Part shown: positions 1 to 64,000 of the stretch, one piece after another
How positions within the stretch are numbered: the stretch's first letter is position 1
Layout of the letters: the number at the start of each line of letters is the position of its first letter
From: Armatimonadota bacterium
Lineage (GTDB): Bacteria > Armatimonadota > Zipacnadia > Zipacnadales > VGFC01
Assembly: GCA_016869045.1 (NCBI GenBank)
Contig: VGFC01000001.1
Location: 34,518 to 98,517, forward strand
Reading direction: 5' to 3'
DNA length: 64,000 nucleotides
Made by a program: the position numbers and the translations under genes
Notes under the pieces: generated by a model
Database searches by the model: none
The model's input: only the letters and a program-made list of their open reading frames with translations
Told to the model about the DNA's origin: nothing

Positions 1-256
1 GGCTCTCGATGGCGCCGCCCCAGCTGATCGGCGCCCCGACGAGCCGCAGGGAGAGCCTCCACCCCACAATGAGCAGCCCCTGGCAGGCCAGGCCCACGAT
101 GATCGATGCGACGAACAGCGGCGGATCGAGATGCCACTCGATGGCGACGATCTTCGGCCACAGTTCCACCACCGTGCGCCCGATGAAGTAGAAGACGAGC
201 GCGATGACCACGCACTGCAGCCCCAGCGTCAGCCACTTCAGCCTGGTCATCTTCAT
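1..256 (-). CDS. membrane protein, N-terminal fragment running off the window start (flippase-like / LPG-synthase TM-type, tentative)
   Basis: Reverse-strand ORF not in the track because it has no stop in-window. ATG AAG ATG at 256 has AGGA upstream. Translation MKMTRLKWLTLGLQCVVIALVFYFIGRTVVELW... is hydrophobic/TM-like. Confidence 0.4.
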   Translation of the reverse strand, partial: MKMTRLKWLTLGLQCVVIALVFYFIGRTVVELWPKIVAIEWHLDPPLFVASIIVGLACQGLLIVGWRLSLRLVGAPISWGGAIES

Positions 257-358
257 GTCGGCCCCGCCTGTCCTGCGAGGACGCCCGACGAGGAGAACGT
301 GCTCCGGACGGAGAAGGAGCACGGCGCTGCAGCGAGCGTCAATGACCCGGAGGCGTCT

Positions 359-1327
359 GTGGGCCTGGACATCAAGCGCATCGCGAACCCCGGGGAGGTT
401 CAGGACCTCGCAGCCATCCTGGTGGACTTGCTGAACGCCGGCTTGCCCGCCGCGCCCCACTACCGGCCGGTGTCGGTCGAGGAGCTGGTCCGCAGGGCGG
501 GCAACGACCCGCGCTTCTCAGAGCGGGCACTCCTCGTGGCCTACCAGGACGGCGAGCCGGTCGGATGGTGCCACGTCGAGCCGCCGACCGTCGCCCTGAC
601 GGGCGGCAACCTCTACCCCTACGTCGGTGCACATACGGTGTTCCAGCCCGGCCTCCCGCACGTGGCCGCCGGTGAGGGGTATTCGGCGGCGGCGAGCGGC
701 CTCCTCTACGCGGCGTGCCAGGTGCGCGCTCAGCAGGACGCCTCCGGTCTCGAGCTGTTCGCCCCTGCCGAGCACCCCGCCGAGGACGATCTGCGTCTCG
801 CGGGATTCCAGCCCGTGGACGCCTGGGCCACCTACATGGCCCCCCTTGCGGGAGCCAAGGCGGGGCGTGCCCCCGTGCATGTGTCCTCGGTCAAGCGCTC
901 GGAGGTGGAGCGCTTCCCGGCCATCCTGCGGGAGGCGGGGCTCCTGGCGGGGGAGTTCACCCCGGTGGACCTCACCGCCCTGATCGAGTCCGCGGGCGGC
1001 TTCGACCCGCAGGGCCTGCTTCTCGCCGAGGCCGCGGGCCGAGTGGTCGGCTATGCCGCCGTGATGATCGACGCGCCCTACGCCGCCGCGACGGGCCGCC
1101 GGCGCGCCTGGCTCGGATTCGGGCCCTTCGGGATGGGGGCGCTCCCGGGCCCCGAGCAACCCGAGCGCTCCGCAACGCTCGTAAGCGCCGCCCGCATCTC
1201 GGCCTTCTGCCGCGGGGCCACGGAACTGGCCTTCGTGGCGGCCGCCGAGGGCCGTCAGCCCGGGCTCTGGGCCGAGCGCGGCTTCGAGGTCGAGGTGCGC
1301 TGGCAGCGCTGGCGCACCGACCTCTAG
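359..1327 (+). CDS. GNAT-family N-acetyltransferase with two tandem GNAT-like halves
   Basis: In frame with track ORF 131..1327. GTG at 359 is preceded by GGAGG at a 6-nt spacer. Motifs LLVAYQDGEPVGWCHVEP and RVVGYAAVMID...LWAERGFEV resemble the acetyl-CoA fold. Start is uncertain. Confidence 0.45.
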   Translation: MGLDIKRIANPGEVQDLAAILVDLLNAGLPAAPHYRPVSVEELVRRAGNDPRFSERALLVAYQDGEPVGWCHVEPPTVALTGGNLYPYVGAHTVFQPGLPHVAAGEGYSAAASGLLYAACQVRAQQDASGLELFAPAEHPAEDDLRLAGFQPVDAWATYMAPLAGAKAGRAPVHVSSVKRSEVERFPAILREAGLLAGEFTPVDLTALIESAGGFDPQGLLLAEAAGRVVGYAAVMIDAPYAAATGRRRAWLGFGPFGMGALPGPEQPERSATLVSAARISAFCRGATELAFVAAAEGRQPGLWAERGFEVEVRWQRWRTDL

Positions 1328-1453
1328 GCCCATAGGAGGACAGGCATTCTTGCCTGTCCACCGCTGTGACCGCCCTCACAGTGCGCCCCAGATTGACCCC
1401 TCCTGCGCAACCCGGGCGCGGCTGTCGGGTATACTCACTAGGGTAGTAGATGG

Positions 1454-2413
1454 ATGGCGGAGCGACAGGGGGCGAGGGGCGTGATCGGCGTAGCGCGGAC
1501 GACGAGCGTACCGGGGCGGGGCGCGGACCGCGCCTCGATCGGCGCCCTGATCGTCTACGCCGCCGTCGTGGCGGGCATCGTCGCCCTGCCCGTGGTTCGG
1601 CGCTTCTACATGCCTCCGTCTCCCCCCGGCAGGTCGTACGGGCTCTTCGGCCCTTACACCAGCGGACCCACGGCCGTCGATGAACTCGTTACTGCGCCGC
1701 AGTTCACGACCTCCCAGCCCGAGCGTTCCGCGCACATCTCCCGCACTTGGGAAGTGGTGGGCGGCATCGGCGCCAATGTCGTGACGGTGAACCCCAAGCC
1801 CGAGAACGTCAAGGTCGTCCTCGGGCTCGCGCAGGGCACCGTGCTCAGCCAGGGCCGGTTCGGCCGCGAGAGCTTCGGCTCCATGGTCCGCCGCTTCAAG
1901 CCCCGCGTCGCGATCAACGGGACCTACTTCAACCTCCGGACGAGCGCCCCCGTCGGCGCGCTGGTGATGGAGGGCCGGCTGATCTATGACGGGTTGTCCA
2001 GCGCGGTGCTGACCGTCGGCGAGAATGGCCAGGTCCGCATCGAGTACCACCGCAGCAAGTTCGGCCGCGACTTCCGCTGGGCCGGCACCATCCGCACGGC
2101 CATCGGCGCCGGACCGATGCTCTTGCGTAACGGCAGGATTGCGCTGACCCCCTATGACGAGGGGTTCGGCGACCCCTCCATCTTCGCCCTCGCCCGGCGC
2201 AGCGCCGTCGGGGTGAACGCCCAGGGCAAGCTACTCCTGGTCACGGTGCACACTCCCGTGACCCTCAACAAGCTGGCCTACATCATGCTGCGCCTCGGCT
2301 CCGTGGACGCGATGGCGCTCGACGGCGGCACCTCCAGCGCCCTGTACTCGAATGGCGAGTACATCACCAAGCCCGGCCGCGCCCTCACCAACCTCATCCT
2401 CGTCTACGACTGA
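1454..2413 (+). CDS. phosphodiester glycosidase family protein (NAGPA/DUF2233-like), membrane-anchored
   Basis: Track ORF with N-terminal TM (ASIGALIVYAAVVAGIVALPVV). The C-terminal ALDGGTSSALYSNGEYITKPGR block is typical of this family. A palindromic terminator follows. Confidence 0.6.
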   Translation: MAERQGARGVIGVARTTSVPGRGADRASIGALIVYAAVVAGIVALPVVRRFYMPPSPPGRSYGLFGPYTSGPTAVDELVTAPQFTTSQPERSAHISRTWEVVGGIGANVVTVNPKPENVKVVLGLAQGTVLSQGRFGRESFGSMVRRFKPRVAINGTYFNLRTSAPVGALVMEGRLIYDGLSSAVLTVGENGQVRIEYHRSKFGRDFRWAGTIRTAIGAGPMLLRNGRIALTPYDEGFGDPSIFALARRSAVGVNAQGKLLLVTVHTPVTLNKLAYIMLRLGSVDAMALDGGTSSALYSNGEYITKPGRALTNLILVYD

Positions 2414-2530
2414 CTCCCCGGCAGGTGATGGCGTGTCGGGTTTGGAAACCCGACCCACGGTGGCCGCAGCCATTGGGACGTCGAGCCCGCTGCTGAGTCT
2501 CGTGTATCTTGGGGAACAAGGAGCGAATTC

Positions 2531-2588
2531 GTGGGGCGGGCATTCTTGCCCGCCAATGGCCCGTGGCGGGCAAGAATGCCCGCCCCAC
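2531..2588. terminator. 58-bp perfect palindrome (24-bp arms) downstream of the phosphodiester glycosidase gene
   Basis: gtggggcgggcattcttgcccgcc-aatggcccgt-ggcgggcaagaatgcccgccccac. It shares a GGCATTCTTGCC core with the hairpin at 1339-1362. Confidence 0.6.
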
Positions 2589-2660
2589 GAGTTTCCCTAC
2601 TTACACGAGACTCAATAACTGGCCAACTTGTGAACTCGCCAACTCGCCTCACCCTCGGAG

Positions 2661-3671
2661 GTGTTCGACGTGAAAGACCTTGGCATCTGCGTTCTTGGCG
2701 CCGGCGACATGGGCAACGCCCACTTGACTGCCTGGGCGAAGGTCCCGGCGGTCCGCCTGGTGGCGGTCGCCGATGTTGACGAGTCCCGCGCGCAGGCGGC
2801 GGGCGAGAAGCACTCGGTCGCGGGCTGGTTCACGGACATCCGCGAAGCCATCGCGCAGGATGGGATCGACGTCGTGTCCGTGTGCCTGCCGACGTGCTTC
2901 CATCGCGAGGCGACCGAGGCGGCCCTGCGCGCGGGCAAGGATGTCCTCTGCGAGAAGCCGATCGCGCTCAGCGTCGCCGACGCGCAGGCCATGATCGCCT
3001 GCCGCGATGAGACGGGCCGCAAGCTCGGCATCGCCTTCTGCAAGCGCCATCTGGGACAGCTCGCCAAGCTGCGGGAACTCCTCGCCGAGGGCGCGCTCGG
3101 CCGGCCCGTGATGTACCGCATGACCGGGGGCATGGAGATCCGCTTCAAGCCCTGGATCATGGCCCGTGACGGCGGCGGTGGGCCGATCATCGACCTGTGC
3201 TGCCATTACTTCGACCAGTGGCGCTGGGTCTTCGACGCCGAGCCGGTCCGCGTGATGGCGATGGGGATGACCTTCGCGCAGGGCGCCGCGGAGCTGCCGG
3301 GCGTTGATGTGCAGACCGATACTGCCACGTTGTGTGTCGAGTACTCCTCCGGCGATGTCGGCGTCATCTCCCTCTCCTGGGGCCTGCCGCGGGGTACGAG
3401 TGCCCCCGGCCCGGAGCAGGTCCTCGGGCCTCTTGGAGTCGTCGCGATTGAGGGCTTCAGGAACCTCAAGCTGACGCGCAAGGGCGGCGAGGAGCGGACC
3501 TTCGGGGACTTCGACGCCGACCTCTACGGCCTCCAGGCCTGCGCCTTCGCCCAGGCGGTGCGCGAAGACCGGCCCCCTACAACCGGCGCCGAGGACGGCC
3601 TCTCGGCGCTGAAGGTCTCCCTCGCCGTCCTGGAGTCGATCGAGGCCCGTCGCGCGGTCGAGATTGCGTGA
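2661..3671 (+). CDS. Gfo/Idh/MocA family NAD(P)-dependent oxidoreductase
   Basis: GTG start with GGAG upstream. N-terminal Rossmann motif ICVLGAGDMGNAHL, plus EKPIALSVADAQAM. A strong hairpin follows at 3675-3740. Confidence 0.75.
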   Translation: MFDVKDLGICVLGAGDMGNAHLTAWAKVPAVRLVAVADVDESRAQAAGEKHSVAGWFTDIREAIAQDGIDVVSVCLPTCFHREATEAALRAGKDVLCEKPIALSVADAQAMIACRDETGRKLGIAFCKRHLGQLAKLRELLAEGALGRPVMYRMTGGMEIRFKPWIMARDGGGGPIIDLCCHYFDQWRWVFDAEPVRVMAMGMTFAQGAAELPGVDVQTDTATLCVEYSSGDVGVISLSWGLPRGTSAPGPEQVLGPLGVVAIEGFRNLKLTRKGGEERTFGDFDADLYGLQACAFAQAVREDRPPTTGAEDGLSALKVSLAVLESIEARRAVEIA

Positions 3672-3674
3672 CCG

Positions 3675-3740
3675 GGGGAATTCGGGGACATGACCCAATT
3701 CGCGTCGTTGGCGAATTGGGATCGTGTCCCCGAATTCCCC
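3675..3740. terminator. long hairpin downstream of the oxidoreductase gene
   Basis: gggggaattcggggacatgacccaattcgc / gcgaattgggatcgtgtccccgaattcccc (30-bp arms, two mismatches). Confidence 0.55.
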
Positions 3741-3821
3741 ACCTCGCACAAGGGAACCCTCGGCCCGTGCCTGCGTTGCCTTACGTTGAGCGTCGCACAC
3801 ACTCGCCGGTGAGGTACCCCT

Positions 3822-6173
3822 TTGCGCATCGTCCTTAGCCTCGCTCTGGTCGCCGTTGTCCCCGCCGTCTGCGGCGCGGCCCCCTCCACCATCGTCCGCT
3901 TCGACTTCGAGGAGCCGACAACCGACTGGTTTGTCTCGGAGAACGACCCGAACACCTCCGGCGTCGCCGTCGTCCCGATGGCGGCTCCGAGCGGCCAGCA
4001 GGCGCTCGGGCTGACCGGCACCTTCCCGGGGTCGCTCGGCGTCAGTTACACCCCCTGGCAGGACTGGCGGCCATTCACCACGCTGAAAGTGTGGGTTCAG
4101 GTTCCCAAGGGCGCGCCCAAGGACATCGGAATCTACGCCTACCTCAAGGACCGCCAGTACCTCTGGTACCAGACCGGCCTCTTCCGCGATCCCGCGACTG
4201 ACAAGCCAACTCAGCCCCTCAAGCCCGGCGTGTGGATGTCCACCACCGTCGATCTGTCGCCCGGGTCCAAGGCCTGGAAGGCTGGCGGGCACGAGAAGTC
4301 CTGGTACCGTACCCTCTTCTACCCCCGCGAGTTTGGGATCCGCTTCTTCTCCAAGACCGCCTGGCAGGGCACCGTCTACATCGACGACATCTGCCTGATC
4401 GCTCCCGGAACGCCTCCCAAGCCGCCTACGCTTGCCGCGCTGAAGCCCACGGCCAGCGCGCAGAGCGTGGCGGTGAATGAGAAGCTCGAACTGACCTTCC
4501 CGGTGGACCGGGAGTATGACAACGTCTTCAACCCGCACGAAGTGGACGTGATGGGCCACTTCCGCAGACCCTCCGGCGCCCAGATGGAGGTGCCCGGCTT
4601 CTTCTATCAGGACTATCGGCGCACCCAGGATGAGAAGGGTTTCGAGAAGTTGATCCCCGTCGGCGCGCCAACGTGGAAGGTGCGCTTCGCGGCCGTCGAA
4701 CCCGGCAAGCACGAGTACTACGTCACGCTGAAGGACAATCGTGGCGAGGCGCGGTCACCCGCCGCGACCTTCACGGCCACACCCTCCGCCGACCCGCGGG
4801 GGCGCGTGCGCGTGAGCAAGCAGGACCCACGCTACTTCGAGTTCGAGGATGGCAGCTTCTTCTACCCGCAGGGCATCAACATGCGGGACGGCGGCAACCA
4901 GGCGGCGCAGCAGAAGGGCACCTACGACTTCGACACGTTCTTCCCGGCCTTTCAACAGGCGGGCCTGCAGTATGTACGGACGTGGATGTGCGCCTGGTGG
5001 GCGGGCATCGAGTGGACGGACAAGTACGACTCTCGCTACGACAACCTTGGCCGCTACTGCATGTACAACGCCTGGCGGATGGACCACGCGCTCGACCTGG
5101 CCGAACAGGACGACCTGTTCATCGAGCTGACCCTGAACTCCCACGGTCAGCTTCGCCGCGACAAGTTCGATGCCGAGTGGGAGTACAACCCCTACGCGGC
5201 GGCCAACGGCGGTCCGTGTGCAACGCCGTCGCTGATCTGGACCAATCCGACCGCCAAGGAGATGTTCCGGCGCCGGTACCGCTACATCGTCGCGCGTTGG
5301 GGTTACAGTCAACACATCATGTCATGGGACTTGTGGAACGAGATTGACCTGATCGATGCGTACGGGCAGCTCAGTCCCGACGTCGCCGCGTGGCATGCCG
5401 AGATGTCGAAGTACCTGCGCGACATCGACCCCTGGGAGCGCCTGATCACTACACACTACTGCTTGCACTTCATGTGGGATGCGGGCCGGTCCCTCTGGGC
5501 GGTGCCGGACATCGACTACCTGCAGGCCGACGCCTACTGGCCCCAGAAGGAGATCGGCGACGACGTCAGCCGCGCCTACGGGTTGCGGGCGGACATCGCC
5601 AAGCCCTACATGCTGATCGAGTTCGGGCCCCAGACGTCGCAGATCCCCAGCCTCAGCCGCAGCCAGATCGAGGGCTACTTCCGCATCGGCCTGTGGACGA
5701 GCGCAGTCACGCCGATGGCCGCCCCTGCCCACTTCTGGTACAACGACATCTGGCTGCGCGACAGCTACGCGCACCACCATGCGACACTCGCGAAGTTCCT
5801 GGGCAACGAGGACCGGCGCGGTGAGGGTTGGACGTGGATCAACCCCGACCCCAAGCAGAACGCCGCTGCGCCCACTACCTCGCCGCCCGAGCTGTTCGTT
5901 CACGCGATGAAGTCGCCGAAAGCCACGTACTTCTACGTGCTCAATCTCGACCGCATGCTCGCGGGGGAGGTCGGCCGCAAGCTTCCGCCCATTCAGGGCG
6001 CGGCCGTCAGCTTCCAGGGCCTCCCGGACGGCCAGTACGAGGTCGAGTTCTGGGACCCCTACGTGGGCGAGATCGTGGCGACCGCCATTGTCGCGGTCCA
6101 AGGCGGCCGCATCCAGGTCCCCCTCCCCGACTTCCTCTCCGACCTCGCCTGCAAGCTGCGCCTCACCGCCTAG
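3822..6173 (+). CDS. secreted glycoside hydrolase, clan GH-A (GH5-like catalytic domain after an N-terminal beta-sandwich domain)
   Basis: TTG start with GGTGAGG upstream. Signal peptide MRIVLSLALVAVVPAVCGAAP. The WDLWNEIDL motif (NE acid/base) is characteristic of GH5-type TIM-barrel hydrolases. Confidence 0.55.
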   Translation: MRIVLSLALVAVVPAVCGAAPSTIVRFDFEEPTTDWFVSENDPNTSGVAVVPMAAPSGQQALGLTGTFPGSLGVSYTPWQDWRPFTTLKVWVQVPKGAPKDIGIYAYLKDRQYLWYQTGLFRDPATDKPTQPLKPGVWMSTTVDLSPGSKAWKAGGHEKSWYRTLFYPREFGIRFFSKTAWQGTVYIDDICLIAPGTPPKPPTLAALKPTASAQSVAVNEKLELTFPVDREYDNVFNPHEVDVMGHFRRPSGAQMEVPGFFYQDYRRTQDEKGFEKLIPVGAPTWKVRFAAVEPGKHEYYVTLKDNRGEARSPAATFTATPSADPRGRVRVSKQDPRYFEFEDGSFFYPQGINMRDGGNQAAQQKGTYDFDTFFPAFQQAGLQYVRTWMCAWWAGIEWTDKYDSRYDNLGRYCMYNAWRMDHALDLAEQDDLFIELTLNSHGQLRRDKFDAEWEYNPYAAANGGPCATPSLIWTNPTAKEMFRRRYRYIVARWGYSQHIMSWDLWNEIDLIDAYGQLSPDVAAWHAEMSKYLRDIDPWERLITTHYCLHFMWDAGRSLWAVPDIDYLQADAYWPQKEIGDDVSRAYGLRADIAKPYMLIEFGPQTSQIPSLSRSQIEGYFRIGLWTSAVTPMAAPAHFWYNDIWLRDSYAHHHATLAKFLGNEDRRGEGWTWINPDPKQNAAAPTTSPPELFVHAMKSPKATYFYVLNLDRMLAGEVGRKLPPIQGAAVSFQGLPDGQYEVEFWDPYVGEIVATAIVAVQGGRIQVPLPDFLSDLACKLRLTA

Positions 6174-6243
6174 CGAGCCGTTGCCGTGCCGTCCGCCGTT
6201 CTCCTGACTCCTGACTCCTGGCTCCTGACTCCCGCCGTCCTTT

Positions 6244-6252
6244 GTGCTATAA
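6244..6252 (+). promoter_or_regulatory. extended -10 promoter element (TGcTATAAT) upstream of rodA
   Basis: Sequence tgctataat lies about 33 nt upstream of the rodA GTG start. No clean -35 box seen. Confidence 0.35.
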
Positions 6253-6284
6253 TCCCCGGCGAGACAACTGTGGAGGCGCGGATC

Positions 6285-7397
6285 GTGTTTTCTTCGCGGT
6301 ACTTCCGGCGGGCCGACTTCGTGCTGCTCGGCGCGGCGTTGGCGCTGGTGGCGATCGGCTGCCTGATGATCTTCAGCTGCACCCGCACGGGGCTCGGCGG
6401 CAGCACAACCGCACAGTGGGCTCAGGTGAAGATGCAGCTGATCTGGGTTGCGCTGGGGCTCATCGTCTTGTTGGTCACGATGGGCTTCGACTACACGCGA
6501 CTGACCAGCCTGCACCTACCCCTGTACGCGGGGGCCCTGCTGCTGCTGGCGGTCGTCCTGCTCATGCCGGCGGTGCGGGGCGTGCACCGCTGGATCATTC
6601 TCGGGCCGCTCCGTCTGCAGCCGTCGGAACTGGCGCAGATCGCGCTGCTCGTTACGGTCGCTTGCGTCGCCAGCGCCCGCGAGCAGGTCCACGACTTCCT
6701 GGCCGTCAGCAAGACGTTCCTGTGGCTTGTCCCGGCCATCGGGTTGATCCTCAAGCAGCCCGACCTGGGCACCCCGATCGTAATCCTCGCCACCTGGTTC
6801 GTCGTCATGCTCTTCGCCGGCGCCCGCTGGAGCCATCTGGGCGGCTATGTGGCGGCCCTCCTGCTGCTCTTCTCGGCCGCCTGGTTCTCGGGCGCCATCA
6901 AGGACTACCAGAAGGAGCGCCTGCTGGTCTTCCTGCATCCCGAAAGAGACCCGATGGGTGACGGCTACCAGCCCATGAACGCCTTGACCGCGGTCGGCAA
7001 CGGGGGCTTCTTCGGGCGCGGGTTGTTCAAGGGGCCCCAGACCGGCGGCAACTTCGTTCCGGACCAACACACTGACTTCATCTTCACCGCCGTTGCTGAG
7101 GAGTTCGGCTTCGTCGGTGCGATGGTCGTGCTCGTGCTGTTCGGCGTGCTTCTCTGGAGATGTACCGTGGCCATCATCGAGGCCAAGGACCCGCTCGGCC
7201 GCCTGATCGCTGCGGGAGTCACTGCGGTAATCGGTCTCCATGTCGTCGTGAACATCGCGATGACGGTGAGCCTCGCGCCGGTCAAAGGCATGCCCCTGCC
7301 CCTTGTGAGTTACGGAGGGAGCAGCATGTTGGCGACGATGCTCGCGATCGGCCTGGTCGAGAACGTCTACATGCGCCGCCACAAGATCGCCTTCTGA
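6285..7397 (+). CDS. rodA: SEDS-family peptidoglycan glycosyltransferase RodA/FtsW
   Basis: GTG at 6285 with GGAGG 8 nt upstream, downstream of a TGcTATAAT box. Polytopic membrane protein. Conserved C-terminal block GMPLPLVSYGGSSMLATMLAIGLVENVYMRR. Confidence 0.8.
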   Translation: MFSSRYFRRADFVLLGAALALVAIGCLMIFSCTRTGLGGSTTAQWAQVKMQLIWVALGLIVLLVTMGFDYTRLTSLHLPLYAGALLLLAVVLLMPAVRGVHRWIILGPLRLQPSELAQIALLVTVACVASAREQVHDFLAVSKTFLWLVPAIGLILKQPDLGTPIVILATWFVVMLFAGARWSHLGGYVAALLLLFSAAWFSGAIKDYQKERLLVFLHPERDPMGDGYQPMNALTAVGNGGFFGRGLFKGPQTGGNFVPDQHTDFIFTAVAEEFGFVGAMVVLVLFGVLLWRCTVAIIEAKDPLGRLIAAGVTAVIGLHVVVNIAMTVSLAPVKGMPLPLVSYGGSSMLATMLAIGLVENVYMRRHKIAF

Positions 7398-7412
7398 GGT
7401 CGTTGTCGTCCC

Positions 7413-7607
7413 CCTGGGAGCGCGGGCTTCCAGCCGGCTGCTGTGGCAAGGCGACGTTGCCTTGCCGTTGCCGTCCACCTGGGAGCGCGGGCTTCCAGCC
7501 GGCTGCTGTGGCAAGTGGACGTTGCCTTGCCGTTGCCGTCCACCTGGGAGCGCAGGCTTCCAGCCGGCTGCTGTGGCAAGGCGACGTTGCCTTGCCGTTG
7601 CCGTTCA
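7413..7607. repeat. 3 x 65-bp perfect/near-perfect tandem repeat, each unit containing a GGCAAGGC-N6-GCCTTGCC hairpin
   Basis: Unit cctgggagcgcgggcttccagccggctgctgtggcaaggcgacgttgccttgccgttgccgtcca repeats 3 times with 2-3 substitutions. It lies between rodA and the next gene. Confidence 0.9.
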
Positions 7608-7631
7608 GCGATCAATGCAGAGCTTCGAGAG

Positions 7632-8573
7632 ATGACCGACAAACCCACGAAAACCACGGTGATCGGCTGGCAGGGCTGCACGATCACCGTGCCTGAGGAC
7701 TGGACGATCGGCGCCATCGGCGGTGATCACACTGAGGGCTACCTCCGCATCGACGGGCCGGACATGCCCCGCGTCGAAGTGAAGTTCTTCGAGCGCAAGG
7801 GGCCCGTGTCGATCGAGGAGGTCGTCGGCAGCTACCTGCGGGAGATGCAGAAGAAGCGGCGTCGCCGGGATCCCGAGGTGAAGACGAAGCGCGACACCCG
7901 CCTCTTGGGCCGGCGCCGGGGCGGGCGCGCGCAGTTGGAGACGTTCCACTGGACCGATGGCGAGCGGCAGGCGCACGGCGCGGCGTGGCAGTGCGCGCAC
8001 TGCGAGCGCACCGCCATCGTGCAGGTGCTCGGCCCGGAGGGCAAGCCGTTGGAGGACCTCGCGCGGGAGCTGATCCTCTCGGTCTCGGACCACCCCCAGG
8101 ACGGCTGGGTGACGTGGGCGACCTACGGCCTGCAGTGCGAGGTGCCCGAGGAGTTCCGGCTGGACGGGCAGAAGCTGATGGCGGGGCTGCTGGACCTCAG
8201 CTTCAAGCTGGAGACCGAGTCCATCAGCATCATGCGGTGGGGGATGGCGGATGTCGCGCTCGGCGACAAGGACCTGAAGACCTGGGCGCAGAAGGAGCTG
8301 GCCGGCCGGCTGAAGGGCTGGGACTGCACCTACGAGGAGCTGGAGTTCAACGGCCATCCCGCCATCGCCGTCTCGGGGGAGCCGAGCGGAATGCAGGCGC
8401 GGGTGCGGCGCTTCGTCCTGCACTGCATGCGCAAGCCCTACGGCAGCAACGTGCGCGTGTTGCTCTGGCACTGCCAGCCGGACAAGAAGCTGTTCTGCGT
8501 TCAGTGCATCGTGGATGACAGCCGGCTGGAACTGCCGGCCGAAGTCTGTCGCCGTCTGGTCTGCCACACCTAA
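7632..8573 (+). CDS. hypothetical protein (Cys-rich, no recognised domain)
   Basis: ATG at 7632 is in frame with track ORF 7443..8573. Upstream part of the track ORF is the tandem repeat. Product MTDKPTKTTVIGWQGC... Confidence 0.5.
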   Translation: MTDKPTKTTVIGWQGCTITVPEDWTIGAIGGDHTEGYLRIDGPDMPRVEVKFFERKGPVSIEEVVGSYLREMQKKRRRRDPEVKTKRDTRLLGRRRGGRAQLETFHWTDGERQAHGAAWQCAHCERTAIVQVLGPEGKPLEDLARELILSVSDHPQDGWVTWATYGLQCEVPEEFRLDGQKLMAGLLDLSFKLETESISIMRWGMADVALGDKDLKTWAQKELAGRLKGWDCTYEELEFNGHPAIAVSGEPSGMQARVRRFVLHCMRKPYGSNVRVLLWHCQPDKKLFCVQCIVDDSRLELPAEVCRRLVCHT

Positions 8574-8588
8574 CCGCCGACTCACCAT

Positions 8589-8640
8589 GTAGGGGCGCGA
8601 TTCATCGCGCCCATGTGTAGGGGCGCCATTCATGGCGCCC
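8589..8640 (+). repeat. REP-like doublet (GTAGGGGCGCGATTCATCGCGCCC + GTAGGGGCGCCATTCATGGCGCCC)
   Basis: Two 24-nt GTAG-initiated palindromic units in direct orientation, 8589-8612 and 8617-8640. The C/G swap between units is compensatory and keeps the hairpin. Confidence 0.9.
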
Positions 8641-8674
8641 GCGCCGTGCCTTCCGCACCCATGGTCCGTCACCC

Positions 8675-10366
8675 ATGACCTCACGAACTGCCCTCGCGCT
8701 CTGCGCCGCCCTTGCTATGGCCGCCGTTGCCGGGTCGGCGGCGCAAGGCCAGGAGGCTCCCGCCGAAGCGGCGGCCCGGCTCACGCGTTCGGCGGCGGAG
8801 CTGGTCCAGCAGAAGAAGTATGACGAGGCGCTGAACCTCCTCCGTCAGGCCCAGGAGACCGCGCCGACATACGCTCCCGCGCAGGAATGGCTCGCCCACG
8901 TCTACGAGGTGACCGGGGACAAGGCCCAGGCGCTCAACCACGTGGCTGCTTTGCTGGCGCTCCAGCCGCGCAGCGAGTACGGCCTCGCGGCAGCCAAGCG
9001 TCTGTTCCTCAGGCCGCCCTTTCCCCGCCGCCTGAACCGGGGGCTGCTGGCGGTCAGCCCCGTCGCCTTCACCGTGGACCAGGGATGCGCGCTGACGGAC
9101 GAGCGGGTCCCCGCCTTCCCCGCCCGGCTGGCGCTCTGCTACACCACGTCCGCGAAGTACCCCGAGGACGGCGCCGACGGCGGCCCGATCGTCGAACGCC
9201 GCCTCCCCGGACCGGGCAACCAGCCTGCCCAGTTCAACCGCGTCGTCTACGGCTACCGCGAGGACCCTGAGGCCGGCGACTTCCGCCTCGCCGTGATCGC
9301 GTACTACCCGTCCGAGCTGCTCTCGGGCACCGAGATCGATCTCGGCCCCACGGCCCAGCGCCTCGTGCACCTCATGCTCCGCTTCCGCACGTATGCCGAG
9401 GGCTACCTGGGTCTGCCGCCGCAGGGCGACGCCGAGGGGCTGAACCGCCTGTGGCTCTGCACCAACGGCCCCAACGGCGCCGAACGCAGCGAGAGCGACA
9501 TCCTCTTCTACCAGGCCCTCAGCCCGGATCGCTCGGCGCTGGAGTGGCTCAGGCAGCTGGCTCACGAGTCCGGCCACCTGCTCTTGCCGACCGTCGGCGG
9601 GTTCGCCGCGACGGAGATGTGGGGCAGCGGCGAGGTCGGCGAGCGCCTGTTCGTGCACTGGCTGGCTCAGGAGGCCGGCGGTTGGAGCGGCGCCGGCTGG
9701 CCCTCGGACGCCGCGGTCGCCCGCCTGGACGGCCTCTGGCCCGGCTGCGGCGCCGCCGCCGAGGACTACCTCGCAGCCTCCGGGCGCGCGCCGCTGGGGG
9801 TCTGGGCCGGCGACGGGCCGGAGTCCGAACTCATCATGGGCACCGACGAGCGGGCCATGCGCTACTACGTGGGCTTCGCTCTCTACATCCTCGCCGCGCA
9901 CGGGTCGAGCGGCCTGCGCGACGTGGTGAAGACCTGCACCGGGACCACGGTCGCCGACTTCGTCTACGCCTATCGCCAGACCGTGACCGCGCGCGCCAAG
10001 GCCGGCCCGCTCACGCTGGGCAGCGGGTGCCTCAACCCGGCGGAGAGCAAGCTGACGCGGCCGCCCTCGGCCGCGAACCTCGCGCCCCAGTCCATCACCC
10101 TCGCGGCGGGAGACACAGTCGCCTACCCAGTGTTCCTGCCTAAGGGGACTTGGCGGCTGACCTTGGGCATCCCCGACGCCGGGGCGAAGATCCTCGTCTC
10201 CTTCGATGGCAGCGCCGATGCGCAGGTCGAGATCACACCCAAGTGCGAGCCGGTCCTCATCGGGCCGCTGACCGAGGGCTGGCACAAGCTCAGACTGCGT
10301 ACGCCCGCCGACCAGCCGCCGGTCCGCCTCGAGGGGCTCACCTTCAGCGAGGGCCCCGCCGCATAG
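8675..10366 (+). CDS. secreted protein with N-terminal TPR-like region and an HExxH (HESGH) motif, putative metallopeptidase-like
   Basis: Signal peptide MTSRTALALCAALAMAAVAGSAAQG. The LAHESGHLLLP zinc-binding-like motif is present. Otherwise unrecognised. Confidence 0.4.
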   Translation: MTSRTALALCAALAMAAVAGSAAQGQEAPAEAAARLTRSAAELVQQKKYDEALNLLRQAQETAPTYAPAQEWLAHVYEVTGDKAQALNHVAALLALQPRSEYGLAAAKRLFLRPPFPRRLNRGLLAVSPVAFTVDQGCALTDERVPAFPARLALCYTTSAKYPEDGADGGPIVERRLPGPGNQPAQFNRVVYGYREDPEAGDFRLAVIAYYPSELLSGTEIDLGPTAQRLVHLMLRFRTYAEGYLGLPPQGDAEGLNRLWLCTNGPNGAERSESDILFYQALSPDRSALEWLRQLAHESGHLLLPTVGGFAATEMWGSGEVGERLFVHWLAQEAGGWSGAGWPSDAAVARLDGLWPGCGAAAEDYLAASGRAPLGVWAGDGPESELIMGTDERAMRYYVGFALYILAAHGSSGLRDVVKTCTGTTVADFVYAYRQTVTARAKAGPLTLGSGCLNPAESKLTRPPSAANLAPQSITLAAGDTVAYPVFLPKGTWRLTLGIPDAGAKILVSFDGSADAQVEITPKCEPVLIGPLTEGWHKLRLRTPADQPPVRLEGLTFSEGPAA

Positions 10367-10421
10367 AGGCACCCGTTCGTCGGACACGTTGTCGGACCAA
10401 CCCCAGAAGGAGCAGTCAGGA

Positions 10422-10979
10422 ATGAGAACGTCAGCGTGGATTGGGATCGTCGTACTCGTCGTGCTATGCCTCGCCCTGTGCGGCTGCCCGAAGCCCGTGA
10501 AGCAGGCTGCAGAGGTCGCTCGTACCGCGCAGGACGCCCAGGACGGCAACTACACCGTCAAGGGCGAGAAGGGCGAGGAAATCAAGGTCGAGACGAAGGG
10601 CGAGGGTGAGAGCGGCTCTGTAACGGTCACCGGCCCCGATGGGGCGACCAAGAGCGAGTTCGGTGAGCAGGCCGTCAAGCAGGAAGACGTCGGCATCGAC
10701 TTCTACCCCGGCGCCACCGTACAGGGCGGAGGCAAGGTCACCGGCGGGGAGAAGGGCGGCTCCTGGGCGGCCGTCGGCCTCGAGACCAAGGACCCCTTCG
10801 ACAAGGTCGCCTCTTGGTACAAGGACAAGTACGGCAAGGGCAACACGGTCATCGAGAGCCCTGGCAGCCTGATGATCACCCTCAACGCAGGCGAGAACAA
10901 GGGCAAGATCATCATGGTGGCCGAAGACAAGGACAAGGGCATCACCACGATCGGGATCCACAGCGGCGAGGGCGGGTAG
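10422..10979 (+). CDS. lipoprotein, Gly/Lys/Glu-rich, hypothetical
   Basis: ATG with GAAGGAG upstream. Lipobox LALCGC after a hydrophobic h-region. A rho-independent-like hairpin sits at 11013-11042. Confidence 0.55.
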   Translation: MRTSAWIGIVVLVVLCLALCGCPKPVKQAAEVARTAQDAQDGNYTVKGEKGEEIKVETKGEGESGSVTVTGPDGATKSEFGEQAVKQEDVGIDFYPGATVQGGGKVTGGEKGGSWAAVGLETKDPFDKVASWYKDKYGKGNTVIESPGSLMITLNAGENKGKIIMVAEDKDKGITTIGIHSGEGG

Positions 10980-11068
10980 CCCCTCCCCGCGCCCGAATCG
11001 AAAGCGAGGCAAGCCCCCGTGCCGAAGGCGGCGAACGGGGGCCTGTTCCTGCTTCCGGCGGCAGCAAG

Positions 11069-12019
11069 GTGAACGATAGCCCAGACCCCCGCAACAAGCT
11101 CAACGACCTCTCCAACCGCGAGTGGCTCAGGGCGACCAAGAGCTTCTGGGTGACTGCCATCGGCCGTGAGCCGACCGAGTTGGATGCCCGGGCCTGGGAG
11201 GAGTTCGTCGCATGGCTCAGAGAGCGCCGCGGGGATGAGGCGACCGAGGAAGTTCTCGAACAGATCATCCCCAGCTTCGTCTTCAGCCGCACGCCGCCTC
11301 GCAGCAAGCTGAAGAGCCAACACCCCGCCACGTTTTCCGAGCTGGATGTCGCGCGCCTGATGTGCCTCTTCACGAAGCGCGGCGGCCGCGTGCTCGACCC
11401 TTTCGTCGGCACCGGATCGACCCTGATTGCGTGCGCCCGGGAAGGGCGCGTCGGCGTCGGCATCGAGCTGTCGCCCGAGTGGACCGAGGTCGCCCGCACC
11501 CGGCTGCAGGAGGAGGGCGGTTTCCTTGCGGGGGACCAGCGACTTATCGAGGCCGACGCGCGAGACGCCCTCCCCAAGCTGCCGCCCGAGTCCTTCGACC
11601 TCCTCCTGACCAGCCCGCCCTACTGGAGCATGTTGCGCAAGAAGCCCGGCCTCAAGGCGAAGACCGAGCGCGTCACCAAGGGCCTCGCGACCCATTACAG
11701 CGAATCAGCGGGTGATCTGGGGAACATCGAGGGGTACGATGACTTCCTGGAGACCCTCGGATCGATCTTCGCCCTCGCCCTGCCCGCCCTCAAGCCCGGC
11801 GCCCATGCCTGCGTGATTGTCTCCGACTTCCGCCACGGAAGCCGCTTCGTCCTCCACCACGCGGACGTCGCCCGGGTCCTCGAGGACTCAGGCTACCCCC
11901 TCAAGGGCGTTACCGTCCTCGCCCAGGACAACAAGAACCTCTACCCCTTCGGCGTCCCCCACCGCTTCATCTCCAACATTCACCACCAGTATGTCCTCGT
12001 GCACCAGAAGACCGGCTAG
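11069..12019 (+). CDS. DNA N4/N6-amino methyltransferase (PF01555-like motifs in permuted order: FxGxG before SPPY)
   Basis: GTG at 11069 with AAGG upstream. LDPFVGTGSTLIACAREGRVGVGIEL is an AdoMet motif I plus the R-x-IGIE block. RLIEADARDALPKLPPESFDLLLTSPPYW is the catalytic (S/D)PPY motif IV. Confidence 0.7.
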   Translation: MNDSPDPRNKLNDLSNREWLRATKSFWVTAIGREPTELDARAWEEFVAWLRERRGDEATEEVLEQIIPSFVFSRTPPRSKLKSQHPATFSELDVARLMCLFTKRGGRVLDPFVGTGSTLIACAREGRVGVGIELSPEWTEVARTRLQEEGGFLAGDQRLIEADARDALPKLPPESFDLLLTSPPYWSMLRKKPGLKAKTERVTKGLATHYSESAGDLGNIEGYDDFLETLGSIFALALPALKPGAHACVIVSDFRHGSRFVLHHADVARVLEDSGYPLKGVTVLAQDNKNLYPFGVPHRFISNIHHQYVLVHQKTG

Positions 12020-12024
12020 CCGTG

Positions 12025-12077
12025 TGGGAGGGGCTTCAGCCCCGACTGTTCGCCCCTTGGGGCTGAAGCCCCTCCCA
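12025..12077. terminator. bidirectional hairpin between the convergent MTase and GIY-YIG genes
   Basis: tgggaggggcttcagcccc...ggggctgaagcccctccca forms a perfect 19-bp inverted repeat in the 80-nt gap between the two stop codons. Confidence 0.6.
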
Positions 12078-12098
12078 CAGTGCCAGCAGCGGCGGCCG

Positions 12099-12896
12099 TC
12101 ACGTCCGCTGGGTGTACTTGGGGAGGCGGCCGTGGCGGCGGACGTAGAGCCTGTGGAGTTCCTCTTCGGCGGCGGCAGGGCGGTCGGTGAGGGCCCAGCG
12201 GACGAGCAGCTTGGTCGTGTCCTCGCCCGCAAGGATGGCCTTGTGGACCGGGTGGTTGCCATGACCCATCACCAGTTGATGCTTGACCCGCGCACGGAGG
12301 TCGGCTGCCCGACCAATCGTCAGCCGCTCGATGTGGGGTTCCCGGATAACCTCGTAGACCCCCGGCCTGCCGATCGGCACGCGAGGGCCGGTGCGCTGCC
12401 TTTCATCCTGGAGGAGGTCGTTCCAGGGCACCCACCGGGACCATGCGAGCACGATGGGCGGTATCTCCAGAGCCTGGACCTGGGCGGCGGGGGTACCGTC
12501 ATCCGGGTCCGTCTCCACGCGCAAAGGTCGCGGCAGCCCTCTCGCCCTGGGGAACCTGGGCCGCACGCCGCCCTGCTGCGCCTGGGCCTGGGCGCTCCGG
12601 GTCCGGGCCGGCCGGTTGGCCTCCGGGCTGGCTGAGACGGGGAAGCCCATGCGCAGGAAGACGCGTCGCGCCCGGTCAGAGTCGACCTCCTTGCGCCCTA
12701 CGTCGAACGCGACAGCGAAGGCCTGCCTGACCGGGTACCGGACGCCGTTGACCTCGACGGCGTGGACGTTGATCCGGTCGGGCGTCACCTTCCGCAAGGC
12801 GTTCTCCACCTGCAGCTTCGTACGGCAGAGACGTTGTCCGTTGAGCGTGAACTCGTACGGGTGCTCCATGGGTCCCCCCGGGGAAGACGACGGCAA
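12099..12896 (-). CDS. GIY-YIG nuclease-domain protein (candidate restriction endonuclease partner of the adjacent MTase)
   Basis: C-terminal PGVYEVIREPHIERLTIGRAADLRARVKHQL matches the GIY...YIG...R...H pattern with the conserved Arg. N-terminal ~100 aa unrecognised. Start may instead be the second Met at 12869. Confidence 0.55.
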   Translation of the reverse strand: MPSSSPGGPMEHPYEFTLNGQRLCRTKLQVENALRKVTPDRINVHAVEVNGVRYPVRQAFAVAFDVGRKEVDSDRARRVFLRMGFPVSASPEANRPARTRSAQAQAQQGGVRPRFPRARGLPRPLRVETDPDDGTPAAQVQALEIPPIVLAWSRWVPWNDLLQDERQRTGPRVPIGRPGVYEVIREPHIERLTIGRAADLRARVKHQLVMGHGNHPVHKAILAGEDTTKLLVRWALTDRPAAAEEELHRLYVRRHGRLPKYTQRT

Positions 12897-13190
12897 CAGG
12901 AAGGCCCGCGCCTCACCTGTAGGTTGACCGTTGCGACCACACTCACCTTGTTCTCAGGTCGCGCCGCCCCCCAACGCCGTCGTCGGGGACAAGAGGGGCC
13001 TCCCGTGTCGCCGAAGAACGGGCCGGTAGACCTCAAGGGGGCCTTCAGGTGCGCGGCGCCTGCCGGATGGCCACGGCCGTCCTTCGCCGGCGACACCGCA
13101 GGCAAGGTGCGCACCCGGTGGACTGTGAGGCGGACGTGGTTGCCGCCCAGGACCGACGCCCGGTTGGTGTGGGCGTTTGAAGGTGACACG

Positions 13191-14549
13191 ATGCAGCCAA
13201 CGGACCTTCCACCCGACGAGTTCGCTGCGCGCCGAGTTCGAGTCTTCGAACGGATCGGGGACGCTTCGGCCCTGTTGCAGGGCGCCGGACCGGTGCGCGC
13301 CTTCGATCGGTTCCGGCAGTCGAACGAGTTCCATTACCTCAGCGGGGTCGAGGAGCCCCAGGCGTACGTGTTGCTCGATGGCAGCACGCGGGAGACGACG
13401 CTCTTCCTGCCTCGCCGGGAGGCCGGCCAGGCCAGCCACGACGAGCCGACGCTGTCTACCCTCGAAGACAGCGCGGTTCGCGAGCTGACGGGCGTAGAGC
13501 ACGTGTGTGCTTGGGGAGAGCTTGACGGGAAGCTGGCCTCGACCCGGGTGCTCTACGTCCCGCACCAGCCAGCCGAGGGCCGCCTGGCCAGCCGCGACGT
13601 GCTCCTCGGCGGCGCGAAGCTCGCGGCGATGGACCCCTACGAATCGGCGCTGGGCCGCGAGTCGCACTTCATCGGCCTGCTGCGCGCTCGACACCCGCAG
13701 ATCGAGATCCCCGACCTCTCCCCGATCCTGGACGAGCTGCGACTCGTGAAGAGCGCCCGTGAGGTGGAGCTGATCCGCCGCGCCGCGCAGTTGTGTGGCC
13801 TGGGGGTGATGGAGGCCATGCGCTCGACGCGCCCGGGCGTCATGGAGTACCAACTCGGCGCCGTGGCCGACCTCATCTTCCTGGCGGGCGGTGCGGGCGG
13901 GTCGGGGTATCGCGCCATCATCGCCGGCGGCGAGAACATCTGGTACCCTCACTATTTCACCAACGATCGCCCGCTGCGCGACGGCGACCTGGTGTTGATG
14001 GACTATGCGCCGGACTACGGCTACTACACCTGCGACATCGGGCGCATGTGGCCCGTGAACGGCCGGTACAGCGACCTGCAGCGTGAGCTGTACGGCTTCA
14101 TGGTGGCCTACCACCAGGCCCTGCTGCAACGTCTCCGCCCCGGTGTGACCGCCGCGCACGTCATGGACGAAGCCGCGCAGGAGATGGCCGATGTGGTCGC
14201 CGCCACTCGCTTCTCCAAGCCGGTCTACGAGGCCGCCGCGCGCCGGACGCTCGAGTTCCGCGGCCACCTGTCCCATCCGGTCGGTATGGCGGTTCACGAT
14301 GTCGGGAACTACCACGCCGCGCCGCTCGTGCCGGGCCTGACCTTCACGGTTGACCCGCAGATGTGGGTCCCCGAGGAGCGCCTGTACATCCGCTGCGAGG
14401 ACACCGTCGCCATCACCGACGGGGGGATGGAGAACCTGACGGGCTTCGTCCCACTCGAGCTGGACGCGACCGAGACCCTCATGCGCGAGGACGGTCTGCT
14501 CGACCGACTGCCGTCGGCGGTGCTGCACCCGAGTCCGCAGCCAACGTAG
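13191..14549 (+). CDS. M24-family Xaa-Pro aminopeptidase (creatinase N-terminal domain + pita-bread fold)
   Basis: ATG (MQPTDL) in frame with track ORF 12762..14549. M24 metal-ligand blocks DYAPDYGYYTCDIGR and HPVGMAVHDVG are present. Confidence 0.75.
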   Translation: MQPTDLPPDEFAARRVRVFERIGDASALLQGAGPVRAFDRFRQSNEFHYLSGVEEPQAYVLLDGSTRETTLFLPRREAGQASHDEPTLSTLEDSAVRELTGVEHVCAWGELDGKLASTRVLYVPHQPAEGRLASRDVLLGGAKLAAMDPYESALGRESHFIGLLRARHPQIEIPDLSPILDELRLVKSAREVELIRRAAQLCGLGVMEAMRSTRPGVMEYQLGAVADLIFLAGGAGGSGYRAIIAGGENIWYPHYFTNDRPLRDGDLVLMDYAPDYGYYTCDIGRMWPVNGRYSDLQRELYGFMVAYHQALLQRLRPGVTAAHVMDEAAQEMADVVAATRFSKPVYEAAARRTLEFRGHLSHPVGMAVHDVGNYHAAPLVPGLTFTVDPQMWVPEERLYIRCEDTVAITDGGMENLTGFVPLELDATETLMREDGLLDRLPSAVLHPSPQPT

Positions 14550-14560
14550 GAGACAGCGGC

Positions 14561-16111
14561 TCAGGTCCGCTTCCCGAGGTGCTGGGCCGATGGCACGGCA
14601 GCGATTCCGCCGAGGGCCGTGCATCGCAGCTCGCGCGGCATCATCTGCCCCACGGCGAGCACGGCGTCGATGGTCTCATCGAGGGGGATGGGGTTCTCGT
14701 AGCCGCCGAGGATGAGGTCGGCACAGACGAAGGCGCTCGACGCGGCCACAGCGTTCCGGGTGTGACAGGGAATCTCGCACCCGCCCTGAACGGGGTCGCA
14801 GACGAGTCCCATGCAGTTGTGGAAGGCGATGGCCGCCGCGTCGATCGCCTGCTGAGGTGCGCCCCCGGCCGCCTCGACCAGCGCGGCCGCTGCCATCGCT
14901 CCGGCAGCCCCGATCTCGACCTGGCAGCCCGCCGTCTCGGCGGCGAACGTTGCTCGTCTCGCTACCACGAGCCCGACAGCGGACGCGGCGAAGAGCGCCA
15001 GGGCGATTCGCTCGTCCGCGAGCCCCAGCTCCTCGGCCACCGTCATCAGAGCCCCCGGGATCGTGCCCGCTGAACCGCCCGTCGGCGCGGCACACACGAC
15101 GCCCCGGCTGTTGCTGACATGCATCACCGCCATCGCCCTGGCGGCCGCCCGGGTGTGCGGTCCTCCCAGCAGAAGCCTGCCCTCCCCCTCGGCCTGCATG
15201 ATCCCGGCCGCCGACGGGTTCAGCAGGTTCAGGCGCAGCTCGCTTCCGGCCAGGCCCTCCTCGACCGAGCCGCGCATCACTCCCCAACGCGCCTCGATCT
15301 CGGCCAGGGCTTCCTCTTCGGTGAGACCCAGCAGCCGGCACTCGTAGTCGAGGGTCACCTGTCCCAAAGACACTCCGCGTTCCTCCGCCAGCGCAACTGC
15401 CTCGATTGCGCTGACAAAGAGCGCGCTGCCGTGCGGGACGAAGAAGACCGGCGGCACCGACCAGACGCGCTCGACGCCGGGGATGCTCACCAGCGCCTCG
15501 CGTGCGGACGAAGCCAGAGGCGCGGTGCGGTGCGCGCAAGCGAGGCGCAGATCGCCCCGCGTCTCGAAGTGCACCCCCTCGGCCGACCGGCCATCAGCCG
15601 CAAGGAGCCGCGAGACTTCGCCCTCGGCCTCTCTTCGGCACTCAACCAGCACCTCGTGCCACTTGCCCGTGATTCGCACCGGCCACTCATCCAGTCGGCT
15701 GACGACGATCGCTCCCCCGCCGACCGAAGCCGCCGCGCACTGCAGCCGCTCCCCGGACGCGGTGGCCATGTCGATCTCGACGTGGTTGGGGTGATCCGCA
15801 TCGGGCAGAGGGCGGACCTCGAAGCGCACAGTAACGCCCGCCTGCTCCGCCAAGTGAAGGGCCTCGTGGTACTCACCGGCTGTCATCGGGATTCCGAGCA
15901 GCCCCGCGGCGAAAGCCAGGTCCGCGCCGCAGACGCGGTACGTCGGTGCGTAGGAGCCCTCGGGATCGAAGGTGAAGGTCACAGAGCGCGGTGCGTCCCC
16001 CAGGAGCGACCGCGCGAGCGTCGCGATCCGGTGAGCGCCGGCGTTGTGCGAGCTGGAGGGACCCCGCATGACCGGGCCGATGACCTCATTGAAGACGCTG
16101 ACGGCCTCCAT
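14561..16111 (-). CDS. sdaA: L-serine ammonia-lyase, iron-sulfur dependent, single-chain
   Basis: N-terminal GPVMRGPSSSHNAG (GPSSSH signature) and C-terminal Cys cluster CMGLVCDPVQGGCEIPC. Confidence 0.8.
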   Translation of the reverse strand: MEAVSVFNEVIGPVMRGPSSSHNAGAHRIATLARSLLGDAPRSVTFTFDPEGSYAPTYRVCGADLAFAAGLLGIPMTAGEYHEALHLAEQAGVTVRFEVRPLPDADHPNHVEIDMATASGERLQCAAASVGGGAIVVSRLDEWPVRITGKWHEVLVECRREAEGEVSRLLAADGRSAEGVHFETRGDLRLACAHRTAPLASSAREALVSIPGVERVWSVPPVFFVPHGSALFVSAIEAVALAEERGVSLGQVTLDYECRLLGLTEEEALAEIEARWGVMRGSVEEGLAGSELRLNLLNPSAAGIMQAEGEGRLLLGGPHTRAAARAMAVMHVSNSRGVVCAAPTGGSAGTIPGALMTVAEELGLADERIALALFAASAVGLVVARRATFAAETAGCQVEIGAAGAMAAAALVEAAGGAPQQAIDAAAIAFHNCMGLVCDPVQGGCEIPCHTRNAVAASSAFVCADLILGGYENPIPLDETIDAVLAVGQMMPRELRCTALGGIAAVPSAQHLGKRT

Positions 16112-16246
16112 GGTTCCTCCTGGCGGACGCCCGTTGTCCGGCGCCCGCCCTTCCTCAGCCGCCTCTCGCCGCCCTTTTCAGCGCCGCCGGAGGTCCTGGG
16201 GCGGCAGTTCTCGAAGCGAGGCGCACGCTATCGAGGGAGTGGTAAC

Positions 16247-17224
16247 ATGAGCGAGCACAGGCTTCTGTACCTGTCGAGGGAGGACGTGGTCAGCATTGGC
16301 CTCCCGATGTCCGACGTGATCGCCGGCGTCGAGGCTGCCTTCCGCGAGAAGGGGGAGGGCCGAACGGAGATGCCCCCGAAGCCGGGCATTCATCCCGGCG
16401 GCGGCGACAACTTCATCCACGCCATGCCGGCCTACATCCCGGGGCTGCGCTCCGCCGGGCTCAAGTGGGTCAGCGGGTTCCCGGGGAACGCCGACCGAGG
16501 ACTTCCGTACATCTCGGGCCTCCTCATCCTCAACGATGTTGACACCGGCCTCCCGCTCGCGGTGATGGACTGCACGTGGATCACCGCGATGCGGACGGGG
16601 GCCGCCACCGCCGTCGCGGCTCGGCGGCTGGCCCGGCCTGAGTCGTCCGTCCTTGGAGTCCTGGGATGCGGAGTGCAGGGGCGCAGCAACCTGGAGGCAC
16701 TCAAAGTGGTGCTCCCGATCGCGCACGTTCAGGCCTACGATACGGCCCCCGGCGTGGCGGCGGAGTACGCCGCCGAGGTCAGCGACAGGTTCGGCGTCAC
16801 GGTCTCGGTGGTCTCCTCTCCGCGAGAGGCCGTGAGCGGCTGTGACGTGGTTGTCACAGCCGGCCCGATCCAGAAGCACCCGCATCGGACCATCCAGGCG
16901 GGATGGCTGGACGCCGGGGCCTTCGCCTCACTCGTGGACTACGACTCGTACTTCGACCCCGCGGCCTTGCATGAGGCCGACAAGTTCTGCACGGACGACG
17001 TGCCCCAGTTGCGCCTGGCCCAGACCGCGGGCTACTTCGCGGACATCCCGCCCATCTACGCGGACCTGGGCGAGCTGGTTGCCGGCCGAAAGCCCGGCCG
17101 CGAGCGGCCGGAGGAGCGCACCATCACCGCCAACTTGGGGCTTGCCATCGACGACATGGCCGTCGCCCCGGTGCTGTACGGGAGGGCACTGGACAGCGGC
17201 ATCGGGACCTGGCTCCCTCTGTGA
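16247..17224 (+). CDS. ornithine cyclodeaminase / mu-crystallin family protein
   Basis: ATG with GAGGGAG upstream, in frame with the C-terminal part of track ORF 15119..17224. Rossmann motif VLGCGVQG. Confidence 0.7.
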   Translation: MSEHRLLYLSREDVVSIGLPMSDVIAGVEAAFREKGEGRTEMPPKPGIHPGGGDNFIHAMPAYIPGLRSAGLKWVSGFPGNADRGLPYISGLLILNDVDTGLPLAVMDCTWITAMRTGAATAVAARRLARPESSVLGVLGCGVQGRSNLEALKVVLPIAHVQAYDTAPGVAAEYAAEVSDRFGVTVSVVSSPREAVSGCDVVVTAGPIQKHPHRTIQAGWLDAGAFASLVDYDSYFDPAALHEADKFCTDDVPQLRLAQTAGYFADIPPIYADLGELVAGRKPGRERPEERTITANLGLAIDDMAVAPVLYGRALDSGIGTWLPL

Positions 17225-17293
17225 CGGCGAGCCGCAAGGGCAGCCAAGGAGGCGTTTGCCATACGTCCCCATCGAGGGCTAGCCCGTCGCCTC

Positions 17294-18004
17294 TCACGCC
17301 AGCGCGAGGATGTCCATGGCGGCGGCGCAGATCCAGTGGACGATCCAGCAGCCGACGGTGGAGCGGCTGCGGTAGGCAGTGACCCCGAGCGCGAGGCCCG
17401 CGATGACCGAGCCCCAGACCTCGGCTTCGGGCTTGCGGAAGTGCATCATCACGAAGGGAACGGTCTGGATGGCGATGGCCGCCGGGCCGAACTGCTTCGC
17501 CAGCCCGCGCAGCAGAAACCCCCGAAAAAAGAACTCCCATGAGAGGAAGTAGGCCCCGTAGGCCAGCTCCCAGGGGATCAACAGGATCGGGCGCTCGCGC
17601 GCGAGGGCGAACATGGGGTAGAACTCGCGGAACGCGACGGTGCGCGAGGCGATGGCGATGACGGGGAGGACGATGGCGAGATACACCGCCGCGTGCTTCC
17701 CCCACAGGCGCCAGTCACCGAGGGTCAGGCCGTAGTCGGTCACCTTCTCGCGCAGGCCGAAGCGGATGACGAGCACGGGGATGAGCAGCAGGCAGATGAG
17801 GTTCAGGCCGATCCAGCCGAACTGCCACCACTGATACTGCACCAGCTTCACGCGGTACGCGAAGTCGGGGTGGAACCACACAACGAGCAGCATCAGGATC
17901 GCGCAGACGCTCACGATCCCCGCCCCGCCCTTCAGCGAGTCGAAGAGGAGGCGGAAGGAGGCCTGGACTTCGGAGGACGGAGAGGGAGTGGGTTCGTTGG
18001 ACAT
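17294..18004 (-). CDS. CPBP-family intramembrane metalloprotease (CAAX protease-like)
   Basis: Start at MSNEPTPS within track ORF 17294..18271. Motifs PWELAYGAYFLSWEFFFRGFLL (EExxxR) and HW. Polytopic membrane protein. Start coordinate is +/-1 nt. Confidence 0.65.
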   Translation of the reverse strand: MSNEPTPSPSSEVQASFRLLFDSLKGGAGIVSVCAILMLLVVWFHPDFAYRVKLVQYQWWQFGWIGLNLICLLLIPVLVIRFGLREKVTDYGLTLGDWRLWGKHAAVYLAIVLPVIAIASRTVAFREFYPMFALARERPILLIPWELAYGAYFLSWEFFFRGFLLRGLAKQFGPAAIAIQTVPFVMMHFRKPEAEVWGSVIAGLALGVTAYRSRSTVGCWIVHWICAAAMDILALA

Positions 18005-18122
18005 GGTTTCGAGTTTCGGGTTTCGAGTCTCGGGTTGAGCGGCAGGGACCCGAGTCGCACGCGGCTGCAGCACCGCACGTCGTGCAACTCGGAACCGGCA
18101 ACCCGAAACGCGCAACGTTCCG

Positions 18123-19145
18123 TCAATCGTCCATCGACCAGCACTGCAGGCCGGTGAAGTCGAAGGTGAAGTCCAGGATGCGGCCGCCGGCGGCGTCGAG
18201 GGCGCGGCGGACGGAGCCCTCGCGGTCGGGGCCGGCCAGGAACAGCAGGCAGCCGCCGCCGCCCGCGCCACAGATCTTCGCAGCTACCGCGCCCGCCGAG
18301 CGTGCGACCTGCGCGAGATCGGCCATCTGGTCGGTGAGCACGCCGGGCGCGAGCTTCGCGCGAGCCTCGTACTCCTCGTTCAGGAGGTCGGCGAAGCGGC
18401 GCATGTCATGTCCCCGGAGCGCGCGGGCGCCCTCCTGAGCGACGCGCTTCACGGTGTGGAGGCTCTCGGTCACGGTGGGCTCTCCGCTCTCATAGGCGGC
18501 GATCATCCTCGCGTTCGTATCGCCGGAGAGGCGCGACTGACCCGAGTAGCAGAGCACCAGGTGTTTCTCCAGGTCGGCCACCAGCGCCGGGCTCACCTCG
18601 ATGCGCTCCACCGATACATGGTCGCCGTGGAACTCCATGTAGTTGATCCCGCCGACGGCGGCGGCGTACTGATCCTGTTTGCCGCCGACGATGCCCATTT
18701 CGTCTTCGAGGCCGCAGGCCATCTCGGCGAGTTCGTAGCGGCTGAGGCGGTCCCTGGGGTCGCCGATCAAGGCGCGGCGGTGCTCGAGGAGGGCAAGGAG
18801 AGCGACGCCGACGGAGGCGGAGGAGCCGGTGCCCGAGCCCGGCGGGGCGTCCGTACGGACCTTGATCGAGACGCCGGCGTCGACTCCAAAGCGCTTGATG
18901 GCGAGCGTGAGGAGTTGGAGGCTGCTGCGCTGCTCGATCTCCTTGATGTCTCTGGCCTCGACGTATTCCCGCAGATCATCGGAGTCGATGCGGAGGCCGT
19001 TCGGTTGCTCCTGCAGCGTGCAGTAGGCGTACCGCGCGATGGCGCCGCTCAACACCGCGCCGACCTCGCGGTCCCGGAAGGCCTTCAGGTCGGTCGTGCC
19101 GCCGGCGAAGTCGATGCGCACGGGCGCTCGGCTGCGTAACACCAT
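18123..19145 (-). CDS. GHMP-family sugar kinase
   Basis: ATP-binding motif DAPPGSGTGSSASVGVALL and C-terminal GAGGGGCLLFLA. Confidence 0.7.
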   Translation of the reverse strand: MVLRSRAPVRIDFAGGTTDLKAFRDREVGAVLSGAIARYAYCTLQEQPNGLRIDSDDLREYVEARDIKEIEQRSSLQLLTLAIKRFGVDAGVSIKVRTDAPPGSGTGSSASVGVALLALLEHRRALIGDPRDRLSRYELAEMACGLEDEMGIVGGKQDQYAAAVGGINYMEFHGDHVSVERIEVSPALVADLEKHLVLCYSGQSRLSGDTNARMIAAYESGEPTVTESLHTVKRVAQEGARALRGHDMRRFADLLNEEYEARAKLAPGVLTDQMADLAQVARSAGAVAAKICGAGGGGCLLFLAGPDREGSVRRALDAAGGRILDFTFDFTGLQCWSMDD

Positions 19146-19164
19146 GTTGTGCCCCTCCAGGGCC

Positions 19165-19258
19165 CCCGGTTCGGCGTTCGGGGTTCAGGGTTCGGGGTTC
19201 CGGCCACGTCACGCAGGTCGTGAACTGCCAACGCCGAACCCCGAACGCCGAACCGCCA
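19165..19258. promoter_or_regulatory. long inverted repeat (19-bp perfect arms, ~50-nt spacer) upstream of the GHMP kinase gene / downstream of uxaA-like
   Basis: ggttcggcgttcggggttc at 19168-19186 pairs with gaaccccgaacgccgaacc at 19237-19255. The flanking ggttcgg repeats extend the stem. Confidence 0.5.
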
Positions 19259-19264
19259 TAGCCG

Positions 19265-20428
19265 TTACACCGTCGGGCCGATGCGATGGATCGCGAACTC
19301 GCGGTGGCCGTTACGCTCGGCGGCGGTCAGTTCGCCGGAGGCCACGCGGACGATGAGTTCCAGCAGCTGCGCGCCGACCTCGTTCACGGGCGTGCCGTGG
19401 CTGAGGATCACACCCGCATCAAGGTCCATGTCGTCGGTCATGCGCTCATACAACGCGGTCGTCGTGGACACCTTTACCACAGGAGCGACCGACGAGCCAA
19501 TGGGGCTGCCTCGGCCGGTGCTGAAGGCGACCACCTGGGCGCCGCCGGCGAGCATCCCCGTGATCTGCTCCACATCCTGGCCGGGCGTGTCCATCAGGAC
19601 CAGGCCTCGACGGGTGGGCCGGGCCCCATACTCGACCACCTCTTGCACAACACTCGTGCCCCCCTTGTGGATGCAGCCGAGGGACTTCTCCTCCAGCGTC
19701 GTGATCCCGCCGCGCATGTTGCCAGGGGTCGGGTTGCCCCCGCGAATGTCGGCGCCGTAGTCGATCACGCGCTGCTCCATGCGCCGCACGACGCGCAAGA
19801 CGTCCTCCGCCACCTCGGCGTCCCGTGCGCGCTGGGCGAGGAGGTGCTCGGCGCCGATGAGTTCAGTCGTCTCCGCCAGGATCACCGTGCCGCCGGCTTC
19901 CACGAGGAGGTCAGCGGCGGCGCCCATCGCCGGGTTGGCGGTGACCCCGGACCACCCATCGGAGCCGCCGCACTCGGTGGCGAGCATGAGGTCGGAAAGC
20001 GGGAACTCCTCGCGCGGCTGGCGAGAGGCCTCGGCGACCATCTCCCGCGCGTATTCGACGCCGAGAGCCACCGACTTGCGCGTGCCGCCGACGTCCTGGA
20101 TGTCGAAGGCCTTCACGGGCTTGCCCGAGGGCTGGATCGCCTCCAGAAGCTCGCTCGAGGGCACGGCCTCGCAGCCCAGGCCGATCGCGACGACGCCGAA
20201 GACATTGGGGTTACAGCCAAGCCCCGCGAGGACCTGCGCGGTCAGGTCACGATCGGGCCCGATCTGCGAGCAGCCGACCTGATTCTCCGCGCAGACGGCC
20301 CCGGGGACGGCGTCGGCGACCTGCCGAGCCACATCGGTCGAGCACACCACCGAGGGCAGGATCAGGACATGGTTGCGGACCCCCGGCAGGCCTGTCGCCC
20401 GTCGGAAGCCGAGGAAGCTACAGCTCAA
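19265..20428 (-). CDS. UxaA-family (altronate/galactarate dehydratase C-terminal domain) hydro-lyase lacking the N-terminal SAF domain
   Basis: Family N-terminus FLGFRRATGLPGVRNHVLIL plus Cys-rich core. Proposed TTG start at 20428 overlaps the tsaC stop by 11 nt. No in-frame ATG upstream of the conserved N-terminus. Confidence 0.55.
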   Translation of the reverse strand: MSCSFLGFRRATGLPGVRNHVLILPSVVCSTDVARQVADAVPGAVCAENQVGCSQIGPDRDLTAQVLAGLGCNPNVFGVVAIGLGCEAVPSSELLEAIQPSGKPVKAFDIQDVGGTRKSVALGVEYAREMVAEASRQPREEFPLSDLMLATECGGSDGWSGVTANPAMGAAADLLVEAGGTVILAETTELIGAEHLLAQRARDAEVAEDVLRVVRRMEQRVIDYGADIRGGNPTPGNMRGGITTLEEKSLGCIHKGGTSVVQEVVEYGARPTRRGLVLMDTPGQDVEQITGMLAGGAQVVAFSTGRGSPIGSSVAPVVKVSTTTALYERMTDDMDLDAGVILSHGTPVNEVGAQLLELIVRVASGELTAAERNGHREFAIHRIGPTV

Positions 20429-21086
20429 GGAACGGGTCCTTCCACGGCGAGACGACCTCGCCGATGACGGATTGCAGCTGCTCCAACGTAATCGCCCCCT
20501 GGCGCAGCAGGCGCGGAGGGGACTTGGTGAGGTCGATGACGGTCGAGGGTACCCCGCTCGCCGGGACTTCCAGGTCGATGAGCACGTCCAGCCAGGGCCC
20601 GAGTGTGCGGAGCACGTCCTCGGCGCTGATCGTGCTCTCCTCACCAGACAGGTTCGCGCTCGTGACAGCCATCGGGCCCGACATCTCCGACAGAAGCACC
20701 CTAGCCAGCATCAGGTCCGGCTCGCGGACGCCGACCGTGTCGCCTCCGGCGACCGCCTCGGGGCAGATCCGGTTGGAGCGAGGCACGACAATGGTCAAGG
20801 CTCCCGGCCAGAACTCCCTGGCGAGTGCCAGCGCGGCATCCGGAGGCGCGGGCGGAGGGCAGCACTGAAGGAGACCGGTCGGGCCTCCGGTCAGCACGGG
20901 CAGGGGTTTCGTGGGGGGGCGGCGTTTGGCCTCGAAGAGACGGAGGACCGCCTCCGGGTTGCCGGCGTCACAGCCGACGCCATAGACCGTATCCGTAGGG
21001 AACGCGATCAGGCCGCCGCGCTCGAAGGCCTTCCGGCAGACCTCCTGCTCGGCGTCCGAGAGATAGACCACGCTCCCGGGCCGCAT
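20418..21086 (-). CDS. tsaC: L-threonylcarbamoyladenylate synthase (TsaC/YrdC/Sua5 family)
   Basis: Start MRPGSVVYLSDAEQEV... Conserved motifs KAFERGGLIAFPTDTVYGVGCDA and TSANLSGE. Confidence 0.75.
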   Translation of the reverse strand: MRPGSVVYLSDAEQEVCRKAFERGGLIAFPTDTVYGVGCDAGNPEAVLRLFEAKRRPPTKPLPVLTGGPTGLLQCCPPPAPPDAALALAREFWPGALTIVVPRSNRICPEAVAGGDTVGVREPDLMLARVLLSEMSGPMAVTSANLSGEESTISAEDVLRTLGPWLDVLIDLEVPASGVPSTVIDLTKSPPRLLRQGAITLEQLQSVIGEVVSPWKDPFLEL

Positions 21087-21105
21087 GATGATCGGCCCGC
21101 CGCTT

Positions 21106-22296
21106 TCACCGGGACTGTGCGATGACGACTCGGTCGATGCCACTGAGGTCCTTCAGGATGCGAGTGTCGAAGGTCGGCCAGGCGGTTGCGCACAGGTCCC
21201 GGACAGTTGCCGCCTGTCCGAGGCCGACCTCCAACGCGACCAGACGCACGTTCGGGAGGTACCGCGCGCATTCCGGGATCAGCCGCTCGTAGACGCCCGT
21301 CCCGGCCTCCCCCTCGCCCAGCCACGCAGGCTTCGGCTCGTGCGCGGCGACCTCGGGAGGCAACGCAGCCACGTCCCGCAGAGCCACGTAGGGCGGGTTC
21401 GACACCACGCACGTGATCTCCTCGGTGAGGCCTGCGGCGAGGACGGGGTCGAGGTCCGGGCCTTCAGCAAACCGGACGCGGTCGGGGAGGCCGAGCGCCT
21501 CGGCGTTCTCGCGCGCAAGGGCCAAGGCGTCTGACGAGATGTCCGTGAGGATGACCCGAGCCTCGGGTAGGAGTGCGGCAAGGGAAAGGCCGATGGCGCC
21601 GGTGCCAGCGCCGAGGTCGAGGATGGCCGTTGTGGGGGCGGACCCATGATTGTGTTGACAAAGGCGGTGTCGGGATTGGCATCCCGACCTACGAGCCACG
21701 TAGACGGTGTAGGAAGAGTGCTTCTCCTCGACGGAGTGGTTTCCCAACAAAATCCCATGTGTTCGCCCATGTCCGGCCGTTGTAGGGGCGGACACGTGAT
21801 TGTGTTGAGAAAGGCAGTGTCGGGACTGGAATCCCGACCTACGAGACACGTGCGGCCCGCAGGAGAGGCGTCCTTCCTCGACAGAGCCCTTCTTCAACAC
21901 AATCCCGTGCGTCCGCCCCGGCCCGGCCGAGGAGGGGCGGACACGTGGGTCCGCCCCTACAACGGCATTGACCAAGACCTCGGTCTCGGGGCGGGGGACG
22001 AGGGCGCGTTCGTCGCAGCGAAAGCGGAGCCCCATGAACTCGGTGTAGCCGGTCACGTAGGCGAGGGGGCGGCGAGAGGCGCGTTCGGCAGCGAGGGCCG
22101 AGAAACGGGCACGAACGGCTGTGTCCAGAGGGCTGCGCAGGAGCAGGTCGAGGCGCGTCAGGGGGACGTCGAGTGCGTGAGCGAGGAGGATGCGGGCGTC
22201 CGTGAGGGGGCTGTCCACTCCCGCGGCCTGGAGTCGGGCGACGGCCTCGTTCAGGGCATCGCGCACCGACGGGGCGTGGGTCATTGCCGTCACCAC
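21106..22296 (-). CDS. prmC: release-factor glutamine N5-methyltransferase PrmC/HemK carrying a ~110-codon in-frame insertion of palindromic MITE-like elements
   Basis: ILDLGAGTGAIGLSLA (motif I) and VVSNPPYV (NPPY) are intact, and the gene is immediately downstream of prfA. The region 21633-21960 between the N-domain and MTase domain is two tandem ~140-bp TIR-bounded elements, read through without stops. Confidence 0.8.
   Translation of the reverse strand: MVTAMTHAPSVRDALNEAVARLQAAGVDSPLTDARILLAHALDVPLTRLDLLLRSPLDTAVRARFSALAAERASRRPLAYVTGYTEFMGLRFRCDERALVPRPETEVLVNAVVGADPRVRPSSAGPGRTHGIVLKKGSVEEGRLSCGPHVSRRSGFQSRHCLSQHNHVSAPTTAGHGRTHGILLGNHSVEEKHSSYTVYVARRSGCQSRHRLCQHNHGSAPTTAILDLGAGTGAIGLSLAALLPEARVILTDISSDALALARENAEALGLPDRVRFAEGPDLDPVLAAGLTEEITCVVSNPPYVALRDVAALPPEVAAHEPKPAWLGEGEAGTGVYERLIPECARYLPNVRLVALEVGLGQAATVRDLCATAWPTFDTRILKDLSGIDRVVIAQSR
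21633..21960. mobile_element. two tandem MITE-like elements (~138 bp each, TIR GGGGCGGAC(C/A)C(A/G)TG(A)TTGTGTTGA...) plus a 30-bp solo palindrome, inserted in-frame in prmC
   Basis: Element 1 is ~21633-21770, element 2 ~21783-21919, each with terminal inverted repeats and an internal hairpin (gtcgggaYtggMatcccgac). A solo palindrome ggaggggcggacacgtgggtccgcccctac lies at 21931-21960. Confidence 0.75.
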
Positions 22297-22324
22297 CAGA
22301 TCGCGATCCGCGATACCAAGCCCA

Positions 22325-22378
22325 GGGCGCCATGAATGGCGCCCCTACACGGTCGGGCGCGATGAATCGCGCCCCTAC
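22325..22378 (-). repeat. REP-like doublet (reverse orientation)
   Basis: gggcgccatgaatggcgcccctac at 22325-22348 and gggcgcgatgaatcgcgcccctac at 22355-22378, between prmC and prfA. Confidence 0.9.
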
Positions 22379-22414
22379 GTGGGGACGGCTGGGACGGGAA
22401 CCGCGGGTTCCCAT

Positions 22415-23509
22415 TCAGCGGGCGGTCGAGTCGCCGACGGCGGCCTCGGCGAGCCGGCGCTCGTAGTCGGCCTTGGCCAGCGCGTCCAGCAGTTCGTCGA
22501 TGTTCCCCTGCAGGAGCGAGGGCAGGTTGTGCAGCGTCAGGCCGATCCGATGGTCCGTCAACCGATCCTGCGGCCAGTTGTAGGTTCGAAGCTTGTCGGA
22601 GCGGTCGCCGGACTTGACGTGCTGGCGGCGGGCAGCGGCCTCCTCCTCGCGGCGGGTCGCGAGCTGCAGGTCCAGGAGCTTGGAGCGAAGGATGCGGAAG
22701 GCCTGCTCGCGGTTCTGGTGCTGAGAGCGCTCGTTCTGGCAGGAGACGACGAGGCCGCTGGGCTTGTGGCGGACGCGGACGGCAGTGTCGTTCTTCTGGA
22801 CGTGCTGGCCGCCGGCGCCGGAGGCGCCGAAGGTCTGCACTTCGCAGTCGGCGGGATCGATCCGGACATCGACCTCCTCGGCCTCGGGGAGGACGGCGAC
22901 CGTCGCGGCCGAGGTGTGGATGCGCCCCTGGGACTCCGTGACCGGCACGCGCTGGACGCGGTGCACGCCGCTCTCGCTCTTCAGCCGGCCGTAGGCGCCC
23001 TTGCCATTGACCGCCAGGACGACCTCCTTGTAGCCGCCCATGCCGCTGGGGCTGCTGTCGAGCACCTCCGGCTTCCACCTCATCCGCTCGGCATAGGCGC
23101 TGTACATGCCGAGCAGGTCGGCCGCGAAAAGCGCCGCTTCCTCGCCGCCCGTGCCCGCGCGAATCTCGACGATGCAGTGCTTCTCATCGGCCTCGTCCTT
23201 GGGCACGAGGATGGCGAGCACGGCGGCCTCGGCGGTCTGGGCGCGCTGTTGGGCGCTCTCAAGCTCCTCCTGGTAGAACTCGCGCTCCTCGTCGTCGGCG
23301 GCGTCCGCCAGGCCCTTCTCAGCCTCCTCGGCGTCGGCGAGAGCCGCCCGGTAGGCGCGGACGTGCTCGACCGCCGTCGCCAACTCCGAGTGGCGGATGC
23401 TCGTGTCACGGAAGAGGTGCTGGTCGCCAATGACGGCCGGATCGGCCAGCCGGCGCTCCAGCTCGTGGTACTCCTCCTCAATGGCATCCAGGGCGGCGAC
23501 GTCGATCAA
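22415..23509 (-). CDS. prfA: peptide chain release factor 1
   Basis: GGQ motif in TFGASGAGGQHVQKNDTAVR. Conserved RF1 domains. Classic prfA-prmC gene order. Confidence 0.9.
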   Translation of the reverse strand: MIDVAALDAIEEEYHELERRLADPAVIGDQHLFRDTSIRHSELATAVEHVRAYRAALADAEEAEKGLADAADDEEREFYQEELESAQQRAQTAEAAVLAILVPKDEADEKHCIVEIRAGTGGEEAALFAADLLGMYSAYAERMRWKPEVLDSSPSGMGGYKEVVLAVNGKGAYGRLKSESGVHRVQRVPVTESQGRIHTSAATVAVLPEAEEVDVRIDPADCEVQTFGASGAGGQHVQKNDTAVRVRHKPSGLVVSCQNERSQHQNREQAFRILRSKLLDLQLATRREEEAAARRQHVKSGDRSDKLRTYNWPQDRLTDHRIGLTLHNLPSLLQGNIDELLDALAKADYERRLAEAAVGDSTAR

Positions 23510-23623
23510 CGGAGCGTCTCCTGTCTCGGGTCTCTGGTCTCACGTCTCGCGTCTGCAGTTCGTGGTCCGTGGTCTGCAGTCTGCGGTCTGCAGTCTGAGA
23601 GCGTGTATGAAAAGCACGGCCTG

Positions 23624-23757
23624 GGGCGTGATGAATCACGCCCCTACACTCGGGCACGATGAATCGTGCCCCTACACAACGGCGATTTACGGTCGTTTGT
23701 GACGTAGGGGCGCGATTCATCGCGCCCAGTCATGTAGGGGCGCCATTCATGGCGCCC
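23624..23757. repeat. REP-like quartet: two reverse-orientation units followed by two forward units (REPIN-like inverted arrangement)
   Basis: Units at 23624-23647(-), 23652-23675(-), 23704-23727(+), 23734-23757(+). The first two are sequence variants (gggcgtgatgaatcacgcccctac, gggcacgatgaatcgtgcccctac) with compensatory changes. Confidence 0.85.
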
Positions 23758-23794
23758 GGCCACCCTTCTCATACGCGCTCTGAGGTCCGCCGTC

Positions 23795-24997
23795 TCAGGT
23801 CCGAGGACTTGCCGGCTCGAACTCGGCCGGTGCGGGCCAGGAGGCCGGAAGCGACACCTCGGGTGCGACGGCGGCCAGGGCGTACATCGCCACCTGGATC
23901 ATGGGCGCTTCGGGCTCGCGGGTCGTCAGGCGCTGCAGGAGCAGGCCCGGCGCGGACACGGCTCGCACGATGGGTGAGTTCCGGTGCTTCCCCGCGAACC
24001 GGGTCGCCTCGAAAGCCAGAGCCGCCACGACGGGCACCATCGCCAGGCGTAGCGCAAGGCGCACATACCAGACGGGCCACCCGAAGAAGCAGCCCACGAT
24101 GACCTTCAACACAATGAACAGCAGCAGGAAGGCCGTGCCGCAGCGCGGATGCAGTGGGCTGTTCCGCGAGGCCGCTTCCTCGTCGGCGGTGCCCTCGATC
24201 TCCAGCGCGTTGATGACCTTGTGCTCGGCGCCGTGGTACTGGAAGACCCGCCGGACCTGCTTCATCTGGCCGATCGCGGCGATGTACCCCAGGATGACGG
24301 CGAGGCGGATTGCACCCTCGAGCAGGTTCTTGAGCACCGCCACGCCGTAGCCGCCCTCGACCCTCGCCAACCCCGCCAGCCAGCTCGGAAGCAGCACGAA
24401 CAGCCCGATCCCGATGGCGAAAGCCGGCAGCATCGCCAGCCACAAGGCCGAGTCGTCGAGGCCCTGCGGGGACGGCTCGGCCTTCGAACGCGGCCAGAGC
24501 AGCATCACCACCACCAGCAGCGCGAAGGCGGCGACGACGAGGACGCGGATCGCCTCCAGAGCTTCGCTCGAGGTCGTACCGGCCGGCATCAGGCCGGTCA
24601 GGCGAGGGACCAGCTTCGGCGCCAGGAACCGGTAGCACACCCCGCCGACCGCCGCCACAACCAACGCCTCCAGCCACCGGCCCCGCGAACGGGCGGGCTT
24701 CGGCGCGACCGGTTCAGCGGGCTTCTCCGCCTCGGCCGCCGCCTCGTCCTGCAGGGCGACATTGCCGGAGAACTGCAGGCTGCGAATCCCGAGGGTGAGG
24801 GCCTCGACCAGCGCGAAGCTCCCGCGGATCAGCGGCCACTTCGCGATCCGCCAGCCCTCCAGGAAGTGAGGCACCGGCCGGCGATCGACGACTACACTGC
24901 CGTCGCGACGGCGGACCGCGGTCGCATACACGTCGCGCCCGCGCATCATGACGCCCTCGATGACAGCCTGTCCGCCGTAGAAACGGGTCTCAGCCAC
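23795..24997 (-). CDS. DUF1385-domain (YqhQ-like) membrane protein
   Basis: GTG start gives MAETRFYGGQAVIEGVMMRG, the family N-terminus. Later QYHGAEHKVINA motif and TM helices. Upstream part of track ORF 23795..25354 is read-through. Confidence 0.65.
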   Translation of the reverse strand: MAETRFYGGQAVIEGVMMRGRDVYATAVRRRDGSVVVDRRPVPHFLEGWRIAKWPLIRGSFALVEALTLGIRSLQFSGNVALQDEAAAEAEKPAEPVAPKPARSRGRWLEALVVAAVGGVCYRFLAPKLVPRLTGLMPAGTTSSEALEAIRVLVVAAFALLVVVMLLWPRSKAEPSPQGLDDSALWLAMLPAFAIGIGLFVLLPSWLAGLARVEGGYGVAVLKNLLEGAIRLAVILGYIAAIGQMKQVRRVFQYHGAEHKVINALEIEGTADEEAASRNSPLHPRCGTAFLLLFIVLKVIVGCFFGWPVWYVRLALRLAMVPVVAALAFEATRFAGKHRNSPIVRAVSAPGLLLQRLTTREPEAPMIQVAMYALAAVAPEVSLPASWPAPAEFEPASPRT

Positions 24998-25133
24998 GGT
25001 GAGGCCTGGGAGCGTAGGAGTTTGGGAGTGTAGGAGTCTGGGAGAACGGCCCCCCGGCAACGGCAACAGCCCAGTGCCCTCCACCGCTGCGGACGAGGGC
25101 GTCCGCGCTCCCACGGCGACGGAAACGGCGCCG

Positions 25134-25379
25134 CTACTCTTCGGCCGCTTCCTTCTTCTGCTCCAGGTCGCCGTACTTCTTCTCCAGCCCGTAGCGCTTG
25201 ATGAAGCGCTCGACGCGCCCCTCGGTGTCCACGATCTTTTGCTTGCCCGTGTAGAAGGGATGACACTTCGAGCAGATCTCAACGCGGATCGCCGGCTTGG
25301 TTGAGCGGGTCTGGAACGTCTCTCCGCAGGCACACGTAACCGTGGCCTCGACATAGTCCGGATGGATGCCGGTCTTCAT
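25134..25379 (-). CDS. rpmE: 50S ribosomal protein L31
   Basis: [29 protein letters not shown]...[10 protein letters not shown] matches the Zn-ribbon L31 signature. Confidence 0.9.
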
Positions 25380-25547
25380 CTCAGTATACCCCTCAGAAGG
25401 CGACGGCGTCGGGCCAGGAAGCCCGACCCAGGAACGATGACATCGCTCGCGTCAATCGCGACGCGGCATTATAGCACTCGGAGGCCGGGTGAGCAAGGAT
25501 TTCGAGACGGAAACGGCGGGAGCCAGGAGACAGAATGACGGCGACCG

Positions 25548-26732
25548 CTAGATGTAGTCGAGGTGATGGTACACCCACGGCGCGTAGGGAAGGGCCGCCG
25601 CCAGGCGCTCGACGGCCTCCGGGGTGCCGTTGCGGATGGTGAGCCACTCCGTGCGGATGGCGGCCTCGATGTCGAGGCGGCGATTCAGGAGCCGGTAGAT
25701 GACCTCGTCCTTCCCTTCGAGCGTGATCTCGCGTTTCGCGTTGGGGCCTTCGTGCAGCGTGCCGTCGGCGAAGGGCGCCCAGAAGTCGATCTTCAGTTCG
25801 TCGAGCAGAGCGAGGTCGGTGCAGACCTTCGTGAACAGCTCGGCCGGCGCCAGTGGCTGGCCCATGATCATCGTGGTGCGCAGGTGCTCCACGTAGCCAA
25901 GCTCTCGGAGAAGCGCCTGGAGCGGGTCCTCGGCGCTGGTCAGCGTGCGGATGGACACCGCCTCTCGCGCGGCGAAGTCGCCCAACGCCAGCAGCGCGTA
26001 GCGGGTATGCTCGGCACTCAGGCCGGCGGCTTCCATGATCGTGAGGTGGTCCCGCTGGTCATCTCTGGTGCGCCGGGCGACGAGGACGTAGGCGCGCAGC
26101 GGTCCCTGTGCGGGATGGCGGATGAGGAACGTCTCCTGGGGCAGCACCTCGTAGATCTGCGAACGCAACTGCTGCTGCCAGTAGGTCGCGTGGCGCTTAG
26201 GGAAACCGCTGAACGCGCCGTACGTGGTCTCGAAGCAGGCCAGCATCTGCGGTTGGAGGGAGACGACGGCGTCCATGCCCTCCACGGAGGCGTCCACCTC
26301 GGTCCGCTGCGGCTCGGCGAGGACCATCGGACGGAGGAAGAGCAGGTCGCGGTGTCCGCTCTTCACGTAGAAGCGATAGCCGTCGCTGCGCTCGGCGCCG
26401 CGGTAGACCATGAGATCGTCGCACCGGCCGCGCAGGAACTCCCTCGCCGCGGCAATGACTGCCGTCCCGATCCCCTTGCCCCGCATGTCCTCCCGCGTGC
26501 CGACGGCGTTCTCGAACGCCGCCTGCACGCAAACGCCCGGCGCGACCTGGAACTCGCGGACGGAGAGCGGGATTGCGCCCACCGGTTGGCCATCCAGGTA
26601 CGCGATCGAGCACGTCATCGACGGGTCCGCAAACCACTGCTGAGGCGTGAGGGGCGGGAAGATCGCGTTCCTGACCTTCAGGATGTCATGCACATCCTCT
26701 GGCGTTGCTTCTCGGCAGACAAGACCATCCAT
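25548..26732 (-). CDS. GNAT-family N-acetyltransferase with C-terminal SCP2-like extension (Eis-like)
   Basis: Start MDGLVCREATPEDVHDIL within track ORF 25548..27305. GNAT motif RGKGIGTAVIAAAREF. About 394 aa. Confidence 0.55.
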   Translation of the reverse strand: MDGLVCREATPEDVHDILKVRNAIFPPLTPQQWFADPSMTCSIAYLDGQPVGAIPLSVREFQVAPGVCVQAAFENAVGTREDMRGKGIGTAVIAAAREFLRGRCDDLMVYRGAERSDGYRFYVKSGHRDLLFLRPMVLAEPQRTEVDASVEGMDAVVSLQPQMLACFETTYGAFSGFPKRHATYWQQQLRSQIYEVLPQETFLIRHPAQGPLRAYVLVARRTRDDQRDHLTIMEAAGLSAEHTRYALLALGDFAAREAVSIRTLTSAEDPLQALLRELGYVEHLRTTMIMGQPLAPAELFTKVCTDLALLDELKIDFWAPFADGTLHEGPNAKREITLEGKDEVIYRLLNRRLDIEAAIRTEWLTIRNGTPEAVERLAAALPYAPWVYHHLDYI

Positions 26733-26897
26733 CGGGCACCTCTGGCATGGGACGGCTTGGGATAACCACGAAATACACGAAACACACGAAATGCACCAAG
26801 GGAAACGGCACGGCTCAGAGGAGGTTCGGCGGCAGGGATTGGGTGACCTTGGAGCGAATGCGTGGGCTCCACGAGTTCGGAGTTCCTGAGAGAGGCG

Positions 26898-27581
26898 ATG
26901 GCGCAGCAACGTATCGCAGCACTCAACGACCGCGACCTCGTCCTGTGCGACTTCGACGGCACCGTCAGCGCGGAGGACACGGGCCTGCTCGTAGCCCGGG
27001 AGCTTCGGCTGGAGCGGTTCTTCGAGATCGAGGAGCGTTGGCGGCGGGGGGAGATCTCGTCGCGGGAGTGCCTCCGCGACCAGTGGCGGACCGTCGATCC
27101 GTCGCGGGCGGACTTCCGCGAGTTGATCGCGAACCTGGAAGTGAACCCGGGCTTCGAGGAACTCGTGGCGCTGACGGGGGTTCGGGGCGCGAGGCTGGTG
27201 ATCCTGAGCGATGGGCTGGACTACTACATCCGGATGACGTTGGAGCGGCTGGGGCTGGAACGTCTCGAGTACCGCGCGAACCATGCCGTGCTGCACGAGC
27301 ACCATGTCGAGCTGCAGTTCCCCTGCCCTGCGGACGCGTGCGACTTCTGCGGCAACTGCAAGACGCTGTGGCTGTTCGAGCTGAGGCCGGGGTTCGAGCG
27401 GCTGATCTACCTGGGAGACGGGATCTCGGACGGCTGCGCCTCGAGGTACTGCGATGTCGTGTTCGCGAAGGACCTGTTGGCGGGAATCTGCCGCGAGCGG
27501 GGTCAGGAGTTCGTGCCGTTCGAGACGCTCGAGGACGTCGTGCCGGTACTGCGGGACGGGAGTGTGCTTCGGGCGCGATGA
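26898..27581 (+). CDS. HAD-IB family phosphatase (MtnX-like)
   Basis: LVLCDFDGTVS (DxDGT) and LGDGISD motifs, plus CxxC pair CDFCGNC. The stop codon TGA lies inside a REP unit at 27571-27594. An alternative ATG exists at 26862. Confidence 0.6.
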   Translation: MAQQRIAALNDRDLVLCDFDGTVSAEDTGLLVARELRLERFFEIEERWRRGEISSRECLRDQWRTVDPSRADFRELIANLEVNPGFEELVALTGVRGARLVILSDGLDYYIRMTLERLGLERLEYRANHAVLHEHHVELQFPCPADACDFCGNCKTLWLFELRPGFERLIYLGDGISDGCASRYCDVVFAKDLLAGICRERGQEFVPFETLEDVVPVLRDGSVLRAR

Positions 27582-27624
27582 ATCGCGCCCCTACATGACC
27601 GGGCGCCATGAATGGCGCCCCTAC
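27571..27624 (-). repeat. REP-like doublet overlapping the 3' end of the HAD gene
   Basis: gggcgcgatgaatcgcgcccctac at 27571-27594 and gggcgccatgaatggcgcccctac at 27601-27624. The first unit encodes the last codons and the stop of the HAD CDS. Confidence 0.9.
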
Positions 27625-27690
27625 TCCAGAGGCCACCGCCGCACGGCGGTACGGCGAGGCGGATACGACAGCCGATGGGAGGGACGGAGG

Positions 27691-28704
27691 ATGAGGCGTC
27701 TGAAGGTGGGTATCATCGGCGCGGGTGTGATGGGAAGGCACTACGCGAAGGCCTTGCGCGAGTATGAGCGCGCGCAGTTGGTGGCGGTGTGCGACCTGAA
27801 CCACCAGGCGGCGCGGACGCTGGCGGGCGAGGAGGCAGAGGGCTTCGCGTCTGTGGGTGAGATGCTGGGCAGCGCGGAGATCGACGCGGCGGTGGTTGCC
27901 ACGCCGGACTTTGCGCACCGGGAGCCGGTCACGGCCTGCCTGCAGGCGGGGAAGGCGATCCTGTGCGAGAAGCCGCTGGCGACCACGGAGGAGGACATCG
28001 CGGCGATCGTGGAGGCGGTGGAGGGCGCCGGTTGCCCGTTCATGGTGAACTTCGGTAACCGCCACCGGCCGTCGGCCCTCAAGCTGCGCGAGGCGGTGCA
28101 AGAGGGGCGCGTGGGGACTCCGCAGTATGTGTACGTGCGGCTGAACGAGCGGTTGGGCAAGACGTTGACGATCCCGTGGCTGGCGCGGACCTCGCCGGTG
28201 TGGTTCCTGATGTCGCACTGCGCCGATCTCGTCTGCTGGTTGCTGGGGGACGAGTTCGCGGAGGTCACGGCGAGGGCGGCCTACGGCGCCGTCGCTCAAC
28301 ACGCCCCGGGCGTGCCGGACCTGTGCGTGTGCCTGGCGCCGATGAGGTCGGGCTGTCGCGCGGTGCTGGAGACGGCGTGGAACTTGCCGGAGGGCTTTGC
28401 ACCGAATATCGACTTCTTCGCGCAGGTCATCGGCGATGCGGGCGTGGTCCAGGCGGACCTCGTGCCGCATGACCTGAACGTCTACGACTCGCGCGCGGCC
28501 AGTGTGGATCACACCTTCGATGTGACGGGGCCGCGCGGCTATGGCGCGGGTTGGTGGCAGGAGAGCGTGCGGTACTTTGTCGATGCGGTTCTCGACGGCA
28601 AGCCGCTCCGGCCGACCGTGCACGAGGCGGCGCACATCAGCCGGACGTTGCTGGCGGTTGAGCGAGCGATCGCGTCGGGCCAGAGCGAGAACCCTGGGGT
28701 GTGA
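27691..28704 (+). CDS. Gfo/Idh/MocA family oxidoreductase
   Basis: ATG with GGGACGGAGG upstream. KVGIIGAGVMGRHYAKAL Rossmann motif and EKPLATTEEDIAAIV. Confidence 0.75.
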   Translation: MRRLKVGIIGAGVMGRHYAKALREYERAQLVAVCDLNHQAARTLAGEEAEGFASVGEMLGSAEIDAAVVATPDFAHREPVTACLQAGKAILCEKPLATTEEDIAAIVEAVEGAGCPFMVNFGNRHRPSALKLREAVQEGRVGTPQYVYVRLNERLGKTLTIPWLARTSPVWFLMSHCADLVCWLLGDEFAEVTARAAYGAVAQHAPGVPDLCVCLAPMRSGCRAVLETAWNLPEGFAPNIDFFAQVIGDAGVVQADLVPHDLNVYDSRAASVDHTFDVTGPRGYGAGWWQESVRYFVDAVLDGKPLRPTVHEAAHISRTLLAVERAIASGQSENPGV

Positions 28705-28710
28705 CATCGC

Positions 28711-31587
28711 ATGTCTCACCAGAGCATCCCCCGCCCTGAGCATCCCCGACCCGACTGGCAGCGCGGGAGCCGGGAGGGGCGCGATTGGATCAACCTCAAC
28801 GGGGTCTGGGAGTTCGACTTCGACCCGGAGGGCGTCGGCTGGGCTGAGGGCTGGCACGTGCCGCCGGGGAGACAGGTCCCCGGTGGGGTGTTCATGCTGC
28901 CCGGCGGGTTCGACCCAGCGGGCGTCGGCCGGAGCGAGGGGTGGGATGGGGGCCATGTCTACAGCAAGCGGATTGTCGTGCCCTTCGGGTGGGAGAGCCA
29001 CCTGGCGTGGGGCGGCGGAGAGCGGGCGAGCAATGAGGACTACTTCAGCCCGCAGGCCTTCATCGAGCCGGAGAAGGTGAGCCTGGAGAACTACCGCGAG
29101 GCCAGGCGGCATGAGACGGGGTGGTACCATCGGACCTTCGAGGTTCCGGCGCACTGGCAGAACGAGCGCGTCTACCTGTGCTGCGGGGCCATCGACTACT
29201 TCGCGCAGGTGTGGGTGAACGGGGCGCTGGTCGTGGCCGCGCTCAGCGGATACATGCCCTTCGAGGCGGACATCACCGAGCACGTGCAGTTCGGTGAAGA
29301 GAACCACGTGGTCATCCGCGCCCATGACCCGAACGACCACGAGCAGCAGCCGGTCGGGAAGCAGTCCCGCTGGTATGCACGGACCTCGGGCATCTGGCAG
29401 ACCGTGTGGCTGGAGCCCCGGAGCGCGGTGCACCTCGCGAGCGCGCGCTTTGACGCGGATATCGAGACCGGCGAGGTGACCTGTTCGATCCGGCTCAACC
29501 GCCCCCCCGAGGGCGACCTGGGCTTGCGGCTCGCGCTCTCGATGCCGCAGGGCGGCACGGCATACAACACGTGGGGGGCGAAGGCGGTCGCGGGCGCCAT
29601 GAATGGCGCCCCTACACAGTCGGGCGCGATGAATCGCGCCCCTACAGACGGCAGCGGGGCGGAGGCGATGGAGGCCGGCGAGGGCCCGCACACGACGCGC
29701 CTCATCGTCCACGAGCCTCGGCTCTGGTCGCCCGATGATCCGTACCTCTACCAGGTGGACCTGGAGCTGCTGGACGGCTCTGCGACGGTCGATCTGGTGA
29801 GCACCTACTTCGCCTTCCGCGAGGTCGCGATCAAGCCGCTGCCGGGCAAGACCACGCAGTACATCTACCTCAACGGCCGCCCAGTCTACCTCCTCGGCGC
29901 GCTGGACCAGTCGTTCAACCCGTGGGGTGTCTACACGTTCCCGTCGGATGAGGCGATCCGGCGGGACATCGAGCTCGCGCGGGAGGCGGGGTTCAACTTC
30001 CTGCGGATTCACATCAAGGCCGAGGACCCGCGCTTTCTGTACTGGGCGGACCGGCTGGGGATGCTGCTAATGGCAGACCTGCCGAACGTCGGCTACGAGG
30101 CCGCCGACTCAGCGCTGGCGCGGTCGCGCTGGGTGACCAACATGGTCCTGCAGATCAGGAGAGATCGACACCATCCCTCGATCGTCGCCTGGTGCCTGTT
30201 CAACGAGACCTGGGGCCTGGGCGGCAATGCCTACAAGGAGTTACCCGAGCGCCAGGAGTGGGTGCGCTCGAAGGTCGAGATAGCTCGCGATCTCGACCCC
30301 ACGCGGCCCATCGAGGACAACTCGGCCTGCCTGTATGACCACGTGGAGACGGACATCAACTCCTGGCACTTCTACCTCAACGACTACGCAGCGGCGAAGG
30401 CGCACATCGCGGAGGTGGTCGAGAAGACGTACCCGGGCTCGGGCTTCAACTACTGTCCGGGCTTCACGCAGAACCGCGAGCCGCTGCTGAACAGCGAGTA
30501 CGGCGGCATCTCGGCGCGAATGGGCGACCTGGATGTGTCCTGGTGCTTCCACTTCCTGACGAACGAGCTGCGGCTGCATGAGAAGATCTGCGGGTACGTC
30601 TACACCGAGCTGCAGGACATCGAGTGGGAGCGCAACGGGGTCTACAACTACGACCGCACGCCGAAGGAGTTCGGGTACGACATCCGAGAGCTGAACCGGC
30701 CCGACTTTCTCGCACTCGACGCGCCGCCGTGTCAGGTCGTGAGGCCCGGCGAGGAGGTCGTCGTCCCCGCCGTCTCCTCGCACTTCGGCCCCTTCGTCGG
30801 CGACCACGCGACGCTGGGCTGGAAGCTGGAACTGCTGGACCACACGGGCCGAATCGAGGAGTTCACCGGCTCGACGCGGCGGGTCCCGTTCCCGCGCTTC
30901 GCGGTGACGCCTGCGGGCAAGCTCGCCGTGCGGATGCCGGACTGCCCTGGGCTGGCGACGCTGCACGCGTGGCTGCAGACCGCAGACGGCGATCCCATCG
31001 CACGGAACTGGGTGCACTTCCACGTCGCGGACGAGGGCGTACATCCCGAAGGCATCGCACCGGTCTCGCTCGCGAGCTTCACGGGTGAGGGGATGCAGTG
31101 CTTCGAGGTCGAGGGGGTTCGGGAGGCGGTGTGGGTCGAAGGCGCGGGAGTGCTGTCTGCGAAATTGGGGACAGGCACCATTTTCCGAGACAACGCCCCT
31201 CGGAAAATGGTGCCTGTCCCCAGTTTCGCCCTCGTAGCGGAGCTCTCCTCGTGTCGGCCGGGCGGAGGAGGGAAGCAGACGGACGCGGAGACATGGCCGT
31301 CGCGAGTGCGCGTCTCGCTTGCGGGCGTCGAGCTGGGCTTGGTCGATCTGCCTGACCATCCGGCCGACAGCCGGGGCGTGCTGAGTCACCACTACGGGTT
31401 CGCGGGACGATACGGGGAGCTGGTTACGCTGCGCGTTCCGGCCGAGCGGGTCGGCGAAGCGCTCGACGCCCTGCGCGGCGGCGCGGAGCTGCGCTTCGAG
31501 GTGGACACGGACCTTCCGGGCGGGCTGAGCGTCTATGGTAGCAGGTCGGGCCGTTACCCAACAGGCCCGTACCTCCTGTTCCGTTGA
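28711..31587 (+). CDS. glycoside hydrolase family 2-like protein with two in-frame palindromic insertions
   Basis: GH2 sugar-binding-domain-like block WYHRTFEVPAHWQNERVYLCCGAIDYFAQVWVNG and TIM-barrel region. A REP doublet at 29592-29645 encodes AGAMNGAPTQSGAMNRAPT. A 71-bp palindrome at 31159-31229 encodes SAKLGTGTIFRDNAPRKMVPVPSFA. Confidence 0.6.
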   Translation: MSHQSIPRPEHPRPDWQRGSREGRDWINLNGVWEFDFDPEGVGWAEGWHVPPGRQVPGGVFMLPGGFDPAGVGRSEGWDGGHVYSKRIVVPFGWESHLAWGGGERASNEDYFSPQAFIEPEKVSLENYREARRHETGWYHRTFEVPAHWQNERVYLCCGAIDYFAQVWVNGALVVAALSGYMPFEADITEHVQFGEENHVVIRAHDPNDHEQQPVGKQSRWYARTSGIWQTVWLEPRSAVHLASARFDADIETGEVTCSIRLNRPPEGDLGLRLALSMPQGGTAYNTWGAKAVAGAMNGAPTQSGAMNRAPTDGSGAEAMEAGEGPHTTRLIVHEPRLWSPDDPYLYQVDLELLDGSATVDLVSTYFAFREVAIKPLPGKTTQYIYLNGRPVYLLGALDQSFNPWGVYTFPSDEAIRRDIELAREAGFNFLRIHIKAEDPRFLYWADRLGMLLMADLPNVGYEAADSALARSRWVTNMVLQIRRDRHHPSIVAWCLFNETWGLGGNAYKELPERQEWVRSKVEIARDLDPTRPIEDNSACLYDHVETDINSWHFYLNDYAAAKAHIAEVVEKTYPGSGFNYCPGFTQNREPLLNSEYGGISARMGDLDVSWCFHFLTNELRLHEKICGYVYTELQDIEWERNGVYNYDRTPKEFGYDIRELNRPDFLALDAPPCQVVRPGEEVVVPAVSSHFGPFVGDHATLGWKLELLDHTGRIEEFTGSTRRVPFPRFAVTPAGKLAVRMPDCPGLATLHAWLQTADGDPIARNWVHFHVADEGVHPEGIAPVSLASFTGEGMQCFEVEGVREAVWVEGAGVLSAKLGTGTIFRDNAPRKMVPVPSFALVAELSSCRPGGGGKQTDAETWPSRVRVSLAGVELGLVDLPDHPADSRGVLSHHYGFAGRYGELVTLRVPAERVGEALDALRGGAELRFEVDTDLPGGLSVYGSRSGRYPTGPYLLFR
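29592..29645 (-). repeat. REP-like doublet inside the GH2 coding sequence (in-frame)
   Basis: Units at 29592-29615 and 29622-29645. The reading frame is maintained across the insertion. Confidence 0.9.
31159..31229. repeat. 71-bp near-perfect palindrome (31-bp arms) inside the GH2 CDS
   Basis: gcgaaattggggacaggcaccattttccgag / ctcggaaaatggtgcctgtccccagtttcgc with an 11-nt loop. One arm mismatch. Confidence 0.85.
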
Positions 31588-31604
31588 CCCCCCGGAGGTG
31601 CGCC

Positions 31605-33794
31605 ATGCACGTCGTGGCTGTCCTCTCAGTCGCGTTCCCGCTGCTTGGCCACGCTCAGGAGAGCGACGTGCGGGGGCGGCTCGGCCGGCTCACGAAGGCC
31701 GTCGAGCGGATCGAGTCCAGTGCCGCCGACCGCGATTCGGACGTGTACCGCTCGAACATCCCGCTCGCGCGCTTCAAGTTGCGGAAGGCCCTCGCGCAGT
31801 GGCGCGCGCCGTTCGAGGGGGAGGTCGAGGCCCGAGACACCCTCGACGAGGCTGCGGAGGCCCTGGACCGCCACGACGCCGGCAAGGTGGCGTTTGAGGG
31901 CGAGACGGGCCATCTCGAACGCGCCTACTTCGCTCAGAACGACGATACGGCGCAACCGTACTTCGTCTACGTCCCCGAGGACTATCAGCCGAAGCAGCGT
32001 TGGCCGTTGATCGTCTTCCTCCACGGCTACGTGCCTTACACCAGCATCATCGACCCGTGGGTGCTGTACGAGGAGCACGAGCGGATCGCGGCGGACGCGG
32101 GGGCCCTGCTCTTGACGCCGTACGGGCGCCGGAACACGGACTTCCAGGGCGTGGGCGAGGTCGATGTCCTGGCCGCCATCGAGGAGACGAAGCGGTTCTA
32201 CTCGGTCGATCCGGACCGAATCTACCTGTGCGGGCCGTCGATGGGCGGCTACGGGACGTGGACCATCGCGCTGCGCTACCCCGGCATGTTCGCGGCGTGC
32301 GCGCCGATGTGCGGGCAGACGGACATGTTCGTGTGGTGGCCGTGGCCGCACCTCACCGCGCCGAAGTGCAAGCAGTTCCTCGGCGAGTGGGATAACCCCA
32401 TCGACCTCGCGCCCAATGCCGTCGGGCAGCGCTGCTTCCTGCAACACGGGGAGTTCGACCGCCTGATCCCCATCGAGCAGTCGCATATGATGCGCTGGGA
32501 GATGGACCGGCTGGGGACGCCGATCGAGTACTACGAGCACAAGGACGCGGACCACTTCATCTACCAGCACGAGCTGTGCTTCCAGAAGGCCTTCCCGTGG
32601 CTCGTTCAGCACAAGCTCGATCGCTGGCCGAAGCACGTGCGCCTGAAGAGCTACACGTACCGCTACGACACCGCGTTCTGGCTCCGGATTCTCGAGTACC
32701 AGCGGTGGAGCCAACCGGGCCAGATCGAGGCGACCGTCGAGGGCAACCGGATCAGTCTGACGAGCCAGAACGTGGCGCAGGTGCGGCTGTCGCTCTCGAA
32801 GGAGCTGCTGGACGTCGGCCAGCCGGTCACGGTCGTGTGCGGCGGCAAGGAGGTGTTCAGCGGGGTGCCCAAGGGCGAGGCGATTACGGTGAAGCTCGCC
32901 GAGCCGCTCACCCCGGAGAAGCCGGGCGCGATCCGCAAGCGGAAGGGCCTGTGCGGGCCGCTGGAGGATGTGCTCAACGGGCCGTTCGTCGTCGTGCCGG
33001 GCACCGCGGGCTCACAGGACCAGACGCAGGAACTGACGGACCGCGCGACCAAGTGGTGCGCGGAGTGGGACGCCTTCGCGGACGGCATCCCGCCTGTCAT
33101 GCTCGACACTGACGTCGATGAGAAGACCATCGCCGAGCGCAACCTCGTGCTGTTCGGCACGCCGGAGACGAACCAGGTCATCGCGGACATCGCCGACCGG
33201 CTGCCTGTGAAGATCGCGGAGGATGGCTACACTCTCGGCGGTCACACCTACACCGGCCCCGACCTCGGGCTGGCCCTCTGCTACCCGAATCCGAAGAACC
33301 CTGAGCGTTACGTTCTCATCTACGCCGGCGAAGACCCGGGCACCAACCTGGGGATCAACCACAAGCACGACCTGCTGCCCGACTACTTCATCTTCCGCGC
33401 GGGCGAGAAGAACGGCTACGACGACACTTACCCCCACCTGTGTGCCGGCTTCTTCGATCTCAACTGGGAGTTCGACCCGACGCTGATGGACGCCGAAGCC
33501 GCCCCTGCCGACCCCTACTTCGGCTCGGCGACCCTGGTCCGCGATGCCACGCTCACCCAGCCCGTGGCGAAGGTCACCAACGGCTACGCCGACCCGCTCC
33601 GCGTGACCATCGATCGCGGCGAGGAGGCAGTCATCCAGCCGGGCGAGTCCATCGAGCGGAGCCTCGAACCGGGACGGCACCTGTTCACGGGCGTCTGCCC
33701 GGACGGTGTCACACGCACCGAACAGCGGCTGATGGTACCGGAGTTCCGATACGAGTGGAGGGTCCCGGCGCTGTTCCCGGCGGGGTGGCCGTAA
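31605..33794 (+). CDS. secreted alpha/beta-hydrolase (S9 prolyl-oligopeptidase/esterase-like)
   Basis: ATG with GGAGGTG upstream. Signal peptide MHVVAVLSVAFPLLGHAQ. Nucleophile elbow LCGPSMGGYG (GxSxG). Confidence 0.6.
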   Translation: MHVVAVLSVAFPLLGHAQESDVRGRLGRLTKAVERIESSAADRDSDVYRSNIPLARFKLRKALAQWRAPFEGEVEARDTLDEAAEALDRHDAGKVAFEGETGHLERAYFAQNDDTAQPYFVYVPEDYQPKQRWPLIVFLHGYVPYTSIIDPWVLYEEHERIAADAGALLLTPYGRRNTDFQGVGEVDVLAAIEETKRFYSVDPDRIYLCGPSMGGYGTWTIALRYPGMFAACAPMCGQTDMFVWWPWPHLTAPKCKQFLGEWDNPIDLAPNAVGQRCFLQHGEFDRLIPIEQSHMMRWEMDRLGTPIEYYEHKDADHFIYQHELCFQKAFPWLVQHKLDRWPKHVRLKSYTYRYDTAFWLRILEYQRWSQPGQIEATVEGNRISLTSQNVAQVRLSLSKELLDVGQPVTVVCGGKEVFSGVPKGEAITVKLAEPLTPEKPGAIRKRKGLCGPLEDVLNGPFVVVPGTAGSQDQTQELTDRATKWCAEWDAFADGIPPVMLDTDVDEKTIAERNLVLFGTPETNQVIADIADRLPVKIAEDGYTLGGHTYTGPDLGLALCYPNPKNPERYVLIYAGEDPGTNLGINHKHDLLPDYFIFRAGEKNGYDDTYPHLCAGFFDLNWEFDPTLMDAEAAPADPYFGSATLVRDATLTQPVAKVTNGYADPLRVTIDRGEEAVIQPGESIERSLEPGRHLFTGVCPDGVTRTEQRLMVPEFRYEWRVPALFPAGWP

Positions 33795-33855
33795 GGCAAC
33801 GAAAACGGGAAGAGATTCGAGGACCAGAAGAACGACGAAGACGGCAACGGCCCCT
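33793..33855 (+). repeat. solo copy of the aaggcaacgaaa-gggaaga-attcgaag...gaagacgg repeat family (left boundary of lower-GC island)
   Basis: aaggcaacgaaaacgggaagagattcgaggaccagaagaacgacgaagacggcaacgg is ~80% identical to the repeat at 56271-56345 that flanks GxxExxY gene #2. Confidence 0.65.
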
Positions 33856-34066
33856 GAATCTGTGTAAGCCTCTCGTTTGTAGCAGGCGTATTCCCCAGTG
33901 ACTGCAGACACCATCGAGTTCGGTCGTGATGGCATCGTGAGCGATGACCGCGTTGGCCCCGTTCACCGCGAGACGGTGCACCTCGTGGACAGGGAATCCA
34001 CACCGGATGTACTTGCCGGGATCAGGCACAGGACGCCCTTCCGGGCCGCAGTGCCCAACGACGCCC

Positions 34067-35004
34067 TCAGCACTCGCGGTAGATGCTGATCAGGTTCATG
34101 GACATGCAGGGGTACTTGACCCCACTCGTCATTCGACGGATCGCGTCTATGGCGAACACAAGCTGCTCCAACCGGTCCTCCATCTCGTTGCCCGTGGTGA
34201 AGGCGGCGAACCCCTCCTCGCTGGGCTCCGGCCGGGCGACGTTCACCTGACCGACCACAGTCCAGGCGCCGCCCAGATCAAGGCCGTGGCTCTGCTGAAC
34301 CGCCCAGAGGCCGTCCTGGAAGTTCGCTCTGAGAGCCACGCCCGCGAACGTGTTCTGCGGGGTGTCCGGGGACGGCCGAACCTTGACCCGCACGGTGTCA
34401 CTGAAGCTCCGCTCGATGAACTGGGCCATCGCATCGACCTGCTTCGGTCCGAACCCACCCAGGTCGAGCTTCGCGTGTTGCTGCTGTTTGCCTTTGCCAC
34501 CTTCGCTCGGGCCTTGGCTTGCGGCCTTGACGAGTTGGTTGATCACGTCGATGAACTTCGGCAGTTCCCGCGCGGTATCCACGATGAGCTTGTAGTCGAT
34601 GATCCGAACGTCCCCACACACCCGCACCACCTCACCGTCTCTGAGCACGGTCGGCGACCACGCCTTGTCGGCAACGCGGCGTCCACAAACCGTAGCCGGT
34701 CCGACTCGGCCAGGTGCTTCTCGAACAGCGTGTAGGCGTGGTGATGCAGGCTCCTCGTCTCGTCCTGGCTCCTGAAGTACCGGTAGTCTGCCCCCGCCTT
34801 CCCCTTGAGGAGAAACGGCAGGGAGCCCTCTATGCCGCCCTCGACCGACACATCAGCTCCGCTTCCCTTGTGAAGCGTTTCTGGCACTCCCTCCAGGAGC
34901 TGGGCTATGAATGAGCGGACCCGCTCCATGTCCAGGTAGAGGAAGTCCCGAAGCAGCTTCGGTTTGTCGGTCATCGTTGCGTCACCACCTAAGGAGCCAA
35001 GCAC
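34067..35004 (-). pseudogene. unrecognised protein, apparently frameshifted (track ORFs 34543..35004 and 34067..34648), downstream partner of the TIR-like gene
   Basis: N-terminal frame MTDKPKLLRDFLYLDMERVRSFIAQLLEG... runs into an Arg/Ser/Cys-rich junk tail. Protein-like sequence resumes in the +1 frame at VLRDGEVVRVCGDVRIIDYKLIVD... Lower GC (~55%). Confidence 0.45.
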
Positions 35005-35115
35005 TCCATCAGCGACGCGCCGCGGTGCCTAGACAGCCTCGTCATTGGCCGGGCCCGTCAGGCCCAACCCAGTGGAGAGGGAGGTCAAACCCGACGTGCC
35101 TGCCGGGACGAGTAC

Positions 35116-35967
35116 TCACGTCAGGTTGTGTCCATACGCAGCCTTGATCTCCGCCTCGATCTCCAGGTACCTGTCCCGCACGGAGGTCCCGAACTCATGC
35201 CACCCGATGCCCAGTAGGTCAGTGGGTACAGCCGTCCCCCTCCTATAGAGCACGCAGGTGCGGCTTCGTCCGAGTTTGCCATAGAACCAACCGACCTCGA
35301 ACAGCACGTTGGGCCGCATCTGCCTGTAACTGGCGTCCGCCGTCTCCACGCTATCGTCTGGCGTCCAGATCGCGAAGGCGTACCCGCATCCGCCACCGAC
35401 CTGCTCGAGCTTCTCGATCAAGGTCCTCCCCTGATGTGCTTCCCGATCCAGGAGCACAGGCGTCAGCGAACCGAAGCGCTCGCCGATCAGCTCCTTCAGC
35501 TCCAGAGCTGCCGTTCGGTCGTGACCATGGACGATGAAGACCCCCGTCGAGGGAGCCGTGGTTGCTGCGCTGGCGGTTGGCACGCTCTGGGCCACCTCTG
35601 GGACGAGGTCCAGTCTGCTCCTGATGGACTCCAGTTCCCGGATGTTCTCGCGAAGCCCACGCACCAGTAGGGCAGCCTCGGCCGCCACGGACGGGATCCC
35701 GCTGACAGCGACCCCCCCGAAGCCGACTCCCGCGTAAACCCGGTACACTTCGTCGGTCGTGTATAGCTCTCGGAGTAGGTCGTAGTTGTACTCATTCCAT
35801 GTCCGGCGTTCGGCCTCCACAGCATCCAAGTCCGCATTGCTGCGTATAGCTTCTGCCCGGCTCGCGATCTCCTGCCCGCACTCGATCCGGGCCGTCAGCT
35901 TCTGCTGCGCATCTTCCCGGCTGCACGTCAGCCGTGGTCTCTCCGGCGGCGTCTTGGGCTTCGGCAT
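35116..35967 (-). CDS. protein with C-terminal TIR-like nucleotide-binding domain (COG4271/PF10137-type) and unrecognised ~145-aa N-terminal domain
   Basis: C-terminus VFIVHGHDRTAALELKELIGERFG...GRTLIEKLEQ...YAFAIWTPDD...RQMRPNVLFEVGWFYGKLGRSRTCVLYRRGTAVPTDLLGIGWHEF matches the family consensus VFIVHGHD...RaRQNVifElGyFiGkLGReRV...PSDl.G. GGAGG RBS upstream. Confidence 0.65.
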   Translation of the reverse strand: MPKPKTPPERPRLTCSREDAQQKLTARIECGQEIASRAEAIRSNADLDAVEAERRTWNEYNYDLLRELYTTDEVYRVYAGVGFGGVAVSGIPSVAAEAALLVRGLRENIRELESIRSRLDLVPEVAQSVPTASAATTAPSTGVFIVHGHDRTAALELKELIGERFGSLTPVLLDREAHQGRTLIEKLEQVGGGCGYAFAIWTPDDSVETADASYRQMRPNVLFEVGWFYGKLGRSRTCVLYRRGTAVPTDLLGIGWHEFGTSVRDRYLEIEAEIKAAYGHNLT

Positions 35968-36107
35968 GTGTTCCTACACCTCCCCCCTGGCGTAGCCATC
36001 AACCAGGGCCGGATGCACTCCATAGGACCGACTCCCCCCTGCCGGAGCGGCGTCGTCGCTCCCTTGGCCGGCGACCCCCCACGCGAACCGCCGCGACGCA
36101 GCGCGGT

Positions 36108-36749
36108 CTACCCTTCGCTGATCCGCGCCTGGAACTGGGCCATCTTGGCTTCGAGGCGGGATTGCTGGAGGGCGTTGGTGACGTCGCCGCGGGTGCGCTC
36201 GACGAGGCCGCGGGCGGCGTCGGTGCGGCGGCGGAGGCCGAGGCTGACGGCCTCGGGGTAATCGAAGGTCATCAGGAGGGCGTACATCTCATCCATCTCG
36301 TCGAGGACCGCCCCGGCGCGCTCGGGCTCGCCGATGCGGATCAGGTCCAGCACGTGGCGGCGCATTTCTCCGATTGCCTCCGCCAGTCCGTTGAGGTATG
36401 TCGCAGGTGAGACGCCGATCTCCTCGGGCGTCGGCAGACGCTCGCCCTGGAGGATGCGCAAGGTCTGGTGCGCCTCGGCGTACTCCTTGAGGGCGTCGGT
36501 AACGAAGCCTGCGAACCACAGCGAGGGCGACGCCTGCATGCGCTCGTTCATCTCGCGGACCGCCTCGCCCATCTCCGCCAGCAAGTTGTGCGCCTCGTCG
36601 TACTCGCTCCGGTGCGCGTGCTTGATGATCGTGGCCGCCGTGCGAATGACCTGCCGCGAGAACTCCAAAGCTCCCTCCCGGTGCGCGTCCTCGCGGTCGA
36701 GGAACTCGCGCGCGGTGGCGGCCACGGCCTCAAGCTCTGGGCGGTTCAT
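36108..36749 (-). CDS. translin-family protein (tentative)
   Basis: YLNGLAEAIGEMRRHVLD resembles the translin EYL.GL.D..GEL.R motif. All-helical ~213-aa protein. Host-like GC. Confidence 0.4.
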   Translation of the reverse strand: MNRPELEAVAATAREFLDREDAHREGALEFSRQVIRTAATIIKHAHRSEYDEAHNLLAEMGEAVREMNERMQASPSLWFAGFVTDALKEYAEAHQTLRILQGERLPTPEEIGVSPATYLNGLAEAIGEMRRHVLDLIRIGEPERAGAVLDEMDEMYALLMTFDYPEAVSLGLRRRTDAARGLVERTRGDVTNALQQSRLEAKMAQFQARISEG

Positions 36750-36764
36750 GAGGAGTCTCCTCCG

Positions 36765-37061
36765 TCACCGTTTCTTGCGCCGCTTCTTCGCGGTCCGCGG
36801 CTTCTCGAAGGTCTTGCGCTCGTCCCGGTCCGCCTTCTTGCGGCGGCGGATGAACTTGTCGATCTGGTAGGCCAGCCCATACATGGTCGCGATCCCGCCC
36901 GCGCAGCACAGGAACGCGATGAGTAGCGTCGCGACGCCGCGGACGACCTCATCCATCGAGTTCGGGAGGTGCCCGCCGATCCACAGGCCGCCCCACATCC
37001 CGCCCGCCAGCCCGATAATGACGCACGGGAACAGGAAGATCAGGAACGTATTCTGTGACAT
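36765..37061 (-). CDS. small membrane protein with poly-basic C-terminal tail
   Basis: Two TM helices, then RRRKKADRDERKTFEKPRTAKKRRKKR. Confidence 0.45.
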   Translation of the reverse strand: MSQNTFLIFLFPCVIIGLAGGMWGGLWIGGHLPNSMDEVVRGVATLLIAFLCCAGGIATMYGLAYQIDKFIRRRKKADRDERKTFEKPRTAKKRRKKR

Positions 37062-37066
37062 GACGC

Positions 37067-39022
37067 CTATCTTTCTCTCAGTGAGTTCAGCAGCCCTCCC
37101 GCCCGCAGGACCTTGGCCTCGCGGGCAGTCAGAGACAGGCGGGCGGTGAGCGCCTCGCCCGCCTCCGTCGTCACCCGCACGTCGCCTCCGCCGGGTGCGT
37201 CGATCGCGGCGTGGACGCCGCTCAGGTGCAGCTTCGTGCCTTGAGGCAACGTCTTGAGCGCCTCCGGCTCCGCGACCAGCGGCAGGATGCCGAAGTTGAT
37301 TAGGTTCGAGCGGTGGATGCGGGCGAACGACTCGGCAAGCACAGCCCGCACACCCAGGTACATGGGCACGATGGCCGCGTGCTCGCGGCTGGAGCCCTGG
37401 CCGTAGTTCGCGCCGCCTACGATGCAGCCCGCGCCTGCCGCCTGCGCCCGCGCGGGGAAGCTCGGGTCGATCCGGCCGAAGACGTGCTCGGCATAGGCGG
37501 GCACGTTCGACCTCAGAGGTAGGAGCTTGGCGCCGGCGGGCAGGATGTCGTCGGTCGTGATGTTGTCGCCGAGTGCGATCAGGACCTCGACGTCCATCTC
37601 GTCGGCCGGGGGCTCAGCCAGCGGCAGCGGCTTGATGTTCGGTCCCCGGATGATCTCAACGGCGCGGTCCCGCTTTGCGGGATGAGCCGCAGGCACGATC
37701 ATGGAGTCATCGACGCGGAATGCGTTCGGCAGGGCGATGCTCGGCGGAGTGCCCAGATCGCGGGGATCGGTGAGCTTCCCGATGAGGGCGGAGGCCACGC
37801 ACGTCTCGACACTCGCGAGATACACGCCGGCGTCGAGCGTGCCTGAGCGGCCCTCGAAGTTCCGGTTGAAGCTCCGCACTGTCACGGCACCCGAGCGCGG
37901 CGCCTGGCCGACGCCCAGGCAGGGCCCGCAAGCCGTCTCCAGGATGCGCGCGCCGGCGTCGATGAGGTCGGCGAGGCCACCGTTGCGTGTGATGGCGGCC
38001 AGGACCTGGCGCGACCCGGGCGCAACGACGAAGCTGACGCCCGGCGGGATGGTCTTGCCCCGCACCATCGCCGCCGCGGTCATCAGGTCCACATACGACG
38101 AGTTCGTGCAGCTTCCGATGGCGACCTGATCGATGTCGATGCCGGCGATCTCTCGCACCGGCACGACGCGGTCGGGCATGTGAGGCTGCGCGACGAGCGG
38201 CTCCACTTGGCCCAGATCGAGGACGATACGGTCCTCGTACTCGGCATCCTGGTCCGCCTCAAGCGCAATCCACTGTTCTTCCCGGTCCTGCGCGCGGAGC
38301 CACTCCCGGGTGCGCTCGTCACTGGGGAAGATCGACGTGGTCGCGCCGAGCTCCGCGCCCATGTTCGCGATCGTCGCCCGCTGCGGCACGGTGAGCGTCG
38401 CGACTCCCGGCCCGCCGTACTCCATCGCCCAACCCACGCCGCCGCTCACCGTCAGGCGCCGGAGCAACTCCAGGATGACGTCCTTGGCCGCCACCCACGG
38501 GGGCAACTCGCCCACCAGCTCCACGCGGCGGACCCTGGGCGCCGTCAGATACAGCGGGCTGCCCGCCATGGCTGCCGCGACATCCAGCCCGCCGACGCCA
38601 ATCGCCAGCGAGCCGACGCCGCCGGCGGTGGGTGTGTGGCTGTCTGAGCCGACGAGCGTCCTCCCGGGCCGCGCGAATCGTTCGAGGTGCACCTGGTGGC
38701 AGATGCCGTTGCCCGCGCGGCTCAGATGGATGCCGTGCTTGCGCGCCACGCCGGCCAGGTACAGGTGGTCGTCCGCGTTCTCGAAGCCGACCTGCAGCGT
38801 GTTGTGGTCGATGTAGCTGACCGACAGCTCGGTCTTCACGCGGTCCAGCCCGATGGCCTCGAACTGCAGGTAGGCCATCGTGCCCGTGGCGTCTTGCGTC
38901 AGCGTCTGATCGACCCGGATCGCGATCTCGGAACCGGGCTCGAGCGTGCCCTCGACCAGATGCTCGCGGATGATCTTCTCGACAAGCGTTCCTCTCACCG
39001 CTCTGCCTCCATCGTAGCCCAC
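37067..39022 (-). CDS. aconitase-family hydro-lyase, fused large+small (swivel) domains
   Basis: Fe-S cluster ligand blocks GSDSHT, GSCTNSS, CGPCLG, plus the C-terminal swivel-domain-type block GANYGQGSSREHAAI. Confidence 0.7.
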   Translation of the reverse strand: MGYDGGRAVRGTLVEKIIREHLVEGTLEPGSEIAIRVDQTLTQDATGTMAYLQFEAIGLDRVKTELSVSYIDHNTLQVGFENADDHLYLAGVARKHGIHLSRAGNGICHQVHLERFARPGRTLVGSDSHTPTAGGVGSLAIGVGGLDVAAAMAGSPLYLTAPRVRRVELVGELPPWVAAKDVILELLRRLTVSGGVGWAMEYGGPGVATLTVPQRATIANMGAELGATTSIFPSDERTREWLRAQDREEQWIALEADQDAEYEDRIVLDLGQVEPLVAQPHMPDRVVPVREIAGIDIDQVAIGSCTNSSYVDLMTAAAMVRGKTIPPGVSFVVAPGSRQVLAAITRNGGLADLIDAGARILETACGPCLGVGQAPRSGAVTVRSFNRNFEGRSGTLDAGVYLASVETCVASALIGKLTDPRDLGTPPSIALPNAFRVDDSMIVPAAHPAKRDRAVEIIRGPNIKPLPLAEPPADEMDVEVLIALGDNITTDDILPAGAKLLPLRSNVPAYAEHVFGRIDPSFPARAQAAGAGCIVGGANYGQGSSREHAAIVPMYLGVRAVLAESFARIHRSNLINFGILPLVAEPEALKTLPQGTKLHLSGVHAAIDAPGGGDVRVTTEAGEALTARLSLTAREAKVLRAGGLLNSLRER

Positions 39023-39104
39023 GCAGCGACGCCGCGTGTCCGCAGACCTTAGCGGGCGCGGCGGTTTCCGTCAAGGGGCACCGTTGCGGAGCCCGGCGAC
39101 TAGA

Positions 39105-42100
39105 TCAGCCGCCGGCGGCGCGGGCTGCGAGATAGCCCCAGTGGTAGCCGGTTGGCCCGAGCGACTGGTGCACAGTGTACTCACTCATCTCGGGCCAGCC
39201 AGAGACATCGACGTGGAACTCGGCGGCGGGCCACTGGTCGGCCGGGGGCGCCATCGAGGGGCCGACGATCCAAGTCCGCACCCAGTCGGGGATACGCGTG
39301 GGGTCGTGAGGGCCGTAGATCGTGATGCCGGCAGGCGCGGGGACGCCCAGGCGCAGGCTGTCGACGTGCAACGGGGCGCGGGGGTAGTCGTGGCCGAGGC
39401 CGGTGGTCATCGTCACGTTCACAGGGTTGGCGCCCGCCGAATACTGGGTGGCGGCGAGTGCGCCCGCGAGCCACTTCCCCTCGCCGGTCAGGTAGTGGAG
39501 CCGGGGGAGCAGGGGGCCGATGGCCGTCTCCGGGGTCGTGAAGTAGCCGACGAAGCCTATCATCGGGAGTTGCTGAACGCGGGGCGCGATGTTGAATGAG
39601 TTCCGGCTGCTCACAAGCAGCGCCTGCTCCCCCTGCGCGGTGAGCCAATCCAGGGCTTTGCCCTTCAGGTCTGCGTCAGCGAGCTGATCGGCGAGGCTCG
39701 CGTAGGCGAAGGTAGCATCCAACTGACGGCCGGGGTCGCCGCCGCTCAGAAGGGCTGAGGATTGCCGGAAGGCTGCGTTGTACGCCGCGTCGGAGGTCAA
39801 GCGGTAGAGCTCGACCGCTGCGAGGGCGCGCTCGGGCGAGAGGAATTCCTGGACGCTCCCCTCCACGCGGCCGCCGCGACCGCGCACTTCCTCGACCACC
39901 CTCCCACCGTTCGCCTCGGCCCAGCGCCAGGCGGCTTCGGCGCTCGCTCGGTACTCCTCGGCAAGGCCTTTGTCGTGCCGAGCCAGGACGCCGGCCGCCT
40001 TCGCGGCGGTCGCGGCATACAGGTAGCTGCTCTTGGGATCGGGGGCAAAGGCCCCGATGAGGAGGCTCTCTTGCCAGCTTGCCTCCCCCGGCCGCGGATG
40101 GGCCGTGGATTCCACGCCACCACCGACCCCACCGTCAGGCTCCTGAAGCCGCCGGTAGAAGTCGATATTCCAGAGGGCCTCGTCCAGAAGGTCGGGAGGC
40201 CGGTTGCCCGCCTCGCCTTCGGGGAGCGCGAGCTTCACTCCCGCGAAGAACTCGGGGAACATCGCGCAGAGCTCGAGCTGGAGGTAGCTGACGCGCAGGT
40301 GCACGGACCGCCGGTCCCAGTCTCCGGCGTCCATGTAGCCGCCCCATGCGTTCGGGTTCGTCGCCAGGACCGAGGCGTTCAGCGCCGGGCCCAACAGGCG
40401 GCGCAGCGCCCGGTTCACCGCGTCCGACTCGCCGTCGAGCATGGTGACGTCAAGCCGCAAGACCTTGACGCCGTCCTCGGGATGGAAGGGCCGCGGGCGG
40501 ACGTAGTCAGTGACGGGCGGCCCGAGGGCGATTCCGCTGCGATGGCACAGGAGGCCGTGTAGGGACACGCGGAAGGCGGCGAGCCACACGTCGTCCGCAA
40601 TCCTGAAGGGGTAGCTGACGCCGATCCCCGGCACGTAGACCCGGTACGCGCCGGGCCGGCGGAAGTCGTGGAAGTCGAGGTAGTAGCAGTCGGTTCCCGT
40701 GTGGTTGGCTTCGGGCTGCAGCATCTCGGCCCGATCGGCGGGCATCCCGAGCTTCACCTGGCCCGTGTATGCGGTCCGCCCGCTGTCCGCGTCGAGCAGC
40801 TCGAAGCGGTCCACGGCATAGGAGAGGCGCCCGCCCGTGCCCAGCCATGTGGAGAGGTAGGCCCGCTTGAAGGGGTCGCCGGGCCGGTACCCGATCTGGG
40901 TGACGTGGATCGCGTCGCTACGCACCCGGCGCGGCTCGTGTGTGTACTGGAGGTCCGCCTGTCGCGCGTTCAGCCCCCACAGCGAGAGCGTGTAGCGTGC
41001 CCCCTCCTGCAGCGGGCGGGCCAGCTTCAGGAATATCACGTGGCGCACGGGCGACTGCCCGTTGTCGGCGCGCTCGAGGGGCTTGCTCTTGCGGTAGACG
41101 GCCTCCGGGTTCACCGGGGCGGCATACGCGGCGTCGTCGGGCGATTGCAGGCGGTAAGCCCGCGGCTCGGCGAGCGTGTCGGCGGTTACCGGAACGCCGT
41201 GGAGCGTCGAGTCGAAGCGGACCACCGTGCCCTCGGCGACGAGGACGCCCAGCTTCTCCTTGGGCCCACCGGGGTCGGCGCTCCGCCAGACGGTGCGCGT
41301 CGAGACGAGCGCCGGCACGCCGCCGTCCCAGGCGAGTTCCCGCTGATCCCCGTCTGCCTCGCGGACCTCGTCCCCCTCGCGGGGCTCGTACGGGCGCTGG
41401 CCGCCGGGAGTCACCCAGCGCTCCTGCACGGTGAGCGCAAGGACGTCGGGGGCGACGGGGGCGACGCGTTGGACCTCCGGCCCGTCTGGCGGATGCGGCG
41501 CGCCCTCGGTCAGCATCTGCTCTCGCTTCGCCGCCTCCTGGCGCTGCCGCTCCGCCTCCTCGGCGACCTGGCGGCGCAGCTCCGCGACGGCCGCTTCCCG
41601 CTGGACGAGCAACTCAGCAGTGGGCCTCGCGAAGGCGATCTCCCGGACGTACACGTCCACCGGCTCCCCCGTCCACGCGCCCTGAAGATGGTGGCCGGTC
41701 AAGCGGCCCGGATCGAAGGCCGTGTTCGGCTCAGCAGCCGCCGTCGGGGACACCGCCCAGCCGCTCACCGGCACCAGCGATGCGAACTCCTCGGCCGACG
41801 TGCCGCTGAGGTCGTACTCGAACTGGCGCTTGTCTCCGTCCACGTCATCGAGGATCAGGCGCAGGCGCCTGGCCCGGTTCCCCGGTCCGAGCTTCACCGC
41901 AAGCGTTGGACACTGGTCGGCGAAGGCCGACAGGTCGGCCGCGTACACGTAGCCCGCGCCGCCACGCCCGTCGGCAGCCTCGATGTGCGCCACGCCGTCG
42001 GCGACCGTCGCGTGCTTGTCGAAGGACCCGTAGGCATACCCGAACGGCATCCCGAAGACGTTCAGCTTGCCCGTCTGCGCCACGTCGAGCACGCCCTCGA

Positions 42101-42584
42101 GCCGGAGGTCATCCAGCCACGCCTTCCCCCGCCCCGTGAAAGACACGCTCAGGAACGCCATGCCGACGCCCGGCGGGACGGGCACGGACGTCTCGGCCGC
42201 CTGCCACTCACCCGTGCGCGTCACGGTCAGCACGGGATAGGAACCCCCGCCTTCGCCGACAAGGGTCACGGCAACCGCGAGCACGTCCATCCCCTCGCCC
42301 CGCCGGGCCCGAACCGCGACCTTCACCTCGTGGGCGAGTAAGGCGAGGCCTCGCGATAGAGCACCCTTCGTCGGCTCGGCGCTCATGTCAAGCCGCATTG
42401 AGGCGGGGCCGGTGGCCCACACGTCGGCGTCCCGCTCGACGAGGACCTGCCCCGACTCGATCTCCGGCTTTCCCCACAACTGCATCCAGGGGGCCGGGTC
42501 GTCAGCCGAGGCCGCGGCGACAGCAAGCAGGACGGCGACCGGGACACCGATGGCGGACCGTGGGCAAGCGGCCATTGTGGCCAT
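39105..42584 (-). CDS. large secreted glycoside hydrolase, GH9-like catalytic core (tentative) with additional domains
   Basis: Signal peptide MATMAACPRSAIGVPVAVLLAVAAASA. GGYMDAGDWDRRS resembles the GH9 DAGD(Y/H) motif. 1159 aa. Confidence 0.45.
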   Translation of the reverse strand: MATMAACPRSAIGVPVAVLLAVAAASADDPAPWMQLWGKPEIESGQVLVERDADVWATGPASMRLDMSAEPTKGALSRGLALLAHEVKVAVRARRGEGMDVLAVAVTLVGEGGGSYPVLTVTRTGEWQAAETSVPVPPGVGMAFLSVSFTGRGKAWLDDLRLEGVLDVAQTGKLNVFGMPFGYAYGSFDKHATVADGVAHIEAADGRGGAGYVYAADLSAFADQCPTLAVKLGPGNRARRLRLILDDVDGDKRQFEYDLSGTSAEEFASLVPVSGWAVSPTAAAEPNTAFDPGRLTGHHLQGAWTGEPVDVYVREIAFARPTAELLVQREAAVAELRRQVAEEAERQRQEAAKREQMLTEGAPHPPDGPEVQRVAPVAPDVLALTVQERWVTPGGQRPYEPREGDEVREADGDQRELAWDGGVPALVSTRTVWRSADPGGPKEKLGVLVAEGTVVRFDSTLHGVPVTADTLAEPRAYRLQSPDDAAYAAPVNPEAVYRKSKPLERADNGQSPVRHVIFLKLARPLQEGARYTLSLWGLNARQADLQYTHEPRRVRSDAIHVTQIGYRPGDPFKRAYLSTWLGTGGRLSYAVDRFELLDADSGRTAYTGQVKLGMPADRAEMLQPEANHTGTDCYYLDFHDFRRPGAYRVYVPGIGVSYPFRIADDVWLAAFRVSLHGLLCHRSGIALGPPVTDYVRPRPFHPEDGVKVLRLDVTMLDGESDAVNRALRRLLGPALNASVLATNPNAWGGYMDAGDWDRRSVHLRVSYLQLELCAMFPEFFAGVKLALPEGEAGNRPPDLLDEALWNIDFYRRLQEPDGGVGGGVESTAHPRPGEASWQESLLIGAFAPDPKSSYLYAATAAKAAGVLARHDKGLAEEYRASAEAAWRWAEANGGRVVEEVRGRGGRVEGSVQEFLSPERALAAVELYRLTSDAAYNAAFRQSSALLSGGDPGRQLDATFAYASLADQLADADLKGKALDWLTAQGEQALLVSSRNSFNIAPRVQQLPMIGFVGYFTTPETAIGPLLPRLHYLTGEGKWLAGALAATQYSAGANPVNVTMTTGLGHDYPRAPLHVDSLRLGVPAPAGITIYGPHDPTRIPDWVRTWIVGPSMAPPADQWPAAEFHVDVSGWPEMSEYTVHQSLGPTGYHWGYLAARAAGG

Positions 42585-42795
42585 GTCGTCTGTATCTCCT
42601 CAACAGGGCGGCGCGGCCAATGCCCTCTCCAGCGTCTACGCGGCCCCGGGCCTTGGATGTTGGGGCCCGTTCGGCGGGATGGCCTCTTGCGCCTCCCGGG
42701 CCCTGAGGCGGGGCGCGGAGAGGCCTCCTCCCGGTGCGAGTGTTCCGTCGAAGAACGCACAGCCACTGAGGGGTGACGCGCGTGCCGGTCGGGCT

Positions 42796-44394
42796 CTACC
42801 CTTCACTCCGATGGGCGGCGGCCTTGCGGGTGCGCCGGCTACGGAGGAGGGCGGTCAGCCCGAGACAGAGGAGGCCGCCGGCCACGTGGACGAGCGCGGC
42901 GAAGATGGGAAGGGGGAGTGCAGCCGCGAGACGGTCCATCGCCGCCGAAGCCCACACCTTCGCCGGCGAGGGGAAGGCGGCGACGACGCCCGCCGGCATG
43001 GTGCAGGCCATCATCACTTCCGAAGCGGCCGACGGCTCGGGATGACCCCAGCTGAGCATCATCGCGGGGATGGCCCAACCGGCCATCAGCAGCGCGATCA
43101 GCACGAAGACGAAGAGCTTGCGGCCCACATCCGAGCGCGGCCAGGGAATGAGGCCGATCAGCTCGGCCAGCTTGCCGAAGCCCCACACGGCGGCGACGAT
43201 CGGCACGAACGCGAGGGTCAGCGTACCACACCAACGATCGAACAGGCCGTTCCCCCAGACCAGCAGGCCGACTTGGCTCATGGCCCAGGCGACGACGGTC
43301 AGCAGGAGCACATAGCGCAGGCCGGCCGCCATGGAGTAGCCGAAGAGGCGCTCGAGCAGCCCGTATCCCTTGCGAGGCTTGCTCCCATCCAGCGGCCCGC
43401 GCGCGCCCGCGCAGAAGAGCGGAGTCAGCACGTAGGCCAGCGCGACACCGAAGGCGGTTGTGTACATGCCGAGGAGCTCGCCCTGCGTCTCGGCCACCTG
43501 CTGCGGCGTCGGCGGGTAGATCAGCGGGCCATAGGGGTAGCCGACGCGGCGGAGGAGGTCGAGGGAGCCGACGGCGGCCAGTGCGACCAGCAGGAAGAGA
43601 ATCCCGAACCGCCAACGCGTGCCCCAGAGGCGGCGGCGGTGCTCCTCCGTGAGGAGCTGAACGCTCGCTTCGGCCAGCGTCGCCGCGGCAACGCACCACG
43701 CCAGCAGCCCGGCGGCCCACACGGGGATCGCAGCACCAAAGAGCCTCACGTCTCCACCCTCGAGCATCCGCAACAGCGTTCCGAGAGGCGTGAGCGCGGC
43801 GAGGGCCGACGGTCCCTGCGCGAACGGAGCCGTCACGACGGCCACGACGAGTGCGCCGATGATCGCCACCGGAACTGCCGCAGCGGTGTGGCGGGTGAGG
43901 GCCGAGCAGTAGAGTCCGAGCATCGCGCCCCACACGAGCGCCCCGAAGAGGAGAATGTAGGCGCAGACCAGGGCGGTCGTCGAGACGCCTCCCAGGAAGA
44001 AGAGGCCGACCGCAACCGGCAGCGAGACGCCGAGGACCGCGCAGCCGGTGAGCAGGGCGCCGGTGAACTTGCTCCACGCGATCTGGCGACTCGCCAGGGG
44101 CGTGCTCCGCAGGATGTCGATCGTCTTCTGCTCGTGCTCGGAGGACACGCCCGGAGCCGTCAGCGCCGCGCCGAGCAAGACCGCCATCACGGCCTGTATG
44201 GACATGAGAATCCAGAATGTCCGGGCACCGATCTGCCAGGTGGGGGTCTCGCCACTCCCGCCGCCGAGGCAGGCGACGACGGCGGTGACGGCGGCCACGG
44301 TGAGCAGCAGGTTCTGCAGGACCAGCGCCGCCGGGCCGCGCAGCGTCTGGCGCAGTTCCTTCGTGATCAGAGGCCGGCTGAGAATGTGTGCCAT
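42796..44394 (-). CDS. ABC-2 type transporter permease
   Basis: Polytopic membrane protein downstream of the ABC ATPase. Start MAHILSRPLITKELRQ within track ORF 42796..44463. Confidence 0.6.
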   Translation of the reverse strand: MAHILSRPLITKELRQTLRGPAALVLQNLLLTVAAVTAVVACLGGGSGETPTWQIGARTFWILMSIQAVMAVLLGAALTAPGVSSEHEQKTIDILRSTPLASRQIAWSKFTGALLTGCAVLGVSLPVAVGLFFLGGVSTTALVCAYILLFGALVWGAMLGLYCSALTRHTAAAVPVAIIGALVVAVVTAPFAQGPSALAALTPLGTLLRMLEGGDVRLFGAAIPVWAAGLLAWCVAAATLAEASVQLLTEEHRRRLWGTRWRFGILFLLVALAAVGSLDLLRRVGYPYGPLIYPPTPQQVAETQGELLGMYTTAFGVALAYVLTPLFCAGARGPLDGSKPRKGYGLLERLFGYSMAAGLRYVLLLTVVAWAMSQVGLLVWGNGLFDRWCGTLTLAFVPIVAAVWGFGKLAELIGLIPWPRSDVGRKLFVFVLIALLMAGWAIPAMMLSWGHPEPSAASEVMMACTMPAGVVAAFPSPAKVWASAAMDRLAAALPLPIFAALVHVAGGLLCLGLTALLRSRRTRKAAAHRSEG

Positions 44395-44412
44395 GGGAGC
44401 CCCCTTGCCGTT

Positions 44413-44442
44413 GTAGGGGCGGACCCACGTGTCCGCCCCTAC
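44413..44442. repeat. solo 30-bp palindrome of the MITE/TIR family (gtaggggcggacccacgtgtccgcccctac)
   Basis: Perfect palindrome identical in type to the element termini in prmC. Lies between the ABC ATPase stop and the permease start. Confidence 0.8.
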
Positions 44443-44462
44443 AACGACACGCGCCATACGCA

Positions 44463-45392
44463 CTACGCCAACTCCCCACGAGTGAGCTTCAGGTACAACT
44501 GCTCCAGATCGCTCTTCTGCTCGGTCACGCCACCGATGCGAATGCCCTGGCCCACGAGAAGGGCCAGCATGTCGGCGAAGGCGTCGTTGCTGTCGGTCAG
44601 GCGCACTTCGAGGGCGTCGTCGCGGACCGTGACCTCGCCCACCGGCTCGAAGCCCGCGAGCAGCTCCCGGGCGCGCTCAGCCTGACCGTCGAGCACCGTG
44701 ATCGTCGCAACACGCGCGGCCCCGGCCAAGGCGGCGATCTCCTCCACCGAGCCGCACGCCCGCAGCTCGCCGCGCTCCATGATGCCGACCGAGTCGCACA
44801 CATCCGCCAGCTCCGGCAGGATGTGGGACGACACGAACACCGTGGTCCCCGTCGCCCCCAGGTGGGCAATCAGCTTGCGCAGCTCGTAGCGGCCGCCCGG
44901 GTCGATTCCCGAGGCCGGCTCATCCAGCAGGAGCACCTTCGGCTCGTGAACGAGGCAGCGCGCGAAGCAGAGCCGCTGCTTCATGCCGCGGCTCAGGCCG
45001 CCGACGGCAGTGTCGGCCTTCTCGGTCAGACGCGTGAGCGCGAGGACCTCATCCGTGCGCGCGCGGAGTCGGCCGTCCGTCAGGCCATACGTCTCGCCGA
45101 AGAAGCGCACGTACTCGCGGACCAGGAGGTGATCGTAGACGCCGTAGAAGTCGGGCATGTACCCGATCAGCCGGTGCACGGCGGCCGGGTCCTCTCCAAC
45201 ATCCACGCCGTCGATCAGGCATCGTCCGCCGGCAGGCGCCAGCAGGCCTGCCAGTGCGCGGATCAGGGACGTCTTCCCGGCGCCGTTCGGCCCGACCAGC
45301 CCGAAGATCGACCCCTTCCCCACTTCCAGGCTCAGGTCGCGGACGGCGACGAGTTCGTCGTAGGTGATCGTGACGTTCTCGACCCGGATCAT
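44463..45392 (-). CDS. ABC transporter ATP-binding protein
   Basis: Walker A GPNGAGKTS, signature LSRGMKQRL, Walker B LLLDEP. Start MIRVENVTI. Confidence 0.85.
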   Translation of the reverse strand: MIRVENVTITYDELVAVRDLSLEVGKGSIFGLVGPNGAGKTSLIRALAGLLAPAGGRCLIDGVDVGEDPAAVHRLIGYMPDFYGVYDHLLVREYVRFFGETYGLTDGRLRARTDEVLALTRLTEKADTAVGGLSRGMKQRLCFARCLVHEPKVLLLDEPASGIDPGGRYELRKLIAHLGATGTTVFVSSHILPELADVCDSVGIMERGELRACGSVEEIAALAGAARVATITVLDGQAERARELLAGFEPVGEVTVRDDALEVRLTDSNDAFADMLALLVGQGIRIGGVTEQKSDLEQLYLKLTRGELA

Positions 45393-47856
45393 CGCCCGCC
45401 TCCTCTCCCCGCGTACTCGACATCGGCCCACGCGAGGCCGTAACCGACGGCAGCCGTCCGGCCGGTAGAGGGTTCCTGGACCCCCGGCGCCACTCGGACA
45501 AGGCCGGGCGGCCACAGGATGAACCGGCCTGGCTCGGGAACCTCCAGAGCGAACGTGGGGTCGGCCTTCCAGGTCAGTGCTTTCCACCGGTGGCGTTGCC
45601 AGTCGTACACGCTGATCGCGGTGGGCTCCGCCTCCGGCCCTCCTCCGCGTGGGGGCAGTTGTCCTTGGATGACGAGGCGTTGGTGCTGAGGTCGGGCACC
45701 CTCGATCGCCAGCAACAGCTCACGCGAGCTGCTTGGTTCGTCGTCGGGCGGGCCAGCGCCGGGCGGTCCGGGCATCCCTCCGCCCTGTTCGTTTGAGGCG
45801 TACGCAGCCAGCCACGCGGTGCGCCGGTGGCTCGTCGTGTCGAACGCGCCGCCGACGGGCACGACGAGGTCCGGTCCGCGGATGGTCGTCCTCAGCGGCG
45901 CCAGGTACAGGTGCGCGCCCCTGACCGCGTGGCGGCCCCGGAGTCCCGGCGGCTGCACCAGCGTCTCCCCCCAGCCCAGCAGGAAGGGCCCCGAGGCCCT
46001 GCGCGTCAGGCTCCAGATGGTCTCCTCAGCCTGCTCCCAACGAGTGCTCTCGGGACGTAGCGGCCAGAGGGCCTCGTCCAGCCAGCTGCCCGGACCCGTG
46101 AGATTGTAGATGCGCGAGAGCTGGTACTCCGAGAGGGCCGGGGGCCGAGCTTCAGCGTCAGGGCCTTGGTCTCGCCCGCCGCGACGTCGCCGACCGCGAC
46201 ATGGTTCCACTTGTGGATCAAGTAGCAGTCCCGCAGCGCGAAGGGCAGGCGGTTGGCGACCGTCCCGGTCAATCCATCCGCGCCGATGGACAGCTCTCCC
46301 TCTACCGTGCCCTGCGGCTCGAAGGCCGTCTCCTCGAACGCCCGCATGGACCAGCGCTCGACCCGCACGTTCGACAGCGAGGCCGGCTCGCCGACGGAGA
46401 CGACCGTCGAGGGCCAGCCGCCCTGCCCGAGGCCGCCGTTGTACGGCGTGAACTCGCGGAACGCCGGCTGAGGGCGGCCGAACTGGAGGTCATACGTCCG
46501 CGTGCCAGGCGAGAAGACGCCGAAAGCACCCAGAGAGGCGACGCCCTCGGTGCCGATGGACGTGACGTTCGCGGTCTGGTGCACGAGGATCGGGAACGGC
46601 GAGTGCACGACGACGGCCGCGACCATCAGCCCCAGCACGAAGACCAGGACGATGGCGGGGGTCGTGACGACCACCAACTCCTTCTTGCGCATGACGCCCA
46701 CGACGGCGCAGTTGAGCGGCCCGGCCACGATCACGAAGGCGAGGAGCACGATGAACAACGGCAACCCGGTGTTCGGAAGCCGGCTGTGGGCCGGCACCAT
46801 CGACCACGGGATTGACTGGCGGGACGCCGGTCCGGTGCGGCTCCCGCGGAGCGCCTTCGCCCAGAACCCCTCCCGGAGTCTCGTGCGGCTCGGCCAGTCC
46901 GGAACTTCGCTCCACGCCGGGTCTACGGTGAGGCCCCGGACGGCGCCCATCCCGACGGGGTGCTCGAAGGCCAGGACATGCCCACCCGCGGAGGCCAGCA
47001 CCTCCGACGCCGGCACGCGCACCTCCACGATCTGCGTGAGGGCGCCGGCGATCGGCTTGCGGGAGAACAGCCCGAGCGCGTCGCCCAACCCGTCTGCCGG
47101 GCGGCGTCCCACGACGGTTGCCCCGGCGAAGCGAGCCACCTCCGGCGACGCCGCATTGCGGGCGAGGAAGGGCGCAGTCAACACGAGCAGTCCGCCCGTG
47201 GCCGTCCAGCGCCGGATCGCGCCCCAGGCAGCCGGCGGCAGTTGCCCCACGTCGATGTCCCCCAGGACGATGGCAGCCGCCGCGTCGTAGGCGCGGGCAT
47301 CCGTGGGCGCCTCGCTCGGGGTCAGGAGGTGCATATCCGTCCGGGGCAGGGCGGAGAAGGGACGGTCCTTCTCACTCTCCGCCTGCTTCTGGGAGGGTGT
47401 CACGAACACGAGCGTCAAGCCGTCGCGGCGCGGCCCCCAACCCGGATTGGTCACCTGCTCGAACACCACTTCCTTCCCCCGCAGAACCTGGACGCGCACA
47501 CCGTAGGGGCTCTCGAGGAGTTGCACGACCAGACGCACGGTCGTCGTTCCCTGAGGGAACTCGGCCGGAAACGTGTACACGTCTCCGCGCGACCAGGGAT
47601 CATCGGGAGACGACCAGCCGGGGACCTGCGCCCGCACGGTGCCGCTGAAGGCCGAGCCCTCGTTGGTGACCGTGAGTGTCAGAGGGTTCCACCAGCCGGC
47701 GACAGCGACGCCCCCGAAGCCGAGAGACGTGTTGCCGGAGAGCTGGGCGTGCGCCGACGCGCACAAGAGGTGGAGCGTCACGAGGCCGAGGAGTAGACTG
47801 TACGCGCCGAGACGACTGCGGGGCTTCACGAGGCCGTGTCCGCGTTCCCCCACCAT
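45389..47856 (-). pseudogene. large (about 820 aa) secreted/membrane hypothetical protein upstream of the ABC-2 transporter, interrupted by a frameshift at a C5 run near 46128
   Basis: Track ORFs 46006..48069 and 45389..46210 join at ggcccccggccc: ...GETKALTLKLGP | ALSEYQLSRIYNLTG... Signal peptide MVGERGHGLVKPRSRLGAYSLLLGLVTLHLLCASAHA with GGAGGA RBS. Could be a sequencing error. Confidence 0.5.
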
Positions 47857-48047
47857 ACGGCCCCCTTCCTCCGTTGACGGGTGGGATGCGAGGCCGAGCT
47901 CTGCCACGAAGCACGCCGCACGGAAGCTGCCACGAGGGCTGCGGCTTCCGCTCGTCCCAAGAAACGCGCGACGCACCGGAAGTCCTCGCTCGCGGCACAG
48001 ATTCCTGGGAGGCCTCCTGTGCTTCCATCGCGAATAGCCCGCCCCGC

Positions 48048-48869
48048 ATGAGGTACCGTCTGCTGGCAATCGACCTCGACCATACGCTCGTCCGCGGCCT
48101 GGCCGGAGTGTCGCCCGCGAACCGGGAGGCGCTGGCGCTCGCGCAGGCCGCGGGCTGCCGCGTGGTGTTCTGCACGGGGCGCGGGCGGTACACCACGCTC
48201 CCCGTCGCGGAGGAACTCGGCCTGGCGGACGGGCCGCACATCCTGTTCAACGGGGCGGCGATCTTCTCCACGCTCCGGCAGCCGCCGGGTGAGGTGCTGC
48301 TGCTCGAGCGCGAGGCCGTGGAACACTGTCTGCAGCTCGCGGGCGATTGCGACCTCGGGGTATCGGGCTTCGAGGATCCCCGACAGGGGGACCTGGTGCG
48401 CCTGGCGCGGCCCAACGCGGCCCTGCACCGCTGGGCGCAGGCCAATCGCGACCGCGCGGTGTGGGTGGATGGCCTGGAGGACATCCTGGAACGGCCGATG
48501 GTGGCGTTCCTGTTCTGGGGGGCGGAAGAGGACGTGCGCCAACTGCAGCAGCGGCTCGGCGATCCGCCCGGCGTGGCGCCGCCGCGCGTGGCGACGAGCA
48601 AGGTGCTCGACAGCTGGGTGCTCGAGCTGTCGGCGCCAGGCGGCACCAAGGGCGCCGCCTTGGCTCGCCTGGCCGAGCGCCTTGGGGTGCCGCGCGAGGA
48701 GATCGTGGCCATCGGAGACTCCCACCCCGACATCTGCATGATCGAGTATGCGGGCCTGGGTGTCGCCGTGGGAGATGGCGTCGAGGAGCTGCAGGCGGTG
48801 GCCGACTACATCGGGCCGACGTGCGAGGACGACTGCGTGGCGGATGTGATCCGGCGCTTCATACTCTAG
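48048..48869 (+). CDS. Cof-type HAD-IIB hydrolase
   Basis: MRYRLLAIDLDHTL (DxDxT) and C-terminal IGDSHPD. Confidence 0.7.
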   Translation: MRYRLLAIDLDHTLVRGLAGVSPANREALALAQAAGCRVVFCTGRGRYTTLPVAEELGLADGPHILFNGAAIFSTLRQPPGEVLLLEREAVEHCLQLAGDCDLGVSGFEDPRQGDLVRLARPNAALHRWAQANRDRAVWVDGLEDILERPMVAFLFWGAEEDVRQLQQRLGDPPGVAPPRVATSKVLDSWVLELSAPGGTKGAALARLAERLGVPREEIVAIGDSHPDICMIEYAGLGVAVGDGVEELQAVADYIGPTCEDDCVADVIRRFIL

Positions 48870-48892
48870 GAGCGTGTACGGGAAGCGTGGGC

Positions 48893-48946
48893 GGGCGCCA
48901 TGAATGGCGCCCCTACATGATCGGGCGCGATGAATCGCGCCCCTAC
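48893..48946 (-). repeat. REP-like doublet
   Basis: Units at 48893-48916 and 48923-48946, between the Cof hydrolase and ADH genes. Confidence 0.9.
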
Positions 48947-48965
48947 ACGACGGGGGAGATAGACC

Positions 48966-50060
48966 GTGACCGGCAAAGCGATGGTCCTGGAGCAGTTCAA
49001 CCAGCCCCTCGTCGAGCGCAGCTTCGAGGTCTGCGACCTCGCGCCCGGCGAGGTGCTGTGTCGCATCGACGCGGCGGGGGTCTGCGGCTCGGATGTGCAC
49101 ATGTGGCACGGCAACGATCCGCGCACACCCCTGCCGATGATCCTCGGTCACGAGGGCATCGGCACGATCGTCGCGACTGCGGGCAGGAAGGAGGACGTGT
49201 TCGGGCGCGAGCTGCGCGAGGGCGACCGGGTGGTCTGGGAACGCGGGATCATGTGCGGGCAGTGCTACTACTGCGTCATCCGGAAGCAGCCGGCGCTCTG
49301 CCCGAACCGCAAGACCTACGGCATCTCGCTCGGTTGCTCCGAACCCCCGCACTTCAGCGGCTGCTACGCGGAGTACCTGTACCTGCGCCCGCGCTGCCAC
49401 ATGCTCCGCCTCGACGAGGACATCGACCCGGCGGTGCTGGTTGCGGCCACGTGCTCCGGCGCGACCGCCGCCCACGCAGTGCAGCTCTCCAACGTGAACC
49501 GGGGTGACACGGTGTTGGTCGTCGGGCCAGGGCCGGTCGGCATCCTCTGCCTGGCAATGGCCCTCGAGTCGGGCGCAGCGGCCGTCTACGTCGCGGGCAC
49601 CTCTGCGGACCGCAGCCGTCTGCACCTCTGCATGGAGTTCGGCGCGGCGGGCACGCTGGTGGTAGACGAGATGCCCGCCGACGAGCGCGCCGCCTTCATT
49701 CGCGAGAAGACCCACGGCGTCGGCGCGAACGCGGTGATCGACTGCACCGGCACGCCTCGCTCGATTCCCGACAACCTGCCGCTCGTCGCGCCGTATGGCA
49801 CGTACTCGATCCCGGGGATCGCGACACCCGTCGGCGAGCTGCCGATCGCCCTCTTCGAGCACATTGCGCGCAAGAACGTGAACCTCCAGGGCGTCTGGGT
49901 CAGCGACACCGCCGACCTCTACCAGGCCATCCGCCTCGTGCTCACCGGGCGCAATCGGTTCGAGAAGCTGGTGACCCACCGCTTCCCGCTCGCGGCCGCC
50001 GACGAGGCCCTACGAGTGATGGGGAGCAAGGAAGCGATTAAGGCCGTGCTCATGCCGTAG
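48966..50060 (+). CDS. zinc-dependent alcohol dehydrogenase family (threonine/sorbitol dehydrogenase-like)
   Basis: GHEGIG, Cys-rich structural-Zn loop CGQCYYC, Rossmann VVGPGPVG. Confidence 0.8.
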   Translation: MTGKAMVLEQFNQPLVERSFEVCDLAPGEVLCRIDAAGVCGSDVHMWHGNDPRTPLPMILGHEGIGTIVATAGRKEDVFGRELREGDRVVWERGIMCGQCYYCVIRKQPALCPNRKTYGISLGCSEPPHFSGCYAEYLYLRPRCHMLRLDEDIDPAVLVAATCSGATAAHAVQLSNVNRGDTVLVVGPGPVGILCLAMALESGAAAVYVAGTSADRSRLHLCMEFGAAGTLVVDEMPADERAAFIREKTHGVGANAVIDCTGTPRSIPDNLPLVAPYGTYSIPGIATPVGELPIALFEHIARKNVNLQGVWVSDTADLYQAIRLVLTGRNRFEKLVTHRFPLAAADEALRVMGSKEAIKAVLMP

Positions 50061-50084
50061 CGCAACAGACAGGAGTCCGTCACT

Positions 50085-51815
50085 ATGCCGCAACGCACCA
50101 CCTGCACCCTCAGCGACGGGACCGAGGTCCCGATCTTCACGGTCCAGACGCTCATCATCGGGAGCGGGGCGGCGGCGCTGAACTGCGCCGAGCACCTGTG
50201 GGAGATGGGCGTGAGGGACCTCGCCATTGCCACCGACAACCTCGGCGGCGGCACCAGCAACAACTCGGGCTCCGACAAGCAGACGTACTACAAGGTCGGC
50301 ATCTTCGGGGATACGCCCGACAGCCCGCTGGACTTCGCGAAGGCGCTCACCGGCGGAGGGATGTGCCACGGGGACATCGCCTACTGCGAGGCGCTCGGGT
50401 CCGCGCCGGAGTTCTTCCACCTCGTCCGCAACGGCGTGCCCTTCCCCTCGAACCGCTACGGGGCGTACGTGGGCTACAAGACCGACCACGACCCGCGCCA
50501 GCGAGCGACGTCCGCCGGGCCGAAGACCTCGATGTTCATGTTCGGCAAGTCCCTCGTCAACGTCCGTCGGCAGGGCACGCCGATCTTCGATGGGCACGAG
50601 GTCATCGCGCTCCTGACCGCGGGGACGGCCGACGAGAAGCGCGTCATCGGGGCGCTGGCGTGTGTCCTACCCCCCGACCCCCCTTCCTCCAGAAGGGGGG
50701 TCAACGGCTTGGCGCTGGTCCTGTTCAGCGCGGAGAACGTCGTGATGGCGACGGGCGGGCCGGGGGAGCTGTACGCGGAGAGCGTCTACCCGCACGGGCA
50801 GATCGGCAACCACGGGATGGCGCTGGAGATCGGCGCGAAGGCGAACAACCTCTCCGAGTCGCAGTACGGTCTCGCCTCGATCGGGTATCGGTGGAATCTC
50901 TCGGGCACGTACCAGCAGGTGGTGCCGGCGTACTTCAGCGTGGACGAGGCGGGCAACACGCGCCACTTCCTCAACGACTACCACGACACCATGCGCCGCG
51001 AAGCGACGAACATCTTCCTGAAGGGCTACCAGTGGCCGTTCCACGCCGCGCGGCTGCAGAATCAGGGCTCGTCGCTTGTAGACATCGCGGTCTACAACGA
51101 GCGGCAGGCCGGGCGGCGCGTGTACATGGACTTCATGCGGAACCCGGCGTCCGACGGCGGGGCCACCGCATCCATGAGCGAGGCCGCTCATGCCACGCCA
51201 TTGGAGGCCTTCAGCCTCGACAACATGGAGGACGAGGCGGTTACGTACCTGCAGCGGTCGGGCGCGCTGCAGAGGACGCCGTACGAGCGCCTCGCCCACA
51301 TGAACCAGCCGAGCATCGACCTGTACGCCGAGCACGGCGTGGACTTGAGGGAGCCGCTCGAGATCGCGGTCTGCGCGCAACACAACAACGGCGGGCTGGT
51401 CGGCAACCTCTGGTGGGAGTCGAACATCCGGCACCTCTTCCCCATCGGCGAGCTGAACGGCAGCCACGGCGTGCGGCCGGGGGGCAGCGCGCTGAACGCG
51501 GGGCAGGTCGGCGGCCTGCGCGCCGCGACGTACATCGCGAACGTCTACACCGGCCGCCCTCTTGAGCCGCGCCAGTTCCTCGCCGTCGCCGCCCCGCAGG
51601 TGGAGCGGGAACTCGCGAAGATCAAGCAGATGCTGAGCAGCCGCTCGGGCGTCGATTCGGACGGTCTTCGGAAGGACATCCAGGCCCGCATGAGCCGTCA
51701 CGCGGCCTTCGTGCGCAGCGTCTCGGGCGTCGCGCAAGCCGTCGAAGAGGCGCGGCGCCAGTGGGCGGAGGTGAAGGCGAAGGGCGTGCGCGCCGACGGG
51801 CCGGACGGCCTGTGA
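50085..51815 (+). CDS. FAD-binding oxidoreductase (SdhA/FrdA/NadB flavoprotein superfamily-like) with a 27-bp in-frame palindrome
   Basis: IIGSGAAALNCAEHL dinucleotide-binding motif. A palindrome gaccccccttcctccagaaggggggtc at 50677-50703 encodes PDPPSSRRGV. Confidence 0.6.
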   Translation: MPQRTTCTLSDGTEVPIFTVQTLIIGSGAAALNCAEHLWEMGVRDLAIATDNLGGGTSNNSGSDKQTYYKVGIFGDTPDSPLDFAKALTGGGMCHGDIAYCEALGSAPEFFHLVRNGVPFPSNRYGAYVGYKTDHDPRQRATSAGPKTSMFMFGKSLVNVRRQGTPIFDGHEVIALLTAGTADEKRVIGALACVLPPDPPSSRRGVNGLALVLFSAENVVMATGGPGELYAESVYPHGQIGNHGMALEIGAKANNLSESQYGLASIGYRWNLSGTYQQVVPAYFSVDEAGNTRHFLNDYHDTMRREATNIFLKGYQWPFHAARLQNQGSSLVDIAVYNERQAGRRVYMDFMRNPASDGGATASMSEAAHATPLEAFSLDNMEDEAVTYLQRSGALQRTPYERLAHMNQPSIDLYAEHGVDLREPLEIAVCAQHNNGGLVGNLWWESNIRHLFPIGELNGSHGVRPGGSALNAGQVGGLRAATYIANVYTGRPLEPRQFLAVAAPQVERELAKIKQMLSSRSGVDSDGLRKDIQARMSRHAAFVRSVSGVAQAVEEARRQWAEVKAKGVRADGPDGL

Positions 51816-52138
51816 AGGCGATCCAGAACGAGCACCTGTGCCTGACGCAGCTCTGCTTCCTCGAGACCATTCAGGCGCTCATCGAGCGCGGCGGAGGTAG
51901 CCGGGGCGCGTATGTCATCCTCGACGACGAGGGCGACCTATGGGTCGAGACGAAGCGCGGCCGGGAGCTTCAGCACCGCAGCGAGAACGAGGCGCTGCGC
52001 AAGGAGATTCTCGAGACGAAGGTCAACGACGACGGGAGCCTCGACGTGTACCCGGCCGAGGTGAGGCCGCTGCCCGAGGATGACTCGTGGTACGAGACGA
52101 CGTGGCGCGAGTGGCAGGAGAAGCGGGTCTACGGATGA
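51812..52138 (+). CDS. small hypothetical protein, translationally coupled (GTG overlapping upstream stop)
   Basis: The ctGTGAagg overlap means the start overlaps the upstream stop. About 108 aa, acidic. Confidence 0.35.
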   Translation: MKAIQNEHLCLTQLCFLETIQALIERGGGSRGAYVILDDEGDLWVETKRGRELQHRSENEALRKEILETKVNDDGSLDVYPAEVRPLPEDDSWYETTWREWQEKRVYG

Positions 52139-52150
52139 CGACCTAACCAC

Positions 52151-52190
52151 AAAGACCGCGAAGAAGGCACGAAGAACGACGACAGAAGGG
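52151..52190 (+). repeat. left inverted repeat flanking GxxExxY gene #1 (aaagaccgcgaagaaggcacgaagaacgacgac)
   Basis: Reverse complement recurs at 52660-52700. Confidence 0.7.
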
Positions 52191-52243
52191 ACGGAACGAC
52201 CACGGACGCACCGGGACATGCACAGCGGCGAGAGTACGGGGAG

Positions 52244-52621
52244 GTGCCCGCGCATGTTGAGCGCGCCGCCTCCACCGTGGTGGACGCCGCCATCGCCGTG
52301 CACCGAGCCCTCGGCCCAGGGCTGCTGGAGTCACTCTACGAGAGGTGCCTCGCCTATGAGCTGAGCAAGCGGGGGCTCGAGGTGAGGACGCAGGTGGCGC
52401 TGCCGGTCGTGTATGACGGGGTCACGTTCGACGATGGCCTGCGCCTGGACATCCTGGTCGAGGACTGCCTGGTCGTGGAGGTGAAGGCCGTGGAGGCGCT
52501 GCAGCCCATTCATGAGGCGCAGCTGTTGACCTACCTGAAGCTCCTGGCCATGCCTTTGGGTTTCCTGCTCAACTTCAACGTCACTCGCATGAAGCTCGGT
52601 ATCAGGCGTTTCCGGCGGTAG
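52244..52621 (+). CDS. GxxExxY-family small protein (PD-(D/E)XK-like, tentative), paralog 1
   Basis: GPGLLESLYERCLAYEL carries the GxxExxY signature. About 125 aa. 61% identical over most of its length to the ORF at 56387-56795. Confidence 0.6.
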   Translation: MPAHVERAASTVVDAAIAVHRALGPGLLESLYERCLAYELSKRGLEVRTQVALPVVYDGVTFDDGLRLDILVEDCLVVEVKAVEALQPIHEAQLLTYLKLLAMPLGFLLNFNVTRMKLGIRRFRR

Positions 52622-52659
52622 GGCTGGTCTTTGCCCTAGTCGGGCCGCAGTAGCATGGC

Positions 52660-52700
52660 CCTCTTTGTGTGTCTTCGTGCCTTCTTTGCGGTCTTCGTGG
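52660..52700 (-). repeat. right inverted repeat flanking GxxExxY gene #1
   Basis: ctcgaaccacgaagaccgcaaagaaggcacgaagacac is the reverse complement of the 52151-52190 repeat. Confidence 0.7.
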
Positions 52701-52733
52701 TTCGAGCCGTTCCCTGGCAAAGGAGCCCAGCCG

Positions 52734-53756
52734 ATGAGCAAGCCCAAGGTGTTGTACGTGCCGACGGACGGACACACGAAGCGCGTGTTCCGCGACGAGA
52801 CGTTCGCGCGGATGTGCGAGCAGTTCGAGGTGACGGTCAACGACACCGGCGCGGAGCTGGACCCCGATGAGGTCGCGGCGTGGGTCACGGGCTGCGACGG
52901 GCTGGTGACCGGCTGGGGCTCGCGGGCGCTATCGGAGGCCGTGTTCACCCAGGCGCCTGACCTGAAGATCATCGCGCACTCCGCGGGCTCCGTGAAGTTC
53001 CTGGTTACCCGCGAGATGATCGACGAGTACCTCCTCCCGCGGGGGATCGTGCTGTTCAGCGCGAACGTGGCCATCGCGCTCAACGTGGCGGAAGCCGCCG
53101 TCGGGATGCTGATCATGGCGTCCCGCCGCTGGGTCGATCACAACGCCCACTACCACCAGACCGGCCAGTGGCGCTCGTCGGACATCCCGATCAACGGTCA
53201 GTACCTCCGCGGCTGCAAGCTCGGGCTGATCTCCGCCAGCGCCGTCGCGCGTGAAGTGATCCGCCTGCTGCAGAACTGGGACATCGAGCTCCTGGTCTAT
53301 GATCCGTACCTCTCCGAGGAGGCCGCAGCGAAGCTGGGCGTGCGCAAGGTGGGGCTGAACCAACTCTTCGAGGAGGCGGACCACGTCTCGGTACACGCGC
53401 CGAAGCTGCCCGAGACCGACAAGCTCATCGGCCGCGAGCAGCTTCGCCTGCTGAAGGACGGGGCGGCGTTCGTGAACACCGCGCGCGGCTCGGTGATCGA
53501 CGAACAGGCCCTCATCGAGGAGGCCCAAACGGGCCGCATCTTCGTGGCCCTGGATGTGACCGAGCCCGAGCCTCCGGCCCCGGACCATCCGTTCCAGCAC
53601 ATGCCGAACGTCTACATCTCGCCCCATACGGCCGGCGCTGGGTACTTCGGCTACTTCGGGATCGGGGAGACGACGGTGCAGGCTCTCGAGGATGCGTTCG
53701 CCGGGCGGCCGGTCGAAGGCGCGGCGCCGCTGGAGCGGTGGGAACAACTGGCGTAG
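52734..53756 (+). CDS. D-isomer-specific 2-hydroxyacid dehydrogenase family protein
   Basis: AAGGAG RBS. NAD-binding and catalytic blocks (ARG...RGSVIDEQAL, ...SPHTAG). Confidence 0.75.
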   Translation: MSKPKVLYVPTDGHTKRVFRDETFARMCEQFEVTVNDTGAELDPDEVAAWVTGCDGLVTGWGSRALSEAVFTQAPDLKIIAHSAGSVKFLVTREMIDEYLLPRGIVLFSANVAIALNVAEAAVGMLIMASRRWVDHNAHYHQTGQWRSSDIPINGQYLRGCKLGLISASAVAREVIRLLQNWDIELLVYDPYLSEEAAAKLGVRKVGLNQLFEEADHVSVHAPKLPETDKLIGREQLRLLKDGAAFVNTARGSVIDEQALIEEAQTGRIFVALDVTEPEPPAPDHPFQHMPNVYISPHTAGAGYFGYFGIGETTVQALEDAFAGRPVEGAAPLERWEQLA

Positions 53757-53770
53757 GGACGGCGACGATA

Positions 53771-53807
53771 GGGGAAGATTCGAAGACTTGAAGAACGGCG
53801 AAGACGG
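53771..53807 (+). repeat. solo copy of ggggaagattcgaagacttgaagaacggcgaagacgg repeat
   Basis: Identical to the 56290-56326 copy. Lies between the 2-HADH stop and the transporter start. Confidence 0.85.
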
Positions 53808-53810
53808 AGC

Positions 53811-56270
53811 ATGAGAACGACCGCGGCGATGCCGCTCCTCATCCTGCCCCTCCTGCCCACATGCGGTAGAGCGCAACTGCCGACCGCGGGCCCGGTCGCT
53901 GTTGAGATTCCCATCTTCGAGGGCGGGGAGGGGATGGACTTCTTCTTCCAGGCGGCCCGCGCCTACGAGAAGGCGGCCCCGGAGGTCACCGTCGATCTCT
54001 ACGGCGACCCGCGCATCGCCGACAAGGTGCGCGTGCGCGTTCTGGAGGGCACGTTCCCCGACATCACCAACGCAGGCCTGAATTACTGGGCGCTCATCAA
54101 GACCGGGGACGTGATGCCGCTCGACGAGTTCCTGAAGCAACCGAACTGGGAGAAGGACTCCACCTGGCGCGACTCGTTCATGCCCGGCGCGCTGGACCGC
54201 TACACCTGGCAGGGCCACACGTACGGCATCCCGTTCCTCTACTCGATCTACGCCATCTGGTACAACAAGACGATGTTCGAGGAGCAGGGCTGGACGCCGC
54301 CGGAGACCTGGGACGAGTTCCTGGCGCTGTGCAAGAAGATCAAGGACGCGAAGATCCCCAGCGGCTACTACAACTTCGAGTACTTCAACAAGAGCGAGAC
54401 ACCGCGGCCCAAGACGCTGCTGGAGTACAACGGTCTCAACGACACGTACAAGGGCCTGCCGGACGACGCGGCGACGCAGGTGTACCCGCTGTCATTCCAG
54501 GGCCAGTACCACGGCTACGCACAGGGCCTGATCGACTCGGCCTTCTATTACCAGGCCGGTAGAGACCGGTATCTTGCGCAGAAGAACATCGAGCCCGGCA
54601 GCTTCGACAACCCGGAACTCATCAAGAGCCTCGGCCTCGTGCAGGAGCTCGCCACGCAGTACTTCGAGCCCGGCTGCATGGGGCACAGCCACACGATGGC
54701 GCAGGAGCGGTTCTTCAACGGGAAGACCGCGATGATCCCCTGCGGCTCGTGGCTGAAGAGCGAGATGCTCGGGAAGATCCCCGACGGCTTCCGGCTGGGG
54801 GCCTTCAACCTGCCACGCCTGCCGGGCAAGGGCGACCCCACAGCCGTCTACACCTCCACGAGCTACTACTTCTCGTTCCGCAAGGCCCAGCATCCCAGAG
54901 AGGGCCTCGAGTTCCTGCGCTTCATGACCTCGCGCGCGCAGGCCGGCAAGTTCTGCAAGATGCGCGACATCATCGCGGCCGTGAAGGGCTCCGCCGAGGG
55001 CAACGTTACCACTGACATGCTCGATGTGCTCGCGATCGCGAACAAGGCGCGCACGAGCTACGGCGCCGCCCCCGGCGAGGGCTTCCCCGAGTTCGATCAG
55101 TACTGGACCGACGCCCGGTTTGGGATCCTCACCGGGAAGCTGACGCCCGAACAGGCGGCGAAGAACCTGGAGGCGGGCGCCCAGCAGGTCCGGGCCCGCG
55201 CCAAGAACCCCGACCAGATCACCGTGCGACATCGCGTGGAGCCCGGCATCCTTCTGGGCCTGCTGAGTCTGGCAGTGGTCTACACCCTCATGACGACGGT
55301 CCGCCGCTGGATCATCGCGCGGCGCGAGACGCGGGGGAGCATCGAGGCCAAGCGCGTCGGGTTGAGTTCGCTTTCCATCCTCATCTTCGTCGGGCCGGCC
55401 GCGCTGCTGTATACGGTGTTCGTGGTGATCCCCAGCGCCCGGTCCTTCTGGTGGAGCACCCAGCGGTGGGACGGGCTGACCAACATGCAGTACGTCGGCC
55501 TGCAGCACTTCAAGCGGCTGTTGTTCGAGAGCGACCCCTTCTGGACCGCGCTCAAGAACAACCTCTTCATCATGCTCGTCATCCCGCTGTTCGTCATCCC
55601 GCTATCGCTGTTCCTGGCGACCTGCATCAGCCGCGGGCTGAAGGGATCAACCGTCTTCCGGATCGTCTTCTTCTTCCCGAACATCCTCGGCGCCGTGGCG
55701 GCCACGCTCCTCTGGATGCACCTGTATGAGCCGAACGGCGGGCTGGTGAACCGGGTGCTGGTCTTCCTGACCGGCCTGCTGCACCTGGGGCCAGCGCTCA
55801 AACTGATCGGTGTCCAGTCCTTCCAGGGGTTCGCGTGGCTGAGCCAGGAGCACCTGTACTGGGCCCTCATCCCGATGTCGATCTGGGGCGCCTGCGGCTT
55901 CAACATGCTGCTGTACCTCGCGGCGATGGAGGGCATCCCGCATGACCTCTATGAGGCCGCCCAGATCGACGGCGCTTCAGCCTGGCGGCAGTTCTGGACG
56001 ATCACCCTCCCGCTCATCTGGGACGTGCTCTCGATCTCCATCGTCTTCATGATCATCGGCGGCATGAAGGCCTTCGAGACCATCTGGCTGCTCACCAACC
56101 AGACCCCCACCACCGAAACGCATGTCATCGGCACCCGCATGGTGCAGGCGATGTTCACCGAGTTCAAGGTCGGCGAGGCGACCGCCATCGCCGTCCTGCT
56201 CTTCCTGATGGTCTTCTTCGGCACCGCCGCGACGCTGAGGCTGATGCGGAGGGAGACGGTAGAATACTGA
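53811..56270 (+). CDS. sugar ABC transporter: family-1 extracellular solute-binding protein fused in one ORF to a MalF/UgpA-type permease
   Basis: N-terminal ~410 aa is SBP-like with a signal peptide. The C-terminal ~400 aa has 6 TMs and the EAAQIDGAS permease signature. No stop between them in this sequence. Confidence 0.6.
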   Translation: MRTTAAMPLLILPLLPTCGRAQLPTAGPVAVEIPIFEGGEGMDFFFQAARAYEKAAPEVTVDLYGDPRIADKVRVRVLEGTFPDITNAGLNYWALIKTGDVMPLDEFLKQPNWEKDSTWRDSFMPGALDRYTWQGHTYGIPFLYSIYAIWYNKTMFEEQGWTPPETWDEFLALCKKIKDAKIPSGYYNFEYFNKSETPRPKTLLEYNGLNDTYKGLPDDAATQVYPLSFQGQYHGYAQGLIDSAFYYQAGRDRYLAQKNIEPGSFDNPELIKSLGLVQELATQYFEPGCMGHSHTMAQERFFNGKTAMIPCGSWLKSEMLGKIPDGFRLGAFNLPRLPGKGDPTAVYTSTSYYFSFRKAQHPREGLEFLRFMTSRAQAGKFCKMRDIIAAVKGSAEGNVTTDMLDVLAIANKARTSYGAAPGEGFPEFDQYWTDARFGILTGKLTPEQAAKNLEAGAQQVRARAKNPDQITVRHRVEPGILLGLLSLAVVYTLMTTVRRWIIARRETRGSIEAKRVGLSSLSILIFVGPAALLYTVFVVIPSARSFWWSTQRWDGLTNMQYVGLQHFKRLLFESDPFWTALKNNLFIMLVIPLFVIPLSLFLATCISRGLKGSTVFRIVFFFPNILGAVAATLLWMHLYEPNGGLVNRVLVFLTGLLHLGPALKLIGVQSFQGFAWLSQEHLYWALIPMSIWGACGFNMLLYLAAMEGIPHDLYEAAQIDGASAWRQFWTITLPLIWDVLSISIVFMIIGGMKAFETIWLLTNQTPTTETHVIGTRMVQAMFTEFKVGEATAIAVLLFLMVFFGTAATLRLMRRETVEY

Positions 56271-56289
56271 GGGAGGGAAGGCAACGAAA

Positions 56290-56326
56290 GGGGAAGATTC
56301 GAAGACTTGAAGAACGGCGAAGACGG
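56290..56326 (+). repeat. left inverted repeat flanking GxxExxY gene #2
   Basis: ggggaagattcgaagacttgaagaacggcgaagacgg. The reverse-complement variant lies at 56841-56880. Confidence 0.85.
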
Positions 56327-56386
56327 CCAGGCAAGGGGTACGGCAACGGCCAAGGCCGAGGCCACGGCAGCAGGCGAGGCGCGGCG

Positions 56387-56795
56387 TGTGGGGCCACGGC
56401 TGGCCGATGAGGTCGAGCGGATCGGCGCCCAGGTTGTGGACGCGGCCTACACCGTACACCAGGCGCTGGGGCCGGGGCTGTTGGAGTCTGTGTATGAGGC
56501 CTGCCTCGCCCACGAACTGGGGAAGCGTGGACTGACAGTGCGCACGCAGGTTCCCATGCCGGTAACCTATGATGGGGCGCGGTTCGAGGCGGGCTTCCGC
56601 CTGGACATGCTCGTGGAAGAGCAAATGGTGGTTGAGGTCAAGGCTGTCGAGGCCATCCTCGGAGTGCACATTGCGCAGTTGCGCACGTATCTGAAGCTCT
56701 CGGGGCTTCAGCTCGGGTTCCTGATGAACTTCAACGTGGCGCTGTTCAGAACGGGGATCAGGAGGGTGACCGTGGGCGCAAGTGTCCGCGCCTAG
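56387..56795 (+). CDS. GxxExxY-family small protein, paralog 2, inserted between the two ABC permease genes
   Basis: GTG start. GPGLLESVYEACLAHEL signature. Shares the C-terminal block AQLRTYLKLSGLQLGFLMNFNV with paralog 1. Confidence 0.6.
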
Positions 56796-56840
56796 CCCTG
56801 CGCCGTTGCCTTGGTCGTCACCATGGCCTTGCCTTGCCGT

Positions 56841-56880
56841 GTCGTCTTCGCCGTTCTTCGAATCTTCGAATCTTCCCCTT
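56841..56880 (-). repeat. right inverted repeat flanking GxxExxY gene #2
   Basis: gtcgtcttcgccgttcttcgaatcttcgaatcttcccc is the reverse complement of the 56290-56326 family, with one unit variant. Confidence 0.8.
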
Positions 56881-56898
56881 TCGTGGGGGAGGTGGCCA

Positions 56899-57750
56899 AT
56901 GCAGAAGCGATTCTCGATATGGGACCCGTTGATCTACCTGGTCCTGCTGACCTACTTCCTGGTCGTCGTGTACCCGATGGTGTGGCTGCTATACACTTCG
57001 CTGAAGACGGACAAGGCCATCTTCCTCAACCCGTTTGAGCTACCGCCTTTGCGCCATCTGCAATGGGCGAACTTCGCCAACGCCTGGACGAAGGGGAACT
57101 TCGGGGACTACTTCTTCAACAGCGTCGCCATGACCGTGATGACGGTCGGGCTGGTGGTGCTGCTCTCGTCGATGGCGGCCTACGCGCTGAGCCGCTTCCA
57201 CTTCCGCGGGGCGCGGCCGCTGTTCTTCTACTTCCTGGCGGGGCTGATGATCCCGCTGCAGTTGGGGATCGTGCCGCTGTTCTTCCAGATGAAGGACCTG
57301 CACCTGTTGAACTCGCGGTGGGGCCTGCTGACGGCCTACGTCGCGTTTGGGATGCCCTTCTCGATCTTCATCCTGACGGGCTTCTTCAAGTCGCTCCCGT
57401 CGGCGCTCTACGAGTCCGCGCTCATCGACGGCGCCAGCGACTTCCGCGCGTTCTGGTCGATCATGCTACCGCTCGCGCGGCCGGGCCTCATCACGGTGGC
57501 GATCTTCTCGTTCCTGGGCACCTGGAACGAGTTCTTCATGGCCTTCATGTTCCTCTCCGGCAAGGGGTCCGAGCACCTGCGCACGCTGCCTCTGGGCCTC
57601 GCCAACCTCACCATCGTGAGCCAGTACCGGTCCGACTGGGGCATGGCCTTCGCGGGGCTGGTGCTGGTCATGCTCCCCACGCTACTTGTCTACTCCCTCC
57701 TGCAGAAGCACCTCAGCAAGGGAATCACCATGGGCGCGCTGAAGGGGTAG
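56899..57750 (+). CDS. sugar ABC transporter permease (MalG/UgpE-type)
   Basis: GGGGGAGG RBS. ESALIDGASDFRAFWSIMLPL EAA-loop signature. 6 TMs. Confidence 0.8.
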   Translation: MQKRFSIWDPLIYLVLLTYFLVVVYPMVWLLYTSLKTDKAIFLNPFELPPLRHLQWANFANAWTKGNFGDYFFNSVAMTVMTVGLVVLLSSMAAYALSRFHFRGARPLFFYFLAGLMIPLQLGIVPLFFQMKDLHLLNSRWGLLTAYVAFGMPFSIFILTGFFKSLPSALYESALIDGASDFRAFWSIMLPLARPGLITVAIFSFLGTWNEFFMAFMFLSGKGSEHLRTLPLGLANLTIVSQYRSDWGMAFAGLVLVMLPTLLVYSLLQKHLSKGITMGALKG

Positions 57751-57768
57751 TCTCCCGGAGGGCGACCC

Positions 57769-59712
57769 ATGCTGATCTCGATCCTTCTCTCTGCGACTAC
57801 CGTCAATGCTGCCGGGCCGGATGACCCCTCACCGTTCGGCATCGTGTGCCCGTGGCCGAAGGTCGGCGAGACGGGCGCGCGATGGGTGCGGTGCGGCGCG
57901 GGGGCGACGCAGCTTGTGGACTGGGGCGCCGTCGAGCCCGAGGCGGGCAGGTTTGTCTGGGACGGTGCGGACAGCGAGTTGGTGAAGTGGGACAAGCCGG
58001 AGGGCCTGACGCCGCTGCCGATTCTGGCCTATACCGCGCCGTGGGCGTCGAGCGGACTGGATGGTGACCGCGCGTGTCCGCCGCGCGACCTGCGGGACTA
58101 CGCGCGGTTCGTGCGGGAGAGCGTGGCGCGGTACAAGGGCGACATTCGCTACTGGGAGGTCTGGAACGAGGAGAACATCGAGTTCTTCAAGGGCACGATC
58201 CCCCAGTACGTGGACATGCTGAAGATCGCCTCGATTGCGGCGCGGCAGGCCGACCCCGAGGCGCGGGTCGTCTTCGGTGGGACGGCGGGCGTGGATTCGC
58301 GGTTCATCGAGCGCTGCTACGAACTGGGAACGGGTCCGTACTTCGACGTGATGGCGGTGCACCCGTACCAGTGGGGGCGCACGTTCAACGACGGCTGGAA
58401 CCGCGACAAGATGACGCGGCTACGGTCCGTCATGGACCGATTCGGCGGCGCGCGGGTGCCGATCTGGTGCACGGAAATCGGCTGGTCCACGGGTGAGGGC
58501 GTCAGCAACGAGGACCAGGCGCGGCTGCTCGTGCAGGCGTTCGTCGGCAACCTCGCGCTGAAGGACCTGGGCATCGCGAAGGTCTTCTGGTTCTGCGTGA
58601 AGGACTGGGGCGGTCCGGGGCACGGCATCTTCGCGGACGACGGCTCGCGCAAGCCGGCCTTCGAGGCCTACCGCATCGTGACGCGCGAACTCGAGGGCAC
58701 GGTGCCCGTGGGGCGCCTGGACACCGGGGACGTCCGGTGCCATGCGTTCTGCGACCTGGATGGGCAGCGCGCGGTCTTGGTCTTCTGGTCGCCGACGCTG
58801 GAGCCGATGCCGCTGGCGCTGCCGAAGCTGGGGGGTGAGTTCACCGTCGTTGACCTCAACGGACGCGAACAGCGCCTGACCGGCGAGCAGCTTCCCCAGC
58901 TCACCGCGACCCCGGAGCCGAGTTACCTGCGGCTGCCGCCGGAGGCACTCGCTGCTTTGCTGCCCGCTGACGCAACCCTCCGCCCAGCAGCGTACTGGTC
59001 GCCGCCGGACCGACCGGCGACGCCGCCGTGGTGGCCGTCGGTGCAGATTCCGGAGGGCACGTCGCGGTTGTGTTTCGTCCTCGGCGAGACGCGCGAGGTG
59101 AGCGTGGATCTGTGGAACCTGGGGGCTGAACCGCAACAGGCGACGGTCACGGTGTCACTGCTCGGCGAACAGGACCGTGTGCTGGCGGCGGATGACCGGC
59201 GTTGCCCTCTGCCGGCAGATGCCTGTACACCGGCACTCCTCAGCCTCGCAGTTCCGCCCGGTCTGGCGCCCGGACTGACCCCGATGGTCGTCTCCCTCCG
59301 AACCGAGGCAGACCCTCGCCCTATCGAGTACCGGCTCGCGGTCCGCGTCGCCCAGGGCCCGACCATCGAGTTCCTCGCCAACAGCCACGTCGAGCGGTCG
59401 GTCTATCTGCAGCCCGGCCACGAGAGCGGCTGCTCGGAGTCGTGCCGCTTCGGCAAGACGTGGACCTACGCCTTCGATGTGCCGTTCGCGTGCGAGGCGG
59501 AGCTGCAGATGCTGCTCGGCGCGCACTTGGCAGGACCGTTCGCGGTGCGCTACTCGCAGGACGGCAACGAGTGGAAGACGCTGCTCGACGGTCGCGGCGA
59601 CCGCGCGTGGCGCCAGGCGACCCTCACCAACCTGCAGCCGGGCAAGCTCTACCTGCGCTTCGCGGGCGAGAACGTGCAGCTCGATGAGTTGGTGCTAACG
59701 TGGGTGCGGTGA
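57769..59712 (+). CDS. secreted glycoside hydrolase, clan GH-A (GH5/GH39-like) with C-terminal beta-sandwich domain
   Basis: Signal peptide. Catalytic-pair motifs YWEVWNEEN (acid/base) and IWCTEIGWST (nucleophile). Confidence 0.55.
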   Translation: MLISILLSATTVNAAGPDDPSPFGIVCPWPKVGETGARWVRCGAGATQLVDWGAVEPEAGRFVWDGADSELVKWDKPEGLTPLPILAYTAPWASSGLDGDRACPPRDLRDYARFVRESVARYKGDIRYWEVWNEENIEFFKGTIPQYVDMLKIASIAARQADPEARVVFGGTAGVDSRFIERCYELGTGPYFDVMAVHPYQWGRTFNDGWNRDKMTRLRSVMDRFGGARVPIWCTEIGWSTGEGVSNEDQARLLVQAFVGNLALKDLGIAKVFWFCVKDWGGPGHGIFADDGSRKPAFEAYRIVTRELEGTVPVGRLDTGDVRCHAFCDLDGQRAVLVFWSPTLEPMPLALPKLGGEFTVVDLNGREQRLTGEQLPQLTATPEPSYLRLPPEALAALLPADATLRPAAYWSPPDRPATPPWWPSVQIPEGTSRLCFVLGETREVSVDLWNLGAEPQQATVTVSLLGEQDRVLAADDRRCPLPADACTPALLSLAVPPGLAPGLTPMVVSLRTEADPRPIEYRLAVRVAQGPTIEFLANSHVERSVYLQPGHESGCSESCRFGKTWTYAFDVPFACEAELQMLLGAHLAGPFAVRYSQDGNEWKTLLDGRGDRAWRQATLTNLQPGKLYLRFAGENVQLDELVLTWVR

Positions 59713-59938
59713 GGAGGAGAGAGGTCAGCGGCGACGGCGAACCGTGCGGGACAGGGCGCGGTGCTGTTCGACCACAGTGATAGCGCCCAGCAGCGACTCC
59801 GGCAAGCGCGTGGAGATGAGCCGAAGGACACGGGCGATTCGCCAAACCCAGGTCGCGGACGTCAGCCGCTGCGTAGCCCAACTCCTCGATGGCACCGGCC
59901 AAGTTGCGGGGCATGTTCTCGTCAATGAGGAACTGCAT
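59624..59938 (-). pseudogene. DUF5615-type (PIN-like) toxin remnant: only the first ~35 codons conserved
   Basis: MQFLIDENMPRNLAGAIEELGYAAADVRDLGLANR matches the family N-terminus. All three downstream frames are non-homologous. The ORF tail overlaps the convergent GH gene. Confidence 0.45.
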
Positions 59939-59941
59939 GTG

Positions 59942-60181
59942 CTATGCGACCGGCAAGGCAGTGATGTTCATCTTCACCATGATGTCGGCTGCAAAGGCCA
60001 GTGCGGCGTCGATGTCCTCGACCTTGAGTCCATAGGCCTCCGCCACCTCCTCCCTGGTCATGCCTCCTGACAGTGACCCTATCACGACCCAGACCATAAC
60101 CCTGGTGCCGGTGATGACCGCAGCACCGTGGCAAACCTCCGGATCGACGCTGATTCGTGGGGCGATCTCCATAGGCTGCAC
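59942..60181 (-). CDS. DUF433-domain protein (antitoxin-like partner of DUF5615)
   Basis: ISVDPEVCHGAAVITGTRVMVWVVIGSL...EEVAEAYGLKVEDIDAALAFA matches the DUF433 pattern. It ends 4 nt upstream of the DUF5615 remnant. Confidence 0.6.
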   Translation of the reverse strand: MQPMEIAPRISVDPEVCHGAAVITGTRVMVWVVIGSLSGGMTREEVAEAYGLKVEDIDAALAFAADIMVKMNITALPVA

Positions 60182-60271
60182 CTCCTCTGTTGAGCCCTGC
60201 TCGTGTGATCATTCTACTTGCTGCGCAGCAGACGTCAAGGGCGAGGTCGGCTCATGGAGACCCGTTCGGTC

Positions 60272-61774
60272 TCACTGCCCGAAGCCGATCTCAAGCACGC
60301 ACTTCCTGACCTCCAGCGCTCCCTCGAAGCCCACGTATTCCCTCAGACGACGCAGCGCGAGGGCGTTGTCTCCGCGTCGCAGCGCTTGGGGCGGTACGTC
60401 GTACTGCACGACCCCATTCCAGCAGCCGTGATCGTAGTGGTTGTAGCGGTAGCTGTCTGGCTGCAGCGGCAGGCCGTTGATCGAGACCTCGATGTCGTCG
60501 AGTCGGTTGACGCCCTTGAGGTCGAGGGTGAGGAGGGCCGACGGCGAGACACCGCAGCGCGCGGCCCCCGCGAGGTCGTCGGCGATGCGCAGCGGATAGG
60601 AGGCCTCCGTCTCGCCAGGGTCCAGACGGAAGCGGCTGACCCACTCGTGGTTGTAGATCTGCGCGTCGGGGGGCCAGACGGCGAGGACGTACTGCTTGTC
60701 GGCGAGGCGCAAGGCGTCGGGGTCGGCCAACTCCGTGAGCGCGCTCTGGTCCCACGGGCCATCGGCGCAGGTGAAGTTGAAGAGGCTGACACCGTCGGCG
60801 CCGCTCATGTAGTGCAGGGCCGCCACCGCGCGCATGTACTCGATGGAGGGCGGGCCGAACCCGTCCACAACGCCGTTCCCGGCCCGTAGGCCTGTGCCCC
60901 CGGAGCCACAGCTTGCGATCCAGTGCAGCTGGCCCTCCATGCCAGGGTAGACCTTGCAGCCCTTCGCGTGGGCACGCTCGACCCACCAGTCGCTCGGTGC
61001 GTCAGGCGTGTGGTCGCCAATGCCGCCGAGGGTGATCTGGTTGAGAAGGCCCTCGGCAAGCCAGTGCTCCACATCGAGCCCGCTGGCGATGCAGACCCCA
61101 GCGCTGTACTCGAACCGCGCGCTGAGGGTGCGCTCAGGGCCGACGAGGTCGCGGAGGCGGCGCACGAGGTCAGTCATCAGCGGGGCCCGGGCCCGCTCCT
61201 CCCCCTGGCGGAACCAGGGGCGGAAGCGCGTGAAGTCGAGGTCGATGCCGTCCACCTCGTACCTGCCCAGCACCTCAGCGATCTGCGCGAGGCGGTACTC
61301 GTGCACGTCCGGGTGCGCGTAGTCGAGTTGGCCGGTGGGCAGCAGCGCGTCCGGGTGAGCGTCGAACCACGACGAGAGCAACTCGGGGAAGTACGGCGAC
61401 CCGTCGGCCTTGCGGTAGACGTGATGCGCGTCGTTCATGCGCAGCGAGAACTGACACGCAATCCCGTGCCGATGGCAGGCCTCCGACACGATCCACAGCG
61501 GGTCGGTTCCCAACTCATCCAGATGCCGGAGCGTCTCGCGCATCCGCCAGACGTGGAGCGTGTCGATCCGCTGCATCATGTCGCCGACGCGCGGCAAGAA
61601 CGTCGAGCGGTAGTTGACCGCGTGGCCGCCGAGGGCGCAGAACTGGTAGGCCACGACACTCGTGCCCACCTGTGGATCGACGGTGACGCGCTCGATGTCA
61701 CGCGGGCCCATCGGGGCCGGATGCCGCGTGTACGTCGACCAACCGTCGTCGTTGAGGATGAGGCCCTTGCTCAT
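60272..61774 (-). CDS. hypothetical protein, possibly a TIM-barrel glycoside-hydrolase-like (GHL10/DUF4015-type) enzyme
   Basis: Start MSKGLILNDDGWSTY within track ORF 60272..61939. Functional call is weak. Confidence 0.35.
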   Translation of the reverse strand: MSKGLILNDDGWSTYTRHPAPMGPRDIERVTVDPQVGTSVVAYQFCALGGHAVNYRSTFLPRVGDMMQRIDTLHVWRMRETLRHLDELGTDPLWIVSEACHRHGIACQFSLRMNDAHHVYRKADGSPYFPELLSSWFDAHPDALLPTGQLDYAHPDVHEYRLAQIAEVLGRYEVDGIDLDFTRFRPWFRQGEERARAPLMTDLVRRLRDLVGPERTLSARFEYSAGVCIASGLDVEHWLAEGLLNQITLGGIGDHTPDAPSDWWVERAHAKGCKVYPGMEGQLHWIASCGSGGTGLRAGNGVVDGFGPPSIEYMRAVAALHYMSGADGVSLFNFTCADGPWDQSALTELADPDALRLADKQYVLAVWPPDAQIYNHEWVSRFRLDPGETEASYPLRIADDLAGAARCGVSPSALLTLDLKGVNRLDDIEVSINGLPLQPDSYRYNHYDHGCWNGVVQYDVPPQALRRGDNALALRRLREYVGFEGALEVRKCVLEIGFGQ

Positions 61775-61948
61775 GGCCCGGAGACTTCGACCTTTCTGAG
61801 TCTCATGATACCATCCGCGCGGCACGAGGCGGCGAGGACGATGCCCTTGGCCATCGGCTCCGACCCTCGCCTCTGCCAGCTCTGCGCAGATCCTGGCCGG
61901 GCTGCGGGTGGTTGGCCCGGGCGACGCGCTGTCGGCCAAGATCGGCCG

Positions 61949-62989
61949 TCAGTGCAACCGAGGGCCCCGCTCCCGAGGCCGGGGCTTCTGCGACTCCACC
62001 AGTTCGCCCACGAGGGCGCTCAGTTCCTCGGCGAACCACTGGCCCGCGTCGTCGTTCCCCTGAATGGCCGGCAAGAGGTTGTGGATCAGGGCCGCAGCCT
62101 CGTCCTCGCCCCCCATCGTGACGTAGCCCCTCGGGCGCGCGGGCGGGCGCTCGGCAAGCAGGAGGGCGACAACGTGGCGGTTCCGTTCGACCGCGGCGCG
62201 GAAGGCCTGGCGGGCCGCGGCGCCGCGCCCTTGGGCCAGGAAGGTCCGGACGGCCTTAGCCCACACCATCTCCATGCTGCCATCGTCCTCGAACTGCTGG
62301 AGGAGGGCGCCGAGTTCGTCCAGGCGGCGCAGTTCCAGCAGCCACACCGCCAGCAGGCAACGCAGGCCCTGGTTGTCATTGGGGTTCAGCTCGAGCATCT
62401 CCTGTAGGTGGGCGACGGCCTCCGCGCGCCGACCAATGGCCCACAAGCAAGTCGCGAAGCCCTCTCGGGCGCGCATGTAGGGGCGCGTCTCCAGGCAGCC
62501 CCAGAACGCCCCCTTCAGCTCCTCGAACGCCTGCGGTCCGATGGCCCGCTCGCCGGCCTCCATCCCTTGCCGGTACAACTCCAAGGCCTGGTCCGGCGTC
62601 TTGCCCTCCTCCTCGGCCAGCAGCACATACGCGTCCGCGCAGTCGGCGCTAATCGCGAGGGCCTCGCGCGCGAGGTTGACGCGCTGACGGCGGGTGGTGG
62701 CGTCCCAGGCGTCGTACATCCGCTCCTGGGCGCGCTCCAGGTCGGTGGCCGGGGGCGGGATGAGGTCCTCAGCCCGACCTTCCTTCAGCGCCTGCTGCAA
62801 GAAGGCGTCGGCCTGCTCCACGGTCTCAAACTGCTGCCCATCGAGCAGCGTCATGAGGCCCGCCATTGTCCGCTCCATGGCGCGCCGATCACGCAATGGC
62901 GGTAGGTCCCTTTGGCCGGCAGTGGGCTTCCGGCGATGCCCAGTCTTCGGTCCGGCCTTCTTGACTCGTGTGCGCTTCTTGGCAGCCAT
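61949..62989 (-). CDS. TPR-like repeat protein with poly-basic N-terminus
   Basis: MAAKKRTRVKKAGPKTGHRRKP..., then helical repeats with TPR-like A/L/Y periodicity. Confidence 0.45.
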   Translation of the reverse strand: MAAKKRTRVKKAGPKTGHRRKPTAGQRDLPPLRDRRAMERTMAGLMTLLDGQQFETVEQADAFLQQALKEGRAEDLIPPPATDLERAQERMYDAWDATTRRQRVNLAREALAISADCADAYVLLAEEEGKTPDQALELYRQGMEAGERAIGPQAFEELKGAFWGCLETRPYMRAREGFATCLWAIGRRAEAVAHLQEMLELNPNDNQGLRCLLAVWLLELRRLDELGALLQQFEDDGSMEMVWAKAVRTFLAQGRGAAARQAFRAAVERNRHVVALLLAERPPARPRGYVTMGGEDEAAALIHNLLPAIQGNDDAGQWFAEELSALVGELVESQKPRPRERGPRLH

Positions 62990-63012
62990 CTCGCTTCTCC
63001 CTCTTGTAGTTC

Positions 63013-64000
63013 CTATCGGCGCCGTCGGTTCGACCAGCGCTCCACGTCCGCCAGCAGTTCGCGGGCCTCGCGTTCGGAGCCGACCCCGACCTGCAGGTAC
63101 AGTCCCTCCGGCGGCAGATCGGCCAGGAGGTCCTCAATCTCGCCGGCCGAGACGCTGAGGTGCACGGCCTTGCCCGCCTCGATGATCCGCTTCAGCAGGG
63201 ACCGCCACTTGGGGTGGGCTTGCACGTCCTCTCCCGCGCCGGGCACCCACTGGATTCCCCGCAGGTTCGGCATCGTGAGCAACGTGTCCACATGCTGCAG
63301 CGCGCCGGGCCCGTCGAGGTGGTAGACCACGCCATCCAACTGGCTCATCTGCCAGGCGAGGGCGGGGGCGATGAAGTCGTCGAACATGGGCTTCGAGATC
63401 ATGCAGCTGAAGTCGCATTGGGACGTGGTGGTGCGGCCTGAGTGGTACACGCGCAACCAGGTGGAGGTGCCGGGCATGTGGCGGTTCACCATGCCCGTCA
63501 TCTGGTCGTAGACGTCCGCCAGGAGGCGCGCGATCTGGTCGCGGATCTGCTTCATCCGCTCCAGTGGCCCCTCGATGAGGTCGAAGCACAGCCGCTCCGG
63601 CCCGCGGAGCGCGGACATGATGTCCCCGGCCTCCGCGACCTCGCCGACGGCGACGAACCACTTGCCGTCCGCCTGCTCGAGAAAGGCCTCGGTGAGCCGG
63701 AGGGTGATCCGCCACCACTCGTTCTCGGGGTCGATGCGCGGCTCGTAGGTCTCCCAGTCCTGCACGAAGGGCTCATGCCAGACAGTAGTCTCGTGGCAGA
63801 TCGGCTTCGTACCGAGGAAGCCGGCCTGCGCGACCGCTCCGAGGTTGACCCACTCCACCGGGCAGGCTTCGGCAAACCAGGCGGTGTTGCGCACGGAGCG
63901 CTCCATCCGCGGGATCACGTAGTCGGGATTCGTCCAGTAGTTCCACAGGTCCGGCGGCTCGGGGATCGCTTCCCACTCCGCGCCGTCCTTCGTCGCGGTG
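63013..64000 (-). CDS. hypothetical protein, 5' end beyond window
   Basis: Open reverse-strand frame reaches the window edge. The listed Met at 63918 may be internal. Confidence 0.35.
   Translation of the reverse strand, partial: TATKDGAEWEAIPEPPDLWNYWTNPDYVIPRMERSVRNTAWFAEACPVEWVNLGAVAQAGFLGTKPICHETTVWHEPFVQDWETYEPRIDPENEWWRITLRLTEAFLEQADGKWFVAVGEVAEAGDIMSALRGPERLCFDLIEGPLERMKQIRDQIARLLADVYDQMTGMVNRHMPGTSTWLRVYHSGRTTTSQCDFSCMISKPMFDDFIAPALAWQMSQLDGVVYHLDGPGALQHVDTLLTMPNLRGIQWVPGAGEDVQAHPKWRSLLKRIIEAGKAVHLSVSAGEIEDLLADLPPEGLYLQVGVGSEREARELLADVERWSNRRRR

Follow-up and report, generated by a model that had tools for sequence, protein, structure and literature searches.

Between the genes for a translin-like protein and a hydrolase, the window (the whole stretch of DNA analysed, 64,000 nt) carries two genes on the minus strand that a first-pass annotation had read as an undescribed two-gene defence module: a TIR-like effector (gene 1) and a partner of no nameable family (gene 2). 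Do these two genes form one system, and if they do not, how did they come to be adjacent?

Extent and insertion of the islet

The region in question is delimited by comparison with a related genome and by its composition:

33856-36107, minus strand: inserted foreign segment (the islet), from the empty site in L126 and from GC and GC3
33813-33845, plus strand: 33-nt copy of a repeat dispersed between genes, which belongs natively to the 3' flank of the hydrolase gene

Contig L126 of the related genome has convergent translin-like and hydrolase genes (80% and 75% identity, respectively, to those flanking the islet), which are separated by a spacer of 132 nt without the islet. Similarity to this spacer picks up again at window position 33855; the left boundary of the islet lies somewhere between 33856 and about 33950, and the right one directly at the stop codon of the translin-like gene. 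The GC content of 33795-36107 is 0.638 versus 0.681 for the whole window, the second-lowest value among its 2.3-kb stretches: this is a smaller fall than the earlier figures of about 68% to about 55%. GC3 is 0.78-0.84 in the islet versus 0.91 in the flanking genes. The foreign origin claimed for the region is thus borne out, both by its absence from the orthologous site in L126 and by its lower GC and GC3: the islet is 2.25 kb of horizontally acquired DNA with an intact TIR-like gene and a broken DUF6414 gene.

The first-pass annotation had also placed a solo repeat at the left edge of the island. The repeat is real (a search within the window gives 88% identity with 53776-53807 and 56295-56327 at E 2e-4), but it is not a feature of the island, because it adjoins the hydrolase stop codon in L126, where the island is absent. 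The neighbouring genes in the window, as annotated with Pfam, encode GH2, S9 hydrolase, translin-like, aconitase and GH9 proteins; as had been stated, none of them is a cyclase, SAVED, STING, SIR2 or SLOG partner.

Gene 1 and its TIR-like domain

The components of gene 1 are as follows:

35116-35967, minus strand: gene 1, 283 aa, intact, PDC-S35-type, from PF10137 and PDC-S35 matches and 34 homologs
35593-35967, minus strand: N-terminal helical module, aa 1-125
35125-35544, minus strand: Cap12/PycTIR-type TIR-like domain, aa 142-281
35218-35316, minus strand: predicted NADase residues R218 (35314-35316), N220, E224 (35296-35298) and D250 (35218-35220)

HMM searches, which had been proposed as a check on gene 1, return both PF10137 (CAP12-PCTIR_TIR) and PDC-S35. 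The former covers aa 143-259 and profile positions 2-117 of 119 with 99.9 bits (cut-off 24.7; E 1.2e-28), which together with the motifs VFIVHGHD and RPNVLFEVGWF upholds the initial TIR-like call. Five PADLOC models of PDC-S35 match with E-values from 9.4e-39 to 5.6e-22: the best of these, PDLC05005 (9.4e-39; aa 37-277, profile positions 13-253 of 264), takes in most of the N-terminal module as well as the TIR-like domain. Hence, the label "undescribed" does not apply: gene 1 is catalogued in PADLOC over both domains, and gene 2 in Pfam as DUF6414. No Pfam model matches the N-terminus of gene 1, which is joined to the TIR-like domain by a disordered linker (aa 122-141). The AF2 model has a mean pLDDT of 88.9 (about 90 for aa 142-281), and its top Foldseek matches are the TIR-STING structures 9lmq, 9lmr and 7un8 (E 3e-6 to 2e-4, with 3e-6 for 9lmq/7un8), followed at lower rank by the TIR domains of SPARTA, MAL and TLR proteins. 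The identity to other PDC-S35 members is only 31-55%. In all, 34 homologs align end to end with gene 1, which retains every family-invariant residue.

In SfSTING the active site comprises R78, N80 and the catalytic E84, with D110 contributed by the opposing TIR (PMC9402430). A phmmer comparison with SfSTING (7un8) pairs RPNVLFE and PTD of gene 1 with RDNVVFE and PTD, whereby R218, N220, E224 and D250 correspond to R78, N80, E84 and D110. N220, E224 and D250 never vary across 35 homologs, at least 90% of which also have R218; the putative catalytic glutamate noted at first pass is thus retained. By profile, fold and active-site residues, gene 1 has a TIR-like domain of the Cap12/PycTIR type, catalytic Glu included.

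A profile search with the N-domain recovered 2,517 cluster representatives. Among the 79 long ones, 63 have PF10137, five TIR_2, two a HEPN-like Hypoth_Ymh domain and one a DpnII-MboI REase, among others: the module of about 125 aa is fused to different effector domains in other proteins. Its role in gene 1 and its trigger we infer from this domain swapping only.

The gene shares its TIR subfamily (PF10137) and fold with the CBASS effector Cap12 (TIR-STING, TIR-SAVED) and with PycTIR, and its active-site residues have equivalents there; therefore it probably acts as these do, by NAD+ hydrolysis triggered by TIR-TIR assembly. It differs from the Cap12 effectors in having a helical module as its input, with no fused STING, SAVED or cNMP-binding domain, and it scores 47.7 bits with the NCBIfam Cap12 equivalog against a cut-off of 450. 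As first proposed, it fits none of the systems that use such effectors, their partner genes being absent by Pfam and PADLOC: for CBASS there is no CD-NTase or cyclase nearby and no STING/SAVED fusion; for Pycsar the PADLOC PycTIR model covers the TIR part only (1.2e-9, aa 176-260) and no cyclase is nearby; for Thoeris no ThsA/ThsB is among the PADLOC matches listed for gene 1 or the gene 2 fragments, and no such Pfam domain occurs in the neighbours.

PDC-S35 is a single-gene candidate of a guilt-by-embedding screen (bioRxiv 10.1101/2024.01.29.577857), and PDCs as a class have been described as mostly unvalidated candidates; our literature search found no publication in which a PDC-S35 member was assayed for NADase or anti-phage activity. 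Gene 1 is, like PDCs generally, a single gene that comes from a site embedded within a defence system, but the copy in the window lies outside any such system, in a metabolic neighbourhood. That neighbourhood, and database names such as "predicted nucleotide-binding protein" and "hypothetical protein", would suit a housekeeping gene with no defence role, its low GC being incidental. We consider this extremely unlikely. The gene is missing from the orthologous site of the related genome, it has the active site of effectors known to deplete NAD+, and it is flanked by remnants of an embedding slot of a defence system (see below). Moreover, its relatives have variable surroundings rich in defence and mobile genes, including R-M, Gabija, PD-Lambda-3 and integrase genes, with copies in prophages and plasmids and on 131 IMG/VR contigs. 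The most widely shared neighbour occurs in at most 4 of 83 loci, and among 125 immediate neighbours no family turns up more than three times: judged by these loci, the PDC-S35-type gene is a single-gene unit that has no obligate partner.

Gene 2, a DUF6414 gene with a frameshift

34067-34974, minus strand: gene 2, DUF6414 (DolA-family) pseudogene, from split ORFs, PF19952 and tblastn

Gene 2 had been annotated as one ORF (35004-34067), a span of 938 nt, which is indivisible by three. Two ORFs, 34543-35004 and 34067-34648, overlap there in different frames, and homology places the true start of the gene at the ATG at 34974. A deletion of 1 nt at about 34672-34674 separates an N-part (34672-34974) from a C-part (34067-34672), and tblastn with intact homologs switches frame at 34672. 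Both ORFs match PF19952 (DUF6414), at profile positions 1-89 and 106-246, and therefore gene 2, for which no family could be named at first, belongs to a named one, that of DolA of the Dodola system. The repaired protein matches PF19952 with 3.3e-18 (66.8 bits, cut-off 25), aligns over its full length with 15 intact homologs of about 300 aa (up to 74% identity) and retains 31 of 31 family-invariant residues. None of the PADLOC models matches gene 2.

Six assemblies share the identical frameshift, and we take the gene to be a pseudogene inactivated by this recent deletion. It might instead be still functional, either as two separate polypeptides or by a programmed ribosomal frameshift at 34672: neither half has a stop codon, the change of frame aside, the invariant residues are all in place, the sequence is fixed in every assembly, and a GTG at 34648 is a possible start for the C-part. 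Yet a recent mutation predicts the intact appearance equally well; all 15 homologs are single proteins; no X XXY YYZ slippery heptamer occurs around the shift (GCG TTG CCG ACA); and the predicted fold, an OB-fold-like core, is interrupted just ahead of its first barrel strand (E116-127). A functional gene 2 is thus, in our view, very unlikely.

Dodola consists of DolA (DUF6414) and the ClpB-like DolB, and is credited to Millman et al. 2022 in the summary given by bioRxiv 10.1101/2024.10.26.620412. Gene 2 shares the Pfam family of DolA (PF19952) but has no DolB or ClpB-like gene in the islet, nor is there one beside any of about 31 members of its subfamily. The group of gene 2 seems to be a DUF6414 subfamily without DolB whose members reside inside R-M and Hma-type loci. 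The slot that the DUF6414 gene occupies in intact Hma-type systems lies between the PglZ-like and DUF1156 methyltransferase genes, and no other gene is embedded there in L013 or L212. Likewise, it follows as the sole cargo an M78/CapP-like gene in L104 and an HTH and M78/CapP-like pair in L105; other loci have it among type IIG R-M, GmrSD, GajB-like and PDC-S02/S21 genes. The DUF6414 gene is, on these contexts, apparently a self-contained unit.

Proposed cassette flanks and the adjacency of the two genes

The DNA around and between the two genes contains matches to the ends of the genes that delimit this slot:

35994-36107, minus strand: PglZ-like (alkaline-phosphatase-like) gene, 3'-end remnant of about 40 codons interrupted by a frame break; flanks cassette 1 upstream
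35066-35110, minus strand: DUF1156 DNA methyltransferase gene, degraded 5'-end remnant; flanks cassette 1 downstream
34974-35066, minus strand: second PglZ-like gene 3'-end remnant; upstream flank of cassette 2
33952-34020, minus strand: DUF1156 DNA methyltransferase remnant, first 25 or so codons (PGKYIRCGFPVHEVHRLAVNGAN); downstream flank of cassette 2

The gene-end profiles were built only from intact genes elsewhere and searched in six frames over about 2 Mb, in which they match only the flanks of gene 1, gene 2, P0002 and the neighbour of P0002; every DNA alignment of a flank beat 1000 of 1000 shuffles. The remnant at 35994-36107 scores 16-21.6 bits (background in about 2 Mb at most 4.4 bits), and its local DNA alignment with the gene end of L212 (78 versus a shuffle mean of 27.7, 0/1000) begins at the first base past the translin stop. 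That at 35066-35110 has a weak protein profile score of 3-9 bits; at the DNA level it aligns with the 5' end of the L212 methyltransferase gene (44 versus 16.8, 0/1000). The second PglZ-like remnant (15-20.7 bits; 64 versus 18.9 against the L212 gene end, 0/1000) ends, exactly as in the intact parents, in an ATGA at which its stop overlaps the start of DUF6414, and its translation reads ..RHRGASLMECLAP*VV versus ..YKHGGVSLMECIVPWVV. The remnant at 33952-34020 (24.5-29 bits, iE 1.5e-6; 84 versus 18.9 against the L212 methyltransferase 5' end, 0/1000) is also found by tblastn with the methyltransferases of L007, L010, L013 and L014. Thus each gene of the islet is bracketed by PglZ-like 3'-end and DUF1156 methyltransferase 5'-end remnants: this bracketing is new, and we regard it as the most interesting result.

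The remnants at 35066-35110 and 34974-35066 together constitute an inter-cassette junction. The entire 141-nt gap between the genes aligns with the junction in L016 (43 versus 19.6, 0/1000), which follows the closest homolog of gene 1 and leads there to a different second cassette, a DUF3800 gene. The pattern was seen in two arrays (the window and L016) and three parental lineages, and a Haloplanus plasmid has the canonical slot carrying no insert. From the duplicated slot-flank remnants and the different second gene in L016, we therefore interpret the islet as an orphaned array made up of two embedded cassettes that can be swapped.

The parent is tentatively assigned to the Hma type by the best PADLOC match of the DUF1156 methyltransferase accompanying DUF6414, which is HmaB (3.5e-41), and by DUF499 neighbours: the parental loci also have a DUF499/BrxC-like ATPase and a PglZ-like gene, with DUF6414 between the system genes in the same orientation in L013, L212 and L007. 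In the window, by contrast, the two slot-flanking genes are reduced to about 25-45 codons, duplicated between the cassettes. Hma systems that carry embedded defence genes are the subject of Payne et al. (bioRxiv 10.1101/2024.01.29.577857), where we found no description of an orphaned stacked array. Integron arrays are comparable in having promoterless-looking single genes head to tail with a recurring composite boundary between them, and a second position that varies between related arrays (window versus L016). They differ in that the islet has no integrase, attI or attC-like hairpin (junction fold z-score -1.1) and that its cassette boundaries are coding pieces of two slot-flanking genes: the islet only resembles them and is not a member of this class.

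We consider it likely that the islet represents two independent single-gene defence cassettes from the embedding slot of an Hma-type system, with their adjacency a matter of stacking and not of partnership. Both would formerly have lain between the phosphatase and methyltransferase genes of a parent with the order DUF499 ATPase, PglZ-like phosphatase, DUF1156 methyltransferase. Cassette 1 would be a self-contained sensor-effector, with the helical N-module, the flexible linker and the TIR domain: a phage cue acting on the N-module would cause self-association of the protein, and in TIR-TIR packing, as in TIR-STING filaments, D250 of one subunit may complete the R218/N220/E224 site of its neighbour. 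The resulting NAD+ hydrolysis would leave the infected cell unable to support phage growth (abortive infection). Cassette 2 would be a DolA-like DUF6414 protein lacking a DolB partner, knocked out by the 1-nt deletion.

The competing reading is that of an obligate two-gene defence system, with gene 1 as TIR-like effector and gene 2 as sensor, or a modified form of it in which DUF6414 is a promiscuous OB-fold sensor partnered by the TIR-like protein here, by SIR2-like DUF4917 in L011 and L210 and by ClpB-like DolB in Dodola. The two genes are on the same strand, 141 nt apart, similar in GC and arrived in one segment; DUF6414 acts with a partner in Dodola; and PDC-S21 is followed by DUF6414 in L011. 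Against this, a junction of remnants of two other genes intervenes between them and precedes a different gene in L016; the nearest relatives of either have other neighbours; DUF6414 is solitary both in the intact slot and where it follows CapP-type regulators; and gene 2 is frameshifted while gene 1 is intact. Furthermore, none of 165 loci with a gene-1 relative holds a DUF6414 ORF, as detected by an HMM made from the gene-2 subfamily, which very distant DolA relatives may escape. We judge such a pair unlikely, and the two-gene module of the first-pass annotation gives way to two independent, previously catalogued kinds of candidate anti-phage gene, each with scraps of the restriction-like system that formerly held it, which are therefore not a new two-gene system.

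That annotation had made its module depend on recurrence of the pair elsewhere, which is confined to a single case with a third gene in between: gene-1 relatives are present in 0 of 34 loci of a first DUF6414 set and in one, L210, of about 31 DUF6414 loci. There a full-length gene-1 relative (41% identity) lies two genes upstream of a gene-2 relative (63% identity), in the order PDC-S35, PDC-S21, DUF6414 on the same strand with spacings of just 22 and 25 nt, in a block that a repeated flank of its own delimits. Because this tight block, which also counts in favour of a pair, holds relatives of both, gene-1-type and DUF6414 genes may have some functional affinity.

Gene-end remnants around the islet genes

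The inserted islet and its right-hand neighbour comprise the following features:

33856-36107, minus strand: the islet, an inserted foreign segment
35116-35967, minus strand: gene 1, coding for a TIR-like protein of the PDC-S35 type
34067-34974, minus strand: gene 2, a frameshifted DUF6414 (DolA-family) gene
36108-36749, minus strand: the "translin-like" neighbour

The first signal from the flanks came from a tblastn search of neighbour ORFs against the non-coding parts of the islet, after which the sequences were read directly. The region 3' of gene 2 encodes PGKYIRCGFPVHEVHRLAVNGAN, the N-terminal part of the DUF1156 methyltransferase encoded after DUF6414 in three comparison loci (L007, L013 and L212). 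The regions 5' of gene 1 and 5' of gene 2 both encode the C-terminus (..KGATKLYKHGGVSLMECIVPWVV) of a PglZ-like gene, the one found ahead of DUF6414 in L013 and L212, and a degraded methyltransferase start lies 3' of gene 1. Gene-end profiles built from intact genes only, and run against six-frame translations of the window and 212 loci (~2 Mb), match only the islet flanks, the intact genes and the corresponding positions of contig L016 (15-40 bits, against 4.4 bits or less elsewhere); all flank DNA alignments are better than 1000/1000 shuffles.

L016, which codes for the closest homolog of gene 1 (P0002, 55%), has another orphan array of two cassettes at 1-2100, flanked by the same gene remnants. 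Its junction is an open 52-aa ORF fusing the methyltransferase N-terminus to the PglZ-like C-terminus, and this shared "methyltransferase-start/phosphatase-end" junction is followed by a DUF3800/PDC-M04A gene in place of DUF6414. The inter-cassette junction has the signature TCCCGGCAAGTACATCGAATATGA, 40-90 nt, GTCGCTGATGGAGTGC, plus two peptide motifs. A Haloplanus plasmid displays the uninterrupted parent order of DUF499 ATPase, alkaline-phosphatase-like gene and DNA methyltransferase, and the best PADLOC match of the L007 methyltransferase is HmaB. Taken together, the profile and alignment matches at the flanks, the L016 junction and the parent order indicate that the islet is probably made up of two independent cassettes in array, which came from the embedding slot of an Hma-type system (between the phosphatase and methyltransferase genes) and were transplanted without that system. 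The flank remnants are new and the part of the finding worth following; they and the array reading rest on two arrays, those of the window and L016.

In L126, a related contig, the counterparts of the translin-like gene (80% identity) and of the hydrolase (75% identity) are convergent, with a spacer of 132 nt. The first-pass annotation had GC content dropping to ~55% across the island (33795-36107); the measured value is 0.638, still a real dip relative to 0.681 for the window, and the island genes have a GC3 of 0.78-0.84 as against 0.91 for flanking genes. Six assemblies (three JGI samples and three Logan runs) are 100% identical over the island, frame change included. A solo repeat had also been placed at the left edge of the island: the copy is present, but it is native and marks no edge, since it also flanks the hydrolase stop at the empty site of L126, which rules it out as an island boundary. 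No tRNA that might serve as an insertion target occurs within the window, and no integrase or recombinase gene was found in the ORF listing or among Pfam-annotated called genes ~6 kb on each side. The "translin-like" neighbour is a conserved core gene with >2,000 homologs; it scores 24.4 bits with the Translin Pfam model, under the threshold of 25.9, and matches the NCBIfam PRK14562 models ("haloacid dehalogenase superfamily protein") below their cut-offs.

The repeat is a dispersed intergenic element of ~50 nt, with GAAGA units 8-10 nt apart (GGGGAAGATTCGAAGACTTGAAGAACGGCGAAGACGG). Its copies and the GxxExxY (TIGR04256) genes are:

33813-33845, plus strand: repeat copy beside the hydrolase stop
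53755-53807, plus strand: repeat copy
56274-56326, plus strand: repeat copy
56843-56884, minus strand: repeat copy
L126 8733-8782: repeat copy kept at the orthologous hydrolase 3' flank
52244-52621, plus strand: GxxExxY gene (1.5e-43)
56307-56795, plus strand: GxxExxY gene (4.1e-41)

The GxxExxY gene at 56307-56795 lies between ABC-transporter permease genes and has a repeat copy on each side, the two being inverted relative to each other; this region (~55000-57800) has the lowest GC of the window.

The TIR-like protein

Gene 1 stands as first annotated (35967-35116, 283 aa), its product being identical to the FJX75_00270 protein of an Armatimonadetes metagenome-assembled genome, and its proposed C-terminal TIR-like domain is recovered by Pfam (PF10137, 99.9 bits). 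This domain resembles Cap12 TIR-STING chains both by sequence and by fold. In the SfSTING NADase, R78 and N80 bind NAD+, E84 is catalytic and D110 is contributed by the opposing TIR (PMC9402430). R218, N220, E224 and D250 of gene 1 align with these residues and are invariant or near-invariant in 35 full-length homologs; the putative catalytic glutamate pointed out earlier is thus retained, as E224. Pfam annotation of the neighbours contains no CD-NTase, cyclase, SAVED or STING, as had been observed, and likewise no ThsA, and gene 1 falls far under the threshold of the NCBIfam Cap12 equivalog. Hence, gene 1 probably acts in the same way as Cap12/PycTIR but belongs, in agreement with the original reading, to none of CBASS, Pycsar and Thoeris.

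The description of the genes as "undescribed" is not supported: gene 2 is a DUF6414 gene, and gene 1 matches the PADLOC single-gene candidate PDC-S35 (9.4e-39) across the TIR-like domain and most of the N-terminal region alike, and is an additional member of this catalogued candidate family. PDCs are the output of a guilt-by-embedding screen and are mostly unvalidated candidates; literature searches on PDC-S35 and COG4271 returned nothing. The N-terminal 125 aa match no Pfam family and are predicted to form long helices. A profile of this module matched 2,517 cluster representatives: PF10137 is present in 63/79 of the longer ones, while others contain TIR_2, the HEPN-like Hypoth_Ymh, a DpnII-MboI nuclease, SieB or GGDEF. 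Since it is joined to such varied effector domains, the module probably serves for input or assembly and can be swapped, and gene 1 is probably a self-contained sensor-effector. The modularity of the PDC-S35-type proteins, which combine a widespread unnamed helical module with interchangeable effectors, and an active site that fully matches that of TIR-STING make them good targets for understanding how a stand-alone TIR switches on without a nucleotide signal. The top matches of the module profile, P0257 (347 aa) and P0258 (349 aa), each have two tandem module copies and zero Pfam domains. PD-Lambda-3 components occur near PDC-S35-type genes at two unrelated loci: A in L017 (4339-4938) and B in L210 (1055-1891).

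The DUF6414 pseudogene and its linkage to gene 1

Gene 2 had been taken for one gene of no nameable family, but its originally proposed span of 938 nt contains two ORFs that overlap and differ in frame, both matching Pfam DUF6414 (profile positions 1-89 and 106-246). With the frames joined at 34672, the product has 302 aa (DUF6414, 66.8 bits) and aligns over its full length with 15 intact ~300-aa homologs, with identity up to 74% and 31/31 invariant residues kept. The lesion is a 1-base deletion in a non-repetitive context (TTG/GCC) with no slippery heptamer, on which ground a programmed frameshift was rejected. Given this single-base lesion in an otherwise fully aligned and conserved sequence, gene 2 is in all likelihood a recent pseudogene.

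DolA of Dodola belongs to DUF6414 (bioRxiv 10.1101/2024.10.26.620412). The joined-frame product of gene 2 falls in this Pfam family, whereas the DolB partner is missing: no member of its subfamily has a DolB or ClpB-like gene beside it in the loci examined. This DolB-less subfamily, of which gene 2 is a decayed representative, has a predicted OB-fold-like core, is matched by no PADLOC model and was not found in viral contigs and plasmids; the DUF6414 profile gave chance-level matches only to PDB sequences. DUF6414 neighbours are of many defence kinds, among them type IIG R-M, GmrSD, a GajB-like helicase, PDC-S02, PDC-S21 (DUF4917) and DUF1156 methyltransferases. An M78 peptidase gene immediately precedes a solitary DUF6414 gene at two loci, in L104 (2343-4044; capP 1e-21) and, together with an HTH gene, in L105 (1426-3722; PADLOC capP 2e-18), and at both the subsequent genes are on the opposite strand. 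CapH and CapP are regulators of immune operons. The lack of DolB and the occurrence as sole cargo of a CapP-type regulator suggest that DUF6414 proteins may be able to act alone. A 530-aa protein, with DUF6414 (aa 238-363 matched) behind an extra ~235-aa N-terminal region, is encoded next to a phosphodiesterase-family gene in L114 (3043-4635) and L115 (1531-3123), two contigs that share their source lake metagenomes with the window (Ga0194111, Ga0194112).

The two genes had been proposed to form a two-gene system. A DUF6414 ORF was sought within ~6 kb of gene-1 relatives and found at 0/165 loci (80 genome, 80 viral-contig and 5 metagenome), and a gene-1-like ORF at 0/34 loci with DUF6414 relatives. 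No neighbour recurs around either family (counts over 125 neighbours, read for recurrence only). The sole exception is L210, where PD-Lambda-3_B, a full-length gene-1 relative (41% identity), PDC-S21 and a DUF6414 gene (63% identity) form one same-strand block. Among these loci the two families co-occur in this block only, and the two-gene proposal is not supported: the islet content is a catalogued single-gene TIR-like candidate beside a dead DolA-like gene. Neither a terminator nor a promoter was found in the space separating the two genes, and a stem-loop there does not exceed shuffled sequences in stability. As a check on descent from an L210-like block, a DUF4917 remnant was sought in the same space; none was found.

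Possible cassette exchange at the Hma-type slot

We tentatively propose that embedded defence genes in the Hma-type slot might be discrete, exchangeable cassettes, whose ends stack, swap and relocate by recombination without an integrase. The cassette ends would lie within the coding sequence of the slot-flanking genes: on the methyltransferase side after ~25 codons, and on the phosphatase side ~30-45 codons short of the stop. Recombination there could generate stacked arrays with a composite "MTase-5'/phosphatase-3'" junction, exchange the second cassette, and allow whole arrays to exit the parent system and settle elsewhere in the genome. The cassette economy would resemble that of integrons, but without the integrase. 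If true, this would give access to the mechanism by which defence genes become embedded; the paper describing embedding leaves open why and how it happens (bioRxiv 10.1101/2024.01.29.577857). The gene-end remnants are probably molecular fossils of cassette origin and of movement as units, and the junction sequence is usable as a direct query in genome collections.

L210 contains no Hma-type flank remnants; a repeated flank of another type surrounds its block. There the PDC-S35, PDC-S21 and DUF6414 genes lie between two copies (1935-1977 and 4983-5024) of a sequence whose translation is ..PP(I/V)RQ(A/M)IR(G/E)AVE, with L011 ~3260-3290 as a further site. These flanks suggest a comparable duplication of gene ends in a different parent locus. 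The downstream copy opens with ATG and resembles the start of the next gene.

Follow-up and report, generated by a model that had tools for sequence, protein, structure and literature searches.

A DUF6414 pseudogene, very probably inactivated recently by a one-nucleotide deletion, beside an intact TIR-like gene in an Armatimonadota genome

The window, that is, the whole stretch of 64,000 nucleotides of Armatimonadota contig VGFC01000001.1 that was analysed, carries at 34067-34974 of its minus strand a pseudogene member of the Pfam DUF6414 family, and we regard it as very probable that this gene was inactivated recently through the deletion of one nucleotide. In an ancestral DUF6414 gene of about 303 codons, one base would have dropped out at codon 101 (34672-34674, minus strand). 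From the ATG at 34974, translation would then give 100 native residues and about 42 read out of frame before it stops early at 34543, and the remaining 201 codons, lying in the -1 frame, would stay untranslated save for any weak internal restart. Because the break falls inside a single DUF6414 domain, the product is most likely non-functional. The annotation appropriate for 34067-34974 is one DUF6414 pseudogene and not two hypothetical proteins. Taken alone, the finding is an ordinary one of little importance, namely the recent decay of a defence-island gene in an Armatimonadetes genome from the environment.

Two open reading frames cover the locus on the minus strand. ORF-A runs from the ATG at 34974 to a stop at 34543-34545, the ORF listing extending its start to an upstream GTG at 35004. 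Its translation, MTDKPKLLRDFLYLDMERVRSF...RLRFVDAAL, begins with MTDKPK and consists of 100 native codons followed by an Arg/Ser/Cys-rich tail of about 42 codons. Codons 1-100, together with the first two bases of codon 101, form the N-terminal part of the pseudogene (34673..34974, minus strand), which aligns with residues 1-100 of 15 homologs and is preceded by AGGTGGTGA, a Shine-Dalgarno-like motif upstream of the ATG at 34974. The tail itself (34543..34672, minus strand; PTRRGRRPCSETVRWCG...SST, about 42 nonsense codons closed by the TGA at 34543-34545) is unmatched, with the Pfam match ending at residue 91 and the family-profile match at residue 102 (P0194).

ORF-B is open from about 34860 and ends with a stop at 34067-34069, also on the minus strand. 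From 34672 its translation reads ...ADKAWSPTVLRDGEVVRVCGDVRIIDY..., and towards the stop the frame reads ...ADKAWSPTVLRDGEVVRVCGDVRIIDYKLIVDTAREL.... The C-terminal part of the pseudogene (34067..34672, minus strand) comprises, in the -1 frame, codons 102-302 with their stop, and it matched positions 99-302 of the family profile built here with an E-value of 7.8e-85. Two GTG codons, at 34648 and 34621, are possible internal restarts in ORF-B. The JGI gene call starts from the latter, has 184 aa (P0006) and occurs on 5 contigs; with a Shine-Dalgarno-like GAGGTG 6 nt ahead of it, this codon could give rise to a 184-aa C-terminal fragment.

Searched alone against Pfam DUF6414 (PF19952, 283 positions, gathering score 25 bits), ORF-A matched profile positions 1-89 (E 4.7e-10, 40.1 bits), and ORF-B matched positions 101-246 at a score under the 25-bit cut-off (E 4.6e-4, 20.5 bits). 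A repaired protein of 302 aa, obtained by adding one base at the junction, gave one collinear match of residues 8-271 to profile positions 1-246 of 283 (67.4 bits, E 2.3e-18), a score above the gathering cut-off. Since the two halves match consecutive parts of one Pfam domain, the split is more than a matter of chance. The window gene itself is no single uninterrupted ORF of about 280-320 codons, being split at codon 101. The sequence-only reading had proposed one gene divided by a frameshift, and this proposal stands: both strings that it quoted are present on the minus strand, and joined they give the single collinear match.

The frameshift site lies at 34670..34674 (minus strand), where the window has TT-GCC and the homologs have TTY GCN (Phe-Ala), and thereby within the range of 34650-34680 in which the switch had been placed earlier. 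The minus-strand sequence as assembled there is GCGTTGCCGAC, and the site itself, GTTGCCG, contains neither a homopolymer nor a repeat. When the DNA of four homolog genes (P0001, P0002, P0004 and P0007) was threaded onto the protein alignment, the window's TT-GCC-GAC stood opposite TTY-GCN-GAK, encoding Phe-Ala-Asp/Glu. The frame offset of 35004-34648 = 356 = 3x118+2 puts the downstream frame at +2, which is equivalent to -1, and so one base is missing; the label of "+1" that the frame had previously been given has to be changed to -1 (+2), as results from a one-nucleotide deletion. The simplest reading of the alignment is that one base was lost at 34672-34674, probably base 3 of codon 101 or else a G from the GG pair of TTG-GCC, and the ancestral sequence at the junction would have been ...VDAA(L/F)ADKAWSP.... 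An insertion of 2 nt, which also fits the frame, was rejected, as it needs a one-residue gap against every homolog and this gap is absent.

A search of 5.8 billion protein clusters yielded 15 full-length homologs of 286-305 aa and 31-74% identity. All 15 are contiguous single ORFs, none of them split at the boundary seen here, and in the multiple alignment the repaired protein crosses the junction without a gap against all of them. The closest, P0001 (303 aa, 74% identical, from sediment metagenomes), is a DUF6414 protein of the same length as the repaired protein and collinear with it over the whole domain; the repaired protein carries all family-invariant residues, as do DUF6414 relatives such as P0001, and the difference is that the loss of 1 nt at codon 101 breaks the ORF of the window. 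An exhaustive HMMER search with the homolog alignment returned 1013 cluster representatives at E<=1e-3, and most of the best 150 were 280-320 aa long and matched in one stretch. One of these 150, P0194, is the window's own 143-aa upstream ORF including the nonsense tail. Homologs encoded as two genes were found neither among the 15 full-length homologs nor among the best 150 of the 1013 representatives. The exhaustive search also returned several C-terminal "fragments" that start near profile positions 91-102; of these the only one checked, P0172 (210 aa; L048:4767-5633), proved to be a start-codon miscall, with the same frame open upstream and encoding a DUF6414 N-terminus (MAETGSPLRDFIYLD...). 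A scan of the genome contigs with the close-homolog alignment found no relatives, a plasmid search gave one distant archaeal match only (23% identity, with uninformative neighbours), and NCBIfam has no model for the repaired protein, P0001, P0008 or P0011.

The inactivation is recent, because the repaired protein retains 64 of the 65 positions conserved at 85% or more in the 15 homologs, thereby equalling any intact member tested likewise, because a relative-rate test against P0001 with five outgroups revealed no acceleration on the window lineage, and because a second lesion is absent from both halves. Among the three options that had been offered from the letters alone, a recent inactivating mutation is the best fit. 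Given such strong conservation, a gene that has just died and one still expressed by an unknown route would look the same in sequence.

An AlphaFold2 model built on the 17-sequence alignment was of medium confidence (pLDDT 71, pTM 0.66), with residues 29-72 and 155-167 disordered. Strands are predicted at residues 9-14 and 94-97 before the break and at 116-127, 194-200, 210-215, 233-245 and 291-301 after it. In this model, the break at residue 101 would leave two strands and two helices on its N-terminal side and the other five strands on its C-terminal side, all within what Pfam counts as a single domain. Foldseek found nothing with an E-value below 0.2, and an OB-fold-like core of DUF6414 is a hint from the model and not a result. 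We infer that intact DUF6414 is a defence-island protein, possibly with such an OB-fold-like core that binds nucleic acid.

Other frameshifted members of the family were seen among the loci examined. The DUF6414 gene in the loci L032 and L033 (L032:3-928, L033:1622-2559) breaks near residue 117 into the -1 frame, and that in L038 (L038:526-1354) near residues 85-95 into the +1 frame; P0200 shows an apparent break near residue 113 (105-130) followed by a nonsense tail. All four known breaks, including that of the window, fall between residues of about 85 and 120, for which chance or detection bias may be responsible. Since the loci examined contain frameshifted DUF6414 genes from three or more separate lineages, decay of the family seems common, and this may be useful for defence-island mining. 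A large clade of the family has a different setting. In L049-L053 (e.g. L049:3140-8641), DUF6414 belongs to a conserved four-gene operon without Pfam or PADLOC annotation. In order, its genes encode proteins of 637 aa, 355 aa (DUF6414, whose gene overlaps the one before it), 606 aa and 245 aa. Members of this clade have no GADYRYFRS...ETRSLHHH segment; the L049-type protein occurs in 32 blocks of the collection in the index, and 24 contigs carrying it were read.

Some observations could be claimed by other explanations. A single missing base in an otherwise conserved gene also has the look of an error, and the sequence-only reading had listed sequencing or assembly error as an option, in which the real genome would hold an intact 303-codon gene and a base would have been dropped in the consensus. 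We consider this very unlikely. Over 6.3-8.5 kb, contigs of three JGI assemblies (3300020074, 3300020084 and 3300020109) match the window at 100% identity, the site included, and the site is no homopolymer, so a random error is improbable; the 184-aa call in ORF-B recurs on five contigs, and the protein search found no intact copy of the window allele, the best full-length match being 74% identical. The three metagenomes were assembled separately but represent a single clonal population of one lake, in which 8.5 kb show no SNP. As a comparison of assembled contigs, their agreement shows reproducibility and not independent evolutionary fixation, and a recurring artefact of assembly or consensus calling, or an intact allele in the minority, would be compatible with it. 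It is likewise highly improbable, to the point of being negligible, that a programmed -1 ribosomal frameshift or transcriptional slippage restores the full-length protein. The required shift of -1 is the commonest programmed direction, and two other frameshifted members, as well as P0200 if it is frameshifted, also break in or around the same region. However, an X_XXY_YYZ heptamer is absent from the whole of ORF-A, which has no A/T run either, and no homopolymer of at least 5 lies within about 120 nt of the site. The homologs read the junction in one frame, meaning that the shift is not conserved, and the other frameshifted members differ in the position and direction of their breaks (-1 in L032/L033, +1 in L038).

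A functional split, in which both pieces, or the C-terminal piece from GTG 34648 or 34621, still work as a two-part protein, possibly with the TIR protein as well, appears quite unlikely to us. It can draw on the GAGGTG ahead of GTG 34621, a start that was picked by the JGI gene caller, on the undamaged state of both halves and on the clustering of TIR and DUF6414 in L014 as well; moreover, the break falls between the predicted strands 94-97 and 116-127, where residues 98-115 carry no assigned secondary structure save for a short helical turn at 103-105. Yet no two-gene homolog was found, and the candidate fragment P0172 had its start miscalled. The two ORFs would have 76-103 nt in common, with ORF-A ending in a 42-residue nonsense tail that is conserved sequence read out of frame, which also speaks against the earlier option of two overlapping genes with a GTG start. 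A fragment from GTG 34621 would be without the most conserved N-terminal motifs of the family, RDFxYLDxERVRS and ETRSLHHH. Furthermore, the downstream methylase gene is destroyed too, which points to a loss of selection on the cassette. A recently inactivated pseudogene remains our preferred explanation.

This destroyed neighbour is a stub of a DUF1156/HmaB-like DNA methylase gene at 33949..34020 (noted also to 34029; minus strand), covering approximately residues 4-27 (PGKYIRCGFPVHEVHRLAVNGANA). It starts about 37 nt past the DUF6414 stop and keeps 24-27 codons, the rest of the gene being deleted. By tblastn, the stub is identical at 15 of 24 positions to the N-terminus (residues 4-27) of the 780-aa protein encoded directly after DUF6414 in L004, the locus of P0001, and at 16 of 24 positions to the corresponding protein in L011, the locus of P0007 (55% identical); the E-value is 1e-7 for a search against the window region alone. 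In L004 and L011, the methylase lies 35-44 nt downstream of DUF6414, and the proteins in question are DUF1156/N6_N4_Mtase/PADLOC HmaB-like methylases. Pfam found no domain in the stub ORF, which is too short, and in place of a full-length protein with DUF1156 and methyltransferase domains the window has only about residues 4-27 left. Methylase homology stops after about 27 codons and a convergent esterase gene ends at 33794; most of the methylase gene and all that came after it have been deleted in the window. The stub lies within a mechanically listed 106-aa ORF (33709-34029), which runs into the end of the convergent esterase gene and is unlikely to be a real gene.

The placement of DUF6414 directly upstream of DUF1156/HmaB-like cassettes in its closest relatives may also serve defence-island mining. 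In L011 (L011:738-6287), DUF6414 comes first. The methylase frame after it appears divided into ORFs of 536 and 482 aa, behind which lie a 148-aa gene and an SNF2 helicase. In L004 (L004:1-9295), it stands ahead of the methylase, with a divergent cluster of BrxC/PglY-like, PglZ-like, metallophosphatase and AAA_23 genes upstream.

The region from 33800 to 36000, an islet of about 2.2 kb, has a GC content of 0.60-0.65 against 0.67-0.71 in the flanks, and this lower value is consistent with horizontal acquisition. No tRNA, flanking repeats or integrase were seen at the islet, and promoter, terminator, repeat, tRNA and Rfam scans returned nothing relevant. With its intact TIR gene, broken DUF6414 gene and methylase stump, the islet looks like the remains of a defence cassette. 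Between the TIR and aconitase-family genes lies a 213-aa gene (36108-36749, minus strand) with a sub-threshold match to the Translin family (24.4 vs 25.9 bits).

The TIR-like gene (35116..35967, minus strand; 283 aa) is the upstream neighbour, 141 nt from DUF6414, and is intact. It matched Pfam CAP12-PCTIR_TIR (PF10137) at profile positions 2-117 of 119 (E 1.2e-28) and, close to full length, PADLOC PDC-S35 (PDLC05005) at positions 13-253 of 264 (E 9.4e-39), which places it in that group. In an alignment with 14 homologs, 16 of 16 invariant residues are kept, and the protein is 100% identical to the NCBI entry [quoted passage not shown]. An assignment as a CBASS Cap12 or Pycsar TIR effector was rejected, the NCBIfam Cap12 scores being 47.7 and 40 bits against a cut-off of 450, and no cyclase gene was found among the neighbours of the TIR gene.

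The DUF6414 gene had also been called the partner of the TIR protein, a claim for which the support is weak. Four of the five other TIR-homolog loci examined (TIR identity 55-35%) have no DUF6414; the neighbours of these four are DUF3800, small unknown ORFs, DUF4926 and an XamI-type R-M system. In an HMM scan of all 53 fetched loci, TIR and DUF6414 turned up together in the window contigs and in L014/L015 but nowhere else; in L014/L015 they are separated by a DUF4917 gene. The other fetched DUF6414 loci, a small sample of about 20 distinct ones, are without TIR. Elsewhere, the neighbours of DUF6414 include DUF4917 (L009), type I and ISP R-M genes, an NYN nuclease, a serine recombinase and unknown large genes. 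In a search for a partner shared between clades, the large genes beside DUF6414 in L017 and L049 turned out to be unrelated to each other. A pairing of TIR and DUF6414 is therefore not supported as a rule, although the two may still be functionally linked, and with DUF1156 methylases as the neighbours in the closest relatives, DUF6414 most likely would have decayed alongside a methylase-type cassette rather than as an obligate TIR partner. The 5-kb contig L014 (L014:138-4901) is in itself a dense island of PD-Lambda-3_B-like (Hypoth_Ymh), TIR (PDC-S35), DUF4917 (PDC-S21, SIR2-like) and DUF6414 genes, with a spacing of 22-25 nt among the last three.

DUF6414 proteins might also be OB-fold-like nucleic-acid sensors with interchangeable effectors, the window then presenting a TIR-DUF6414 pair just after the loss of the sensor, with the NADase-type effector intact. 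We think this unlikely. If it were true, the effectors would be the PDC-S35 TIR here, the SIR2-like DUF4917 in L009 and L014, the DUF1156 methylase/SNF2 in L004 and L011, and the ClpB-like protein in Dodola.

Compared with known systems, the likeness to PDC-S35, a TIR of the CAP12/Pycsar-effector type, belongs to the upstream neighbour and not to the frameshifted gene. Downstream, the window keeps, at the same position, the start of a gene of the Hma-type/DUF1156 cassettes (PADLOC HmaB, NCBIfam "anti-phage-associated DUF1156 domain-containing protein"); the methylases of L004 and L011 reach 132 bits against the NCBIfam cut-off of 1000 and are thus only Hma-like. Dodola consists of a DUF6414 protein and a ClpB-like protein (bioRxiv 10.1101/2024.10.26.620412), forming a two-gene system active against SPP1 phage (PMC11514479). 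PADLOC gave no model at E<=1 for the repaired protein or for the other 16 members of the alignment, a result that covers Dodola if the library holds its models, and neither the genes called on L001-L003 nor the ORFs listed for the window contain a Clp/AAA domain. The missing PADLOC match and the missing ClpB-like gene together rule out an identity with Dodola. Where Dodola has its ClpB-like partner, the DUF6414 gene of the window is surrounded by a TIR gene, a methylase stub and housekeeping genes.

Follow-up and report, generated by a model that had tools for sequence, protein, structure and literature searches.

Two GxxExxY genes enclosed by inverted repeats in an Armatimonadota genome: resident copies of a putative repeat-plus-nuclease system resembling REPIN/RAYT

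We analyzed a 64-kb stretch of DNA (the window) from a bacterium of the Armatimonadota. It contains two genes of the GxxExxY family, each located between two inverted copies of a short repeat, referred to as arms. The two arms together with the enclosed gene are called element 1 and element 2. Two further arms occur singly, without a gene. A search of the 64-kb window with nhmmer revealed no repeat copies beyond these six arms, and no third GxxExxY paralog is present in the window. Positions and characteristics of all features are listed in Table 1.

Table 1. Arms and GxxExxY genes in the window (positions are those of the whole stretch).
Feature	Position	Strand	Remarks
Type 2 orphan arm, degenerate	33797..33849	+	directly after a stop codon; nhmmer E = 2.9e-7
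Left arm, element 1	52145..52175	+	canonical type; AACCAC, then three units (AAAGA-CCGCGAAGA-AGGCACGAAGA)
GxxExxY paralog 1	52244..52621	+	125 aa, GTG start; E6, E29, D69, E79, K81
Right arm, element 1	52672..52702	-	reverse complement of the left arm of element 1
Type 2 orphan arm	53757..53807	+	remaining half of a hairpin doublet without a gene, complete in L033 at the same spacer
Left arm, element 2	56284..56336	+	divergent type; GAAGA units, 8 nt spacing; inverted repeat I1
GxxExxY paralog 2	56388..56795	+	135 aa, GTG start; JGI gene call agrees
Right arm, element 2	56832..56884	-	inverted repeat I1

The arms of element 1 (inverted repeat I3) are 31 nt long, 94% complementary and 496 nt apart. 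Their 24-nt core occurs twice in the window at a tolerance of one mismatch, compared to zero occurrences expected from 100 shuffles. The left arm fits the family consensus described below and is identical to its counterpart in the orthologous locus L033 at 29 of 31 positions. Element 2 has arms of 53 nt with 91% complementarity at a distance of 495 nt. Its gapped pairing reaches ~100 nt (56284-56384 versus 56786-56884) and is imperfect beyond the left arm, the core of which is conserved in L033 (37/38 identical). In both elements we observed coordinated changes in the two arms: ACCGC in the window corresponds to ACCAC in L033 for element 1, and GAAGAT to GAAGAC for element 2. No repeats of this kind were obtained after shuffling, and the bracketing of both genes by inverted repeats, which had originally been noticed in the sequence of the window, is confirmed.

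Element 2 is located between a gene encoding a fused SBP-permease (53811-56270) and the gene of a second permease (56899-57750), splitting the genes of a sugar ABC transporter as noted before. The start codon of paralog 2 had been placed at 56387, which is out of frame; the gene starts with the GTG at 56388. Site 2 is occupied in the window, in L033 and in L122. It is empty in the more distant relatives L123-L125, where the two transporter genes are joined without a repeat at distances of 55, 13 and 11 nt, respectively. At site 1 the close relative L122 lacks gene 1 and contains a gene-less hairpin of the repeat in its place, whose arm type differs from that of the gene-carrying element 1 in the window. 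The empty sites suggested as a check at the transporter locus were thus found in relatives. The proposal would have been refuted by relatives with the gene at the same position and no repeats; it was not, since L033 and L122 carry genes there together with repeats.

Both open reading frames belong to the GxxExxY/PDDEXK_3 family (PF13366, TIGR04256) with scores above the curated cut-offs of 22 and 35 bits, respectively. Paralog 1 matches PF13366 with 144 bits (E = 3e-42) and TIGR04256 with 147.9 bits; the corresponding values for paralog 2 are 138 bits (E = 2.2e-40) and 140 bits. The family motif reads GPGLLESLYE in paralog 1 and GPGLLESVYE in paralog 2, and the two proteins are 66% identical across 118 aa. 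An alignment of 20 sequences including both window paralogs showed residues D69, E79, K81, E29 and Q93 to be invariant. The proteins have a restriction-endonuclease-like fold with an intact D...ExK site, in agreement with the PD-(D/E)XK-like nature assumed at the outset. A sequence search of the PDB at E <= 1 matched nothing; the closest fold neighbors are DNA nucleases of the Cas4/RecB type. In contrast to these, GxxExxY lacks both an Fe-S cluster module and a CRISPR context, reaches about half their size and possesses its own GxxExxY motif. Tandem fusions of two GxxExxY units in a single chain exist, which argues that the short form acts as a dimer. GxxExxY is therefore a minimal PD-(D/E)XK nuclease that is probably dimeric. 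The family is large, with 20,567 clusters (defined at 50% identity) in the representative library at E <= 1e-3. Its function is given as 'Unknown' in the sole functional literature entry that we found (PMC3424549). In the open-access literature we found no published link between GxxExxY/PF13366 and such repeats, and prior work elsewhere is possible.

The arms share a common architecture. In the consensus, T-(T/G)-(A/C)-A-C-C forms the conserved outer end; behind it are 7-nt units C-R-C-N-R-A-G at a spacing of 8-10 nt, usually three and rarely four in number. Three units are present in 107 of 118 arms, and the outer boundaries of the arms are sharp. The two repeat types of the window had been considered related on the basis of shared cores. 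They are indeed related, but as variants of one family-wide architecture rather than through mere shared cores. Each paralog has its own arm type within one genome, as seen in the window (type 1 and type 2), in L033 and in L099; the GxxExxY gene of Gemmatirosa is likewise flanked by its own repeat type.

For the survey of flanking repeats we used 80 metagenomic loci, i.e. those closest to the query (48-63% identity) within the family of ~20,000 clusters. Among 76 independent metagenomic GxxExxY loci, 58 had a flanking inverted repeat with a score of at least 30, compared to 0/76 with shuffled flanks and 8/76 with mismatched locus pairs. The median best score was 43 for the loci, 16.9 for the shuffled flanks and 18.5 for the mismatched pairs. 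We counted 176 matches to the strict three-unit motif in the 664 kb covered by the loci and none after shuffling; for 147 of the matches a GxxExxY gene is located no more than 300 nt away. The same arrangement was found in the isolates Bacteroides finegoldii, Bernardetia, Sphingomonas (between fabD and fabG) and Gemmatirosa. Altogether it is present in seven or more bacterial phyla, among them Armatimonadota, Planctomycetota, Chloroflexota, Gemmatimonadota and Bacteroidota. A distant homolog from Prevotella has direct repeats in place of inverted ones. The neighbors of GxxExxY genes are co-oriented in 77-79% of cases, and the genes are frequently located in housekeeping operons such as fabD-fabG, downstream of radA and in a tRNA-rich housekeeping region. 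Other cargo genes between arms were not observed in the 664 kb: the partner arms of single matches are either part of a local GxxExxY element or form a pair enclosing no open reading frame. Viral contigs contained a single GxxExxY locus, so this is not a phage feature. A plasmid collection contained the gene in only seven records, too few for a census of the copy numbers of gene-carrying elements. A scan for sigma-70 promoters and terminators gave nothing above chance, such a scan being uninformative for this phylum.

The repeats are not exclusive to GxxExxY genes: there are also single arms and hairpins without a gene, and one isolate contains far more of these than of the genes. In the window, both solo copies reported earlier are present. 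All 37 positions of the segment 53771-53807 match the left arm of element 2. The similarity extends over a 61-nt direct repeat (D2, 90%) that reaches as far as the stop codon of the gene upstream. The copy reported at 33793-33855 is degenerate. The orphan near 53771 does not fold by itself. In the same spacer of L033, the segments 7559-7599 and 7628-7667 form a hairpin (DNA fold of 7550-7675, z = -6.9). Doublets in L122 (3752-3862, z = -11) and L127 (2795-2890, z = -16) also fold. Gene-less hairpin doublets are present at site 1 of L122, at 7559-7667 of L033 and in L061, L077, L078 and L110, with loops of 6-30 nt. In L061 the doublet lies 3 kb from a gene-carrying element with the same arm sequence.

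A high copy number was seen in Gemmatirosa, where the doublet matches at least 79 places on two megaplasmids (2.1 Mb) compared to two GxxExxY places; the genome of the window is represented by 64 kb with six arms. In Gemmatirosa and at several metagenomic loci the gene is located between two complete doublets and not within one. A search of genome contigs with the repeat pattern gave 29 matches, most of them fortuitous and situated in coding regions of unrelated taxa; real orphan arms were found only in Armatimonadota and Gemmatimonadaceae. None of the 29 adjoins a GxxExxY gene; the contigs searched were representatives other than the genome of the window. One orphan repeat is located ~340 nt downstream of a 23S gene.

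Residue 6 of the nuclease tracks the sequence of the repeat. Among 67 loci, Glu6 occurs with (G/A/T)A at unit positions 4-5 in 37 cases, Asp6 with C in 14 and Asn6 with (A/G)G in 14, leaving two exceptions. The mutual information between residue 6 and the unit is 1.28 bits (z = 18.9). On simple distance trees calculated from the rest of the protein, i.e. with residue 6 left out, this residue changes on 14-17 of 132 branches, and the unit changes on 13-15 of these. For eight of the nine D/CA loci the nearest neighbor is of the E-type. The codon of residue 6 is located outside the arms. Both window paralogs combine glutamate with GA units, and Gemmatirosa combines asparagine with AG units.

Arms and open reading frames are under purifying selection in place. 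The dN/dS ratio of the reading frames is 0.10-0.27 (0.12-0.19 for paralog 2). Between the window and L033 the arms are 87-97% identical and the inner spacers 60-68%, compared to an identity of ~60-65% at neutral sites; the synonymous sites of the host genes differ with a pS of 0.35-0.40. Both elements are common to relatives at a host-gene dS of ~0.5, and strong purifying selection at the fixed site spans a dS of ~0.5-1.2. An origin of the cassettes as derived insertions is supported by the empty sites in the relatives L122 (gene 1) and L123-L125. In the lineage of the window both elements are old residents and look stable rather than mobile. Exchange between copies within a genome does occur. 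Recent transposition was considered and rejected: an all-against-all comparison of elements plus flanks yielded orthologous loci only and no element common to two loci with different flanks. Inspection of the flanks of 41 elements and six doublets showed no target-site duplication. From the proposal of a small selfish family that moves its own gene, the insertions and the gene-less forms are in line with our results; for the self-movement we found no indication.

Based on these comparisons of sequences, we consider it moderately probable that both elements of the window are resident copies of a widespread system of repeats and nuclease, in which the nuclease recognizes its own flanking repeats in a manner similar to REPIN/RAYT. 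The unit is a cassette of ~0.5-0.6 kb, composed of an arm, the GxxExxY gene and an inverted arm, that occupies an intergenic spacer and is usually co-oriented with its neighbors. The same arms also exist without the gene, either as hairpin doublets, in which a short loop separates an arm from its inverted copy, or as decaying single arms. As suggested by the covariation and the fold, GxxExxY would recognize its own arms by their 7-nt units, where residue 6 in the N-terminal helix would determine unit positions 4-5, and would cut at or near the conserved arm ends. It may thus be the cognate enzyme of a repeat family, as RAYT is for its REPINs. The only reading frame of the element codes for a PD-(D/E)XK nuclease and no strand-transfer or DNA-joining enzyme is encoded. 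The likeliest route of spread would therefore involve breaks induced by the nuclease and their repair on the template of another copy by means of arm homology. A more general proposition is that GxxExxY proteins are the cognate nucleases of pan-bacterial REPIN-like repeats, an independent, non-HUH invention of this lifestyle in which arrays of 7-nt units are read by a one-residue code for unit positions 4-5 (E/NA, D/C, N/RG). This we put forward tentatively, as a possibility somewhat short of probable.

REPINs are doublets of REP sequences that form hairpins and go together with REP-associated tyrosine transposases, the RAYTs (Bertels and Rainey 2011, PMC3116915). The similarity to the elements described here comprises short intergenic repeats that occur as singlets, as inverted doublets folding into hairpins and as clusters, with decay of the singlets. 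In addition, each repeat subfamily adjoins and flanks its own small nuclease gene, the repeats far outnumber the genes, as seen in Gemmatirosa, and the gene is kept at a fixed site for a long time under purifying selection. The enzymes, however, differ: a 125-aa PD-(D/E)XK nuclease here, an HUH Y1 transposase of the IS200/IS605 type in the case of RAYT. The present system would therefore be an analog of REPIN/RAYT and not a member. Differences are also found in the repeat. A single GxxExxY arm is not palindromic and has three 7-nt units behind its T-(T/G)-(A/C)-A-C-C end, and it does not carry the conserved GTAG or CGTC tetranucleotide of the REP end (PMC3733652). Furthermore, GxxExxY genes are often present in multiple copies, in many different spacers and in many phyla.

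The cassettes had initially been described as MITE-like. With MITEs and transposons with terminal inverted repeats they share inverted ends with sharp boundaries, repeated sub-terminal motifs, the intergenic insertion and the coexistence of a form with the gene and gene-less forms in larger numbers. In contrast to such transposons, they encode neither a DDE nor any other strand-transfer enzyme; we found no target-site duplication, and nearly identical copies with the gene were not seen in different contexts. The gene-less forms agree with the description, but a repeat with its cognate nuclease, as in REPIN/RAYT, is a closer model than a MITE with its transposase.

An alternative that we regard as unlikely is a free-standing homing endonuclease gene that invaded pre-existing palindromic repeats. 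A dimer would recognize the two close arms of a doublet and cut inside the loop or close to it. Through arm homology, a copy with the gene would then serve as the template of repair and the gene would be copied in; arms 500 nt apart would be immune. The doublets themselves would have spread by other means. The enzyme is indeed a nuclease without joining activity, and the arms on either side of the gene are found elsewhere as doublets with short loops. The neighboring doublet in L061 has the arm sequence of the gene-carrying element. The presence/absence polymorphism at homologous sites and the covariation of protein and repeat would also fit recognition of a target. PD-(D/E)XK homing endonucleases are known, e.g. 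I-Ssp6803I, and the resemblance includes a selfish insertion whose sole gene codes for a small restriction-fold nuclease, together with occupied and empty homologous sites. The GxxExxY gene, however, is not part of an intron or intein, and the sequences that it apparently reads are within the flanks of its own element. The genes located between two complete doublets, instead of inside one, argue against this explanation, and so does the different arm type of the site 1 hairpin in L122. Moreover, the strong and lasting purifying selection at a fixed site is unlike the usual cycle of gain, decay and loss.

It is improbable that the arms act at the level of RNA. In this case a stem in the polycistronic transcript would close off the GxxExxY reading frame, as in intervening sequences of 23S rRNA, and RNase III or GxxExxY itself would cut the stem and thereby uncouple or stabilize the flanking cistrons. 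The 7-nt units would be RNA-binding sites. A known example with a reading frame is the intervening sequence of Coxiella burnetii, which contains an S23p ORF (PMC4990558). Common features are an insertion of ~0.4-0.6 kb with one small reading frame, a stem formed by the ends and the location inside a host transcription unit. The reading frames are from different families, PD-(D/E)XK here and S23p there; the S23p fold is a four-helix bundle. Predicted mRNA folds in which the arms enclose the whole reading frame (z = -7.6 and -2.9), the prevailing co-orientation of the neighbors and the coordinated, pairing-preserving changes in both arms are compatible with a function in RNA. The same applies to the orphan arms in the lineage of the window, since the purine-rich strand is the sense strand in all five of them. 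In the wider data set, however, single arms have no orientation bias (three forward versus five reverse). Mismatches between the arms show no bias towards wobble pairs on the sense strand either (34 G:T, i.e. G:U, versus 34 A:C). A BLAST comparison of all loci with E. coli rRNA placed none of the 80 GxxExxY loci in an rRNA gene, and a search of Rfam with positions 51800-57200 gave no match at E <= 1. The nearest structural neighbors are DNA nucleases, and doublets on both sides of the gene would be left unexplained.

We rate as very improbable that GxxExxY is a host or defense factor, with arms that are only operators or other regulatory sites, e.g. for autoregulation, and repeats that spread independently. 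Long-term vertical retention, the low dN/dS ratio and the frequent housekeeping locations would be in line with such a role, and the covariation by itself indicates recognition, not cutting. The catalytic residues are, however, invariant among the 20 aligned sequences, and autoregulation explains neither the dozens of gene-less copies elsewhere nor the conserved outer ends with sharp boundaries. That the flanking repeats are incidental, i.e. terminator-like hairpins or remnants unlinked to the gene, we reject as extremely improbable: there is no clear inverted repeat at 18 of the 76 loci and there are orphan arms without a gene, but the shuffled controls, the recurrence in several phyla, the proximity of motif and gene, the conservation of the arms above the neutral rate and the covariation of protein and repeat all contradict this reading.

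The repeat-plus-nuclease interpretation has practical and evolutionary consequences. Cassettes and orphan arms are located inside operons such as those of the sugar ABC transporter and fabD-fabG, and their recognition improves annotation. In gene calls they give rise to spurious N- or C-terminal extensions, seen as 'HQDTK' stretches and at the C-terminus of a Sphingomonas protein. PF13366/TIGR04256 is one of the larger prokaryotic families without a function, and the link to the repeats provides a concrete hypothesis accessible to bench experiments, with residue 6 as a predicted specificity residue. If this hypothesis is true, the specificity of GxxExxY nucleases would be predictable and re-programmable. 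The REPIN/RAYT lifestyle, i.e. the long-term persistence of short repeats with a dedicated enzyme, would then have arisen more than once, based on different enzyme chemistry, which would bear on how repeats persist in bacterial genomes.

The window is part of an Armatimonadota genome recovered from lake metagenomes of the JGI. Both repeat-flanked reading frames in it encode clear GxxExxY/PDDEXK_3 proteins with a mutual identity of 66%. A profile built from the arms found exactly six repeat copies in the 64 kb: the four arms of elements 1 and 2 and two orphans, i.e. single arms, one of them degenerate. No match to the window arm repeats occurred in shuffled sequence, and the 64-kb window contains no third GxxExxY copy. 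The start of paralog 2 had previously been placed at 56387, which is one base out of frame.

Features of the window around the two GxxExxY elements
Feature	Position	Description
Degenerate orphan arm	near 33800	arm-profile match
FAD-binding oxidoreductase gene	50085-52138	upstream of element 1
Element 1 arms	52145-52175 and 52672-52702	31 nt, 94% complementary, 496 nt between
GxxExxY paralog 1 ORF	52244-52621	125 aa, inside element 1
2-hydroxyacid dehydrogenase gene	52734-53756	between element 1 and orphan repeat
Orphan repeat	53771-53807	perfect copy, spacer before fused transporter gene
Fused solute-binding-protein/permease gene	53811-56270	upstream of element 2
Element 2 arms	56284-56336 and 56832-56884	53 nt, 91% complementary, 495 nt between
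GxxExxY paralog 2 ORF	56388-56795	135 aa, inside element 2
Second permease gene	56899-57750	downstream of element 2

The 684-aa FAD_binding_2 gene carries a 1-nt deletion (51805-51815) relative to an otherwise identical JGI contig (L001). This breaks it into two ORFs (50085-51815 and 51761-52138); the cause is an assembly error, or else the gene is a pseudogene. The fusion of solute-binding protein and first permease (819 aa) is kept in hundreds of relatives from Armatimonadota and Planctomycetota. Its signal-peptide coding part contains a pyrimidine-rich, right-arm-like stretch (53829-53870), clearest in the related locus L122 (5030-5065, gccgtcttcgccgctcttcctaccttc), which may be a decayed arm absorbed into the coding sequence. 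On the minus strand (59624-60181) a 79-aa ORF adjoins one of 104 aa, and the two resemble a small toxin-antitoxin-type pair; in L122 the gene call at the homologous position is DUF433.

Relatives were ordered by the identity of their fused transporter protein to that of the window. Both GxxExxY genes are present in L033 (~89%) at the positions they occupy in the window, and both have arms. L122 (87%) contains element 2, while its spacer corresponding to element 1 lacks the gene and holds only a 100-nt gene-less hairpin of type-2-like arms. In L123 (77%, Candidatus Zipacnadales), L124 (69%) and L125 (63%) the two transporter genes lie 55, 13 and 11 nt apart, respectively, without a repeat. These are the empty sites sought at the homologous transporter locus, and they bear out the original reading that element 2 splits an ABC-transporter operon. 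Since element 2 is present in the window, L033 and L122 and its site is empty in the other three, the insertion predates the divergence of the former. Both insertions are derived but old. The spacer of the 53771 orphan holds a complete hairpin in L033 (7559-7599 and 7628-7667); of this doublet (arm, loop and inverted arm), the orphan is the half that survives in the window.

In the comparison of the window with L033, the host genes on either side show a dS of ~0.5 and the GxxExxY orthologs a dN/dS of 0.10-0.12 (0.19-0.27 in comparisons with L122). The arms are 87-97% identical and the inner spacers 60-68%, approximately the neutral level. Two substitutions affect both arms at once: GAAGAT in the window is GAAGAC in L033 for type 2, and ACCGC is ACCAC for type 1. 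The 53771-53807 orphan is identical to the element 2 left arm (56290-56326), 2.5 kb away, at 37/37 positions and to its own L033 ortholog at only ~31/37; each of these two window copies differs from its L033 ortholog. This pattern indicates that repeat copies exchange sequence within a genome, by gene conversion or re-copying. The dS of the GxxExxY orthologs themselves is 1.1-1.2, about twice that of the host flanks, despite the highly conserved arms.

A protein-based metagenome scan yielded 80 GxxExxY loci (members 48-63% identical to the query), 76 with enough flank to test. Each was scored by the best local alignment of the 220 nt upstream with the reverse-complemented 220 nt downstream. 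The median was 43, compared with 16.9 for shuffled flanks and 18.5 for mismatched upstream/downstream pairs; 58/76 real loci scored at least 30, as did 8/76 mismatched pairs and none of the shuffled flanks (0/76). Clear arms were absent at 18 of the 76. The arrangement of arm, gene and inverted arm is a property of the GxxExxY family. It recurs in isolates of Bacteroides finegoldii (radA / GxxExxY / FAD-dependent protein), Bernardetia, Gemmatirosa and Sphingomonas (fabD / GxxExxY / fabG), where read-through of the right arm in the last creates a false C-terminal extension.

The outer arm end follows the consensus T (70%) - T/G - A/C - A (91%) - C (90%) - C, where similarity ends abruptly, and points outward in 41 elements, with the opposite (inward) orientation in 3. 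It is followed by 7-nt units, C-R-C-N-R-A-G, with a period of 8-10 nt (three units in 107 of 118 arms, four in 11). The whole element has a median length of ~515 nt; the left arm ends ~36 nt before the conserved N-terminus and the right arm begins ~12 nt past the stop codon. Element 1 is a textbook case of this design, and element 2 a divergent variant whose units retain their GAAG part, spaced 8 nt apart. Neighboring genes are co-oriented in 52/68 cases upstream and 58/73 downstream by a crude ORF method, and all gene-called loci agree. In related metagenomic genomes (L044 and L052, ~900-4400) the element lies ~1 kb downstream of tRNA-Trp, in L044 also of tRNA-Tyr and tRNA-Gly; here, too, the insertion is in a conserved housekeeping region. 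A distant homolog (37% identity) on a Prevotella nigrescens plasmid (NZ_CP082843.1; L132, 1300-2000) has flanking direct repeats of ~70 nt in place of inverted ones and a small ORF following it, possibly a cassette of another style.

We compared each protein alignment column with the majority nucleotides at unit positions 4-5 in 79 loci with at least four units. A single column stood out (mutual information 1.28 bits, z = 18.9), corresponding to Glu6 of paralog 1, where the N-terminal helix begins. In the 67 loci whose residue here is E, D or N, E goes with (G/A/T)A (37 loci), D with C(A/G) (14) and N with (A/G)G (14), leaving 2 exceptions. The window paralogs, both E with GA units, follow this rule, as do the isolates. 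The codon for this residue is part of ordinary coding sequence, at a distance of 15-100 nt from the arms. The association does not stem from one clade alone: by the rest of the protein, the nearest neighbor of 8/9 D/CA loci is E-type, and on three simple distance trees (132 branches) residue changes fall on 14-17 branches and unit-class changes on 16-17, with 13-15 shared. The simplest reading of this covariation is that GxxExxY would read the units directly and sequence-specifically. Elsewhere in the family, tandem-fused proteins of 266-295 aa (P0241-P0245) retain D...ExK in the first half and have lost it in the second, which would imply a dimeric short form and, in some lineages, a version with one active site.

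The loci, 664 kb in total, contain 176 matches to a strict three-unit pattern, and shuffled sequence contains none. Most matches (147) have a GxxExxY gene no more than 300 nt away; the remaining 29 comprise single arms and arm-loop-arm hairpins. At L061, a metagenomic locus, a gene-less hairpin shares its arm sequence with the gene-carrying element 3 kb from it. In Gemmatirosa kalamazoonensis a frameshifted GxxExxY gene sits between two complete doublets. The doublet has at least 40 and at least 39 matching places on two megaplasmids, and GxxExxY has two. One 50-kb stretch there holds five doublets and one single arm of two subfamilies, all with TGAAC/CGAAC...GTTCA ends. No cargo gene other than GxxExxY was found between arms in the 664 kb. 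One orphan (L030, 1-570; Gemmatimonadaceae JANNLH010000198.1) lies ~340 nt downstream of the 23S rRNA gene 3' end, the only rRNA-adjacent repeat seen. In a homing variant, a serious rival explanation, the doublets would be the targets of GxxExxY.

Alternatively, the arms could act in the mRNA, where the predicted fold has them closing the GxxExxY ORF much like an rRNA intervening sequence. However, arm mismatches show no G:U excess (G:U to A:C 34:34), none of the 80 loci lies within an rRNA gene, and the closest folds to the protein are DNA nucleases. For these reasons we favor a role of the arms at the DNA level, with the mRNA model as a rival.

The closest known system in behavior is REPIN/RAYT (PMC3116915), from which both enzyme and repeat design differ, so the GxxExxY system is not a member. 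The function of the family is listed as unknown (PMC3424549), and we found no description of the repeat association in the open-access literature. Inspection of the flanks of 41 elements and 6 doublets revealed no target-site duplications. Together with a hydrolytic nuclease and the exchange between copies, this points to break-induced copying, in which new copies would arise with the arms as homology. Judged from sequence, the best-supported interpretation is a repeat-plus-nuclease partnership: GxxExxY would recognize the unit arrays flanking its own gene, each paralog being paired with its own arm type. Such arrays are also present, more abundantly, in doublets and single arms that carry no gene.
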